Origin: Yuukianura sp. NJ FZ-2021
Lineage: Eukaryota
Length of the DNA stretch: 64,000 nt
Assembly (NCBI GenBank): GCA_046563655.1
Contig: CM102283.1
Span: forward strand, 4,402,001 to 4,466,000
Reading direction: 5' to 3'
Within the stretch, counting starts at the first letter, position 1. Every line of letters starts with the position of its first letter. A model generated the notes under the pieces. That model had not been told where the DNA came from. It did not search any database and worked only from the letters and a program-made list of their open reading frames with translations. Shown here one piece after another: positions 1-64,000 of this stretch. The translations under genes and the position numbers were made by a program.

Positions 1-90
1 TTTTAGTTGGTTAAAAGTTGCATAATTTTTAGGAAAACGATGGAACTTTAAAAAAAGTGGCGAAATGTGTAAATAGCGTTGGATTCTTAC

Positions 91-679
91 GGTCTTCTTC
101 GTAATCCAGCTTGAGGATGTAGTACTTGATGCATCTTTCTTGGATGAAGCTTCCGTTAGTCTGAAGGTGATTGCGTATATTGAAGACACCGACAACAAAT
201 TCAACATGGTCGTCGTGTACAATGAATTCATCGTTCCGAATGTGTCCAACGCAATCCAGCTTCCACGCCGCTTCGAATTCTTCCGGTGGACAGTCTGAAA
301 ACAAAATTTAAAAAAAGTTGTAATTAACAACGTTGCTAAAAGAGTAAGTTTTAAATTCAATAAATAAATTTTAAAATTGAATTCAACATTTTTAAATTGA
401 GCTTTAACTTGAATTTTAAATGGAAAATCAAAAGTTAACTACAACACTATCCTGAAATCAGTTTCAGAATTTTGTCTTAAACTTTTACTCCGATTAACAA
501 AAATGAAGATAAGGCAATAAAGTAGACTGTGACTTACAAGGTTCATTTTGTTGCGGAAAGTGATCGATAAATATTTTGAACCCTTCCTGCAAGTAGACGC
601 AGAAACTAACTTCTACTTTCCTTTCCGGTTCCAGTGGCATTCCTGGTTGGTGAAATGGAATAAGCTTGCCGATATACAT
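91..679 (-). CDS. Uncharacterised multi-exon gene, copy A (exons 679-538 and 294-91; continues beyond window start)
   Basis: ATG at 679, GTAAGT donor at 537, TTTCAG acceptor at 295 and GTAAG donor at 90. The spliced frame is open (MYIGKLIPFHQPGMPLEPERKVEVSFCVYLQ...WKLDCVGHIRNDEFIVHDDHVEFVVGVF). A close paralog lies at 1827-2352. Confidence 0.6.
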
Positions 680-1465
680 GATTTAAGTTGTTACTTTTTC
701 AAAATTTGAAAACTCAAAGAAGGTTTTAAAATATGTTGTGGTTTTTGAAATTGTGAGGAAGTAATGGCCAAGTCCTTGTCTTTTGGAGGTGAGACTGAAA
801 CTGAATTTTGGAAGTGACACGGAAGGTGATGAGGGCTACTTAAAAAAAATGTGAACATCTCTTCCACTTTTAGAATCTGGGGAAGGAAGGGGGGCCCTTC
901 AAGGGTCACTTGCTTTGTTTTAACTTCCGAGGAAAGGATGTTGGTTGTGTGGTTTCAAAATTAGCACGTAAAAACTACCCGGTTTTTTGGAAAGACAAAA
1001 GAGAGGGAAGGAAACCGATAATTTGCGGAAGAATTTGTAAAATTAATAGTAACATGTATTAAATTTTCCAAAGCTTAAAATTTATATATATTCCTACGAA
1101 GTTAAATATTCGAGTCATGCATGTTCTAAATGTTGTTGAAATGATTGCTTTAACTAAAAGCTACTGATGAAATCATTCTTTTGATGAAAATGAAAATTGA
1201 AAAATGAAAATGAACACGACAAATCTATGGTTTTACGGTTTCAACGTCACTCCAAAAATATACTTTCAATTTTTCGCTTTATGTTGTGCTGAATATTTAT
1301 TGTAACGACTAATTTAAAATTTATATTAAAATTCTTAAAATGAATACAATATATAAAATTAAGTCTTTTATATAATTAAAATCAACTCTTAAAAATACAG
1401 ATAAAATATGAAATAATGCTAATTATAAAAATAGTAATGAAGTATTTCTGTTTAATAATTCAACA

Positions 1466-2352
1466 ACTTGTTTCTTCCAATTTGTCTTGCATCTCATAAT
1501 CCTCGGGAAGGAGTGCAGTGGACAGGTTCCTATTAAAAACATTTTTAAGAATTAGAAAACAATGTTCTAAATTGCTGTATAAAGGCAAATGGGACTTAAT
1601 ATTTCTGCAAACTTACGATTCTGACCAGAAGCCCCACTTTCTCAAAGTGTTCCAGCGTATAGCCCAAGCAAAGTTCTAAAAACAAAAAGAAAACATGAAT
1701 TAGCAAAACGTTGGACAGACTTCCATATTGAAGAAGCGAAATTTCAGGTATTCATAAGTTAAAAATGTTTTGGGTGAAAAAGATTTTTAAAATATGAGAA
1801 ATGTGTAAATGGCATTGGATTCTTACGGTCTTCTGCGTAATCAATGCACGAGGCTTCCATTAGGCAGTGGGTGATGGCGAACATTGTGAACGGCAACTAC
1901 AAATTCAACATGGTCGTCATGTACAAAGAATTCGCCCTTCTGGATGTGTCCAACGCAATCCAGCGTCCACTCTCCGAGTTCAACTGGTGGATAGTCTGAA
2001 AACCAAATGCAAAAAAGTTTGTTAACAAATGTCACTACAATTTAAATTTAACAACAAAATTGAAATTCAAAATTGCGCTTAACACTGCAAACTTAAAGTT
2101 GAATTTAAAATCAAAATTTAACAAAACTGAAATCAATTTCAAAATTCGGTTTCACTTAAACTCCGATTTAGAAAAATAAAAATAAGGTAAAAAAGTTGAA
2201 TGTGGCTTACCAGCTTCATTTTGCTGCGGAAAGTAGTCGATAACTATTTTGATGGTTTGCTGGATGTAGACGCAGAAACTAACTTCTACTTTCCTTTCCG
2301 GTTCCAGTGGCATTCCTGGTTGTTGAAATGGAATAAGCTTGCCAAGAAACAT
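1466..2352 (-). pseudogene. Paralog copy B of the same uncharacterised gene, frameshifted
   Basis: Same exon structure (2352-2211, 1994-1827, further GT/AG-bounded exons near 1675-1617 and 1530-1466). Relative to copy A, a ~32-nt deletion in exon 2 gives a premature TGA at 1841. Confidence 0.55.
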
Positions 2353-2921
2353 GATTTTAGTTTGTAAAAATGTGAAAACTCAACAAAGTTTTTAAAATGT
2401 TTGCGGTTTTTGAAATGCAGTTAAGTTTGAAATTCGAAGGAAGTATAATGGCCAAGTATGTCCTTGTCTTTTGGAGGTGAGATTTAAACTGAATTTTGGA
2501 ATTGACACGGAAGGTGTTGAGGGTTAATTACCAAAGTGTGAAAATCGCTTCCACTTTTAGAATCAGGGGAAGGAAGGGGGCCCTTCAAGGGGCCCTTTCA
2601 TTGTTTTAACTTCCGAGGAAGGGATTTTGGGTGTGTGGTTTCAAAATTAGAAAACTACCTCGTTTTTTGAAAAAAAAAACAATAGAGGGGAAGGAAACCG
2701 AATGTACAAAGAATGTAAAAAATTAATAATAGAAATTTTCGAGGCTTAAAATATATTTTTATTTTTCCGAAGTTAATACTTGAGTCATGCATGCTCTAAA
2801 TGTTGTTGAAATGACTGTTCTGACTTAAAGGTGTTTGTTGAAATATTTGTTTGAACTTAAAGCTATTGATGAAATGACTGTTTTGATTAAAATGCAGCGA
2901 GAAATCCATCGTTTTAAGGTT

Positions 2922-5900
2922 TCAGTGTCCCGTTGCAGCGAAGCACGCTTTCTTGCAATCTTGCAGCGCCGCCTGAAAAAAATTGCAATTTCAGAATTTT
3001 GAATTGAATTGAAGAAGTCAGAATTGGACAATGTCAGTGGAACTTACTGCAGCGGCAGCGGGAGTTCCAAGAAGAGCCGTGTTGTCACGTGACGTTGAGC
3101 CCCAGCTGAACAATCCGCTACTCTTCGCAGGTTGTTGCTTAAACACAACTCCATTCGCTGGCGTTTTCTCAATCTTTATAATTTCAGACCAAGCATTGCT
3201 CCATTTTCTCTGAAAATAAAGTCAAAACACTTCAATAACACTTCAGCCAAAAACAAAAAGCCAAAGAGGCTAGTCCTTACAAAAACTGCATCAAGTTTCG
3301 TTGTCGTTCCTGCGCAGTAAACACGACCCTGCGTCACCAGTAGTACTTCTTCCGTTCCGTCATTCTGCGTCGTCTGGTAGTGGGTGATGTACTGGCCACA
3401 ATCCTGGAAGTCATACAGCGCCTTCTGCTCGCACAAAAACATAAAGAAAGTGAGTCATGAGGGGTCAAAGGTCACTAGTGGAGTATAACTGACCATGAGC
3501 ACAGTGTCTCCCGTTAATCCAAAGAGAGAGTACGGCCGGAGGGGGCGATTGGGGAACATGATTCTACGCGGGCGCACAGGCTCAACAGTTTTCTTGTCGC
3601 CAGCAATACTGCTCACACCGCCCAACAATCCACCCAATCCCGTCAGCAGTTGATGGACGCCGAACAGCCCCAATCCCTTTGTCAACTTCCCCAGTTGCTT
3701 AGACACACTGCCTAGCGAATCAGTTAGTCCAAATACGAGACCAGTCGTAGCCGCTTCCGCTCCACTCGTGATTCCTACAAACACACATATACATACTTTA
3801 CAATACTTTGTATTTTTTAGACGAATGACTCAAATAGCCTACCTCCAATCAGATTTCCAGACATCGCACCCTGTAAAAATGATTTGAAAATTCTTGAAAT
3901 GCTAATCACGACTTTTCTTTCGTCAGAAGTTATAGTTAAGAACGTCGCACCTGTAGCGGTTCAGTGAGAAGCGATGTGAGACCACCGGTGATTCCAGAAA
4001 GAAGTTTTGTGGGGTTTCCGAGCAAGTCGAGTCCCAAGACGACTTGTAGCATGTTAGCCATGATGGCACTCACGTAGTGGCTAATGATCGCATCCTTCAA
4101 CTGATCCTTGGTCCATCGCTTGTTTGTAATCTCAAGTCCACTGATCCTGCACACCAGAAATCCCAAAATATTATTCCAAATACTGCGACAAAGACTTAAA
4201 CTGTACAATTGTTCAACTTTTTAAAACGGAAACACTGCCATACCAAATAGGAACTTCTGAGACGCTGACAGTGGATGCACCGATACACATAAGCATGTTG
4301 TAGAAAATCCCTCCGTCTGGATCCTCGCTAATGGAAGCAGTTACTTGCATCTGTCAAAAAAACGTAACTTTCACATTACGCATACGTAATATTACATATT
4401 GCATCACATATAACGTAAATTTCACATATATAAACGAAATGTCAAAGTATTTTTCCAAGTATATTTCACCTTCATCTTGTACACTGAAACTTGTTCGTAG
4501 AAAGCGATTTTTGATTCTGATGAAGCCACTTCACCCACACCTTCGTAATATTCCTTGTCGCTCAACGTGGCTCGTTTCCGATCGTATGCATAAAGCGATT
4601 TCTTTAAACAAAAATACACCTTAAGCTCAGCAAAGTTAAATTCAATCCCGCCAACTGCCACTTCGCCTGTAACGCTTACAGTTCTTGGAGCCATATTGAC
4701 TGTTTGGTCAGACGAAAACACGGCGATAATATGCACGATGATCGTTGTATCCACGGCTAAACAGAATTCCTGAAGTACAAGGGCTCCGTTGATAGTCTCT
4801 GGCCCTGTTCCTATAGTCCTATCCTTCATATCCAAAATGAACAATGGCGGTGGAATTTCTATTTTCAAAAAAAATCATAGTTTCATGGTTTTGTTTTTTG
4901 TTTTAATTTTTTCATAATCTGATTCAACAACTTTTACCGGATTCAAGCGTGACTGACTGGTGCAGAGGCGCGGCGACAAACAGTTGAGGATATGCAGCCC
5001 CTTCAAGTTGATTGTCCACTTGCACTTTGGCTACACACAGGTTCACTTCTTTGGAAAATTCATAAACTTTGACCTTGGCAGCAATACCCGCTTTGTACGC
5101 ATGGCGTCGAAGTTTCTGGTTCCTGGGGTACGACATTTGGAAGTTAGTGTAGTCAATCTGCAAAAATAAGTGGCGCCAATTGCATTAGAGCGAGAGTGCT
5201 TGATTTTATTTCTGACTGAAGTACTAGTACCTTGATGCCTCCGTCCAAAACTGCTGGTCGTTTGGTGTTATTGCCTGAAATGAATTTGAGGTAGCCCTTC
5301 TCCAGAGCCACCATTTCCTGCGGAGCTAAAGTGCTGTATGTTCCTCCACGCTGGATTCCTTCCCACATGGGGGGTGTCGACTCCACTCTGAGGTACAAAA
5401 CGTCGTTGCAACTATGGTCATCCACAATGGAGAGTCCAATACCCTCCAAATTGATGTTAGCTTCAAGTGTCAGAGGATTAGACGTTCCTGGTTCAGTTGC
5501 TTGCCCAATAGACAAATAATCTGCAATCCAATTTCAAAACAAGCATAAACAAAACCCTTCTGCTAAGGTTTAGCTAAACTTTTTTACACATTTTCTAAAA
5601 AAAATGTTTTTGAAGCAGTGCAATACTTTTCTTTTATATTTGCACATGCAAATCAAGTTACCGTTGATTGATGCGATGAGATTAGCACTCTCGGTGATGA
5701 CGAAAATGGTACGAATACCGCTGACAAAAGCCCCAAACTTGTACGTTTTCGTTGCGTCTTCATCTACGTCGTACGAGGGTCCTTCGAATTCTCCTTGACT
5801 GGCAGTATTCTAAAACGAAGTTTAAATTGTCTTCAACTATTCATTCACAAATTAAAAATTCATTTCACAAAGCAGTCTACCATTTGAAACGATTTAGGAA

Positions 5901-8900
5901 ATCCTGATGTGCCCTTGAGTTGAGGAATTGCCCACTGGATGGTTCCAGCTTCCAAGATATTGTCCAATGTATACACCACACTCTTCCGAGCAGGAACAGA
6001 TCTACGAATATTTTCAAAAATTAAACACCCTGAAATCTCTTCGTTAGTTTTGGAAGTTGGCGCTCACATGATGTTGTCAATTCCAGCCTGGTTGAATTCC
6101 AAGTCGAGGTGACGCGTGTCGTTGACGATGAGCACTGGCACTTCCGTCATGTCAAATTCACTGATCGCCAAAGTTCCTTTCGTGCCCACCACGCTTACAT
6201 TTGAACACACACCTCCGAACTGAAATTGTAAAACAAAATCATAATACAGAAGACATTGTAAAATACAAACTAAAAACCTCATTCTTTTCTCCACTCCCTC
6301 TCATGGGTCCTCACACAAAACTTAAAGGAGGCCTCATTGGAGGGAGTGGAGAAAAGGCTGATGTTTTTAGTTTGTATTTTACAATGTCTTCTGTAAGCAG
6401 CTTTCCTACTAGAGCTTAACGGCACTAACATCGTTTGAATCACACCAAAAATGTGGAATTTAACTTGGAATCATTACTTTGTTGGGCAGTTTGAGAAGCG
6501 AGATGTGGACGCCATCGTAGTGAAACGGCGAGGTGTAATCGTCAGTTCCTTTGACTTTGAGCATAAGATCAGTTGGTTTGTCAATTTTGGCAATTGGCCA
6601 AAACGGAATCGTCGTATGCGCAGGAATTTCAAATTCGGAGTTAGGTTTGCCAACATGCGACAAAAGAATGTCAAAGGCACAGGCGTTGGTGATGCTGTGT
6701 TTCGGTGTGAAGGAAACAGTCTTCGTCAAATTTGATGCGGAGAGTACCACGGAGACAATGATCTGAAACCACAAAGTCAATTTTGTTTTCACAATAAATT
6801 ATTATTCATAATAAATAAAATTATCAAATAGTAAAATCAATCAAAATTAATCGTTTGGTGTTAGCTTTTAAGGAACTACTGACCTCATAGTCCTTTTCTT
6901 TTCCTTTGCATACGAGTTCTGCTGTCATGGGTGCGTCCAGACTGACTGCCTCAGACCACTCGCTGTCTTCTATCATAAACTTGGCTTTTTCCTTTCCATC
7001 TACGTCATACGCCAGCATCTTCGGCTCTTCGTTCGGCCCATGAACAATTCTGGAGTTGGTGTTCCAGGAACTGGCACCCTGCATTAAAAAAATGCAATTC
7101 TATTTCTGTGCGCAGAACAGATTCAGGCTCATGTCTCAAGTGGCCTTCGATTTAAACAAAATCGCTCCAACACTTCATTTTTGGAGCGAATGGAAATCCA
7201 AAGCATTGGAAACGTTTAGCGCTTTGTAAAAAAAAGCGTTTGAGAAGGTTTGACTTTGGAAAGGAACAACGCGAAACGTTTTGCACAGTGCAAAAAAGAA
7301 AAAAAAAAGAAATTCAAAACGTTAAGCATGAAGCTATAAATGAGAGTAAGACGGGTCATCTCGAAAAGAGATTTACCGTTGGATGGAGCCACTTGATAAC
7401 CTTTGACATGAGTGCGCAGGGGCGATGGCCGCAGCGGGCAACGCGAGTCACCTGGTAATTGAGGGTGAGTCCAGTTCGGTTGACCATCCAATACGGGCAG
7501 AACAAACTCACTTCCTCCAGCTTGTCTTCAGACACTGTGGGGCGGAACCGCATGTAAAGTCTCCTGTTACTCTCCGACGTAAACAAAATGGAGTTGATTT
7601 GCCCAACAGTGATGAAGTCACCGCCCAAAAACATCAAATTATCCGAGCCACTCTTCAACTTCAGTCGCATGTGGGCTGTCCACGTCGTATCTTCGTAGTC
7701 CTTGATCTGGAATCAATTTCAAAAACATTTAAAAAAAAAAATTCAACGCATCAATACTAGTCATTTGGCGCTTACCTTGAAGAAGACTTGGCTACTGGTT
7801 GACTCCGTGTTGGCTGTCAGAAGGTCGATGGGTGTTCCTGGTTCTACGGTGTTAAAGTGTGTTCCGTCAGTGGAAACTTCGACGGGTAAAGGCACAAAGT
7901 TGTTTATGACAAGTGGAGGTTTGAGCACAATGTCGTAGCGACTTTTAATAGCTCCATCCACAAACATGGGTTCACAGTTACCAATCAACTGCAATTACAA
8001 TTACGTGGATAACAAAAAAAAAGTTACAAATCCAAAGTTCAATAACGTTCAAGCTTCATTTTCGGTTTAAGATCGTACCCGAATCTTTCCATCTGGAGCT
8101 CCCGGGGTTGCGGATTTGACAGTTACAAAGTCTCTGGCCTTAGAGGAAGTGCTGGCCAGAATTCCAAGCACATTTGAGGCTGTACTCGTCTGATACCTAA
8201 GGCCACAGATCACAATCGGGTTAAATTGTTTAATAAACACATTAAATGTTGATAGTTTTGAAGTGAAGTACCCTTGGGTAGTGAAGCTCAATGCCACGTT
8301 AGCAACGCCAGAGTGAAGAAACGAAAGAGGAAGATTAATGGATTGGAAGGGCTCAAGTGTGCCAACTTCAACTGCGTCCTTTCGAGAGGTCGCTTTTACT
8401 TGAACCGGAGTCGACAGTTCGCTCTTCAACTGGAATCCCAAAATTCAATGATTACAAACCACAAAAAAACTAAAATGGTTTCGACTGTACCTGAACGACA
8501 CTGCGTACGACGATGAGCGTTGAAAAGTTTGCTTTTCCGCTGATTTCTACCAACATTCCGAATGGTTTTCCCTGACTGTCCATCATCTGGTAGTAGACCG
8601 TCTGGTTGTAACGAGCTGAAATTGTGGCGCGAAAGTCCTTGAACTCTGGAATCTGTCCCATTACAATTATCATGAATCATTTATGAAATTATCCCAAGTA
8701 TATATATAAAATCTGTAATATATAATATTTTTTCGACTTGAATCGTACATAGATTGAGAGCAGTCGGTCCTTCTGTTCCCCTGCTTGTATCCGAATGTCC
8801 TGCAACTTGAGTCCCAGTTCCAGAGTTTGACCTTGTGACACGAGGACGTAGCCATCCTTTTCCGTTGTTCCAGCAGTGTATGTCAAGCCGGTTTTGTCTT

Positions 8901-11900
8901 CATCCAAACTCAAATAGATGTCAGTGTAAGCGTCATTCTGGAACACGTAGGGAGGAGTGTTGAGCTCTTCCTCAGTCGCACCGAACTTCAGTGAGTTTGA
9001 AAAGTTGTCGCCAATTGCCTTGAGCAGCTCAACTGAACTCTTGGATACCGTGATTTCCAGGATTTCCTAAAAACGGAATATAAACGAAATATGAACGTAA
9101 GAAAAGTATGAACTCCACGACTTGTATTGTACCAGGTCATTTGCGACAATAATAAGCCGACAATCCTAAATCCGACAAAATTAAAACCGGTTAGAATAAT
9201 CAGTTTAAAGAGGTCTTAAGTAATGTTTGGTTGGATTATGCTCGATTAGGTTTCGTTAAGCTACATTACAACAAATGTTTTTGATTAGGCTATGGAAGTT
9301 TACAATTTTGTCTTTTTAGGATTGTGGGCGTTAGAATTGGCCGCTTTTGAAATTTTCGGCTTATGATTGTCGGCTATGACCTAGAAGCCACTTGAATCAG
9401 TGTTGTATTACATCAGTTGAGGCGTTGATGACTATTGCAGACTTCCCACCGACTTCCGGAAGTTTTTTGACCTTTCCAAAAATCAAATAAAATTTTTTTA
9501 AACATAATCAAAAATTTAACTCAAGCGGGAATTAAAATTTAAAAATATTTACTTTGACATGGATATCCCAGGGTTTGAACGTATTATCTTCTCCAGCGTT
9601 TGGTTCCTGCAAGTACTCCCAAGTTCCCTTTCGAATGTTGTTGTACCAAATAGATCCACCGACTGTGGCATCCACAGTCAACTACATTTCAAATAAATAA
9701 AATCATATTCAGAACACAATAAGTATGTTCAAACATGTGGAACTGAATAGTTGAGACTTACGTCCGTCGACCAATTTTGTACACTGACGAGAACGTGGCT
9801 ATCAAGCATGATCATTGCAGTTGGTTTCGTGGATACACCAGCCTCGACCAGTATTACTGCGCGACCCAAGTTGAACTTGAATGCCTCCGGAGGATGTTTG
9901 GATGCTGTAAGGACGACATCCCCAGCCCCCATCAACGCTCCTTCTTTTGTTTCCTTGTGTCGATTGATCGTGCGCACAAGGGCCTTGTAATCCAGGAACC
10001 AATATTCTTGCTGAAAGTTGTCACGAGCATCCCACACATCAGAGTAGTCCTTCCTTCCCATATCGAATTCTGCCTTGCTATGTTTTGAAGCTTCCACCAC
10101 ATCTTTTAACGTGTTCACAAATTTGTTTATCAGCAACAAAATACCTAAAAAATAAATTCACTTTTTGAAATTTCACAAAAAAGAATTGAAAGAGTAGATA
10201 AGTAGAATCCACTTGTGAATCGTGCGGTTCAAATTGCTGTGTTACCGGCGTTGACATGCAGATACAAGTCAGAGAAACTGACTTCTAGGTTTATTCCGTC
10301 GTGTTGGCTGAGGGATGCTTTTGCAGTCATCGTCACTGGTACCAAGACCTATGAATAACACAAATTACCGTAAAAACTTTGTACAAAACTTTTACAACTT
10401 TCGTGATTTTTAGACATGTTGAAAAATTGTGCGCCACATACGTCGCAAACATTTTCCTTTGGTTTGTCCGGAGAGTACTGCGCAGTGATGATTCCAAAGT
10501 CCCAAGTACCTCCTCCCCAACTGCCCCGTTGCTCATCTGCATCCATTGTGAAGGAACTGCCTCCCTAAACAACCAAAACGAGTTCAAAAATAGGCACGAA
10601 AACAGTTCCTGCCAAAACACAAGAAAACATAGGAGCTGCTGGTCGACGTACGTATGCAATTAGGGCGTTTGTTTCGGCTGATTTGGTGCTCTCTAGCAGA
10701 AGGAATTCCGTTTGACTCAAAGTGACGCTACCCCTGACCATTGGCAAGACCATCGGCTCTTCCTCTTCCTCAAACAAATGACGATCTTCTGGCCTGATGC
10801 CCATCAACTTCATTGACGGTTTCTTCTCCTTCTTTTCATCCAGCTTCACAGCAGACTTGTCTATAAAATCCATAAACCTTCAAATACACAAGGCCTAGTT
10901 ATGAAAAACTAAAACAACACAATTACCTTCCAGTTTGAGGTCAGCCGTGATATCTTTCGGAACAACAATGGCTACGGACAAACTAAAGTCCAGAATTGCC
11001 TTCATGAACTCCAAGTACAGAATCACTGTCAATCCCTGGTTGGTCAAGTGTACTGCCAAAACAAATCAAAGTAAGTCGTTGACCTTTAAGCAATAATACT
11101 TGACCTTTGACCGTTAAATTACCAGTGTAAATAGGAGTGTCATCTGAGGCTTTGGCCGTGGCCAAAGACAGTTGCAAAACTGGAGCGTCTGGATGTGTTG
11201 TGTCTTCCTTCTTCAGAAGAAAATCTTTGATTTCGGCTGTTGTTGGACGAGCATCACGTAATAGGATCTCTTGCAGAATCTACAACAAATATTTTGGATT
11301 ATAACTGGAAGGAAACCGACGAGGTCAGAGGTTAACTCTTGTTGTGACGTAAGGCTACCAAATTGGCTTCAATGTCGTCGTTACTCCACTGCTTGAAAGC
11401 AGCATCCAACGTCTGAATGTAGAATTCTGCCAAAGCACCGGCTGGATCCCGCGTAACCAGGGTACTTGCCCCGTCCTTCGAAAAATATCATGTTTATATT
11501 TCAATTTCAAGTCTGAGTTTGTGTTTTAGAATTAAAAAGTTGAGAAGAATACTAGAGGTGTTGAGTGTTGGTATGGTAGGCAAACAATCCGATTTGAACA
11601 ATGGTGAACTTGGCTCCCAATTTGTGAGCCTCAACTGCTTCGTCATGTTCAGCTTCACCCATCAAGTGTCCAGCATGATCCGCATGGTCAATTGGACGGT
11701 CAGTGTCGTCGTCATCCTCTTCCGTGTCAACGCATGACTTGAGTTGTTTCAATGACATTTGTAACTTCTTTATGTAATTGAAAATGCATGAGCCCACGAC
11801 CTCAACGTCCAGAGCGCTCACTTTCAGCTACATAACATATGAAACTCAAAATGAAAAATCAAAGTTTGTGAATAATTAATTCCGTTATTAGAATCTAGAA

Positions 11901-14900
11901 CAGTTTTACCGCCGTTGCTTCCAGCTCTCCTTTGACTTCGGTCGATGGCAACTGTTTGTACCATGCAGACAAGCTACGTTGCACGTTCAGCTTGATGAGA
12001 ACTGGTTCCAAAATGTGGACTCCTGCTTTGATATCTTGCGTCTCGGTGTCCATCAACACTCTTCAAAAAATATAAACAAAAATCTTAGGTTAGGTTAACC
12101 TAACCTAACTAACCTTTTGAAGCACTGAAATCAGTGGTTCAAAAACATACCTTTCGTAATAGTTTACCTTGTGATGGTGATTCCGTCCAATGTAATAGTC
12201 ATGTTGTCCAGTACAGCACTGTGTGATACGTTGGTCTTGACCTCTTGCAATTTGTTGGTCACAACGAGGTTACCCAAATCGAGACAAACGGCGTCTGGAC
12301 TCATGGTGTCTCTCACAATTATGAGTTTTGGTGAAGACAGCTTGACGTCGAGCGACAGCTTCTTGTCCGTCTCATATGGGTCCTTCACCTGCTTTTCCAC
12401 AACTTTGATCGGCTCGTGGAGGTCAATTGTTGGTGCGACGTCGACTGCTGGTACTATGGTATTAGGATCACCAGCCAATTCCTTCACCTTTGCATCCTCC
12501 TCTTGTACAGTCTTCGCAGCTTCGATGAGATGTGTAATAAAGTCCTACAAAAGGAGGTTGTGCATGAAGCGATACCTCATTTTGCCCTACAGAAAATCCT
12601 ATGTAGGTTTACGTTAAAAATTTTTAACCTACACGGGGTATTCTGTAGCGCAAAATGAGGTATCGCTTCGTGCATACCCTTCATTACCCTGCTATCAGCT
12701 ATTACGTCAATGTTGTACAACCGAATCCGAAATCTTAGCTTACCGCAATGTGTCCCACATACTCTCCCATTAAAATCATCGGAGGACAGTTGAGCTGTAT
12801 TTGGGCTTCAATGTCCGGCTCTGTCGGCAGCAAAGCCTCCTTGTACATTGTAACGGTTCCAATGAAGAATGGGTGTTTTGTTCCCAAGCTAATCAACTAT
12901 GGAAGGAAGGTCAAAATGGTTTAGTCTTATTAAGAATGAAAATGATAATGAACCACAATGATTGAAAAAATAAGAAAAAGTTTAGTCCCACCCCCACGCC
13001 TAGTAAACTTACTCGCTTATAGTAACTAGGTTGAACAAGGTTGGCGACTTCGACATCTTCGACTTGGAGAAATGTTCTATTCTTGAGTGGCCTATCTTCG
13101 TAGCCAGCAATTAGCTTTCCGATGTGGAACGAAGCAATTTCCGATTTCTCAGACGTCAGGTTAACATTGAAATCCGTAAACACAGCGAGAGCACTCACCA
13201 AAATGTCCCCAGCGTTCGGCAAATTCTTAATCCCAAGTGCTTTCATTACAGCCGTAGCTGAAACCATCAACAGAAAACATGACAGTAAGCAGGAATTATG
13301 CACAAAGTTAGAACATTGAATTACTTCTGCCCTCTTTGTCTTTAGTTTTGAGAGCTTTTTGTAGCGTTGGTTCATGAACTGGCTCCAGGTCAATGACAAT
13401 TGACGTTTTAGCCTTTGAGCGGGAAGTTGTAAATTCTTTGAGAATGCGATCGGCCAAAGCAAGAAGATCCTCGAGACATTCTTGATGAAGGGTAAGGTCC
13501 ACACAGTGAGTCTCGATCGAAGCCTTCTGCCGTACATCTCCAACTCGAGACTTTGGACACGCCTCAGAAATCTGAACGTAGTTGAACGACATACGTTTGT
13601 CCCCAACGGATCGACTATTTGCTAAAGTTTTAAAAATCTAGAGTTTCGCTTACCGAGAACAGGTGGCCCTTGAGGAGTGGTTTGTACATGTCATCGGGAG
13701 TTTTGAGCAAATATACGGGTGTTCCTGGTGCTTGTCCAGGAACAGACGCATCCAAGTACGCAGCATTCACACTTCCTGCATAATAAAACAATAATCAGCT
13801 GTTGAGATTGAATACAACGCGGATTGTGAATGTGAGCAAAGGTATTTACCAGTACTGAAATCCAATGACAATCCAAAGGTTCGGAATCGCATGAACAACT
13901 CTGCTCTTAAAATTGTAATGTTGAGCAATGGAGTAGTCGACGATTCCGCCAAGTTTAGTCGCAACAGCAACACTTTTACGCCTGTACCACGCACAGTTCA
14001 AGTAAGTTACAAATAATGCTTATAACTATAGCGTTAATTATAATACTATATATAGGGTTAATTTAATTACTAAGTTAAATAACTTCGTTAATTGTATTAC
14101 ACTTTCGGTACACTTTTGAGTGCTGTACTTACAATCTACCGCAAAATGGATCATGAGATTTGTGAATTGCGGTGCAGTTTCTGGGTCGTACGCCTTCTCC
14201 TCAGCTGTTTCTTCCTTTTGGAACGACTGAATAGCCTCCTTCACAGACTCCAGCTGAGTATCGCTATAGAAAACATCGTCATCCGCTCCCTAGTAATTTG
14301 AGGTTAGTTAATTACTTAGTTAACAGACTCAACTTCAGTTGTACTAATGAACTTCGTTTTAGAATTTACGCAGGTGGTTACGTTACCTCAATGAATGCTG
14401 AAGGTGTCGGAGGCTTCATTTGGGGCATAGGGATGGTGGCCAAGAGTCGAACGAGTTTGAGCGTTCGGTAATCCGTGATACTGAAGTCGAGGAGTGGCAC
14501 GGAGAATTCTACTTTGATCTTTGGGAAGCGCGGATCGTCCTTGATGATGCACTGGTTGACGTTGAACACCATTTCGTCAGTGGAGAATATGAGGACAGGT
14601 CTGTCCACCGGGTACGTTCCTTCCGGTACTGGTTCGAAGGTATGAGTGATTGCTCTGATTAGGTAAGGTATATTGAATTCAATATTTAACAAAATCAAAT
14701 AAATTGTATAATGAAGGTGGTTTAATTTACTTTGTTATGTCTTCTCCTTTCAGGGCCACGAAACATTCCATATTTGAGTATTTGGCCACATACTGGTTGT
14801 ACGTCAATTTGAGCACTTCCAAGCTCACGTCCCCTTCTTCAATACGTTTCGACTTCACTTCCGCTCGTCACTGAGCGGGTTCTTGGAGTAGTGGATATTT

Positions 14901-17900
14901 CGAACTTCCCTGCATTCAAAACCAAGATGGTGTCGGCCCTGAACATAAAAAAGAAGTCATAAAGGGATAAAGTGGGGCATTGCCATGGACTTACGTCGCC
15001 ATGCATCCGCCAGAGGGAAGCATGAAGTAGGGTGCTTTGGAGGAAATGTCAATGAAGATCTCTTCCGTATTCTGGATCATTTCTTTGAGCCCAGTCGCAG
15101 ACATATTCTTGGCGTCTTGCATGGCATTACTAATGGCTGATGTCGTCCTACAAAAGAACCAAACGGTCAATTTCCGACGGAATCTGATACCTTAAGTAAG
15201 GAATGTTTACTTTGCAAGTTCCACTCCAGAGGGCCATGTGAAGCAGTCGATGAGCTTCTGGATGGTGGGCGAGTCGTAGATGATTTCAATTCGTTCTGAT
15301 TTGATGAAGATGTACTGCCCTGGCTTCTTATCACGCGGGTTTTTGGCGTAAGATACAACTACAAACTTTTCGTTTAGCTCCGTCAGATCCCTGGCCATTG
15401 ACGGAACAATACCGTTCGAAGGAAACCCAGTTACAGTCATACTTCCGACACCTAGCTCTGCCCACAACCCCTTCTCAGCTGGGTACACTTTGGCACTAAA
15501 ATCAGTTAAAATTGAAATAATTTGTTGTAAACAATTAGTTGTTCATTTTCGTATTTTGAATTTGAGTTGAAGGTGGCTCACGCTATGCTGAAGTCCTTGG
15601 TCAAGAACTGGAGGACTTCCAGGAGAGAGCCTTTAGGCTGAACTTGTTTGACGGTGGAAGTGCACTGGGAAAGTGCAAACTTGAAGTTGAGCTGGGTGTA
15701 GCCCGGGGGGATGTTTCTTGCTTCGGCGTCTTGCGGCTCGAAGCTGATGTACTCTTGGATCTCCTTCATTTCCTCCGCGGTCAAGGTTGATTCAAGTGTT
15801 TTCTTGAGCTCAACTGGGTCCAGGGCCACTGCCCTCCTTCTGCTCTTTCACAATCTCCGGGTACTTCATGGCCACTTTCTTACGGATAATCAGAATGTCT
15901 TGGTTCGAAATTTGGTCCTCCAAGTCCATGTACTTTTGTTTATCAGCCTCCGTCTCAGTCTTAAGACATGCCTTCTGCATGTAGTCCGCGTACGCCTGTC
16001 AACATTGGGGACAAAACAATTGGGCAAGTACTATTATTATAGCACTAGAGATTATAGAGGTATTACTAAATTCTGAGCTACAACTAATTAATATGATATA
16101 ATTTATTAGTTATTATAATAACATAATATTAAATTAGTATTTAATGTTTTATTGTTTACCAATTCGTAGGATTTGCACAGACGCTGCTGTTTCACAAGAT
16201 ACTCGGGATCGTAGAGACGATTTCGGCGTCTCACGCCCACTCTGATGCAGTTGTAGGCGTAGGTCCACCTAAAGCCAGTTGTAAGTAACTTTAAACAATT
16301 TACTTACAATGCAATTAAGTATTAATTAGGAATTAGTATTAAAATTATAGTAATTCGTTATCTAAAAAGCATTATGTGTTACCATTTCTTTTCGTATCCA
16401 TTGTAGGGGACTCCGAATGGCCGGAAGGCAAGGAATGGCTGTCGTCTTGACTGGTCTTCCAGAGACTCCATGAGGAGCATCGCATCGTGGAACTGGAGGT
16501 CAGTCACATCTTATCAAAACACAACTAGAATTAAACGCCAACTCAAAATGGGAAAACAGAAAACGAAGAAGACTCACCGACGTTGAATCCTTCCAGAGAC
16601 AGAGTCACATCCGCCATTGGTTTAGAGAATTTCTCCTTCAGCTTGTTCGGCGACATCGTCACGATCGCCTTCACGTCCGCCTTCAGCGGCCCAATCACTG
16701 CCAAATACAAGTAACTTGAAAATATTTGCACTTCCACATTTTAGCTGTCGAAAAGTTTAAAAATGTTACCAAATTTGAGTTCTTTCTCGTCAGCACCTAG
16801 GAGGCTGTGCATTTTGGCAATGGACGCTGCCTCGGAGTCTGGCGTAAACACTCTGGGGCGTAGGAGCGTTGTGTGACTGTTCCAGTAAACTCCCAGGCCC
16901 TCCAAACTCACCAACTAAAAATTGTAGGTACAATTACACTATCTGTTTTAAAAGAGTTACTAAAAATAGTTTAAAATTTAGTGGAACGAGTTTTTAAAAA
17001 ACAAATTCCGATTGTTGCCTACCTTGTAAAATGTTTCTACATATTTGTCTGTAGGTTTTGGGTTCCAGAGTTCATCAGTACTAATGGCTGCTAGTTTCTT
17101 GAGTGTGATTCCAAAGGCAAATGGTGATCCAGGATTGGACAGTTCGTCTTCGTAGCGAATGTGGATGTTCTCCACAGTAATCTTGATGTTGTTGATGATT
17201 CCAACCACCACTGACGCGTTATTGGCAGTTGCCGCTGGACCTGTAAAAAGTTCAACATCTTTGTAAGATTTGAATTCCTTAATGATTACTTTGTTATTTA
17301 CCGCCAAGTGCTGGATCGTTCTCAATCATCTTTTCTAGAGCCTTTCGCTTTGCCTCCTTCTTCCCCTCTCTGTCGTCCTGGTACTTGACGGAAGTGGGAG
17401 GAGCAAGAAGAACGTACACGTCCTGCACTTCTACTACGACGTCTCTCGACGACCAAAAGTCAGTTGCAATTGTGGTCACAGCAAATTCCAAGTACACACG
17501 ACCTGCATAACAAGTCAATCAGAGGTCAAGCTTTGAGTATTGGTGGATAGCACCTCTTACGGTTTAGGATCTTACCGACTTTTCCAAAGACGAGTTTGAG
17601 TGGAACGCCCATGTCCTCCAGAAGGCCCGGTCGGACAAGCATTTCAGTCAGTTCCACATTTCCTGCCAATTTGAATGTGCGTAATGTATATAATTTAAAT
17701 AACAATTAACATCAAGGTTACTATAGCAACCAATCTACAAATAGTCTACAAGAGGTTATCCAGTAGTTCGGGGTTTGCAAAAATCTTCCTTCAAACAATT
17801 TTTCCCCCCAATTTTCCCCCAATTCCTATTAAATTACATACAAATGATTACCATAGAAAAGCACGGCGACGCAAGTTTTGCAAATTATTTGAGAAAATTA

Positions 17901-18148
17901 AAAACATCGACCTACTGGATAACCTGGTGTAGAATAAACAATTTGTTTTTTTTTTGTTTACCCACCTTGATTAACATAGCTAACAAATAATTTTTTTTAG
18001 TTTTCTGTTGTATTTAGCGGTTTTTGGCGAGAGGTCAAAGGTCATGCTCACCCATGCCAATATCCAATTTGCTGGAGTCGAAGTTGGAGAAGTACTGGCC
18101 CATGATGCCCTTGATGAAAGGGGCCACCAGAGTCTCCATGATCCCCAT
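2922..18148 (-). CDS. VPS13: Vacuolar protein sorting 13 family lipid-transfer protein (divergent, many exons; two apparent frameshifts)
   Basis: Chorein-N start MGIMETLVAPFIKGIMGQYFSNFDSSKLDIGM/GNVELTEM; IINNIKITVENIHIRYEDELSNPGSPFAFGITL; VAB-repeat LFCPYWMVNRTGLTLNY; QVDNQL; C-terminal LGLDLLGNPTKLLSGITGGLTSLLTEP and RPRRIMFPNRPLRPYS. The last exon reads AALQDCKKACFAATGH* with the stop at 2922-2924. Introns are short, AT-rich and GT-AG. Confidence 0.93.
9131..9389. mobile_element. Putative degenerate MITE in a VPS13 intron
   Basis: Imperfect inverted ends: aggtcatttgcgacaataataagccga vs tcggcttatgattgtcggctatgacct. No clear TSD. Confidence 0.4.
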
Positions 18149-20525
18149 TTTGGAGGATCTTTTTTAAAAACAGTGGGGACTTTTAAACTTGGAGTCTGCT
18201 CGTCCTAGTTTTGATTTCGGTGAGTTAATTTTTTGAGAACTGTTGAGAGTTCCAGCTTCTGCTGGAGAATGATTGTAACCAACCAGAAACTAATTGAACC
18301 TTTACTGACTTATCGTTTCGAAACCTCCGCAGTGACACAAGTTCAATTAGCGCATTCGGCTCCATCGATGTGCCCGAATACCCGGAAGTCTAGCATCAAG
18401 TAACGCCTCAAAAACAACACTCAATTAACAACAAAATCAGCCGACACAATTCAAAAATGGGTTTATCCAGGAGTCGGATTTTCAAAAGCCCAATGGCGAG
18501 GTACTACCATAAAATTTTATTAAAGGAGTTATTGTTATTCATATCCTATGCTAATACGTTAATTTTACAACCTAAAATTTTGCATTTCTTTTAGATTTGT
18601 ACATCTCGAGCGAAGACACGACCGTACGGGATTTGGCGTTTCAGAGTGTCATGTAATTTGTTAGTGACAAGGAGACAAGCAAGTGAGGCTTTAATTGGAA
18701 GTGACCGCAGGACTGGCCGCAGTAGTTCCGTAATTAATACGTCGCCACTCGTGTCCCGAATCTGTTTATTCCTTAACTTCTCAATTGGATCGTGGCCACA
18801 GAAAACTGATTCGGAATGAACATTTATTTATTTACTCTCTACTGTCCGACCACTTATGCCTTCAACTCAATTAATCATTCAAGTTAAAGGTAACGTTTAA
18901 CCTGTATGCAGTGCTTGGAAATTGGAATGCAACTTGTTTTAAAAAAATCATTTCAGCAACAAAATGGCAACATGTTTCAAATGCTTATGATTTGTTTTAT
19001 ACGGATTTGCATTTCTTTTTCACTTCCTAATTCAACCGGATTTTTGCAATTGCAGGAATGATGCCAAAGGAAAACGGAAGAGTCGTAGCACTACTAACAA
19101 AAATTTTTTAAAAAGTATTTTCGTTTTAGAATGTGACATAACTGCGTTTCAGTCACTACGACCTACGACCTGCTACGTGGATACGAACATGTATTCATCT
19201 GGCAAAAAGTATGTGGACGTCAAATCATCTAGTACAATTAGTAAAAAAAACGGTAAAGTAATTTGACCAAGTTAACCATGACTTTTTGATCGAGGTCAAT
19301 TCAATTCAGATGGATATTAATCATTTCCAAAGTTCTTTTTTACTTTCACCAAAACCTACCCTGTGGCACATTTCCTTACCAAACAACGTCAACTTTTGTA
19401 TGCCAAAATGTTAAAACGCAACTGGTTCACATGAGGTCACTCCACAGTCAACTGAAAACTTTTTCTTGTCAATCATTTAAAGAAATCATAAAAACCAGCT
19501 TCACAAAAATCATACGGAAAACCAAAATTGATTAAAGAAAAATATGCCGGTGGAACACAGGATTTCGCACATCGTTGGCAAAAAAAATTACTTTTTGACA
19601 AACGGCTTTTAACGTCTTAAGTTTTTTTTTCTCCAAATTGTCCCGTTAGTACCAGCCGTCTGGAGCGAGTTTGTCATAATATTTGATTTTCTTGTCCAAA
19701 ATTTTCTGCATGGCTTGCTTGAATTTTAGCTTCTTCTTCACTTTCTTAAGTTTTTTCTTCCTCTTAATTTATTTAATTAATTAATTTATTTTGGAACTTT
19801 CTATAGCCTAAAAATACAAAAATTGTTTTTTTTTAGATTTATGAAGCAGAGGACTGAGAACGTAACCTTTGGAGTTGAGGATTTTGATGTCTTTTTTGGA
19901 GAGTCCTTTGAATTCAGTAGCCAGTGGATGGTACGTTTTCTTATGCCCGTGATGAAGATGATGATGATGATAAAGATCGATTGGGTAGTACCCAAAGCTA
20001 TAAAACAAAATTCAAAACGAAATCATTCCACTGACACACTTTGATACACGATAGTTTCTCCTTTCGCAGTTCAACTGATCCCTTTTCAACCGGAAATGAT
20101 GCACAAACCCCACCACCATTCTATCAAAGTACTTTTTTTAACAAGACAAAATTTTCAAAGAAAAATCGGATCTGGAATTGTGGAATGCGTTTTAATCAAC
20201 AAAAAGAAAGGAGACATGCGAAGAAAACGAAAAGTAAAGAACAAGAGAACGAATAATTTATTGTGTGCGGAGTTTGATGCTGGTCAGACGAGCCATTCCA
20301 GTGCTTTGATTTTGTGCTGGAGCAACAAACTCAGAATCTTCTTCAACTCGATTTTGTTTTGCAAAAGCGCTATTTTGCTCTTCGCTTTCAACTTGTATAT
20401 TTCGTACTTCAGTTTCACTTTTTCATACTCGAGACCATGACCTGAGTCGTGGTAAACGTCGTGGTGGTGATTGTGACCCCACCCGTGATGTCCATGATGA
20501 CCGTGATGATGTCCGTGATGACCGT

Positions 20526-20951
20526 TGTAATGTATTTGCGCTTTTCAGCGCAGTCTCAACTTCCCCGTAAGTTAAGTTTTGTGTCCAGAGTGGCGGTTAC
20601 TTTTAAATCACCACCACTCTCTCTAAAACACACTAGACGGAATCCGACGATGTTTACACATCACGATGACATGAAGGAAGGATGATTTTGAACATTTTGT
20701 CAAAAATCCGCTAGCTTTTTCCTTTGACCCGAGTATTACCTAGTGCTTTAAGTTAATTTCGTGAGTTTTTTCTACCTATAGTTTGCATGGCCATGCTATT
20801 AGCATTGTGACCGACGGAGCAACAGTCGTCAATTAGAGTAATGATAGTTTCGGCACTCAATGTCTGGGTGTAAGCCACAACACACTTAATTTTAGTATTA
20901 AGTTCTGATTAAATAAATAACATATTTATTTAAAAGTACGAGTACACCACA
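20526..20951 (+). repeat. 5' LTR (contains a 212-bp insertion)
   Basis: Matches 24186-24399 apart from about 4 substitutions and the insert at 20633-20844. Confidence 0.95.
20633..20844 (-). mobile_element. Putative non-autonomous mini-Helitron inside the 5' LTR
   Basis: Absent from the 3' LTR. The minus strand reads A|TCATTACT...CCGTCTAG|T: 5' TC, 3' CTAG, AT target and no TSD. Short hairpins lie near the 3' end. Confidence 0.65.
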
Positions 20952-20953
20952 TT

Positions 20954-20983
20954 TGGCGTGGCTAGTAGGATTCGAACCTACGC
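20954..20983 (+). promoter_or_regulatory. Primer-binding site, tRNA-Ser-like
   Basis: TGGCGTGGCTAGTAGGATTCGAACCTACGC starts 2 nt after the LTR. Its reverse complement resembles a tRNA T-arm plus acceptor strand plus CCA. Confidence 0.75.
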
Positions 20984-20999
20984 TCCCATACAAAAATTT

Positions 21000-23903
21000 T
21001 CAACCAAATCAAGCGGAACCTTTCATCTACTGAAGTTTTAACTCTCTACAATCAGGATTTGCCCCTTGGGATATCCTGCGACGCTTCAGGTATCGGTTTA
21101 GGGGTGGTACTATTCCACAGAATGGCGGATGGTAAGGAAAAGCCAATTGCGTATGCTTCTAAAATTCTCACCAAAACAGAGCAAAAATATTCTCAAATTG
21201 AAAAAGAGGCATTATCAATTGTGTTTGGGTCAAGAAATTTTATAAGTATCTTTTAGGCCGCCACTTCACCCTAGTAACCGACCACAAGCCTCTCGTGCAC
21301 ATTTTTGGAAAAAATAAGGCACTTCCGTCCTTCGCTGCGATTCGTGTGCATCGCTGGAGTTTGTTCCTACAGCAGTTCTCCTACGACGTACACTACAGGA
21401 AGACGACGGAACATGGGAATGCAGATGCCCTTTCACGCTTCCCGACTTCTGGTCATGACGTAACTTTTGACGACGACGACGAAGGACTTGTCAACGTAGT
21501 CAAAGCCGCAACCGAATCCGTCACCGTCACCTCTGCAGAAATCCAGAGGTATGCGAAAAAAGATAAAATTTTGTCGCAGGTTTTTAGGCACATTCGTGAC
21601 GGTTGGCCAGACAAAGTGGACAAGACCGACCCACTGTACCCATACTTCCTACGGAAGGAAGACTTGACAATTGCAAGTAACGTCGTACTTTGGGGTATTC
21701 GGGTGCTCATTCCAGAAAAACTACGAGAGAGTCTACTTCTGGAGCTTCATTCTGCGCATACTGGAATTGTCAAAATGAAGTCTATCGCCCGAGAATTTTT
21801 CTGGTGGCCTAAGCTGGACAGTGACATTGAGCAAGTCACAAAGCGTTGTACCCACTGTCGTGAGTCAGCCAAGGATCCACCACCAGCCGAGCTTCATCCT
21901 TGGGAGTTTCCCCAAAAACCATATGGCATCGTCTCCATGCTGACTTGGCTGGGCCATTCAAAGGTAAAATGTGGCTACTGATCGTAGACGCACATAGTAA
22001 GTGGCCAGAGGTGTTTTGCCTTAACTCTAATTCCACATCTCAGGCTCTAATTAGTAATTACCAAATTCCGTGAGTGTTTTGTCCGTTTCGGAATACCTAG
22101 ACAGGTGGTTACAGACAACGGACGCCAGTTCACTTCAACCGAATTTGTACAATTCTTGAAGTCAAACGGAGTGAAACATACGACGGGCTCCGTTTACCAT
22201 CCTCGGTCCAATGGCGAAGCAGAGAACTTCGTCAATACTTTCAAGAAGTCGATTGAAAGTAAGGGTGATTTGGATTATTTTGTGCAAAATTTTTTATTCC
22301 AATACAGAATCACTCCTCATCACCACTGGAGTCGCACCATGCGAGTTACTCCAAGGTCGTCGTCTACGTTCACTTTTCGATCTTCTCCGTCCTGACGTCA
22401 AACAGACTGTCTCGTCTCAGCAGGAACGGCAGAAGTCGAATTTCGACATAGGAGCGAGACACCGGGATTTCCACATTGGCCAACAACGGGTTTGGTTTAA
22501 ATCATTCAAAAAAGATTATCCAAAATGGTCATTAGGTGAAATTGTGGAATTCAAAGGTCCCGTAACTGTTGTTGTCAAGTTTGAGACTAGTAGGTACCAT
22601 AGATGGGCATCCTCAAAGAGGACGTCCTCAAATCCTCTATCCTCAATCGATTCCCGATCCTCAAATACTCTTCTCCTCTATCCTCACTCGATTTCTAGTC
22701 CTCAAATCTTCAAAACCTCATCCTCATTGGTATCCCAATCCTTAAAACCTCAAATCCTCTATCCTCAATCCCAATAATGTCCTCAAATCCTTAAACCTCT
22801 ATCCTCAATTAAGTGAAAATAACTATATATAAAGTTTGGTTCACCAAGTCAATTTTATTTCAGACTAATATTCAATTTAATTAACATAACCTAACAGCGT
22901 CAGGAACACCACGAGTAACTTTCTTGTAACGTAGACGGTTGATAACTTTTGCAGATGACGAAGATTCGATTTCTTGTACTTCCTCGTCATTAATCACGAC
23001 AGGACAAACTCGGGTGTTGCCTGTTTTAAGTTCGACGACATGTTGTTCACTAACTAATTTAAATTAGATACACACCGCTTCGGACTATACTATTGGCAGT
23101 AGCAGCTGATGATACAAAAGAATAATAGTGAAGAGAAGAAATAGGATCAAAGCACATGCTTTGATCCTATTTTGAAACTTTGAAACAACCGCGGTTGTTA
23201 GCGGGATGTCTCATTTGACTCAATTTGCTAGGAATTGCGAAATTGAGGAGTGCTCAAATACTCAATCCTCAAGTAAATTTGAATCCTCAACTACTCTAAT
23301 CCTCTATCCTCACTTCATACTTATCCTTAAATACTCAAAACCTCTATCCTCATTTAAAGTCAATCCTCAAAACTTCAATCCTCTATACTCTTTCCGGCCA
23401 TCGGTCCTCAAATCATCTATACTCAATCCTCATCCAAAATCGCGTCCTCTTTGAGGATTTCGTCCTCTTTGAGGATTTTTTGAGTGAGGACGCCCATCTA
23501 TGGTAGGTACCGTCGTCACCAGGATCAATTACTCGACGCACGGACCTCTCCTTTCTCATTTCAAAATTTGGAGGAGGAGGAAGTGGCGTTAAACTCCGAA
23601 ATTGCAAAACCAGTGACGTCATCAACTCCTAAGTCAACTCCAACGTCTAGTCTGACTCCAAAAACGCCAGCCAAGGTCTCGTCTCCTTACTCGTTTGCTC
23701 CTATTTTGACTCCGCATCTCCCTACGGACTACTCAAACGCTGATTCCGAACCGTCATCGGAATACGAATCTCCGGACGAGGACGACTACACTACACCGTC
23801 CCCTAACCAGAGTCCGTTTACCTCCCCGGAAGCAACTCCAGCCCCTGCGCCGACTCAACGTCGTCCGGTTCTTCCGCGTGCCGCTAAAGGCAAGAAAAAT
23901 TGA
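21000..23903 (+). pseudogene. pol: Fragmented pol (RNase H and integrase) of the Mag-like element
   Basis: ISCDASGIGLGVVL, EKPIAYASK, YSQIEKEAL, HHCC zinc finger (LHSAHTG...CTHC), VTDNGRQF, YHPRSNGEAE and RRHQDQL. Several frameshifts and a MITE insertion. Confidence 0.9.
22598..23502. mobile_element. Non-autonomous TIR DNA transposon (P- or hAT-like) inserted in the integrase C-terminus
   Basis: TIRs CATAGATGGGC(A/G)TCCTCA, 8-bp TSD GTAGGTAC (22590-97 and 23503-10) and many subterminal ATCCTC repeats. Removal restores FETSRYRRHQDQL. Confidence 0.88.
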
Positions 23904-24185
23904 GATGTAACGGTTTAGTGTATATAGTTTCTAAGGTTAAGTTAAGGTTCCCAGTTACTAGTTGTAACCTCCTCTTGAGGAAAGGTCACTTCCCTTCCCT
24001 CACCTTAACCTTTTTCACCCCCTCAGCGGATGGTTTTTGCAAAATCATGGTGCTGCTGGAGGCCTCGTCCACCTCCACGTCAAAAGCAGTGGCTCCCACC
24101 AAGTACCACGAAGCTGAGGTCATTTTCCTTCTCTCTTCTTTCCCAAAACGTTTTGGAAAGTGACTTTTCCTAGAGGGGAAGGAAA

Positions 24186-24399
24186 TGTAGTGTATTTGCG
24201 CTTTTCAGCGCAGTCTCAACTTCCCCGTAAGTTAAGTTTTGTGTCCAGAGTGGCGGTTACTTTTAAGTCACCACCACTCTCTCTAAAACACATAGTTTCG
24301 GCACTCAATGTCTGGGTGTCAGCCACAACACACTTAATTTTAGTATTAAGTTCTGATTAAATAAATAACATATTTATTTAAAAGTACAAGTACACCACA
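24186..24399 (+). repeat. 3' LTR (214 bp)
   Basis: TGTAGTG...CACCACA, preceded by the PPT and followed by the TSD. Confidence 0.95.
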
Positions 24400-25360
24400 A
24401 CCGTGATGATGACCTTGGTGACCACCGTGATGAAAATGGTCTCTGGCGACATGTGGTGGCGGTGTAGGGGGATCCTCGACGACATACGGAGGTTCATGGT
24501 CAATGAACGGACCAGGGCCGCTGAAAGGAAACGAAGGCTGTTAGTTCACGCAGTGTTAACAGGGAGGGAGTGAAAACGCGGGAAACCAAAAAATGTCGTT
24601 TTGAAAAAAGTTTTTGTTTTGAGATTTTTATTATCCAACAAATTCTAAAAAATTGACAGCACTGATGAGCCCATAGGCAGCAAGTTCCTTAAACTCGTGT
24701 TTCAGTATTTTCTTCCACTTCTTCGTCCTTTTGACGTTCTTGTACAATTCGATTCGAAGTTTTTGTACTTAGGGGTCCAGATCCGGATCAAATCCGTGGA
24801 GTGGAATCGGTTCGGGTTCGGGAGGATACGAGATCGTAGGCGGAGGATGCCAATGGTCATGGTCAGAGTCCCACCTTGTTGGTAACAAGGAGTTAGTATG
24901 CACAAAACCACCGAAACCGTCATTTTAGACAAGAAGTGCCACAACAGAACACAGCTCTTCAAAAGGATTGTCATATTTTTTGAAAAATAAATCGAAAGTG
25001 AAAAAAAAAGTGAAAGTAAAAGTTTTAAAAACTGTCTTTTTTGAAGAAGCTGAGTCTGGAAAGTAGACAGGGGATGAAGACAAGGAGGCGCATAAATTCA
25101 AATTCAATTCGTTTTCAAACTCACTCGTCATGATGTACATGATGATGTGGTTCTCCCTTGGTTTTGCTCACTGAAACTTGGAATGGCCACAGAAATCGAA
25201 AAGCTGACAAAGGTGAGTCATCGCTTGAAGTGTCGCCAACACTCTGCTTCTGCGCCGGAGGAGCCTTGGGCGGCGCTGGTTTTCTAGGCAGCGGGATGTT
25301 GATCACAGGAAGCGGCGCTACCTCCACCGAGGACTTTGTTGTAGAGTTCTTAATGATTAC

Positions 25361-25854
25361 CACAGGCCGGAAAATTAAGATAAATCTTTTTTAGGACTTT
25401 AAAATCTTCAAATCTTTAAAAACTTTAAAAAATTATAAATTCTTTTTTGAGGATAAAATCTTTTAGAAATTAATATCCATCTTTTTTGGCTAATTTTTTA
25501 AAATTTTGTAAGATTTTGAGCAAATCTAGCTAAACATCTATCGTTTTGTTAAAATTTTCGCACGGTTTTTAATTTGACTCAATTATGATGCGTGAAATGG
25601 TGTGTTCTGAGGGTCTTGTTTTCTCAAAACTTCATCGCATACTAATTCTTTTTGCGAAAGTGCAAACTGTGAGTATGAAAAACTTCGAAATGTCTATTGT
25701 GTCACATTTTGGACTTGATAAATCAAGTTATATTCGATAAGTGTGTCAATTTTGTTCGTTTTTTAGAACTTTTTTGGAACTTTTTGGGCTTATTTTTTAG
25801 AGATTTTAAAGTTCTTAAAACGCCTTTTTTTGGAACTTTCTTTTCCGGCCTTTG
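25361..25854. mobile_element. MITE (P- or hAT-like) inserted in exon 2 of the His-rich gene
   Basis: TIRs CA(C/A)AGGCCGGAAAA and 8-bp TSD ATGATTAC (25353-60 and 25855-62). Removal restores AGA GTA ATC ATT AAG AAC in frame. Confidence 0.88.
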
Positions 25855-27382
25855 ATGATTACTCTCTGCGCATGAAAAGAAAGTACGAGTATTTACTAAA
25901 ATAATTAAATATTAATACAAAATATTAATATAATTATACTAAAGTTAACAAAAAATGATAAAGCCAATTTTTTTTTAGAAACTTTGGCTTCGGGAGCCCA
26001 AAAAAGCGGGAGCTTGAAATTGAATTCAATTGAAATTAAAACTTTCAAAAACGCACCTCTTCATTGCTATCTTCTTCCTCTTCGCTGGAGAGGTCAAGGT
26101 GACCTGACCTGCCGATGTCTGCAAGTTCTGCTGAAAAGGAGGGACTGCTGGGCAGACGCCTGGGAGGAAGGACAATGTAGGGCCGTGCACCGTGGAAGAA
26201 AACGTCCTGCGCAGATATTACGGAAACTGATGCGCAGAGGATAATGAATAGGCAGAGGCGTCCCTTCGTGGACCCAATGCCAGACAACGACTGACGACGA
26301 AATGAGGTGAGCTACGCTTTCCTTCCACTTGAACTTGGGGCAAAATTTTCTCTATTCGACTTGAACTTGAATTTTGGTGCTTTCAAATCCACATTCTTCT
26401 GAAAAGTGTGGAATGTGCAACGAAAAGTAATGTAAAACCAGTTTTCTCTACCGTTACTCATAGCGAAAGTTATCGAAAACAGGATGCATGATGAGATGAC
26501 GTGTATGTGCAATACAATTTGGCGTTAATTTTTATATTTTATTCAAATTATTAATTAAAAGCTGGTTAGTCTTAAAATTTCTCGGACGCTTATAGACGGA
26601 CACTCCATGGACGACACAGACATTCGATTGCATGTCCACCGTGGACGGACTACCCCAGCTAGTGGCGGTATCCAATGGCAACGAAAAAGTAAATTAAAAT
26701 CTGTGACGTCATCGTGGGGAATACAGTGAGTTTTTTAGGATTTCTAGTGTACGAAAAAGTTTTCAATGAGGGTGTTAACACGGAAACAGAGAAAACATAC
26801 ATCGAACATTAAAAAACTCACGGTAGAAATGACGTTGCCGAGGGGGAAAAAATTCCCTCAATTCTTTCTTCTTGTAAATAAACCGTACCTAGGAGTATTC
26901 TATTTACCTTGGGACTACCCAACTTTGCGTATTAGAGATGCGAAAAATATTTAGCTCCCATGCCTGTAATGTTAACACAATCAATATTTCGGGTCTTTTT
27001 GCTACTAAATATTTATATATTTCCCATGCCCTTAATCTTAAGCTCGTAAATATTTTGAGCTTTTTCAGTAAATATTGTATTTATTTCAATATTTCGCTGG
27101 TTTTTGGTAAATATTTTTGGCATGTCTGGGAAACACGTTATGTCCGTTAATACTATCCGTCCAAAAGTATCCTGCCGTAAGTGATCCGGACCACAACTGT
27201 CCGTGCATAAATGCCGGGTGACTTAAGTGGTGATTAATGCTGAACCCAAATGGTTGAGAATGTTGACTGAAAAAGTGCTTGTTCCATATATATATATATA
27301 TATATGTTTATAAGAGGGGACTCACTATCTATGTATTGATTAGTATAGTGAGATCCACGCTGAGCATGCTCATTGGCATATT

Positions 27383-29699
27383 TCAGACTCTCCTAGAGAA
27401 ACAGCTTGTTCCATAGCGATGCCTCAATAAATAAAACTGGATTCCCGAGTCAATGAATAAGTTGCACATTTTGAAGTAAGCTTGCAGACTGACCCGCTCT
27501 CTTCTGAATTTCCGCAGTAACCGCTCCTGGAGTCCCTGAATATCCGCAACATACTGTGTAGTTCGTTGCAACACGTCCTGGAATGACCCATCAAGCGTCA
27601 TTTTGTGACCTCTGAGCCAAACGGCGTTTGCAGTTTCTCGGCAGTTCATTTCCTTTTTGAAAGAGAAAATATCATTTTCTAGCGTAACGCAGCGCGACAT
27701 CCAAATCAGAATAGTTTTGAACAGAGGATCTCTGCGTATGGCAGGAGAGAGCTGGATGTTGTTGAATACCGCGATAAGTTCAGTCCAAATCAGCATCCCA
27801 CCGGTGATGTCACGTATTTCTATGTAAAATTTCTGTAAAGTGGTTGTGCCTGAGTCGGAAGGTGATTTGTCCAGGTTCATGCGTGCTTCCCATGCCCAGG
27901 CTTCAAAAATGGCAGTAGTTGCAGTTAGGAACTGGGCAACACAGTTTGGCTCAAATGTATGGAGGGAGTTCGGTGTCAAAATTATTTTAAAGTTTCGCGC
28001 GTTAAAACATGTTCCGCCAATTAAAAACTAACGTTTTCGCGTATTACTTTAATGCGCGAAAATTTTTTTTAATTGCAGTAATTTTAAATTGCAGAAAAAT
28101 TTTAAACGGGAAAAAGTCTAAGCGTACGTTAACGGAACGTACGCTTAGGAAACGTACGCTTAGGAAACGTACGCTTAGGGAACGTACGCTTAGAAAACTT
28201 ACGCTTAGAATGCATGTCCAATAGAAATCACATTACCAGAACTGATCAGAATTAGTATTCTGTAAATTATTATTTATTGTCTATTATTATTTATTACCTA
28301 TTGTAAACTATAAAACACTTCATTTCTCATATGCTTTGTAAGGTTTTCAAAAATGTGTAGCCCCATACAGTGTTGCTGGATATCCAGTTTTTTGACATTG
28401 CGTCCACGGCTGGATATCCACAGGAAGAAATGGACGAATCCAGAGGGGTGGAGCTTTGCCCGCGGGGTTTGAAATACTTAAATCCAAAAAACTTAAGGAA
28501 TTCAAAATACCGTACAAAAACCAAGGAAATGTCGTTTTTGTAAGAGTTTTAAATAAATGCTTAATTTTAGCAATAAAAGAAACCCTTTTAAAATAAAATA
28601 AAAGAAAAAGATCCAATAACAATAAATAATAATTTACAGAATACTAATTCTGATCAGTTCTGGTAATGTGATTTCTATTGGACATGCATTCTAAGCGTAA
28701 GTTTTCTAAGCGTACGTTCCCTAAGCGTACGTTTCCTAAGCGTACGTTTCCTAAGCGTACGTTCCGTTAACGTACGCTTAGACTTTTTCCCGTTTAAAAT
28801 TTTTCTGCAATTTAAAATTACTGCAATTAAAAAAAGTTTTCGCGCATTAAAGTAATACGCGAAAACGTTAGTTTTTAATTGGCGGAACATGTTTTAACGC
28901 GCGAAACTTTAAAATAATTTAGCCACCAGAATCCCTCCATACAAATGCGTCAAGTTTTGAACGCAACAGGCCTAACATTTTACACATTTGTGTCAAAAGC
29001 GGAAACTTGTTTTTGGACAGCGACACTTTGAGAGCTTTTCGTTTGTTGAGAACGCGTATTAAATTGTCGACGGCTTCTTTCATATCGGGTATCGGCAGCA
29101 TTTCGTTCCAAAAATCCACGAGGTTGTCGAAAATCTCGTCTCAAAAAATTTCAAAACAAAACTAATGAATTTGCAAATATTATTTTTTAGGTAAAGTTTT
29201 TTCTTTTACCAAGAGTAAAGAATGTGAAGACGAACAGAACAAAGATTGACATAGAGTTGCCGTCGAGTGAATGGGTGCAGAGGGCGCACATAAGCGATGG
29301 ACTGGTGGCTCGCATTTTGGCAAAGTACGATGGATGGTTCCTGAGACCACATTCCGTGGCATAGCTGTCAACTAATTGCTGATATTTCTGCAGACTCTGC
29401 AGGTTATTTCTGCAGGTTAAGGTCAAATCCTGTGGGGGGAAGTAGCCCACCTTGCAAATGGTCGGAATCGATCCAACTAAATGGACGGTTTCCCTCTGAC
29501 CCTCCTCCTTGTCCACCTCCAATGTCCCCATGTGGAAGTTGACCTCAAGGTCACATCCAGTGAGCATGGCCAAGTACTCATTCCGACCAGAATCAAACAC
29601 TTTCCTCCCACCAATCTCGAACTGAATGTTCTCAGGAAGTGGTTCCCATTTCCCATTCGTCCATACGTTGACTGTCCCGTACTTGACCAACCTATTCAA
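27383..29699 (-). pseudogene. Microbial-type class I terpene synthase/cyclase, interrupted by a TIR element; 5' end uncertain
   Basis: DDxxD-like DEIFD formed across intron 29209-29140, YIEIRDITGG (effector Arg), NSE motif NDIFSFKKE (27676-27650) and C-terminal RY. The frame is continuous (KLDAFEPNCVAQF) after removing 27957-28942 and one TSD copy. Confidence 0.85.
27957..28942. mobile_element. Non-autonomous foldback/TIR element with ~324-bp TIRs (Sola1-like)
   Basis: Inverted arms at 27957-28280 and 28619-28942 begin GTATGGAGGGA. The TSD is AAAT (AWWT; a 6-bp CAAATG reading is also possible). Internal 15-bp ACGTACGCTTAGGAA repeats. Confidence 0.9.
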
Positions 29700-30674
29700 C
29701 TGATAAATTTTGTTCTGGCAATGTCAATGAAGGTATAACATCCATCTGAAAATCGAAAGTGGAAGAGAACAATGAACCTTGACGTACGTAAAAGTGTTTT
29801 GCCACAACGACGTCACCCAGTGTTAACCTCTGAGAAATCAAAATTGATTTTACGAAGGTCCTCATCGCGCTGCAACTTTATCTGCAACGCCTATCTAAAG
29901 GAGCTAAACACTTTTTGAAGTTGACATTGGTCCCGAGTTGCTTTATTAAGAAACTGAGATGTGAGTTAGATTTAGTCGATTAGTGGAATTCAGTATGCAA
30001 TAAATTAAGTATCACCAAGCTGCAGTTGTGCCTTGATTGAAACTGAGGTTAGAGTAGATCGTAAAAGCAGTCAAGGCCTTGACCCAGTTCCCAAATCGCC
30101 AGCCCAGTCCCGAGTTTCTCCGCGAGCTGAATTCTCTTCCGGATTGAAAGCAGGGTTGGATAGAACACTGTATGCTTTCCGTCATCAGTCTTTGAAAGGC
30201 AAAACAAAAGCACAAATAAGGTTCAATAAAGCTTTTTTTAAATGATCACAATTGCAAACGTACTTGGCTTCGAAGTAATGCTCTCCGATGTCCTCGCTCC
30301 ACTCAATTTTTTTCGTATGCTGAAGCAGGGTCAAATAAGATTGACCAAAAGTTGCATGACCTCCAGTTGACGTGAAGTCGTACCCGTAGAAATTCAGTCC
30401 AATCAGAATTTTTCGACGATCAGCTTGGGACGGAGCCAATTTTTCAACGCATTGTGTTATCCAAGCAATCGGACTGTTTCCTCCTGCAAACAAACAGCAG
30501 ACATAGAGAATTTTCTAACTTTGTTTTGAATTTAATCAACTCTAAGGAAATGACCTGGTCGCTCTGGGTTTGAGTAGTCGTAGGTCATGACTGAGAAGTA
30601 ATCAACGTGCTGCATCATACTGCTCATGTCTTCCTTGTCAATCATGCCCGGTTTGCCCAGGTTGTTAACTGGTG

Positions 30675-31273
30675 TGAGGGGAAGTCGGATGACTTTCCCA
30701 ACGGGCCGACACAAGGGTCACCCAGTCAGGAGCAAATAAATGAGGTCAAACGGCGAAACGAACTGCAATTGAATTGGTTAATTTATTAATGAACAAAATG
30801 ATACGTTTACGTATTGGGATCCAATGCAGTATTGTAGTGAGAGCGAAGAGAGGTCCTGGCACGGTCAACCAGGTATCTCTGGTCTGTCCAGAGAGTCCAG
30901 GGAGGGGGTTGAGGTCAAGTCCGGGTCAAGTTGAGGCAGTAGCGTGTCCAGAACACGGAGAAGAAAGATGGCGGCTACTGGAGAAGGAAGTGACGGGATT
31001 CTCTCTCTGTGAGTTGTTGCAGTGGACTGTGTGGAGTGATGGGAGGAAGATGAAGAAGACGGAAACTGCCAGAAGGAGCTGCAGGGAAGTGGCTGATGCA
31101 ATCCTCCGGGATTGTCATTGGTTGCTGAATTGGAGCTGGTGGTCTGGCGTCTTCGGAACTGCAGAGGGACGAAGGGAAATTGTGTTGTGTTGCTGCTGTG
31201 TTGGGAGGAAGCGGAGGAGGACGGAGGGAACCATATAGGCTTTTAGAGGGGGTTGTGGGCATACCTCCCCACA
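30675..31273 (-). repeat. 3' LTR of outer element
   Basis: Direct repeat of 49782-50380 with only a few substitutions seen. Confidence 0.96.
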
Positions 31274-31285
31274 GATTCCCAGCGA

Positions 31286-32534
31286 TCAGATCGCCGCCAC
31301 GGCGATAAGCCGAGGGACTCCGGAGCGATTCGGGGAATTATTGAGGTGGTCCTGGAGGATCCTTAGGGGGGTTTTTCTTCGGTGGAGGTGGGCAATTAGC
31401 GGAGTTCTCTCTCCACCAACGAGCACGTCGCTGCTGCCGATTCGGGACGTGGGGCAAACGTCCTTGTGCAGGAGCTGGGGGCAAACGTCCTTGTTCAGGA
31501 GCTGGGGGAACTGGAGCAACGTTTGATGGTTCCTGGGGGGTATTCCACGTGACGGTGACTGACGTTGCGTTTGCTGGAACGAAGGCATGAATTGGGATCA
31601 GTCCAGGGGGAACAGGCTGCGACTGGAACGTGGAGCTGAGAGCTGCTGCAGAAATGGGGAGAGTGATGGAACCGGAAGTGGCTCTGGAACCGAAGATGAA
31701 GCTGGGGGAGCTGCTTGAGCTGGTGAAACTGCTTGAGCTGGGGAAACAGAAGAAACGGAGCTTGAATTTGGGCGGGAATTTGAAGGAAGTGGCCGAATTG
31801 GTGATGCTGCAGTCGAATTTTGAGCCAATTCAGGACGATTAGGGTACGGAGCTGGACGAATCGGGCGAGTGAGAATCCGAATTGGTTGAGCCGATGCAGC
31901 AGAAGAGCTTGGTCCTGGGGTTTGAGGGTTCAAAGTGACTTTGGACATGTCACGAGCCAAGACGGAGGGGGAACTGGATCGGGAATGACCAGCTACGGGG
32001 GGTTTTGGGGGTCCATCGGGGACTTCAAATCCATAAGCGAGACGACTTTGGCTGGAACAGACGTCTGCGTTGTCGGCTTGGCTTTGGGAGCAGGAACAGA
32101 GAGACGACGAAACATTGGGGAATTTTGTGAAGATGGGGGAATCACGACGACCGAAGCAAGCTTTGGGCGTGGTGCTGGGGCGGAAACCATCTCCTGGAGG
32201 CTCTTCTGAGGGGAACGGGGGTTGAAACTGCTAGAGGTTTGGGGGAACTGACGATCCAGCTTCTTCGGGGATTTTGGCGGGGATTGAGGAGCGAGGGGCA
32301 TGTCCCAGTCATCCGGAATCGGATCCACGCGACGAGGAGTAATCGGAGCAGCAATGACAGTCGTAGGGGCGAAAATGACGAAGACGAAGACGACGATGAA
32401 GAGCCTGGAGTAGCAGTATCACGCGGAGGCGGAGAATTCAGCAATTCATCTTCTGCAGCCAAGTCAATTTCAGCAATTCCTTCAGAAGCATCATCTTCTC
32501 CTTGTTCCATCAAGTCTTCTGGTGGTTGGTCCAT
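31286..32534 (-). pseudogene. ORF3 of outer element: frameshifted Pro/Ser-rich, probably disordered protein
   Basis: Consecutive same-strand ORFs 32534-32142, 32328-31993, 31960-31598 and 31588-31286. The ATG is directly preceded by tttttttctgattttcag|G. Confidence 0.55.
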
Positions 32535-32582
32535 CCTGAAAATCAGAAAAAAAACACAGTATGAGTATTTAAAAAAACTCAG

Positions 32583-35500
32583 TCAGCGCTTTTTATGTTT
32601 AGTAAGGCGGGAAATGAGTGACAGAGCTTTTGTACGCGCCACGCGCATGGGTTGACCAGAAATTTCGTGATTTACGCTGGCAGGGGCGCAAATTACGGGG
32701 TTTTCACTCGCAACAGGGTGCAGGGAATCCTGGGCGCGTAAACCTGGTGGAACTGGGATTTCTGGGGCGTGGCTTTCAGGGAGATCATTTTGCACCACAT
32801 TTTGGGGGTCAAAATTTGGGGTCAACTCAGGAAGCGTAAGAGGGACAATTTCGGGAACTTCTAAAGGGAAACTCGGAATTTCAGGGGGAATCGGATCAGG
32901 GGCAATTTCTGGAGCCTGTAACGACTGAGGGGGGTCAAAATCATCATCAGACGACTCTCGGGAACTACTGTCAAACTCGGAAACATCATAAAGACGCTGG
33001 TGGTAGGGTTTTAATCGTTGGATGTTAACGACTGTCTCGTGAGGTTTTCTGGGTGCGAGCGATGTTACACGAACAGTTCCATTTGCAAGGACGTCAATGA
33101 CCTTGTAAGGGCCAATCCATTTCTTAGTGAACTTCCCGACGTGACCTTTTTTCCGTTGAAAGTTCCGGAGTAGAACATTCATACCAGCAACGTAGGTGGG
33201 GAATCTGATCTGCATTTGAGCTTTTACTCGTAAGAGCTGTTGCTCACGAGACAACGCATGGGCTACGTTGTTGGCGACGAATAATCTGTCAAAAGAATCA
33301 TTAGGGGTCAAATATTCTTGGGGAAGGGGAAACAACTTATCTACCGGCAAAACCGGCTCCCGACCAAAGACAAGAAAATATGGGGAGAAATTAGTTACCC
33401 GATGTACAGAACAATTAACAGAGAAAACTGCTTTGGGAAGGTGGATATCCCAATCTTTGTGATTTTCACTTACAAATTTGGCGATGACAGATTTTACCGT
33501 TCCGTTATGTCTCTCACAGACACCGTTTGACTTGGGATTATAGGCAGTCGTAGAGCGGTGGTCAATGGAATGGAGGGCAAGGAAATCCTCAAACTCTTCG
33601 GACTGGAAAACCGTACCACGGTCTGATAGTATCATCTTGGGAATCCCATGACGATATAAGACGTGTTTGGATAGGACTTTGATCGCTTGAGCAGAATCTG
33701 CTGCGGGAACGGGCCAAGCTTCAACGTAACGGGTATGGAGGTCGACTATGGTCAAAATATAGGAATTTCTCCTCGCTGTGATGGGAAAGGAGCCAACATA
33801 GTCCACAGCAAGTGCGGTAAAGGGAATGGCGGGAACGTCAAGGCCAACGCTATTAAGGGGAAGAGCGAAGTTCCGTCGATTATGCACTTGACACACGTGG
33901 CAGGAAGTGACAAATTTGACTAAGTCACGGTACATCCGGGGCCAATAGAACCGAGAACGAAGGAGATGCCAGGATTTGTGGAGACCAAGGTGACTAAGGG
34001 AGTCATTGTGGACGGATTCCATGGAGGATTTCCTAAGAGACTTGGGAAGACAAAGACGCCAAAGGTTACCAAATTCAGAGTAGTTCATTTTGTACAAAAC
34101 ACCATCACGCAGACTAAATTCGCTCAATTTTTTCGGTTCCGCTAAGGAGTGGAGCTTACCTAGCTGCTCTGCTTTTAAATACTCAATTAGAGGTAGCCAT
34201 TCTGGCTCTTTAAGTTGGAGATCCTTCAACTTTGACTCACGAACTCTCTGTGGAGCTTCAGGGGATACCGCTAAGGCCAGAAGATGATGTTCAATGGCCA
34301 AATGGTCTGTGTCAGAAGGGGCAGGGTCAACGGGGTTTCGGGAAAGCGGGTCCGCATCCGTGTGGATACGGCCACTCTTGTGGACAACCGTAAAGTCGTA
34401 GGGCTGGAGGGCTGATGCCCAACGGGAAATTTGGCCATAGGGGTCTTTGAACTTTAGCATGTCACAGAGGGAATGGTGATCTGTGACAACTTTGAAATGA
34501 CGGCCGTATAAATACGGTCGAAATTTCTCGACAGCCCAAACAAACGCTTTCATTTCCAATTGGGGGGTTCCAAACTTTGACTCGGAGGGGGAAAGAGCTC
34601 GCGAAGCAAAAGCTACAACTCTCTCTACACCATCTTGGATTTGACAAAGCGTTGCTCCAAAACCAAGTCCAGACGCATCACAATGGACGGACGTCTCTGC
34701 TTCTTCGTCGGGAAACGCTAGGACTGGGGGAGAAGTTAACTTGTCTTTTAACGTTTGCAACGCTACCTCGGCTTCAGGGGTCCACAAAAATGGGGTACCA
34801 CGCTTTGCAGCGATGATAGGGTGGAGGGGACGGGCTATCTCCACGAAACCTTTAATAAACCGTCTGTAGTAACTGCAAAGACCAACAAAAGAACGGACAT
34901 TTTTAACAGTCGTGGGGGTAGGGAAATTACGAACTGCTTGGGTTTTCTGGGGGTCAACTGCAATTCCTTCACGGGAGACAATATGTCCAAGGAATTTTAG
35001 GGAATCTTCGGCAAAGAAACACTTTTTGGGTTTTAAACTGAGACCAGCTTTACGGAGAGCACAGAAAATCTGCGCTAAGTGCTCTTCAAAGGAACGGGAA
35101 TAACAAACGACATCGTCTAAGTAAACGAGCACTATGGACCATTTTAAACGACCAAGGACATTGTCAATGAGACGCTGCCAAGTCGCTGGGGCATTGGTTA
35201 ATCCAAAGGGCATGACAACGAACTCGTACTGTCCGTCGGGGTTTACGAAACTGGTTTTCTCTCTGTCCTCTGGTTCCACCTCAACTTGGTAATACGCCTG
35301 GTCACAATCCATGGAGGAAAAGTACTTGGCGCCATTTAAACGATCCAGGGTGTCGCCTATTCGGGGGAGGGGATAGGAATCCTTTCTTGTCACTGCATTG
35401 ACTTTGCGAAAGTCAACGCAAAACCGCCAACTTTCGTCGGGCTTTTTGACAAGAAGGACTGGGGAACACCAAGGGCTATCGCTGGGGGTTATCGCCTTAA

Positions 35501-36236
35501 GATCCAAAAGACGCTCGACTTGGTTCTGGATTTCTCTGCGCTCGGTGAATCCTGTTCTATGGGGATGGGAAGCAATCGGTTTCGCAGTTCCTGTGTCAAT
35601 TTTGTGGGTCGTTAAATGAGTACGGCCAAGAGTAGCTGGATCGAAATTAAAAACATCCAAATTAGATACAAGAAAATCTTGCAATATTTGGCGCTGTTCG
35701 GGGGTTAGGGATTCGGATATTTTAAACGCCTCAATCCTCTTTTGCAGTTTCAGAGACGCAATGTCGTCATCATCATCAACTGCAAGTCCGAGGATTTCGT
35801 GCGCTGGGAGGGGGGAATGGGACAATTTGGAGCTCACATGACCGAATTCGTCTAAGTCACAGAGTACTGAGGACTCTGCGAAGGGTTCGAAGGTGCCTAT
35901 GGAGATGTTTTGTAGAAGTTTAATTGGTCGGTCTCCCAAATTCCACAGGAAAGTAACTCCTGCGCCATACTTGAGGGTGGAAATAAAATTTCCAATGGCG
36001 ATATGTTTTGCATATTGGAGCTCCTGACGAGGGAAAACAAGAACATCCCCGGTGAAAGGGAGATCTGTCTTAACGCTTACGCGTTTCATAGTTCTTGGGT
36101 TAATGATGATGGACCTGACCAGACGTAGGCACGGAGGGGGCGAAGTTTTTTGTGACAAATTCGAGTTACTGACGAAGGAAACTTCAGAGTCAAGTAACGA
36201 AGGGGATTTAGAGGATTGAGACGAATTCTGGGTCAT
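32583..36236 (-). CDS. pol: Pol of outer element (RT, RNase H, integrase)
   Basis: 1217-aa ORF with WRFCVDFRKVN, YLDD, CDASGLG, HHCC, AVDYVG, ILSDRG, NGVCER and GPY. Confidence 0.97.
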   Translation of the reverse strand: MTQNSSQSSKSPSLLDSEVSFVSNSNLSQKTSPPPCLRLVRSIIINPRTMKRVSVKTDLPFTGDVLVFPRQELQYAKHIAIGNFISTLKYGAGVTFLWNLGDRPIKLLQNISIGTFEPFAESSVLCDLDEFGHVSSKLSHSPLPAHEILGLAVDDDDDIASLKLQKRIEAFKISESLTPEQRQILQDFLVSNLDVFNFDPATLGRTHLTTHKIDTGTAKPIASHPHRTGFTERREIQNQVERLLDLKAITPSDSPWCSPVLLVKKPDESWRFCVDFRKVNAVTRKDSYPLPRIGDTLDRLNGAKYFSSMDCDQAYYQVEVEPEDREKTSFVNPDGQYEFVVMPFGLTNAPATWQRLIDNVLGRLKWSIVLVYLDDVVCYSRSFEEHLAQIFCALRKAGLSLKPKKCFFAEDSLKFLGHIVSREGIAVDPQKTQAVRNFPTPTTVKNVRSFVGLCSYYRRFIKGFVEIARPLHPIIAAKRGTPFLWTPEAEVALQTLKDKLTSPPVLAFPDEEAETSVHCDASGLGFGATLCQIQDGVERVVAFASRALSPSESKFGTPQLEMKAFVWAVEKFRPYLYGRHFKVVTDHHSLCDMLKFKDPYGQISRWASALQPYDFTVVHKSGRIHTDADPLSRNPVDPAPSDTDHLAIEHHLLALAVSPEAPQRVRESKLKDLQLKEPEWLPLIEYLKAEQLGKLHSLAEPKKLSEFSLRDGVLYKMNYSEFGNLWRLCLPKSLRKSSMESVHNDSLSHLGLHKSWHLLRSRFYWPRMYRDLVKFVTSCHVCQVHNRRNFALPLNSVGLDVPAIPFTALAVDYVGSFPITARRNSYILTIVDLHTRYVEAWPVPAADSAQAIKVLSKHVLYRHGIPKMILSDRGTVFQSEEFEDFLALHSIDHRSTTAYNPKSNGVCERHNGTVKSVIAKFVSENHKDWDIHLPKAVFSVNCSVHRVTNFSPYFLVFGREPVLPVDKLFPLPQEYLTPNDSFDRLFVANNVAHALSREQQLLRVKAQMQIRFPTYVAGMNVLLRNFQRKKGHVGKFTKKWIGPYKVIDVLANGTVRVTSLAPRKPHETVVNIQRLKPYHQRLYDVSEFDSSSRESSDDDFDPPQSLQAPEIAPDPIPPEIPSFPLEVPEIVPLTLPELTPNFDPQNVVQNDLPESHAPEIPVPPGLRAQDSLHPVASENPVICAPASVNHEISGQPMRVARTKALSLISRLTKHKKR

Positions 36237-36371
36237 GTCATGAACTAGTTTAGGGGATTTGGCCGTACATTGGGGGGAATCGACACAGGTTCTGGATCCG
36301 ACGCAATGGGAGAGCTGGGGGTATCTGAAACTTGTTCAGTTTCAGACAATGACAATTTGTTTAGAACAGGG

Positions 36372-36591
36372 TGAGACGGAAACGGCTGCGGAGTCTGCCT
36401 GGTGGCTGCTCGGTGGAGCCGAGGTCAGCCAGAGATGAGGTCAAATGAACAGACAAGAGACACGGAAGAGCTTGTTGCTCTGTAAAAGGCTATATTGAGA
36501 CTAATCTCCCTACTCATACATCTCTAGAAATCTGTGTCTTAGCTATAGTAACCTAAGGGGGATAGCTAGGGGTGTGGTATCTACCGCTACA
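36372..36591 (-). repeat. 3' LTR of nested element
   Basis: 36493-36591 is identical to 46489-46587; the remainder is diverged. Confidence 0.9.
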
Positions 36592-36835
36592 CATTCTGCC
36601 GCGAAGAAAGTGGGCCTCCTTCTGGGGGTATCCTGGGGGTCTCCTGGGGTCCTTACCGGCCTCAGTGGGTCCTCTATGGCCCGAATTCGTATTCGAGAGA
36701 ATACCAATTAGCGTAGAGTGGGGAAATTAATTTTTATATTTTGATAATTTTATTTTGATTATGTACATTTTTTTTTTGATGATTTTATTTTTTGATATTT
36801 TTATTTTCTTTTTCTGATAATTTTATTTGATAATT

Positions 36836-38888
36836 TTATTTTCTTGCAAGGTTCGAAGATTTCGAAGAATGTTTTTCATACTTATCCCGACATTTTTTGA
36901 AGTAATGGGGATATTGTTTTTCGAGTATTTGTCTTCTGTGTTTCCTTTCTTTTTGGAAGGAAAGAGACATGCGAATTTCTGGAGTGTTGTTCGGACACTG
37001 TCGGCGAACATGATCAGATTTGAAGCAAATAAAGCAGCATGGGGGAATAAATTGATGCTGAGTTGGAAGTTGATTTTGAGGATTTTCAATAATTTCAATG
37101 TCAGGGGAATTTGGAACCGAATTTTCAATTGGTTGATTTTCTGATTGGTTAGGAGTTTCAGGAATTTCCATGATTTCGATTTCTGGAGTTTCTGGTTGGT
37201 TTGGAGTTTCCGGAATTTCCATGATTTCAATTTCCGGTTGATTTTGGATTTGTTCGATTTGCTTTCTTGCAATTTCGATGATTTCTTCCCATTCGATTTC
37301 GAGTTCGATTTCATCGTCTTCTTCCGTTTGAGTTTCTTTCTCTGCAATTTTTGGTGATAATGGCGTAATCTGGCATGCAATCTCGGAAGCAGCAATTTTT
37401 GAGTCATCAGTTTGAGTTGATGCTGTAGAGATTGGGCGTAAAAATGTATTTATGTCTTCATCAGAATCATGAAGGGAAATTTCGTCATCCCATGAGTTTG
37501 TTGACATTGTGTCGATTTCTTGAACGATTCTCTGTTCGTTTTGATTAAGTTGAATTTGGATTGGTTTTGGGGGTTGACTTTTTTGAATTTGAGTTGCATT
37601 TGACGTTGTTGTTGATTCGTCCCAGTCATCGTCTGGAAGTGGTTTTGCTCGAGTTGATTTTTGATCGGAATTTGGAGGTATGACAATGTAAGAATCGGGT
37701 TTGTCTGGATTTCGTTTGACAATTCCTCGGTCAAGAATTGGAAAGTCTTTGATTGTGTTGTAGGCAGGAAACATGAACTTATTTCGGAAGTATCGGTCAG
37801 TCTTGCCAATTGGAGTGACTTTTAATAAATCTTGCGGTTTGGAAATCTTTGTTGTGTTCAATGTTATGTTGATCAGTCTTTTTGATTCGCAAATGCATGG
37901 AGGTGGAATGTCGACTTCTTGAGCAAGTTTATCACGAAGATTAAACAATTCTGTGAGCAATGTTTTTTCGTTTGGAGTTGGACTTGACATTTGAATAATT
38001 AGTGAAGTTACATCTTCTGTTTTGGGTTTTGCATGATCAGGAAGTGTTTTTTCTCTGGAATGGTAAGTGCCGAACCAACCTTCAGATTTTAGTTTATAAG
38101 TGTCTTCTGATCCGTATCTCATTTTAATGCGATTCCAAATCTTGATTAAGAAGTGAGTGTCGGATCTAGCGTATTCTTGAAGTTCTTTTGGTAATGGTCG
38201 TTGAGTCCAATCAGCTCTTGTGTATTCTTTGTTTAAGTTGACACCAGGAACGTATTCGTTGACGATAGTTTGAAGTGAGTGTTTAGTTTTATTTTTAAGT
38301 TCAGGATCTTTATAATTTCCCGTCATAAAGTAGTACGCACGCTGAATGTCGACGATTGGAAATGGAAAAATGTGGTAATAGAGCTGGAGTTTGGCAACAT
38401 ATTGGCTTGCATCGTGAAAAAGTTTCAGGGTTTTCTCAGATTGAAAAATTTCGGATAATTCTTGAATTCTGTGTCCAAATTGAAAAGGACAAATGAGATA
38501 ATCATTTTTCTGAGTTGAAATTTGAAGTAATGCTGGGTAAGTTGATCCAAAATACGAATGATCTCGAGATGGTGAGAATTCCAAGTCGATTGCAATTTCT
38601 GTTGAACCTTCAAGGTCGTTTTTCATACTTTCAAAGTCGTTATCGCAACATGATTAATGGAGTTGTAGATCGAGTGTCATCAGTACTTGCATCAAAATTT
38701 GGTAACGTTTTGGGTGGACAGAGATTGAAGTCACGAATCAAGTTGTGATTTGGGTTTGAAGTAAATTTGAATCCTTTCTTGTTTCTTTCCCAAACCCATT
38801 TTTGAAATTGGAAATACTTTGAATTTTCCATTGGACGTTTGGCTGGATAATTTACCGGCTTCACGGTAGTGTTCATTGGAGAAGGCAT
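36836..38888 (-). CDS. ORF3 of nested element: RRP6/EXOSC10-like DEDDy 3'-5' exonuclease + HRDC + acidic repeats + CCHC knuckle (one frameshift near 38640)
   Basis: EIAIDLEF..SY.G...LLQISTQKNDYLI, KLFHDA, KHSLQTIV, ADWTQRPLPKELQEYARSDTHFLIKIW; HRDC-like LLTELFNLRDKLAQEVDIPP; CFICFKSDHVRRQC. Confidence 0.85.
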
Positions 38889-38963
38889 TCTGTAATATAA
38901 AAAGAAATATTACATTTTAGTTGAATTATTAATTTTTAGTATTTTGCAAGCGTCATGCAAGCT

Positions 38964-41900
38964 TTATGTAGTTAGTATAGAACCATCACGGTGTGTTTCT
39001 AAATTTTTCTTTGTTTCCATAATAATTTCGTCGCACGATTCTAAATAATCGTTGAAGTTTAATAATTTATCCCATTCGGATTCAGTGATTATAGCAATAG
39101 TTTTAGAACGAAAACCTGCTAATTCGCGATAATTTACTTTTTGTCTGTCTCGTAGATTTCTACGTGAAGGTTCTGCTGTTTCATTAACAGCTTTTGGTTG
39201 ATTAATTGAATTTGAATTGTTTTTTGGTTGTTCAGTAACGTTTTTATTTTTTGTTTCTCTTTGAACAAAAGGTTTTATTTGAGACACATGTCTTTTACCA
39301 ATAGATTTTTTGTCTTCGATTTGTAATATGTCAAAGGTTACATTCGATGTTCTTTCACGTAGTACATAGGGTCCTTGCCATCTAGGTGCTAGTTTTGCCA
39401 TGAATCCTGCGTCCTTGTCCGACAGGAAGTGAGATTTAATGAGGACTAATTCTCCTGTTTTAAAATTGTCTTGACGGTGAGTTCTGTCGTAATTTATTTT
39501 AGATTTCTGATGTGCGCTGTTTATATTTTCTCTGACAAAATGAATCATTTCTTGTAGTAGCTCTGGTAACTTTTTTAGTTGTTCAACATCATTTTCGGAA
39601 TTTTCCGTTTCTGTTTCTAGTTTTCGATCAAATGGTAGTTTAATTTCTCTGCCAAGGTTAAGTAGTGAAGGTGAGACTTGAGTTGTTTCGTTTATGACAG
39701 TTCGAAGTGCTAATGCAAATTTCTGTATGTGTTCATCCCATTTGTGGTGACTTGATTCAATGTAGATTTGGAGCATCGTTTTAATGTTTCTATTTGTTCT
39801 TTCTGATTGATTCGGTTGAGGGTGATAAGCTGCGATGAATTTGTGTTCGATACCCCATTTTTCACATAATGCGCCAATGACATTGCCGTCAAATTGTCTA
39901 GCGTTGTCTGAAAGGATTTTCTTTGGAACGCCGAATCTGCAAAATATTTGATTTTCGATAATGTTTTTTCTGCCGTAGCGTCTTTAATTGGGAATAATTC
40001 TACCCATTTGGACAATTCGTCAATGACGACAAGTAAATATTTATGTTGACTTCCGCCAATGCTTGTGGGAAATGGTCCCATGTAATCCACATGTAAAGTT
40101 GAAAATACTGAAGTAGCTGGTTTTGCTAACTGTAAAAGGCCATAAGGCTTTTGATTTGTTGGTTTTGATGCTTGACATTTTGGGCAGGACTTTACATAGT
40201 CTGTAATTTCTTTATTCATGTTGTTCCAATAACATCTTTGCTTGATTCTTTCAATTGTTTTCTTTCTTCCGAAGTGTCCGGCTTCGGGTGCATCATGAAA
40301 TATTTGGAGAATTTTTTGTTTTAAACTTTCTGGAATAACTGGAAAATAGTAATCTTCTAGATTTTTTATTAACTCATCAGAGTGTTTTTTTTGTAAATAA
40401 ACCATCAAGGTGGATTTCTTCTGTAGTATTAGTTTCTTGAGATTTTTGAAAATGAGGACATTGTTTTGTAGTACAAATTGGAATTTGACAATCAGGTGTA
40501 TACGGGCCTGTTGTCTTTTGGAGAATTGATTTTAATTTTTGATTTGTAGTAGTGACTTTAAATGGTGAGATTTTGATGAATAAGGTGTTATTTTTCATCT
40601 GGTACTTCTTGGAGTTCCCGGGCCCTGGGTTCTCAGAAGAGTTTAATGTAGTAATGATTTTGGTAAGAATTGGATCTTTTTGTTGCTCCTGGGCTATCTC
40701 CATCAAGGATGGTGTGCAGTACACAAGGAGAAATTTTGGAAGGTGGAGCTTTTCCCTTTCTTGAAATAAATCAGGATCATCTTCATTTTCAGGAACACTT
40801 GCCCGCGATAACGCGTCCGCTACCACGTTCTCGGAACCTTTTCGAAACCGTAGTTTCGCATTCCATGATGTAATTTCAATTGCCCATTGGATTAATTTGG
40901 GTTTTTTGTTTTTCATGCCTTTTAAATATCGGACTGCTCGGTTGTCCGTTTCAATAATGAAGGGGTGATCTTCAATAAATTCACGGAATTTGTCGTAAGC
41001 GAAAATGATTGCGTAGAGTTCTTTTTCGTAGATATGAGCTGAACGTTCCGAATTTTTGAGAGTCTTGCTGACAAACATAATGGGTCGTTCTTTCCCATCA
41101 TATTCTTGCACAAGTGCTGCTCCTAAACCGTTGGTTGAGGCGTCGCACTGCATGATTAATGGTTTTGAATAGTCGATAGTTGTGAGTATGACGTCTGCAC
41201 AGATGGCTGCTTTTAAATCTTCAAATGATTTTTGTTGCGGAGGGTCCCATCTCCATACATTTTCTTTTCGTAATAAGTGGTAGAGGGCTTCCGCTTTTTG
41301 ACTAAAGTTGGAAATAAAAGTCGAGTACCATCCGCAGAGACCTAGGAATCGGTAGAGGTCGGATTTGTTTTGTGGAATTGCGTAATTTTTAATTGCGATC
41401 ATCTTGTGTGGTTCTTTTTGAATACCATTTTTGGAAGCGATGTGACCTAAGTATCCAACATAGGGTTTTGCAAAAGTCGATTTATATTTGTTGATTGTTA
41501 GATTGGCTTCCTTTAGTCTTTGGAGGACTAATTTAAGGTGAATAAGATGCTGTTACATGTTTTCTGAGTAAATAAGTATGTCATCCATAAAAATTTTGAC
41601 GAAAACGTCCACATATCCATGTAAAACGTTTCGCATTAATGATTGGAAAGTTTTTGGTGCATTTTTGAGTCCCATAGCCATAACTTTAAATTCGTAGTGA
41701 CCGTCTTGAGTAATGAATGCTGTTTTGTGAATGCTGTTCTCGTGCATTGGAATTTGGAAAAACCCGCCGTTCATGTCGATAACAGAGTAAACGTGATTCA
41801 TGGGAATTGTACGTAGAATTGAATTGACATTGTCCATTGGACCTGCGTTAGTTTTCATTGTTTCATTTAGTCTCATGTAGTTGACACAAAGGCGATAAGA

Positions 41901-43545
41901 GCCTGATTTCTTTTTGACCATTACGACAGGAGCTGCGTAAGGTGAAGTTGATGGTCGGATCATGTCTTTTTTCTGTAGTTGTTCAATTTCGTGATTTAAG
42001 ATTTTTCGAATATTTGGAGAATAGGAATATGGTCTGAGAGCAATTGGTGGACCAATTGTCTCAATTTCATGGCGAGCGCAGTTTGTTCTGCCGTATTCGT
42101 TGTCATTAGTCTTTCACGGCTCCTGCTTTTACCGGGAGCAGGAGCCGGAGCCGAGTATGCTAGGTAGGAGCCGGAGCCGGAGCGTGAGCGGAGCCAAAAT
42201 TTGCTCCAAATCATTGAGGAGCAGGAGCTGGAGCCGGAGTGAGCCGTGAGCTCAGGTCCGGAGCGGCTCCTCTCCTTTAAAGCTTTCTTTGCTTTTACTG
42301 TCGAGTAGGGTTTTCAAAAACTCTTAAAAATTCTAGGTCTGCTTGTAATATGAATTTATAAATAAAACAACAATAATTATTTCACTAACTTGTACAGTTA
42401 AAACCGATTTTTGAAATAATTTTTAATCATCCTTTTTTGCTTCATTGATTGTCTGCGATTTTTACTCTATTACTTTACTGTAGTCATTAATTTATAATTT
42501 GGGAATGACTTGTGCCTAAATTTTCGTTTTGTAAATAGCTTTTTCTGTTTCTCCTACGGTTTATTAACTAAATTTTGAACGTTATTTTTGGAACAAACTG
42601 GGAGCGCAAGTGAAACACCCATAGTTGTTGAAATTGTAATATTCTAGCTTTTGAACAACCATTTTATGAGAAGATTTCATCACCTAACCATTATGAATGA
42701 GAGAATCAAAGAAAGACCCCTAAAAATACTAGCGGAGTGAAAGAAATGACTCAAAAACAACATAATTTATATGAAAAAGTATGAATAAAAAGGAGCAGCT
42801 CCTACACTTCAGGAGCTCGAGCAGGAGCCGGAGTGAGCTAAAGTTTGGCTCCTGGTTTTGCCAGGAGCAGGAGCCAATAAAATAGGAGCTGCTCCTTACC
42901 GGCCGGAGCAGGAGCCAGGAGTGAGCAAAAGGAGCCGCTCCGTGAGCTTGGCTCCAGCTGGAGCCGTGAAAGACTAGTTGTCATTTCTTGCCACTTCTGG
43001 GAATTGACCAAGTAAATCGAGAATTTTCTTTTCTGTTGGGTCTACAATTGACTCTGGAGTTGGATCTTCTTTTGTGACGTTGGGACACACAGTTTTGTTT
43101 GGATTATTTTTGGAGAATTGAGTATTGAATTTGATGTTTGGTTGATTTTTGAACCAAAATTTGTCTTCGGAGACATCAATGATGATTTGATATTTGTTTA
43201 GAACGTCGTTTCCAATTATTAATTGAAATGGTAACTGTTCCATGACGTAGGCTGTAGTGTGGAGAACGTTTTCTCCAAACTTAATTTGTAGTTGAATTGT
43301 GCCAATTGGTTGAATTGTTGAATTGTTTGCAATAAGGAATGATTTTTCCTTGCATTGATCGAAGATTTTTTGAATTTTCTTTGCCAATTGGATGTCGATG
43401 ATAGTGTAATCACTGCCAGTATCAAAAAGTGCTCGAATTTGAGATGATTCTGTTTGATTTGATGTAGTTGCGCAGTCAGGATCATTAAATTTTAGAATTG
43501 GGAGGAGATAAGATTGCGCTTTCTTATCCTCCGTAATTAGTTTAA
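38964..43545 (-). pseudogene. pol: Pol of nested element (PR, RT, RNase H, integrase), broken by a MITE, a nonsense codon and frameshifts
   Basis: RALFDTGS, SPYAAPVVMVKKK, FMDD, QCDAS, HDAPEAGHFG...CPKC, LHVDYMGP and WQGPY. Premature TAA at 41553. Confidence 0.93.
42107..42976. mobile_element. hAT-like MITE within nested pol
   Basis: 17-bp TIRs TAGTCTTTCACGGCTCC, 8-bp TSD GTTGTCAT (42099-106 and 42977-84) and subterminal GGAGC repeats. Removal restores ARNDNEYGRTNCARHEIET. Confidence 0.93.
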
Positions 43546-43546
43546 A
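43504..43546 (-). promoter_or_regulatory. -1 programmed ribosomal frameshift signal at the gag-pol junction
   Basis: Slippery T TTA AAC at the gag stop, 7-nt spacer, then stem GGAGGATAAGA...TCTTATCTCC. The -1 frame is open into protease FDTGS. Confidence 0.85.
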
Positions 43547-45222
43547 TTTTGATTGTCTTGAAATTGAGGTTGCTCATTTGAGCTTGAACTTTGAACAAAG
43601 TCGGGATCATTCTGAGTACACAGAACTAATCCTTGTTTTGTAGGACAATCCTTTGCGCTGTGACCATAGCCAAGGCATTTTGTGCATTTTTGAGAATTTC
43701 CTGGATCTTGTTGGTTGTGATTTTGATTTTGGTTTTGTTGTCCTTGACCTTCGAGGTAAGGTTGTTGATAGTATTCTTGGTAATTTCGTCTGCCATTTCG
43801 TCCGCCGTAACCACGGTAAGGACGACGATTTGGGTTGTATCCTCTGTAGGAATTGTTGTAGCTTCGACGATTGTTTCCACGGTAACCTCTTCCGCGGTAG
43901 TTTGTGTAACCACGTCCACGGTAATTGTTACGGGGGCGATAGCCTCTGTTGTTGTAGTTGTTGTATTCCCTTCTAGGTGGGTTCCCTTCTTGGGCGTTAT
44001 TTTCTGGATTTTGTTCATTTTGTTGATTTTGTGGATTTTGTTGTGAATTTGAATTGTAAAATGTTGAAGTCCCTGGATTCTGAGGGTTTGACCTTTCAGA
44101 GTTTCCTCTTCTGTTGTAATAATTGCCTCTGGGTGCTCCGCGATTGGAGTTTTGATGATAGTTTTGAGAATGAGAGTTAGTTTGGAGTGACAGTGCGACT
44201 AATGGTGGTAGTGCATCATAGATGTTGTTTTTCTTGTCTTCCGCTGTCAAATTTTCATGAATTTTCTTAATTGCTCTGAACATATCTGCTGGATCTGAGA
44301 ATTCTCGTTCTCCCAATTGTGTACGAATTCGGGGAAATAAGGATGATTGTACACGTTGAAGTGATTCGGAAGTAGTGTCGTTTGGATAACAGAGTTTGGC
44401 AAGACGCAATGTTTCGTAAATGTACGTTTCAGTTGGATCTTTGTATCCTTGCATTTTATTTGCAAAAAATTTCATTCTTTTCTGTTGTTCTTCTTTCCCG
44501 TCGAATCTCTCCATGAATACTTTTTTAAATTGATCCCAAGATTGAGATTGGGAATGAGTATGTTGCCACCACGCATGACATTTTTCGGGAAGTACCGTTT
44601 TTACGAGGTATAGCCATTGGGGAGCGGCGTATCCTTGACTGACGAAATAACGTTCAACGTCTTTCAAAAAGGATGCTGCTGTGTGACGTCTGGCGTGAAA
44701 TTTTGGCAATGGAATTTGTGAGTTGACTGTAGTTAAGCGAATGTTCTTAATTGCTTCGACGATCGTTTCGGAAATGTTGTTTGAACTCGATTGAACTTTT
44801 GGAGTTGTTTGGGTTTCATTTTGAGTGACGCTAGATGGCACTGGTACAATGGCTCGTTGAGATGTTGAAGATTGATTTGAAAGTAGTGTAAATTGTGGAA
44901 CTTCTTTTTGTTGCTCTATTTTTTGTTGCTCAATTAGCTGCATGATTTGTTGTTCCTGTTCGGCCTCTCGTAGTGCTTTTTGTTGATCTCTGATTTTGAA
45001 TGATTCTTGGATGACCGTTGACATTAGTTGTGTCAAATACTGAAGCTGGTCATCAGAAAATGGGTTGACGGAGGTTGACTCGTTCATTGTTTGATTTAAT
45101 TCCCGTTGACTTTGAGTTTGAGATGATGTGGAAGGAATTCCTTCAAAAAATTCCGGTAAGATTCCGTTGCCTTTGGAATCTTCATCTTGATCGGCCATTT
45201 TGTTTGCCGAAATTCCCTTCAA
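43537..45222 (-). CDS. gag: Gag of nested element
   Basis: 561-aa ORF with capsid-like LPKF...FLKDVERYF...SWDQFKKVFMERF, an RG/N-rich region and knuckle CTKCLGYGHSAKDC. Confidence 0.93.
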   Translation of the reverse strand: MKGISANKMADQDEDSKGNGILPEFFEGIPSTSSQTQSQRELNQTMNESTSVNPFSDDQLQYLTQLMSTVIQESFKIRDQQKALREAEQEQQIMQLIEQQKIEQQKEVPQFTLLSNQSSTSQRAIVPVPSSVTQNETQTTPKVQSSSNNISETIVEAIKNIRLTTVNSQIPLPKFHARRHTAASFLKDVERYFVSQGYAAPQWLYLVKTVLPEKCHAWWQHTHSQSQSWDQFKKVFMERFDGKEEQQKRMKFFANKMQGYKDPTETYIYETLRLAKLCYPNDTTSESLQRVQSSLFPRIRTQLGEREFSDPADMFRAIKKIHENLTAEDKKNNIYDALPPLVALSLQTNSHSQNYHQNSNRGAPRGNYYNRRGNSERSNPQNPGTSTFYNSNSQQNPQNQQNEQNPENNAQEGNPPRREYNNYNNRGYRPRNNYRGRGYTNYRGRGYRGNNRRSYNNSYRGYNPNRRPYRGYGGRNGRRNYQEYYQQPYLEGQGQQNQNQNHNQQDPGNSQKCTKCLGYGHSAKDCPTKQGLVLCTQNDPDFVQSSSSNEQPQFQDNQNLN

Positions 45223-46364
45223 GGGCGTTTACCTTCAAGGTGGGTTTTACCTTCGAGGTGGGTTTTACCTTCAAGGTTGGTTTTACTTTAATTTCACTTT
45301 AATTGTACTTTATACTTGTATTTTGTATCAATTTGATTTTTACTGATTTTAATTGTGTTTGACAAAAGGAATTCAGAAATGAAGTGTTGTTCTTTGGTTT
45401 TGTACTTGTTGATTTAAATTGATTTGATTTTGAAATTCCCGTTATTCCGCAGACTGAATTTTGTATTTTAATTTTTGAGGTAAATTCTTAATTTTTCTCC
45501 CTTGAAGATATTCTTTCTTTTAATTATAATTGACTCTGCAATTTGTACACTCTTTTTCGACCCAACTGTGCCTATGCACTAATTCTTCTATCTCAATTTT
45601 AACCATTTAACTAAGTTATACTCACTAATTTCTTCTTAAAACTTAAACGAGCTGCAGGAATGTAATTGATAGGGCATTGGCCAAGATCAAATAAACTGAT
45701 TGATTGATTGATTGATTAATTTTTTGTTAATTTGAATTTATTTGTGCGTTAACTTTCAATAGTTGACGTTATTTCCCATCGAGGGATTATTTGTATGTTT
45801 GTAAGTTAACCTTTCGGCCGTTGACATTTCTTCCCATCAAGGGATTTGCCTGTACAAGGCATTTTTTAGAAGAAAAAGTTTTGCGCAGAGACCATCGAGG
45901 TCGTTACCATCAAGGTGTAAGCAAAAGAAGCTGGAAGGATTTGTTTGTTTATGTGCTGATGCTGTATTCCGTTATGTTTGGTAAAGTGCACTGGATGCAG
46001 TTGAAAGAAAAAGATAATTGGATATGGTAATCTGCTAATACGAATGTCTTTACTTTAAGCTCCTCTTTTTTTTTTCCCCTTCTATTGCTGACTCATGTAG
46101 TCAGCCATTTTGAAAATTTTTATAAAACGTTAAGTTTTAGCCTTTTTTTTAGAAAATCGGGCATGACCCGTGTACGGAAACGTTAATGTGACCTGGAAAC
46201 CACCTAATCTAATGAAAACAGCGAGGCAAAGCACAATTCGGTTGCTGTTTAATGTGTTAGGGGTACCTTATTCTTTTGTTTTTGAAGTTGTCCTTCCTCG
46301 GTGTTTTTTCGGATCTTCGGATCGGAGGAATCCAGACTCGTCCTGAGTCACTGTTGTCGCCAGG

Positions 46365-46587
46365 TGAAGCGGAAACGGGTGTGGATGTCTCTCTGGTGGC
46401 TGCTCGGTGGAGCCGAGGTCAGCCGGATGCAAGGTCAATGAGTGAACGGAAGACACACAAGAAGAGCTTGTCGCTCGAATAGAGGCTGTATTGAGACTAA
46501 TCTCCCTACTCATACATCTCTAGAAATCTGTGTCTTAGCTATAGTAACCTAAGGGGGATAGCTAGGGGTGTGGTATCTACCGCTACA
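46365..46587 (-). repeat. 5' LTR of nested element
   Basis: Starts TGTAGCGG at 46587, ends TTCA at 46365 and is followed by the PBS. Confidence 0.9.
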
Positions 46588-48650
46588 AGGGACTTGGGAT
46601 TTGGGTACACAGACGTACTCATTTCTGAGGTCTGTGCAGGGGAGTTCACCTTTCACAAGGCGCTCGTTGGCGGGATCCAAAAGGAAATGTTCTGAACGGA
46701 GAAAGTCAGAACCCAAAACGATTTCGTTGGAGAGGTGCTGGAAAATGTAGAACGGGTATTGGAAGGGGACGCCATCAATGGAGAAAGAAATCATTGTAGT
46801 TTGGGGGGAATTACAACTGACGTACGAACCAAAGGACAGTTTGACACGAACGGGTTCCACATCAACCGCTTGGGAAACGATATGGGGGAATTTCCGGAGA
46901 AATTCAGGGTGCACACAACAAAGGGAAGCACCTGTGTCACACAGGACTCGGAGGGTTTGGGTACCGAAGACTACATCAGTGTGGAACGTAGAATGTTGGG
47001 TAGAATGAATTTGGGACATGAATTTAGCCACAGAAATTCCCATAGGAAATTCGGACTCTGCGAATGGGGAATTAATTTGGGACTCATCAACGGGGGTTGT
47101 ATCCGGGGTACTGGAATTTGCAGCTAGGATCTCTGGGGAACTATTAACCCAGTCAGCAACTCGGCTTTGGATCGAAGGGGGGTTACCAAATTTTGAAGTG
47201 AGCGAAACAGCTTTAGGATCTGGAGCAAAACGAACAAATTCGTCTTTGGGATCAGCTTTCGGATCATAGGGCCAGTGAGCAGGGGTACCAACACAAACAG
47301 AAGCAACTTTCGGAGCGGGAGCGGAACCTTGAGCAAATATTTTCGGATAAGTGGCATCAGTTTTCGGATCTGGAACATAAATAGGAGCAAAATTAGAACT
47401 AGGATCAATATTAGGAGCCGACTTAGGAGCAAAATTAATTATAGGATCAGTTTTCGGAGCAAAATTAGGATCAGAATTAGGAACTATTGGAGCGTCAGAA
47501 CACGGAATGGGTAACTTGGTTGTAAGGTTCCCAGCGATCAAAGGTGAAGTAGGGCTGGGGTTACAACATTGGGAACATTTCTGCTGTTGGACAAAAAGAG
47601 TTTGCAATTTGTTAAAGAACTCTTCTAGTGAAAATGGACTTTAAAATTGGGGCTTCCTGCCAAAAGCCTTACAATTTCTATGGGTTTGAAAAGTTGGGGA
47701 CTTAATTTTTCGAGTTTTGGAACGTTTGGGACAAGCCCTTATAGGGGCTGGGACCATATTTTTAGGGACTGAAATGGGAGTGGGTAGAGGCTGTCGTCCC
47801 TGCAACGGCAGCTCTATTGGTTTTCCGGAGGCGGTGTTTGTTTGGGAAGGACGGCTGAAGCGATGTTCTGTAGAAGTTCCGTCATTGTTCCAAAAGCAGT
47901 CATCATCGTCTTGGTCCAATCAGCATCCGGACGAGGAACATTTTGAGACTGTGCTGGCGGGTTAGGACTGGTCTGCAATGGGCGAGTATCAACATTAGGG
48001 TGGGGACGTTGAACAGGATGGCTATAATAGCCTTGCTGCTGTGGGGGTACAGGCTGTGGGGCATGGTTCTCCGGTAGTGCGCGATGAGGGCCATTGTAGC
48101 CAGGGAGCCGCCAAGTTGGAGTGTGACAGTGTTTCCTAATGTGTCAGCTCCGGTTACAACGATTGCAGATCGGTCGTCCTTCAGCATCCCGAAGATTCAC
48201 GAAACGGGTTGGTTGTGAAGCCGTTTGTCCAACAGCTTGAGGGGTAGCAGGAACATTGACGTGTTGTTGGTTCTGAGGAGGGGACGACTGAGGGAACTGC
48301 ATTGGGAGGTTAGGGGCAGCTACCATTTCAAAAGCCTGCATAGAGACTACAGGGGAAGATCCATCTTTGGGACGGGTATGGACTTCTGCAACTCGTCGTA
48401 GGATTTTCTGAAAGTCGGAGGGGGTCTGGATATTGAGCATTACAAAACCTTTTTCAAGGTCTGCTGGGAGTCCACGGATGAGATATTCAACCTTGCGGCT
48501 GTCACTCATCTTGGGATCCAAACGAGACAAAATAACAATTTTGTCCGCTACGTATTTGTCAATACAGTCACCCAATTTGTAACGCAGGGACTTATTCTGC
48601 GCTCTGAAGTCATCACGACGTTCTTTCAGGGAAAAGTGGGAAATGAACTG
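46588..48650 (-). pseudogene. gag: Gag-protease region of outer element (nonsense and frameshift lesions)
   Basis: KVEYLIRGL capsid motif, knuckle CNRCNRS*HIRKHC with an in-frame stop, and protease VLCDTGAS. Confidence 0.85.
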
Positions 48651-49753
48651 AGTTTCGAGTTAGTAGCTTGGCGAATGTTCAAAGCTTTTCAACTTTTCAG
48701 AAATTTGGGCAGGGGTTTGGGGCAACAAAACAACTTTTGATTTTGAAAAGTGGATAAAATCTTTAATTTTAATTAATTAGAACGAAAACGCAACGTATTT
48801 TAGGATTTGGGAACAATTTGAGCCAGTTTCTGAAAAATCCGACTAATCAGGGGAAAAGGGAGGTCTGGGTACGATCACGGTTGCGTGCGAATTGGAAATC
48901 GGAAAAATCTTCCGACTCAGGGGATTAGTCACTTTCGCAAATAAATTTGCGAAAGCGGGGGAATTTCAAACTATCTGGATTTCAAAAAAAAAATTGGACA
49001 GGGGGGTGTTAGGGAAAGCAATTTTTCAAATTTAGGATGTTTCAACAAATTTCAAAACCCAAAATTTCAAAAAAATCAGATTAATGGGACAGGGGCAATA
49101 ACTTTCGAAAACGGGGCTAAATGGATGGGGATCAGGCACTAATCGGGAAACGGAGCTATTTTTCAAGAGCTGGGGCCCTGCGCTATTTTGAACAAAGCTT
49201 GAAATTTGAAAAAACGCTTATTTTGAAAAAAAACACTAAGTTATTGGGAATTTAAAAAAATTTTGACAGGGGGACGGGTAGATTTGACCAAAAAGTTGCT
49301 GGGAAAGGGACACAGGCTTGCTTCAAAAACAGACCGCGCTAAACGAAAGAAAAGACAACGCTGACCTTCAGTGACCTTGCCTCAGAGGTCAAATGTCGGT
49401 TTGTTGGAGGCTGATGAAGATGCGGATGACGTGGAAGGATGTGATGTTGAGCGTGGAGAGGGTGTGGAGCGTGGCTATCGGCTCTACGGCTGCCTTGGCA
49501 AGGGATGTGGCGTGTGTAGGGTGGTGTGGAGCTTGGCTTTTGGATGATGCGGCGTGGCTCTCGCTCCAAACTCGCTTTTCCAGAAAGTTCTGGAAATTAT
49601 CCAAAAAGAATATTTTAGAACAAATGAAATAAATGAAAAAAACCTGAAAAAAATGAAATGCAAAAATTAGGGTGGGGTCACGGTGGGTCCTTTGGTGGGG
49701 CGGTGGCTCCTGGTATGATTGACGCTTCGGTGTGGCGGGTCAATTGGAGGTCA

Positions 49754-49779
49754 GGGTTCGATTCTCGTCTGCGCCCCCA
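49754..49779 (-). promoter_or_regulatory. Primer-binding site of outer element (tRNA-Pro-like)
   Basis: TGGGGGCGCAGACGAGAATCGAACCC, 2 nt from the LTR. Confidence 0.65.
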
Positions 49780-49781
49780 CT

Positions 49782-50380
49782 TGAGGGGAAGTCGGATGAC
49801 TTTCCCAACGGGCCGACACAAGGGTCACCCAGTCAGGAGCAAATAAATGAGGTCAAACGGCGAAACGAACTGCAATTGAATTGGTTAATTTATTAATGAA
49901 CAAAATGATACGTTTACGTATTGGGATCCAATGCAGTATTGTAGTGAGAGCGAAGAGAGGTCCTGGCACGGTCAACCAGGTATCTCTGGTCTGTCCAGAG
50001 AGTCCAGGGAGGGGGTTGAGGTCAAGTCCGGGTCAAGTTGAGGCAGTAGCGTGTCCAGAACACGGAGAAGAAAGATGGCGGCTACTGGAGAAGGAAGTGA
50101 CGGGATTCTCTCTCTGTGAGTTGTTGCAGTGGACTGTGTGGAGTGATGGGAGGAAGATGAAGAAGACGGAAACTGCCAGAAGGAGCTGCAGGGAAGTGGC
50201 TGATGCAATCCTCCGGGATTGTCATTGGCTGCTGAATTGGAGCTGGTGGTCTGGCGTCTTCGGAACTGCAGAGGGACGAAGGGAAATTGTGTTGTGTTGC
50301 TGCTGTGTTGGGAGGAAGCGGAGGAGGACGGAGGGAACCATATAGGCTTTTAGAGGGGGCTGTAGGGATACCTCCCCACA
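49782..50380 (-). repeat. 5' LTR of outer element
   Basis: Direct repeat of 30675-31273. Confidence 0.96.
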
Positions 50381-51361
50381 GGTGGTGGCACTACAAGTAC
50401 GAACATCAACTTCGCCTTCTTCATTCCCTGCCCAATTGTCTTGACGAGTGTGCGTAATGCTTGTTTTGCCTGGCCGCCTAGCTGACTCCACACTTCGATC
50501 ACAATTCCGTCAAACTTGTACGCCTGGGATCAAATAGCTTCAACTAAAAACTTAAGAAAGAATCAAAACGGTGTCAAAAGTTAATTACCGTGGTAGTTGT
50601 GATGAGCGTTTTGACAAGTTCTTTAGTCTCGGCAGCCGAGGTAAATAAATTGTAATAGTCGTCTCCCGTCCAGCCATCAAACAATACTCGAGGTAATACT
50701 GTTAAGGTACAAAACAGGAGATCGAGATTAGAAATGAAACCAACTCAGGTTCCCTGCCGCTGGACAATACAACTGGGTGAAAATACCTTTAACTTGAGCC
50801 TTCTTCCCGCGTTTCCTCACTTCAGCAACCCAACCATGGTCCACATCATGTGTTCCAGTGACAAAGTAGGTTCCGGTAGGCGTCCTTTTGATCTGAAGCC
50901 ACACGGGTGATATCATTGTGAATTTGTTGCCAAAAGTTTTGGCAATGTCGTAGCCCTTATTGTTCCACTGAATAGTGACAAGATCAATTAGTTTTGCCCG
51001 AGGGAGACGAAGCATTTCAAAAATAAAGAATCTCACAGGGGTTATGTATCCCAGTACTTGTACAGTGAAGTTCCGCTGACTAGTTTTCTTCCAGTAGGCT
51101 TCATGTTCTACTAAAATATCATTTGGCTTCGGATCTCGAACAACTAAATTCCTTTCGTAAACAGATTGCACTATTGATCCTTTTTGGAACAAAAACCCAA
51201 ATTAAATTGAGTTCTAAACGAAAAGTTAATAATAATTATGAACTTTGCCTCTTCATTTTTGGAATTCTGCAATGACCTTTCACCTTACCTTTGAGGGTAA
51301 CTTGTCATCGTTATCATCTTCACCGAAACCGGTAAAGTCCTCTTCAATTTGACAATACGAG

Positions 51362-53546
51362 TTACGTGGCAATGAAATCGTTGTGACCAGTATCACCGCA
51401 GTTGTAAGTACAAGGTTTAAAATCAGCGTGCCTCAGATCCTTCGCTTGTGTTTTCGGAATTCCGCCGGCCTTCAAAATGTTGGATTCTCCAAACGCAGAG
51501 TCAATTTCCATTGAATATTGAGAACAGGAAGTAGAGTAAAATTCTTTGATTCCTTCAGCTTGAATTTTCAAGAGACCCGGGATTCCTGCCCGAGAAGCAT
51601 CATAGAGTTCGGATGATGACTTTAGGTTGGAAAAGTCGAAGCGATTTGAAAGTCGTTTCAGTCCAGCTACGTATGGACTCTGCTGCAGTGGATTTCAGCA
51701 ACGATGCTGTCAGTATCAGTCATCACGTGATTGCACCTGTCTCCAAACTCACGTTTCAATCCGTCATAGTAGTGCGAGTAGAGCATAATTTTTGATTTGA
51801 AAGTATGGCGAGTCCAATCTTGCGCAAATTGTAATCGGTGATTTCTCCCTTTGAAAAGTCAAACAGCGCCGAATCTTCGTCCAAAATTTCAAAAGACTTG
51901 AAAGTTGCCTTGGCAAGTTCCGCTTTCGCTTCTACTGAGGAACGAATGGACTTTGATCTCACGTAATCTGCATTGTTTTTTAGCATTTCTCCATAGAGCG
52001 AGTTGTTTAAAAGTTTCCGAAGTTGTTTTTGAAGGGGAAACTTTGCTTGATTTCTTGCAATGACATTACTAGCAGCAAAACTTGCAAAAATCGGAGACTC
52101 CCGAAATCTTACGACGGAATAGTATTTGGTGGCCTTTGCGCCATGGTCAATCATAAACTTGAGGTATTTCCCATAGTACACTTCCCGTTGTTTTTTGTAC
52201 AAGGTCAACAACACTCGTTCCTGTTCAATTTTCGTTTGTTCCCCCAAACTCTCCCGTTCGAATGGAGAAAGATCATGAGCAGAAACCTTAAGTCTCTGTT
52301 GTGGAAAGGGAAAATCCGAGAGAAAGTCTTTCATTGCCTCACTTTGATATTCAAGGTCGACTTCAAAGAGGTAACCCCAACCGTCATCAAAATCTGGTTT
52401 GTTGAAATCAAACTTTACGATCTCCTCCACGGTGAGTTTTTTGTAGCCTCCGCACGGTAGATTACCCAAGAAGCACTTACTGTAGCACGAGTTAATGTCA
52501 GCATAAAAAATTATTTTTTGCGGAAGTTTGGGGTCATAGTTGGACAGCTGCTCATTGTTGGCAACAGACTTCAACTTTGTGACTTGAATCACAGGGCCAT
52601 AGATTCCTCTCGTAATGAGTTTTGAAATTTCTTCGTCCGTGACGGCTTGAATTTCACATTTCTCCATTAGGAGCGCTGCCTCCCTTGAAAATGAAGAAAT
52701 GCTCCAAAAGCAAGCCAAATCCAAATAAAACTATTTCCAATATTCGTTTCGAATCGCCTGGAAGACGTCCGCCGTAAGAGCAGCGACACTATTTAGCTTA
52801 CGACGGACTATGTTTTCCAAAGACAGTTGTTTCCATGAATCAGGAACTTGGAATTCGGTCGAACCTTCTAGACTCTCGTACGCCGTTGATTGATTTAAAA
52901 AAAATGGTCAACTGAAGAAAATGCAGGGAAAATGTCCTCAACGTTGCAGAGAGTTGGCTCGGGAGAAAGTTGACTGAAAATTTGTTTAAAAGTTGGAAAT
53001 CCAATTCCTGACATCTTGAGCTCTTCCACAAGTTCAGTGAGGGGAGAGTCTGGACGAAAATTTTGAAAATCAACAAATTTGACCCAAAGTGAAGGTCATA
53101 CTTTTGTTTGCAAATAGTTTTTCTCTAATCGATGCCAATTGTGTTTTCCTCCTTTCTACGAATTGGCGTGGCCATTCCATGTTCATCGTTCACGCATTTT
53201 AGCAACAGATTAAACTCATTCTTCTCAAAAAATGCAATCGCTGTGATACGGTTCTTTGGTTTGATTTCCAAGTTGCAGTTTGTGCAACATGTCTGCATTT
53301 TCTCCCCTGTGAAATGATTATGGTGGTAAGCTTTAAGCACGGAATCGTCGTTGAATTGCTTTCCACAAATTTCGCAATGTGTTGCTTGCATAAAAAGTTT
53401 TTCTTGTTCCTCGGTCATAGGGAGCATGTTGTTTGTTAATTTTATTTCGTCTAGCTTCATATTCGCCATTTCCATTGCAGTTTTAAAGAAAACGTCCACA
53501 CAGTCCTTTCCTATGTAAGCGTGGCGGTCTACGTATCCAGTTTCAC
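51362..53546 (-). pseudogene. Decayed protein-primed family B DNA polymerase (Polinton/Maverick/adintovirus-type)
   Basis: EndoVII-like zinc module CEIC...HHNHFTG...CTNCNL, motif A YADINSCY, YLFEVDLEY, motif B KLLNNSLYG and motif C MTDTDS (~51706-51723). Multiple frameshifts. Confidence 0.85.
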
Positions 53547-54172
53547 TTCCAATGGAAAATCTGTTTTCCAATGGAAAATCTATTTTCCAATGGAAAATCT
53601 ATTTTCCAATGCAAAATCTATTTTCCAATGGAAAATCTATTTTCCAATGGAAAATCTATTTTCCAATGGAAAATCTATTTTCCAATGGAAAATCTATTTT
53701 CCAATGGAAAATCTATTTTCCAATCGAAAATCTATTTTCCAATCGAAAATCTATTTTCCAATCGAAAATCTATTTTCCAATGGAAAATCTATTTTCCAAT
53801 GGAAAATCTATTTTCCAATAGAAAATCTATTTTCCAATCGAAAATCTGTTTTCCAATGGAAAATCTATATTCCAATGGAAAATCTGTTTTCCAATGGAAA
53901 ATCTATTTTCCAATGGAAAATCTATTTTCCAATGGAAAATCTATTTTCCAATGGAAAATCTATTTTCCAATGGAAAATTTGTTTTCCAATGGAAAATCTA
54001 TTTTCCAATGGAAAATCTATTTTCCAATGGAAAATCTGTTTTCCAATGGAAAATCTATTTTCCAATGGAAAATCTATTTTCCAATGGAAAATCTGTTTTC
54101 CAATGGAAAATCTATTTTCCAATGGAAAATCTATTTTCCAATGGAAAATCTACTTTCCAATGGAAAATCTAT
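53547..54172. repeat. 20-bp minisatellite (TTCCAATGGAAAATCTATTT), about 31 copies
   Basis: Directly visible tandem array. Confidence 0.98.
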
Positions 54173-54179
54173 AGGAAAA

Positions 54180-57100
54180 GAAATAGTTTCGCTTGTGTTT
54201 TAAGTTAAAATTATATATGCTTTGGAACAGCTATTTTATTAAAACCCGCTTGCATTTGGACAAAGAGTAAAGCGGATTTTTTTTTTCAAAATTTTTGAGT
54301 GCGACCACTAAATTCTAAGGCTATACAGACACATCTCATTCCATTCTAACGCTATTATAAAATGGTGTTTGATATGTCGCCTTTTAGTTTAGGAACAGTT
54401 TCGCCTGTGTTTTAAGTTGAAATTAGATATGCTTTGGAACAACTATTTTATTAAAACCCGCTTGCATTTGGACAAAGAGTAAAGCGGATTTTTTTTTTCA
54501 AAATTTCTGAGTGCGACCACTAGATTCTAACGCTGTACAGACACATCTAAGTCCATTCTAACGCTATTTTACAATGGTGTTTGATATGCCGCCTTTTAGT
54601 TTATCAACAGTTTCGCCTGTGTTTTAAGTTGAAATTAGATATGCATTGGAACAGCTATTTTATTAAATCCCGCTTGCATTTGGACAAAGAGTAAAGCGGA
54701 CTTTTTTTTTCAAAATTTCTGAGTGCGACCACTAAATTCTAAGGCTACACAGACACATCTCATTCCATTCTAACGCTATTATACAATGGTGTTTGATATG
54801 CCGCCTTTTAGTTTAGGAATAGTTTCGCTTGTGTTTTAAGTTTAAATTAGATATGCTTTGGAACAGCTATTTTATTAAAACCCGCTTGCATTTGGACAAA
54901 GAGTAAAGCGGACTTTTTTTTCAAAATTTCTGAGTGCGACCACTAAATTCTAAGGCTATACAGACACATCTCATTCCATTCTAACGCTATTATACAATGG
55001 TGTTTGATATGCCGCCTTTTAGTTTAGGAACAGTTTCGCCTGTGTTTTAAGTTGAAATTAGATATGCTTTGGAACAGCTATTTTATTAAAATCCGCTTGC
55101 ATTTGGACAAAGAGTAAAGCGGATTTTTTTTCTTCAAAATTTCTGAGTGCGACCACTAGATTCTAAGGCTATACAGACACATCTAAGTCCATTCTAACGC
55201 TATTTTACAATGGTGTTTGATGTGCCGCCTTTTAGTTTAGGAACAGTTTCGCCTGTGTTTTAAGTTGAAATTAGATATGCTTTGGAACGGCTATTTTATT
55301 AAAACCCGCTTGCATTTGGACAAAGAGTAAAGCGGATTTTTTTTTCAAAATTTCTGAGTGCGACCACTAAATTCTAAGGCTATACAGACACATCTCATTC
55401 CATTCTAACGCTATTATACAATGGTGTTTGATATGCCGCCTTCTATTTTAGGAACAGCTTCGCCTGTGTTTTAAGTTGAAATGAGATATGCTTTGGAACA
55501 GCTATTTTATTAAAACCCGCTTGCATTTGGACAAAGAGTAAAGCGGATTTTTTTTTCAAAATTTCTGAGTGCGACCACTAGATTCTAAGGCTATACAGAC
55601 ACATCTAAGTCCATTCTAACGGTATTGTACAATGGTGTTTGATATGCCGCCTTCTATTTTAGGAATAGTTTCGCTTGTGTTTTAAGTTGAAATGAGATAT
55701 GCTTTGGAACAGCTATTTTATTAAAACCCGCTTGCATTTGGACAAAGAGTAAAGCGGATTTTTTTTTCAAAATTTCTGAGTGCGACCACTAGATTCTAAG
55801 GCTATACAGACACATCTCATTCCATTCTAACGCTATTATACAATGGTGTTTGATATGCCGCCTTTTAGTTTCAGAACAGTTTCGCCTGTGTTTTAAGTTG
55901 AAATTAGATATGCTTTGGAACAGCTATTTTATTAAAATCCGCTTGCATTTGGACAAAGAGTAAAGCGGATTTTTTTTCTTCAAAATTTCTGAGTGCGACC
56001 AGTAGATTCTAAGGCTATACAGACACATCTAAGTCCACTCTAACGCTATTTTACAATGGTGTTTGATGTGCCGCCTTTTAGTTTAGGAACAGTTTCGCCT
56101 GTGTTTTAAGTTGAAATTAGATATGCTTTGGAACAACTATTTTATTAAAATCCGCTTGCATTTGGACAAAGAGTAAAGCGGATTTTTTTTTTCAAAATTT
56201 CTGAGTGCGACCACTAAATTCTAAGGCTATACAGACACATCTCATTCCATTCTAACGCTATTATACAATGGTGTTTGATATGCCGCCTTCTATTTTAGGA
56301 ACAGCTTCGCCTGTGTTTTAAGTTGAAATGAGATATGCTTTGGAACAGCTATTTTATTAAAACCCGCTTGCATTTGGACAAAGAGTAAAGCGGATTTTTT
56401 TTTCAAAATTTCTGAGTGCGACCACTAGATTCTAAGGCTATACAGACACATCTAAGTCCATTCTAACGGTATTGTACAATGGTGTTTGATATGCCGCCTT
56501 CTATTTTAGGAATAGTTTCGCTTGTGTTTTAAGTTGAAATGAGATATGCTTTGGAACAGCTATTTTATTAAAACCCGCTTGCATTTGGACAAAGAGTAAA
56601 GCGGATTTTTTGTTCAAAATTTCTGAGTGCGACCACTAGATTCTAAGGCTATACAGACACATCTCATTCCATTCTAACGCTATTATACAATGGTGTTTGA
56701 TATGCCGCCTTTTAGTTTCAGAACAGTTTCGCCTGTGTTTTAAGTTGAAATTAGATATGCTTTGGAACAGCTATTTTATTAAAATCCGCTTGCATTTGGA
56801 CAAAGAGTAAAGCGGATTTTTTTTCTTCAAAATTTCTGAGTGCGACCAGTAGATTCTAAGGCTATACAGACACATCTAAGTCCATTCTAACGCTATTTTA
56901 CAATGGTGTTTGATGTGCCGCCTTTTAGTTTAGGAACAGTTTCGCCTGTGTTTTAAGTTGAAATGAGATATGCTTTGGAACAGCTATTTTATTAAAACCC
57001 GCTTGCATTTGGACAAAGAGTAAAGCGGATTCTTTTCCCAAATTTCTGAGTGCGACCACTAGATTCTAAGGCTATACAGACACATCTAAGTCCATTCTAA

Positions 57101-60100
57101 CGGTATTGTACAATGGTGTTTGATATGCCGCCTTCTATTTTAGGAATAGTTTCGCTTGTGTTTTAAGTTGAAATGAGATATGCTTTGGAACAGCTATTTT
57201 ATTAAAACCCGCTTGCATTTGGACAAAGAGTAAAGCGGATTGTTTTCCCAAATTTCTGAGTGCGACCACTAGATTCTAAGGCTATACAGACACATCTCAT
57301 TCCATTCTAACGCTATTATACAATGGTGTTTGATATGCCGCCTTTTAGTTTCAGAACAGTTTCGCCTGTGTTTTAAGTTGAAATTAGATATGCTTTGGAA
57401 CAGCTATTTTATTAAAATCCGCTTGCATTTGGACAAAGAGTAAAGCGGATTTTTTTTTCAAAATTTCTGAGTGCGACCACTAGATTCTAAGGCTATACAG
57501 ACACATCTAAGTCCATTCTAACGCTATTTTACAATGGTATTTGATATGCCGCCTTTTAGTTTAGGAACAGTTTCGCCTGTGTTTTAAGTTGAAATGAGAT
57601 ATGCTTTGGAACAGCTATTTTATTAAAACCCGCTTGCATTTGGACAAAGAGTAAAGCGGATTCTTTTCCCAAATTTCTGAGTGCGACCACTAGATTCTAA
57701 GGCTATACAGACACATCTAAGTCCATTCTAACGGTATTCTACAATGGTGTTTGATATGCCGCCTTCTATTTTAGGAATAGTTTCGCTTGTGTTTTAAGTT
57801 TAAATTAGATATGCTTTGGAACAGCTATTTTATTAAAACCCGCTTGCATTTGGACAAAGAGTAAAGCGGATTTTTTTTCAAAATTTCTGAGTGCGACCAC
57901 TAGATTCTAAGGCTATACAGACACATCTCATTCCATTCTAACGCTATTATACAATGGTGTTTGATATGCCGCCTTTTAGTTTAGGAACAGTTTCGCCTGT
58001 GTTTTAAGTTGAAATGAGATATGCTTTGGAACAGCTATTTTATTAAAACCCGCTTGCATTTGGACAAAGAGTAAAGCGGATTCTTTTCCCAAATTTCTGA
58101 GTGCGACCACTAGATTCTAAGGCTATACAGACACATCTAAGTCCATTCTAACGGTATTCTACAATGGTGTTTGATATGCCGCCTTCTATTTTAGGAATAG
58201 TTTCGCTTGTGTTTTAAGTTTAAATTAGATATGCTTTGGAACAGCTATTTTATTAAAACCCGCTTGCATTTGGACAAAGAGTAAAGCGGATTTTTTTTCA
58301 AAATTTCTGAGTGCGACCACTAAATTCTAAGGCTATACAGACACATCTCATTCCATTCTAACGCTATTATACAATGGTGTTTGATATGCCGCCTTTTAGT
58401 TTAGGAACAGTTTCGCCTGTGTTTTAAGTTGAAATTAGATATGCTTTGGAACAGCTATTTTATTAAAACCCGCTTGCATTTGGACAAAGAGTAAAGCGGA
58501 TTTTTTTTTCAAAATTTCTGAGTGCGACCACTAGATTCTAAGGCTATACAGACACATCTCATTCCATTCTAACGCTATTATACAATGGTGTTTGATATGC
58601 CGCCTTCTATTTTAGGAACAGTTTCGCCTGTGTTTTAAGTTGAAATGATATATGCTTTGGAACAGCTATTTTATTAAAACCCGCTTGCATTTGGACAAAG
58701 AGTAAAGCGGATTTTTTTCTCAAAATTTCTGAGTGCGACCACTAGATTCTAAGGCTATACAGACACATCTAAGTCCATTCTAACGGTATTGTACAATGGT
58801 GTTTGATATGCCGCCTTCTATTTTAGGAATAGTTTCGCTTGTGTTTTAAGTTAAAATTAGATATGCTTTGGAACAGGCTATTTTATTAAAACCCGCTTGC
58901 ATTTGGACAAAGAGTAAAGCGGATTTTTTTTTTCAAAATTTCTGAGTGCGACCACTAAATTCTAAGGCTATACAGACACATCTCATTCCATTCTAACGCT
59001 ATTATACAATGGTGTTTGATATGCCGCCTTTTAGTTTAGGAACAGTTTCGCCTGTGTTTTAAGTTGAAATGAGATATGCTTTGGAACAGCTATTTTATTA
59101 AAACCCGCTTGCATTTGGACAAAGAGTAAAGCGGATTCTTTTCCCAAATTTCTGAGTGCGACCACTAGATTCTAAGGCTATACAGACACATCTCATTCCA
59201 TTCTAACGCTATTATACAATGGTGTTTGATATGCCGCCTTTTAGTTTAGGAACAGTTTCGCCTGTGTTTTAAGTTGAAATGAGATATGTTTTGGAACAGC
59301 TATTTTATTAAAACCCGCTTGCATTTGGACAAAGAGTAAAGCGGATTTTTTCCCAAAATTTCTGAGTGCGACCACTAAATTCTAAGGCTATACAGACACA
59401 TCTCATTCCATTCTAACGCTATTATACAATGGTGTCTGATATGCCGCCTTTTAGTTTACGAACAGTTTCGCCTGTGTTTTAAGTTGAAATGAGATATGCT
59501 TTGGAACAGCTGTTTTATTAAAACCCGCTTGCATTTGGACAAAGAGTAAAGCGGATTTTTTTTTCAAAATTTCTGAGTGCGACCACTAGATTCTAAGGCT
59601 ATACAGACACATCTCATTCCATTCTAACGCTATTATACAATGGTGTTTGATATGCCGCCTTTTAGTTTAGGAATAGTTTCGCTTGTGTTTTAAGTTTAAA
59701 TTAGATATGCTTTGGAACAGCTATTTTATTAAAATCCGCTTGCATTTGGACAAAGAGTAAAGCGGATTTTTTTTTCAAAATTTCTGAGTGCGACCACTAG
59801 ATTCTAAGGCTATACAGACACATCTAAGTCCATTCTAACGCTATTTTACAATGGTGTTTGATATGCCGCCTTTTAGTTTAGGAACAGTTTCGCCTGTGTT
59901 TTAAGTTGAAATTAGATATGCTTTGGAACAGCTATTTTATTAAAACCCGCTTGCATTTGGACAAAGAGTAAAGCGGATTTTTTTTTTCAAAATTTCTGAG
60001 TGCGACCACTAGATTCTAAGGCTATACAGACACATCTAAGTCCATTCTAACGCTATTTTACAATGGTATTTGATATGCCGCCTTTTAGTTTAGGAACAGT

Positions 60101-63100
60101 TTCGCCTGTGTTTTAAGTTGAAATGAGATATGCTTTGGAACAGCTATTTTATTAAAACCCGCTTGCATTTGGACAAAGAGTAAAGCGGATTCTTTTCCAA
60201 AATTTCTGAGTGCGACCACTAGATTCTAAGGCTATACAGACACATCTAAGTCCATTCTAACGGTATTGTACAATGGTGTTTGATATGCCGCCTTCTATTT
60301 TAGGAATAGTTTCGCTTGTGTTTTAAGTTTAAATTAGATATGCTTTGGAACAGCTATTTTATTAAAACCCGCTTGCATTTGGACAAAGAGTAAAGCGGAT
60401 TCTTTTCCCAAATTTCTGAGTGCGACCACTAGATTCTAAGGCTATACAGACACATCTCATTCCATTCTAACGCTATTATACAATGGTGTTTGATATGCCG
60501 CCTTTTAGTTTAGGAACAGTTTCGCCTGTGTTTTAAGTTGAAATTAGATATGCTTTGGAACGGCTATTTTATTAAAACCCGCTTGCATTTGGACAAAGAG
60601 TAAAGCGGATTCTTTTCCCAAATTTCTGAGTGCGACCACTAAATTCTAAGGATATACAGACACATCTCATTCCATTCTAACGCTATTATACAATGGTGTT
60701 TGATATGCCGCCTTTTAGTTTAGGAATAGTTTCGCTTGTGTTTTAAGTTGAAATTAGATATGCTTTGGAACAGCTATTTTATTAAAACCCGCTTGCATTT
60801 GGACAAAGAGTAAAGCGGATTTTTTTTTCAAAATTTCTGAGTGCGACCACTAGATTCTAAGGCTATACAGACACATCTAAGTCCATTCTAACGCTATTTT
60901 ACAATGGTATTTGATATGCCGCCTTTTAGTTTAGGAACAGTTTCGCCTGTGTTTTAAGTTGAAATGAGATATGCTTTGGAACAGCTATTTTATTAAAACC
61001 CGCTTGCATTTGGACAAAGAGTAAAGCGGATTGTTTTCCCAAATTTCTGAGTGCGACCACTAGATTCTAAGGCTATACAGACACATCTAAGTCCATTCTA
61101 ACGCTATTTTACAATGGTGTTTGATATGCCGCCTTTTAGTTTAGGAACAGTTTCGCTTGTGTTTTAAGTTTAAATTAGATATGCTTTGGAACAGCTATTT
61201 TATTAAAACCCGCTTGCATTTGGACAAAGAGTAAAGCGGATTCTTTTCCCAAATTTCTGAGTGCGACCACTAGATTCTAAGGCTATACAGACACATCTAA
61301 GTCCATTCTAACGGTATTGTACAATGGTGTTTGATATGCCGCCTTCTATTTTAGGAATAGTTTCGCTTGTGTTTTAAGTTGAAATTAGATATGCTTTGGA
61401 ACAGCTATTTTATTAAAACCCGCTTGCATTTGGACAAAGAGTAAAGCGGATTTTTTTCAAAATTTCTGAGTGCGACCACTAGATTCTAAGGCTATACAGA
61501 CACATCTCATTCCATTCTAACGCTATTATACAATGGTGTTTGATATGCCGCCTTTTAGTTTAGGAACAGTTTCGCCTGTGTTTTAAGTTGAAATTAGATA
61601 TGCTTTGGAACAGCTATTTTATTAAAACCCGCTTGCATTTGGACAGAGAGTAAAGCGGATTTTTTTTCAAAATTTCTGAGTGCGACCACTAAATTCTAAG
61701 GCTATACAGACACATCTCATTCCATTCTAACGCTATTATACAATGGTGTTTGATATGCCGCCTTTTAGTTTAGGAACAGTTTCGCCTGTGTTTTAAGTTG
61801 AAATTAGATATGCTTTGGAACAGCTATTTTATTAAAACCCGCTTGCATTTGGACAAAGAGTAAAGCGGATTTTTTTTCAAAATTTCTGAGTGCGACCACT
61901 AAATTCTAAGGCTATACAGACACATCTAAGTCCATTCTAACGGTATTGTACAATGGTGTTTGATATGCCGCCTTCTATTTTAGGAATAGTTTCGCTTGTG
62001 TTTTAAGTTGAAATTAGATATGCTTTGGAACAGCTATTTTATTAAAACCCGCTTGCATTTGGACAAAGAGTAAAGCGGATTCTTTTCCCAAATTTCTGAG
62101 TGCGACCACTAAATTCTAAGGCTATACAGACACATCTCATTCCATTCTAACGCTATTATACAATGGTGTTTGATATGCCGCCTTTTAGTTTAGGAATAGT
62201 TTCGCTTGTGTTTTAAGTTTAAATTAGATATGCTTTGGAACAGCTATTTTATTAAAACCCGCTTGCATTTGGACAAAGAGTAAAGCGGATTTTTTTCAAA
62301 ATTTCTGAGTGCGACCACTAAATTCTAAGGCTATACAGACACATCTCATTCCATTCTAACGCTATTATACAATGGTGTTTGATATGCCGCCTTTTAGTTT
62401 AGGAACAGTTTCGCCTGTGTTTTAAGTTGAAATTAGATATGCTTTGGAACAGCTATTTTATTAAAACCCGCTTGCATTTGGACAAAGAGTAAAGCGGATT
62501 TTTTTTCAAAATTTCTGAGTGCGACCACTAAATTCTAAGGCTATACAGACACATCTCATTCCATTCTAACGGTATTGTACAATGGTGTTTGATATGCCGC
62601 CTTCTATTTTAGGAATAGTTTCGCTTGTGTTTTAAGTTGAAATTAGATATGCTTTGGAACAGCTATTTTATTAAAACCCGCTTGCATTTGGACAAAGAGT
62701 AAAGCGGATTTTTCCCCAAAATTTCTGAGTGCGACCACTAAATTCTAAGGCTATACAGACACATCTCATTCCATTCTAACGCTATTATACAATGGTGTTT
62801 GATATGCCGCCTTTTAGTTTAGGAATAGTTTCGCTTGTGTTTTAAGTTTAAATTAGATATGCTTTGGAACAGCTATTTTATTAAAACCCGCTTGCATTTG
62901 GACAAAGAGTAAAGCGGATTCTTTTCCCAAATTTCTGAGTGCGACCACTAAATTCTAAGGCTATACAGACACATCTCATTCCATTCTAACGCTATTATAC
63001 AATGGTGTTTGATATGCCGCCTTTTAGTTTAGGAACAGTTTCGCCTGTGTTTTAAGTTGAAATTATATATGCTTTGGAACAGCTATTTTATTAAAACCCG

Positions 63101-64000
63101 CTTGCATTTGGACAAAGAGTAAAGCGGATTTTTTTTTTCAAAATTTCTGAGTGCGACCACTAAATTCTAAGGCTATACAGACACATCTAAGTCCATTCTA
63201 ACGCTATTTTACAATGGTGTTTGATATGCCGCCTTTTAGTTTAGGAACAGTTTCGCCTGTGTTTTAAGTTGAAATTAGATATGCTTTGGAACAGCTATTT
63301 TATTAAAACCCGCTTGCATTTGGACAAAGAGTAAAGCGGATTTTTTTCAAAATTTCTGAGTGCGACCACTAAATTCTAAGGCTATACAGACACATCTCAT
63401 TCCATTCTAACGCTATTATACAATGGTGTTTGATATGCCGCCTTCTATTTTAGGAACAGCTTCGCCTGTGTTTTAAGTTGAAATTAGATATGCTTTGGAA
63501 CAGCTATTTTATTAAAATCCGCTTGCATTTGGACAAAGAGTAAAGCGGATTTTTTTTTTCAAAATTTCTGAGTGCGACCACTAGATTCTAAGGCTATACA
63601 GACACATCTAAGTCCATTCTAACGGTATTGTACAATGGTGTTTGATATGCCGCCTTCTATTTTAGGAATAGTTTCGCTTGTGTTTTAAGTTAAAATTAGA
63701 TATGCTTTGGAACAGGCTATTTTATTAAAACCCGCTTGCTTTTGGACAAAGAGTAAAGCGGATTGTTTTCCCAAATTTCTGAGTGCGACCACTAAATTCT
63801 AAGGCTATACAGACACATCTCATTCCATTCTAACGCTATTATACAATGGTGTTTGATATGCCGCCTTTTAGTTTAGGAACAGTTTCGCCTGTGTTTTAAG
63901 TTGAAATGAGATATGCTTTGGAACAGCTATTTTATTAAAACCCGCTTGCATTTGGACAAAGAGTAAAGCGGATTCTTTTCCCAAATTTCTGAGTGCGACC
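54180..64000. repeat. ~210-bp satellite array, about 46 copies, running off the window end
   Basis: The unit aa(c/t)agtttcgc(c/t)tgtgttttaag...gatatgccgccttttagtttagg recurs every 210-213 bp. Confidence 0.99.

Follow-up and report, generated by a model that had tools for sequence, protein, structure and literature searches.

Bdelloid rotifers have LTR retrotransposons, Juno and Vesta, in which a third open reading frame (ORF3) for an RNase D-like exonuclease of the DEDDy type has been described (Rodriguez, Kenefick and Arkhipova 2017, PMC5408684). According to that paper, DEDDy ORF3s are also found in the Athena retroelements of rotifers, they group separately from the cellular enzymes RNase D, WRN, mut-7 and Rrp6, and they have the motif DEED where DEDD would be expected. 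In the same text, the rotifer lineages with a DEDDy ORF3 all carry a dUTPase between the protease (PR) and the reverse transcriptase (RT) (section 3.1), the ORF3 proteins are described as free of transmembrane segments and coiled coils, Vesta2 and Vesta5 are said to have a Cys/His motif, and the role proposed is processing of 3' ends. The available parts of later reviews (PMC6431247, PMC5718144 and PMC6338049) mention a DEDDy ORF3 for rotifers only, and our own literature search, with subscription journals, Repbase and the rotifer supplements outside its scope, gave no springtail LTR retrotransposon with an exonuclease and no case from outside the rotifers. The kind of gene that we describe here is already published (in rotifers, 2017), and what is new is its occurrence in a different host group and a different lineage of Gypsy elements, together with a CCHC tail and good conservation of the active site. 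Accessory genes reveal which host barriers limit retroelements, and an exosome-type RNase on Gypsy elements was previously documented only in bdelloid rotifers.

The window, i.e. the whole analysed stretch of 64,000 nucleotides from Yuukianura sp. NJ FZ-2021, holds two nested LTR retrotransposons on the minus strand, between 30.6 and 50.4 kb. The inner one is an AT-rich Ty3/Gypsy element (36372-46587, minus strand; Table 1) with the 5' to 3' order PBS, gag, PR, RT, RNase H, integrase (IN), ORF3, spacer and 3' LTR. Pfam matches put the genes from gag to IN in Ty3/Gypsy order on the minus strand, and the AT-rich spacer between ORF3 and the 3' LTR is about 245 bp long. The LTRs have TG...CA ends, and on either side of them stands a 4-bp target-site duplication, CCCT. 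Without the inner element and one of the two CCCT copies the pol frame of the outer element is continuous, and the empty site is found in organism A, where contigs of all three runs (X1-X3) that reach 36371 join directly to the letters following 46591. Such contigs represent the outer element in a state that lacks the inner insert. The first-pass annotation had placed ORF3 between the integrase and the 3' LTR, on the gag/pol strand and inside LTRs bounded by a target-site duplication, and both the coordinates and the empty-site contigs agree with that placement.

Table 1. Positions in the window of the parts of the inner Ty3/Gypsy element and of its ORF3
Feature	Position	Strand	Remark
Target-site duplication, upstream copy (CCCT on the element strand)	46588..46591	-	empty-site contigs
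5' LTR, 223 bp, TG...CA	46365..46587	-	89% identity to the 3' LTR
Putative PBS, starts TGG, 2 nt past the LTR	46351..46362	-	inference; no tRNA match
gag, open, with CCHC knuckle, first Met at 45198	43537..45228	-	33% to L001 gag, E 3e-57
Protease	42974..43573	-	Asp_protease_2, E 5e-8
Secondary insertion of about 878 bp, 21-nt TIRs, splits pol between PR and RT	42100..42977	.	missing from other copies
Reverse transcriptase, terminated by an in-frame stop	41553..42113	-	
End of RT and RNase H	40377..41552	-	45% to L001 pol, E 3e-95
Integrase, overlapping frames 39710-40531 and 38964-39983, frameshifts, GPY motif	38964..40531	-	
ORF3, N-terminal basic region, 82 codons, stop after the frame break	38643..38888	-	colinear with P0001 residues 25-88, E 0.002
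ORF3, 3'-5' exonuclease domain, residues 5-177 of the 605-aa frame	38123..38641	-	
ORF3, HRDC-like helical bundle, residues 215-302	37748..38011	-	Pfam and model
ORF3, acidic repeat-bearing linker, net charge -34	37049..37753	-	
ORF3, zinc knuckle C-x2-C-x4-H-x4-C	36995..37036	-	strict pattern
ORF3, basic tail (net +12) and stop codon	36836..36994	-	
3' LTR, 220 bp	36372..36591	-	
Target-site duplication, downstream copy	36368..36371	-	

The outer LTRs (30675-31274 and 49782-50381) are 99.3% identical over 600 bp, against 89% for the inner pair. An insert cannot predate its target at a locus. Either the composite was duplicated in one piece, or gene conversion acted on one of the two LTR pairs. 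The outer element itself sits in an intron, as exons of a CHID1-like gene (chitinase domain-containing protein 1) flank it on both sides (30185-30514 and 50728-51201, minus strand). The best named match of the exon translation, among 22 matches from 113 candidates, was to the springtail Allacma fusca (54%, E 2.8e-38) and the next to a turtle (1.8e-25). Taken with the relatives in Orchesella described below, this points to a host that is a springtail or closely allied to one. Several other features were seen in the window. An open frame of 214 codons at 27383-28027 on the minus strand matches Terpene_syn_C_2 (E 6.3e-17), i.e. a terpene synthase of microbial type, which may be horizontally acquired or lineage-specific. 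A 324-codon frame at 51756-52730, also on the minus strand, matches DNA_pol_B_2 (E 1.9e-7), the protein-primed type of Polinton/Maverick elements and linear plasmids, and is probably a transposon remnant. There is a long tandem array with a period of 19 bp at 53433-54000, with at least 19 overlapping copies of a 226-nt register up to the edge of the searched region, and two 15-bp repeat blocks with a palindromic core (28102-28224 and 28690-28797), about 540 bp apart and seemingly inverted relative to each other, that may be a foldback-type element. On the plus strand, at 21202-22777, there is another retroelement pol fragment with frames like those of RNase H and integrase.

The insertion that splits pol has TIRs that are 95% complementary, and its joint in other copies is ambiguous over 8 bases, which is what one would expect from a hAT-like target duplication of 8 bp. 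Contigs from X2, X3 and X4, the last being from organism B, join 42099 directly to 42978 and represent copies without it. A dUTPase hidden in this segment was considered and rejected, the segment being a TIR-bounded insertion that other copies lack.

The inner element copy of the window is a dead relic. Its pol is broken by the in-frame stop that ends the RT piece, by two frame changes in the integrase and by the transposon insertion, and its ORF3 has, besides a frame break, a tyrosine at the position of the ExoII aspartate (within 38390-38410). The complete DEDDy set (D and E of ExoI, D of ExoII, Y and D of ExoIII) is not present in the ORF3 of the window. The dead state of the copy, the tyrosine at ExoII, the C-terminal CCHC knuckle and the nesting in a second Gypsy element are all features that go beyond the first-pass annotation.

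We read ORF3 as a gene of about 685 codons without introns, on the minus strand and in two frames, in good agreement with the some 680 codons and one frameshift first reported for it, and the four peptide strings then quoted are all found in the minus-strand translation at the places given for them. The first frame (38888-38643) has its 82 codons counted from the first Met, the single frame change lies near 38640-38660, and the second frame then runs over 605 codons (38653-36839) to a stop codon at 36838-36836. An exonuclease of RRP6/EXOSC10 type with an HRDC domain had been expected, and this is what the profile and sequence searches point to. DNA_pol_A_exo1 is matched with E 1.3e-26 (93.9 bits against a Pfam cut-off of 23.6), and HRDC with 22.2-23.3 bits, slightly below its cut-off of 23.8. 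When ORF3 was compared with PDB sequences by phmmer, 16 distinct ones matched, the best being RRP6/EXOSC10 of yeast, trypanosome and human (E 3e-20, for yeast, to 5e-15), with E. coli RNase D at just 8.7e-4. With the Pfam profile zf-CCHC the ORF3 of the window gave no match as good as E 0.1, and the zinc knuckle is therefore called from its strict pattern and its recurrence in one place of the alignment.

An AlphaFold model of ORF3 residues 1-330, built with 28 family sequences, had a pLDDT of 85.5 and a pTM of 0.79. In Foldseek the predicted structure was closest to catalytic cores of RRP6 (E 4.9e-15, TM 0.50-0.57), and the alignments span 306-323 of the 330 columns and thus reach through the HRDC bundle. 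E. coli RNase D came next (TM 0.59), and the EXO domain of Nibbler was also among the fold matches (E 2.3e-9). Weaker matches were to complexes of Egalitarian and BicD on RNA localisation signals, including that of the I-factor retrotransposon mRNA (E about 1e-7), and we take the fold match to Egalitarian as a lead toward a non-catalytic, RNA-binding reading of ORF3.

The gene is not confined to this copy. An exhaustive protein search based on ORF3 gave 2380 matches at E ≤ 0.001, with P0001 as the nearest relative, and the top matches share a layout of about 90 N-terminal residues with common motifs, an EXO domain, an HRDC-like domain, a variable linker, a CCHC knuckle and a basic tail. Relatives have been named in springtails, and many more come from environmental assemblies. 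One of the latter, an 8283-bp metagenome contig (L001), is a nearly whole independent element that carries the protein P0046 as its ORF3. Its gag (508 aa), pol (1214 aa, PR-RT-RH-IN) and ORF3 are all open and its LTRs are 99% identical. Gag, RT-RNase H and ORF3 of L001 are each similar to their counterparts in the window (33%, 45% and about 31% identity, respectively), which means that all three genes are related between the two elements. From the pol stop to the first Met of ORF3 there are about 75 nt in the window element and about 136 nt in L001. When 30 proteins were looked up by name, the six named members of the ORF3 clade all belonged to the springtail Orchesella dallaii, and none of the 30 came from a rotifer. 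Three gene models of this species (P0047, P0117 and P0120) start with the C-terminus of an integrase and continue as an ORF3 of this type, and the integrase part of P0120 is 34% identical to the integrase of the window over 187 aa (E 1e-27).

Within organisms A and B the element family is multicopy. In organism A the three runs gave 141, 339 and 358 contigs that match the stretch, organism B gave 107, and the contigs fall into four identity classes. Contigs at about 83%, 92%, 95% and 98% identity lie over ORF3, and those that cover ORF3 only include the classes of about 83%, 92% and 98%. In organism B a contig of 1535 bp (X4 record 23) bridges integrase and ORF3 (38192-39722), with 70 differences and 8 gaps. 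From L001, the integrase-ORF3 models of Orchesella and this bridging contig, we conclude that ORF3, as judged by sequence, is a genuine accessory gene of the whole lineage and not a chance retrocopy. A scan of metagenomes with the ORF3 of the window alone as query gave no relative, one with P0046 found its own contig L001 only, and a scan of viral_contigs with P0046 had no match. A search for fusions of pol and ORF3 among 671 candidates gave two proteins at E ≤ 0.001, one fungal and PMC2NT-bearing and one from a metagenome. The 13 best-supported variant sites in ORF3, of which 5 are synonymous and 8 are not, are few and unevenly chosen (there are 978 further sites across the stretch).

In a FastTree phylogeny of 191 EXO-HRDC segments the ORF3 of the window groups with all the CCHC-tailed proteins (support 97*), in a clade that comprises 33 rows when drawn as narrowly as possible. 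The IQ-TREE analysis (PMSF) was made with 64 rows, after five fragmentary or long-branch rows of the clade had been dropped and 36 of the other 158 kept. Here the 28 element-type rows form one side of a branch (SH-aLRT 90, not starred), their sister is the group of cellular RRP6 (96*), and a further branch (99*) separates both from short RNase D-like proteins. The ORF3 clade is not nested inside the RRP6 group. DNA_pol_A_exo1 was matched in all 28 clade members and HRDC in 20 of them at E ≤ 0.01 (best 6.5e-11). PMC2NT, the Rrp47-binding domain, was found at that threshold in none of the 28, and it is present in cellular matches. A strict CCHC downstream of the EXO domain is seen in 18 of the 33 clade rows, in one block of alignment columns, and Pfam zf-CCHC is reached at E ≤ 0.01 in just one of the 28 members.

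The separate, deep clade, an identity to cellular RRP6 of 33-35% or less and the absence of PMC2NT give no support to the capture of a host EXOSC10. The proposal that the family had acquired a host RNA-decay enzyme therefore stands as far as a lineage-wide, RRP6-like accessory gene is concerned, but not with host EXOSC10 as the source. Leaving root and donor aside, these comparisons fit an old RRP6-related gene that travels with retroelements rather than a recent capture. One can go further and suppose that the clade is an ancient line of exonucleases restricted to retroelements, that it parted from cellular RRP6 before its present hosts radiated, occurs in several invertebrate phyla (with the rotifer DEDDy ORFs possibly among its members), and is active and needed for replication. 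As a whole we find this distinctly doubtful. If it were true, editing of 3' ends during reverse transcription or shielding of the element RNA from host surveillance would be possible roles.

All five DEDDy residues are present in 26 of the 32 clade rows with data, at pairwise identities of only about 20-40%, which we take as a sign that most ORF3 lineages are under selection for catalysis. P0002, P0052 and P0060 are natural members with the full set. The other six rows miss at least one catalytic residue, and they include the copy in the window and P0046, which has a glycine at the ExoI glutamate and belongs to the only full element at hand. As for the DEDDy motifs of RRP6 type that had been recognised in the window, the domain and the family hold good and the ExoII aspartate does not. 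ORF3 is probably an old, element-borne and active exoribonuclease. Our main reading, to which we give a probability of roughly 0.6, is that it is an accessory gene of a Ty3/Gypsy lineage of soil invertebrates, that it encodes a stand-alone 3'-5' exonuclease of the RRP6 family, active in intact members, and that this enzyme is a helper of replication. The protein of intact members would be a catalytically active exoribonuclease, the CCHC knuckle and the basic tail could bring it to the RNA or the particle of its own element, and it may there trim or remove 3' ends of RNA, or of single-stranded cDNA, and in that way aid replication. The putative PBS matches the CCA end of a tRNA 3' terminus unmodified, and trimming of the primer is for that reason not obviously needed.

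Since the window copy, P0046 and others do without the full catalytic set, binding alone may suffice in some lineages, and ORF3 could be an RNA-binding adaptor that is past the need of catalysis, like Maelstrom, EXD1 and Egalitarian, and that uses its EXO fold, HRDC and knuckle for packaging, localisation or chaperoning of RNA. The replaced residues in these two and in four other rows of the 32 speak for it, as do the DEED reported for the rotifer ORF3s (PMC5408684), the Egalitarian structures with localisation signals in the Foldseek results, and a knuckle of nucleocapsid type followed by a basic tail. We nevertheless consider an adaptor unlikely, though worth serious thought, because the retention of all five residues in 26 rows at such low identities is hard to account for unless the active site is under selection, and because the fold match to RRP6 is much stronger than that to Egalitarian (E 5e-15 against 1e-7). 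An active nuclease could also be directed at the host defence, by degrading or over-trimming small RNAs or their precursors, or by stripping tails that mark the element RNA for decay. The class of enzyme fits, the catalytic set is conserved in the clade, and Nibbler, whose EXO domain is among the fold matches, is a trimmer of small RNAs. In Rodriguez et al. a silencing-related role is raised only to be doubted (PMC5408684). We hold counter-defence to be quite improbable. The role as a decoy against exosome surveillance, once suggested for ORF3, is weakened too, as mimicry of the Rrp47/MTR4 interface would require PMC2NT. In animals, mature piRNAs carry a 2'-O-methyl group and are resistant to trimming of this kind, which also counts against a defence-directed nuclease.

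Two further explanations can hardly be right. A processed copy of host EXOSC10/RRP6 that landed in this single element and now decays neutrally would account for the lack of introns, the single frame break and the lost catalytic residue of the window copy. However, the same gene follows the integrase in L001, in the gene models of Orchesella and in organism B, its clade is separate from cellular RRP6, its N-terminal region and CCHC tail are specific to the family while PMC2NT is absent, and contigs of all four identity levels cover it, so that a near-identical retrocopy present only here, the case named at the outset as fatal to an acquired gene, is contradicted here. The thought that ORF3 is env-like and serves entry or exit, as in errantiviruses, has its position downstream of pol in its favour and nothing else. 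Neither a signal peptide nor a hydrophobic or transmembrane segment was found in the ORF3 of the window (the maximum 19-residue Kyte-Doolittle mean is 0.83), that of L001 has no hydrophobic segment either (1.32), and the 330 residues predicted to fold are a nuclease and an HRDC domain.

The accessory exonuclease that we favour has some practical consequences. Arthropod and soil-metagenome proteins annotated as "3'-5' exonuclease domain-containing" or "ribonuclease D", when they combine the N-terminus described here with the CCHC tail, are probably encoded by transposons and do not belong to the RNA processing of the host, and P0002, P0052 and P0060, with full DEDDy, offer intact natural proteins for a first biochemical test.

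Compared with known systems, the Drosophila gypsy element (an errantivirus) is, like ours, a Ty3/Gypsy element with a third ORF past pol, but its env is a membrane fusion glycoprotein, whereas ORF3 lacks a hydrophobic segment and has a predicted nuclease fold. The Penelope-like Athena elements and Terminons are likewise retroelements in which a DEDDy 3' exonuclease has an accessory function; as described in PMC6431247, they differ in being of another class, without LTRs, telomere-associated, up to 40 kb long and found in rotifers only. Cellular RRP6/EXOSC10, a subunit of the nuclear exosome, has the same EXO and HRDC core, gives the best matches in sequence (E 3e-20) and fold (E 5e-15) and forms the sister clade. 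ORF3 differs from it by having no PMC2NT and no long C-terminal exosome-binding region that we could recognise, by its family-specific basic N-terminus, acidic linker, CCHC knuckle and basic tail, and by being encoded inside a retrotransposon.

The closest likeness is to Juno and Vesta, also Gypsy-like LTR elements with a DEDDy ORF3 past the integrase in place of env, and in the published account their ORF3s are, like ours, set apart from cellular enzymes, without a transmembrane segment and in some cases with a Cys/His motif. By published description the two sets of elements differ in three ways. The rotifer lineages have a dUTPase, whereas the pol of the window lineage and of L001 does not: no dUTPase hit was obtained between PR and RT in L001, and copies of the window element free of the insertion join PR directly to RT. 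The rotifer motif is DEED, against DEDD(y) in most members of the clade described here, and the hosts are bdelloids in the one case and, as far as they are named, springtails in the other. A different Gypsy lineage with a mostly conserved active site suggests, on the sequences compared, that an exonuclease of this kind has a recurrent and selected function and is not an oddity of rotifers.
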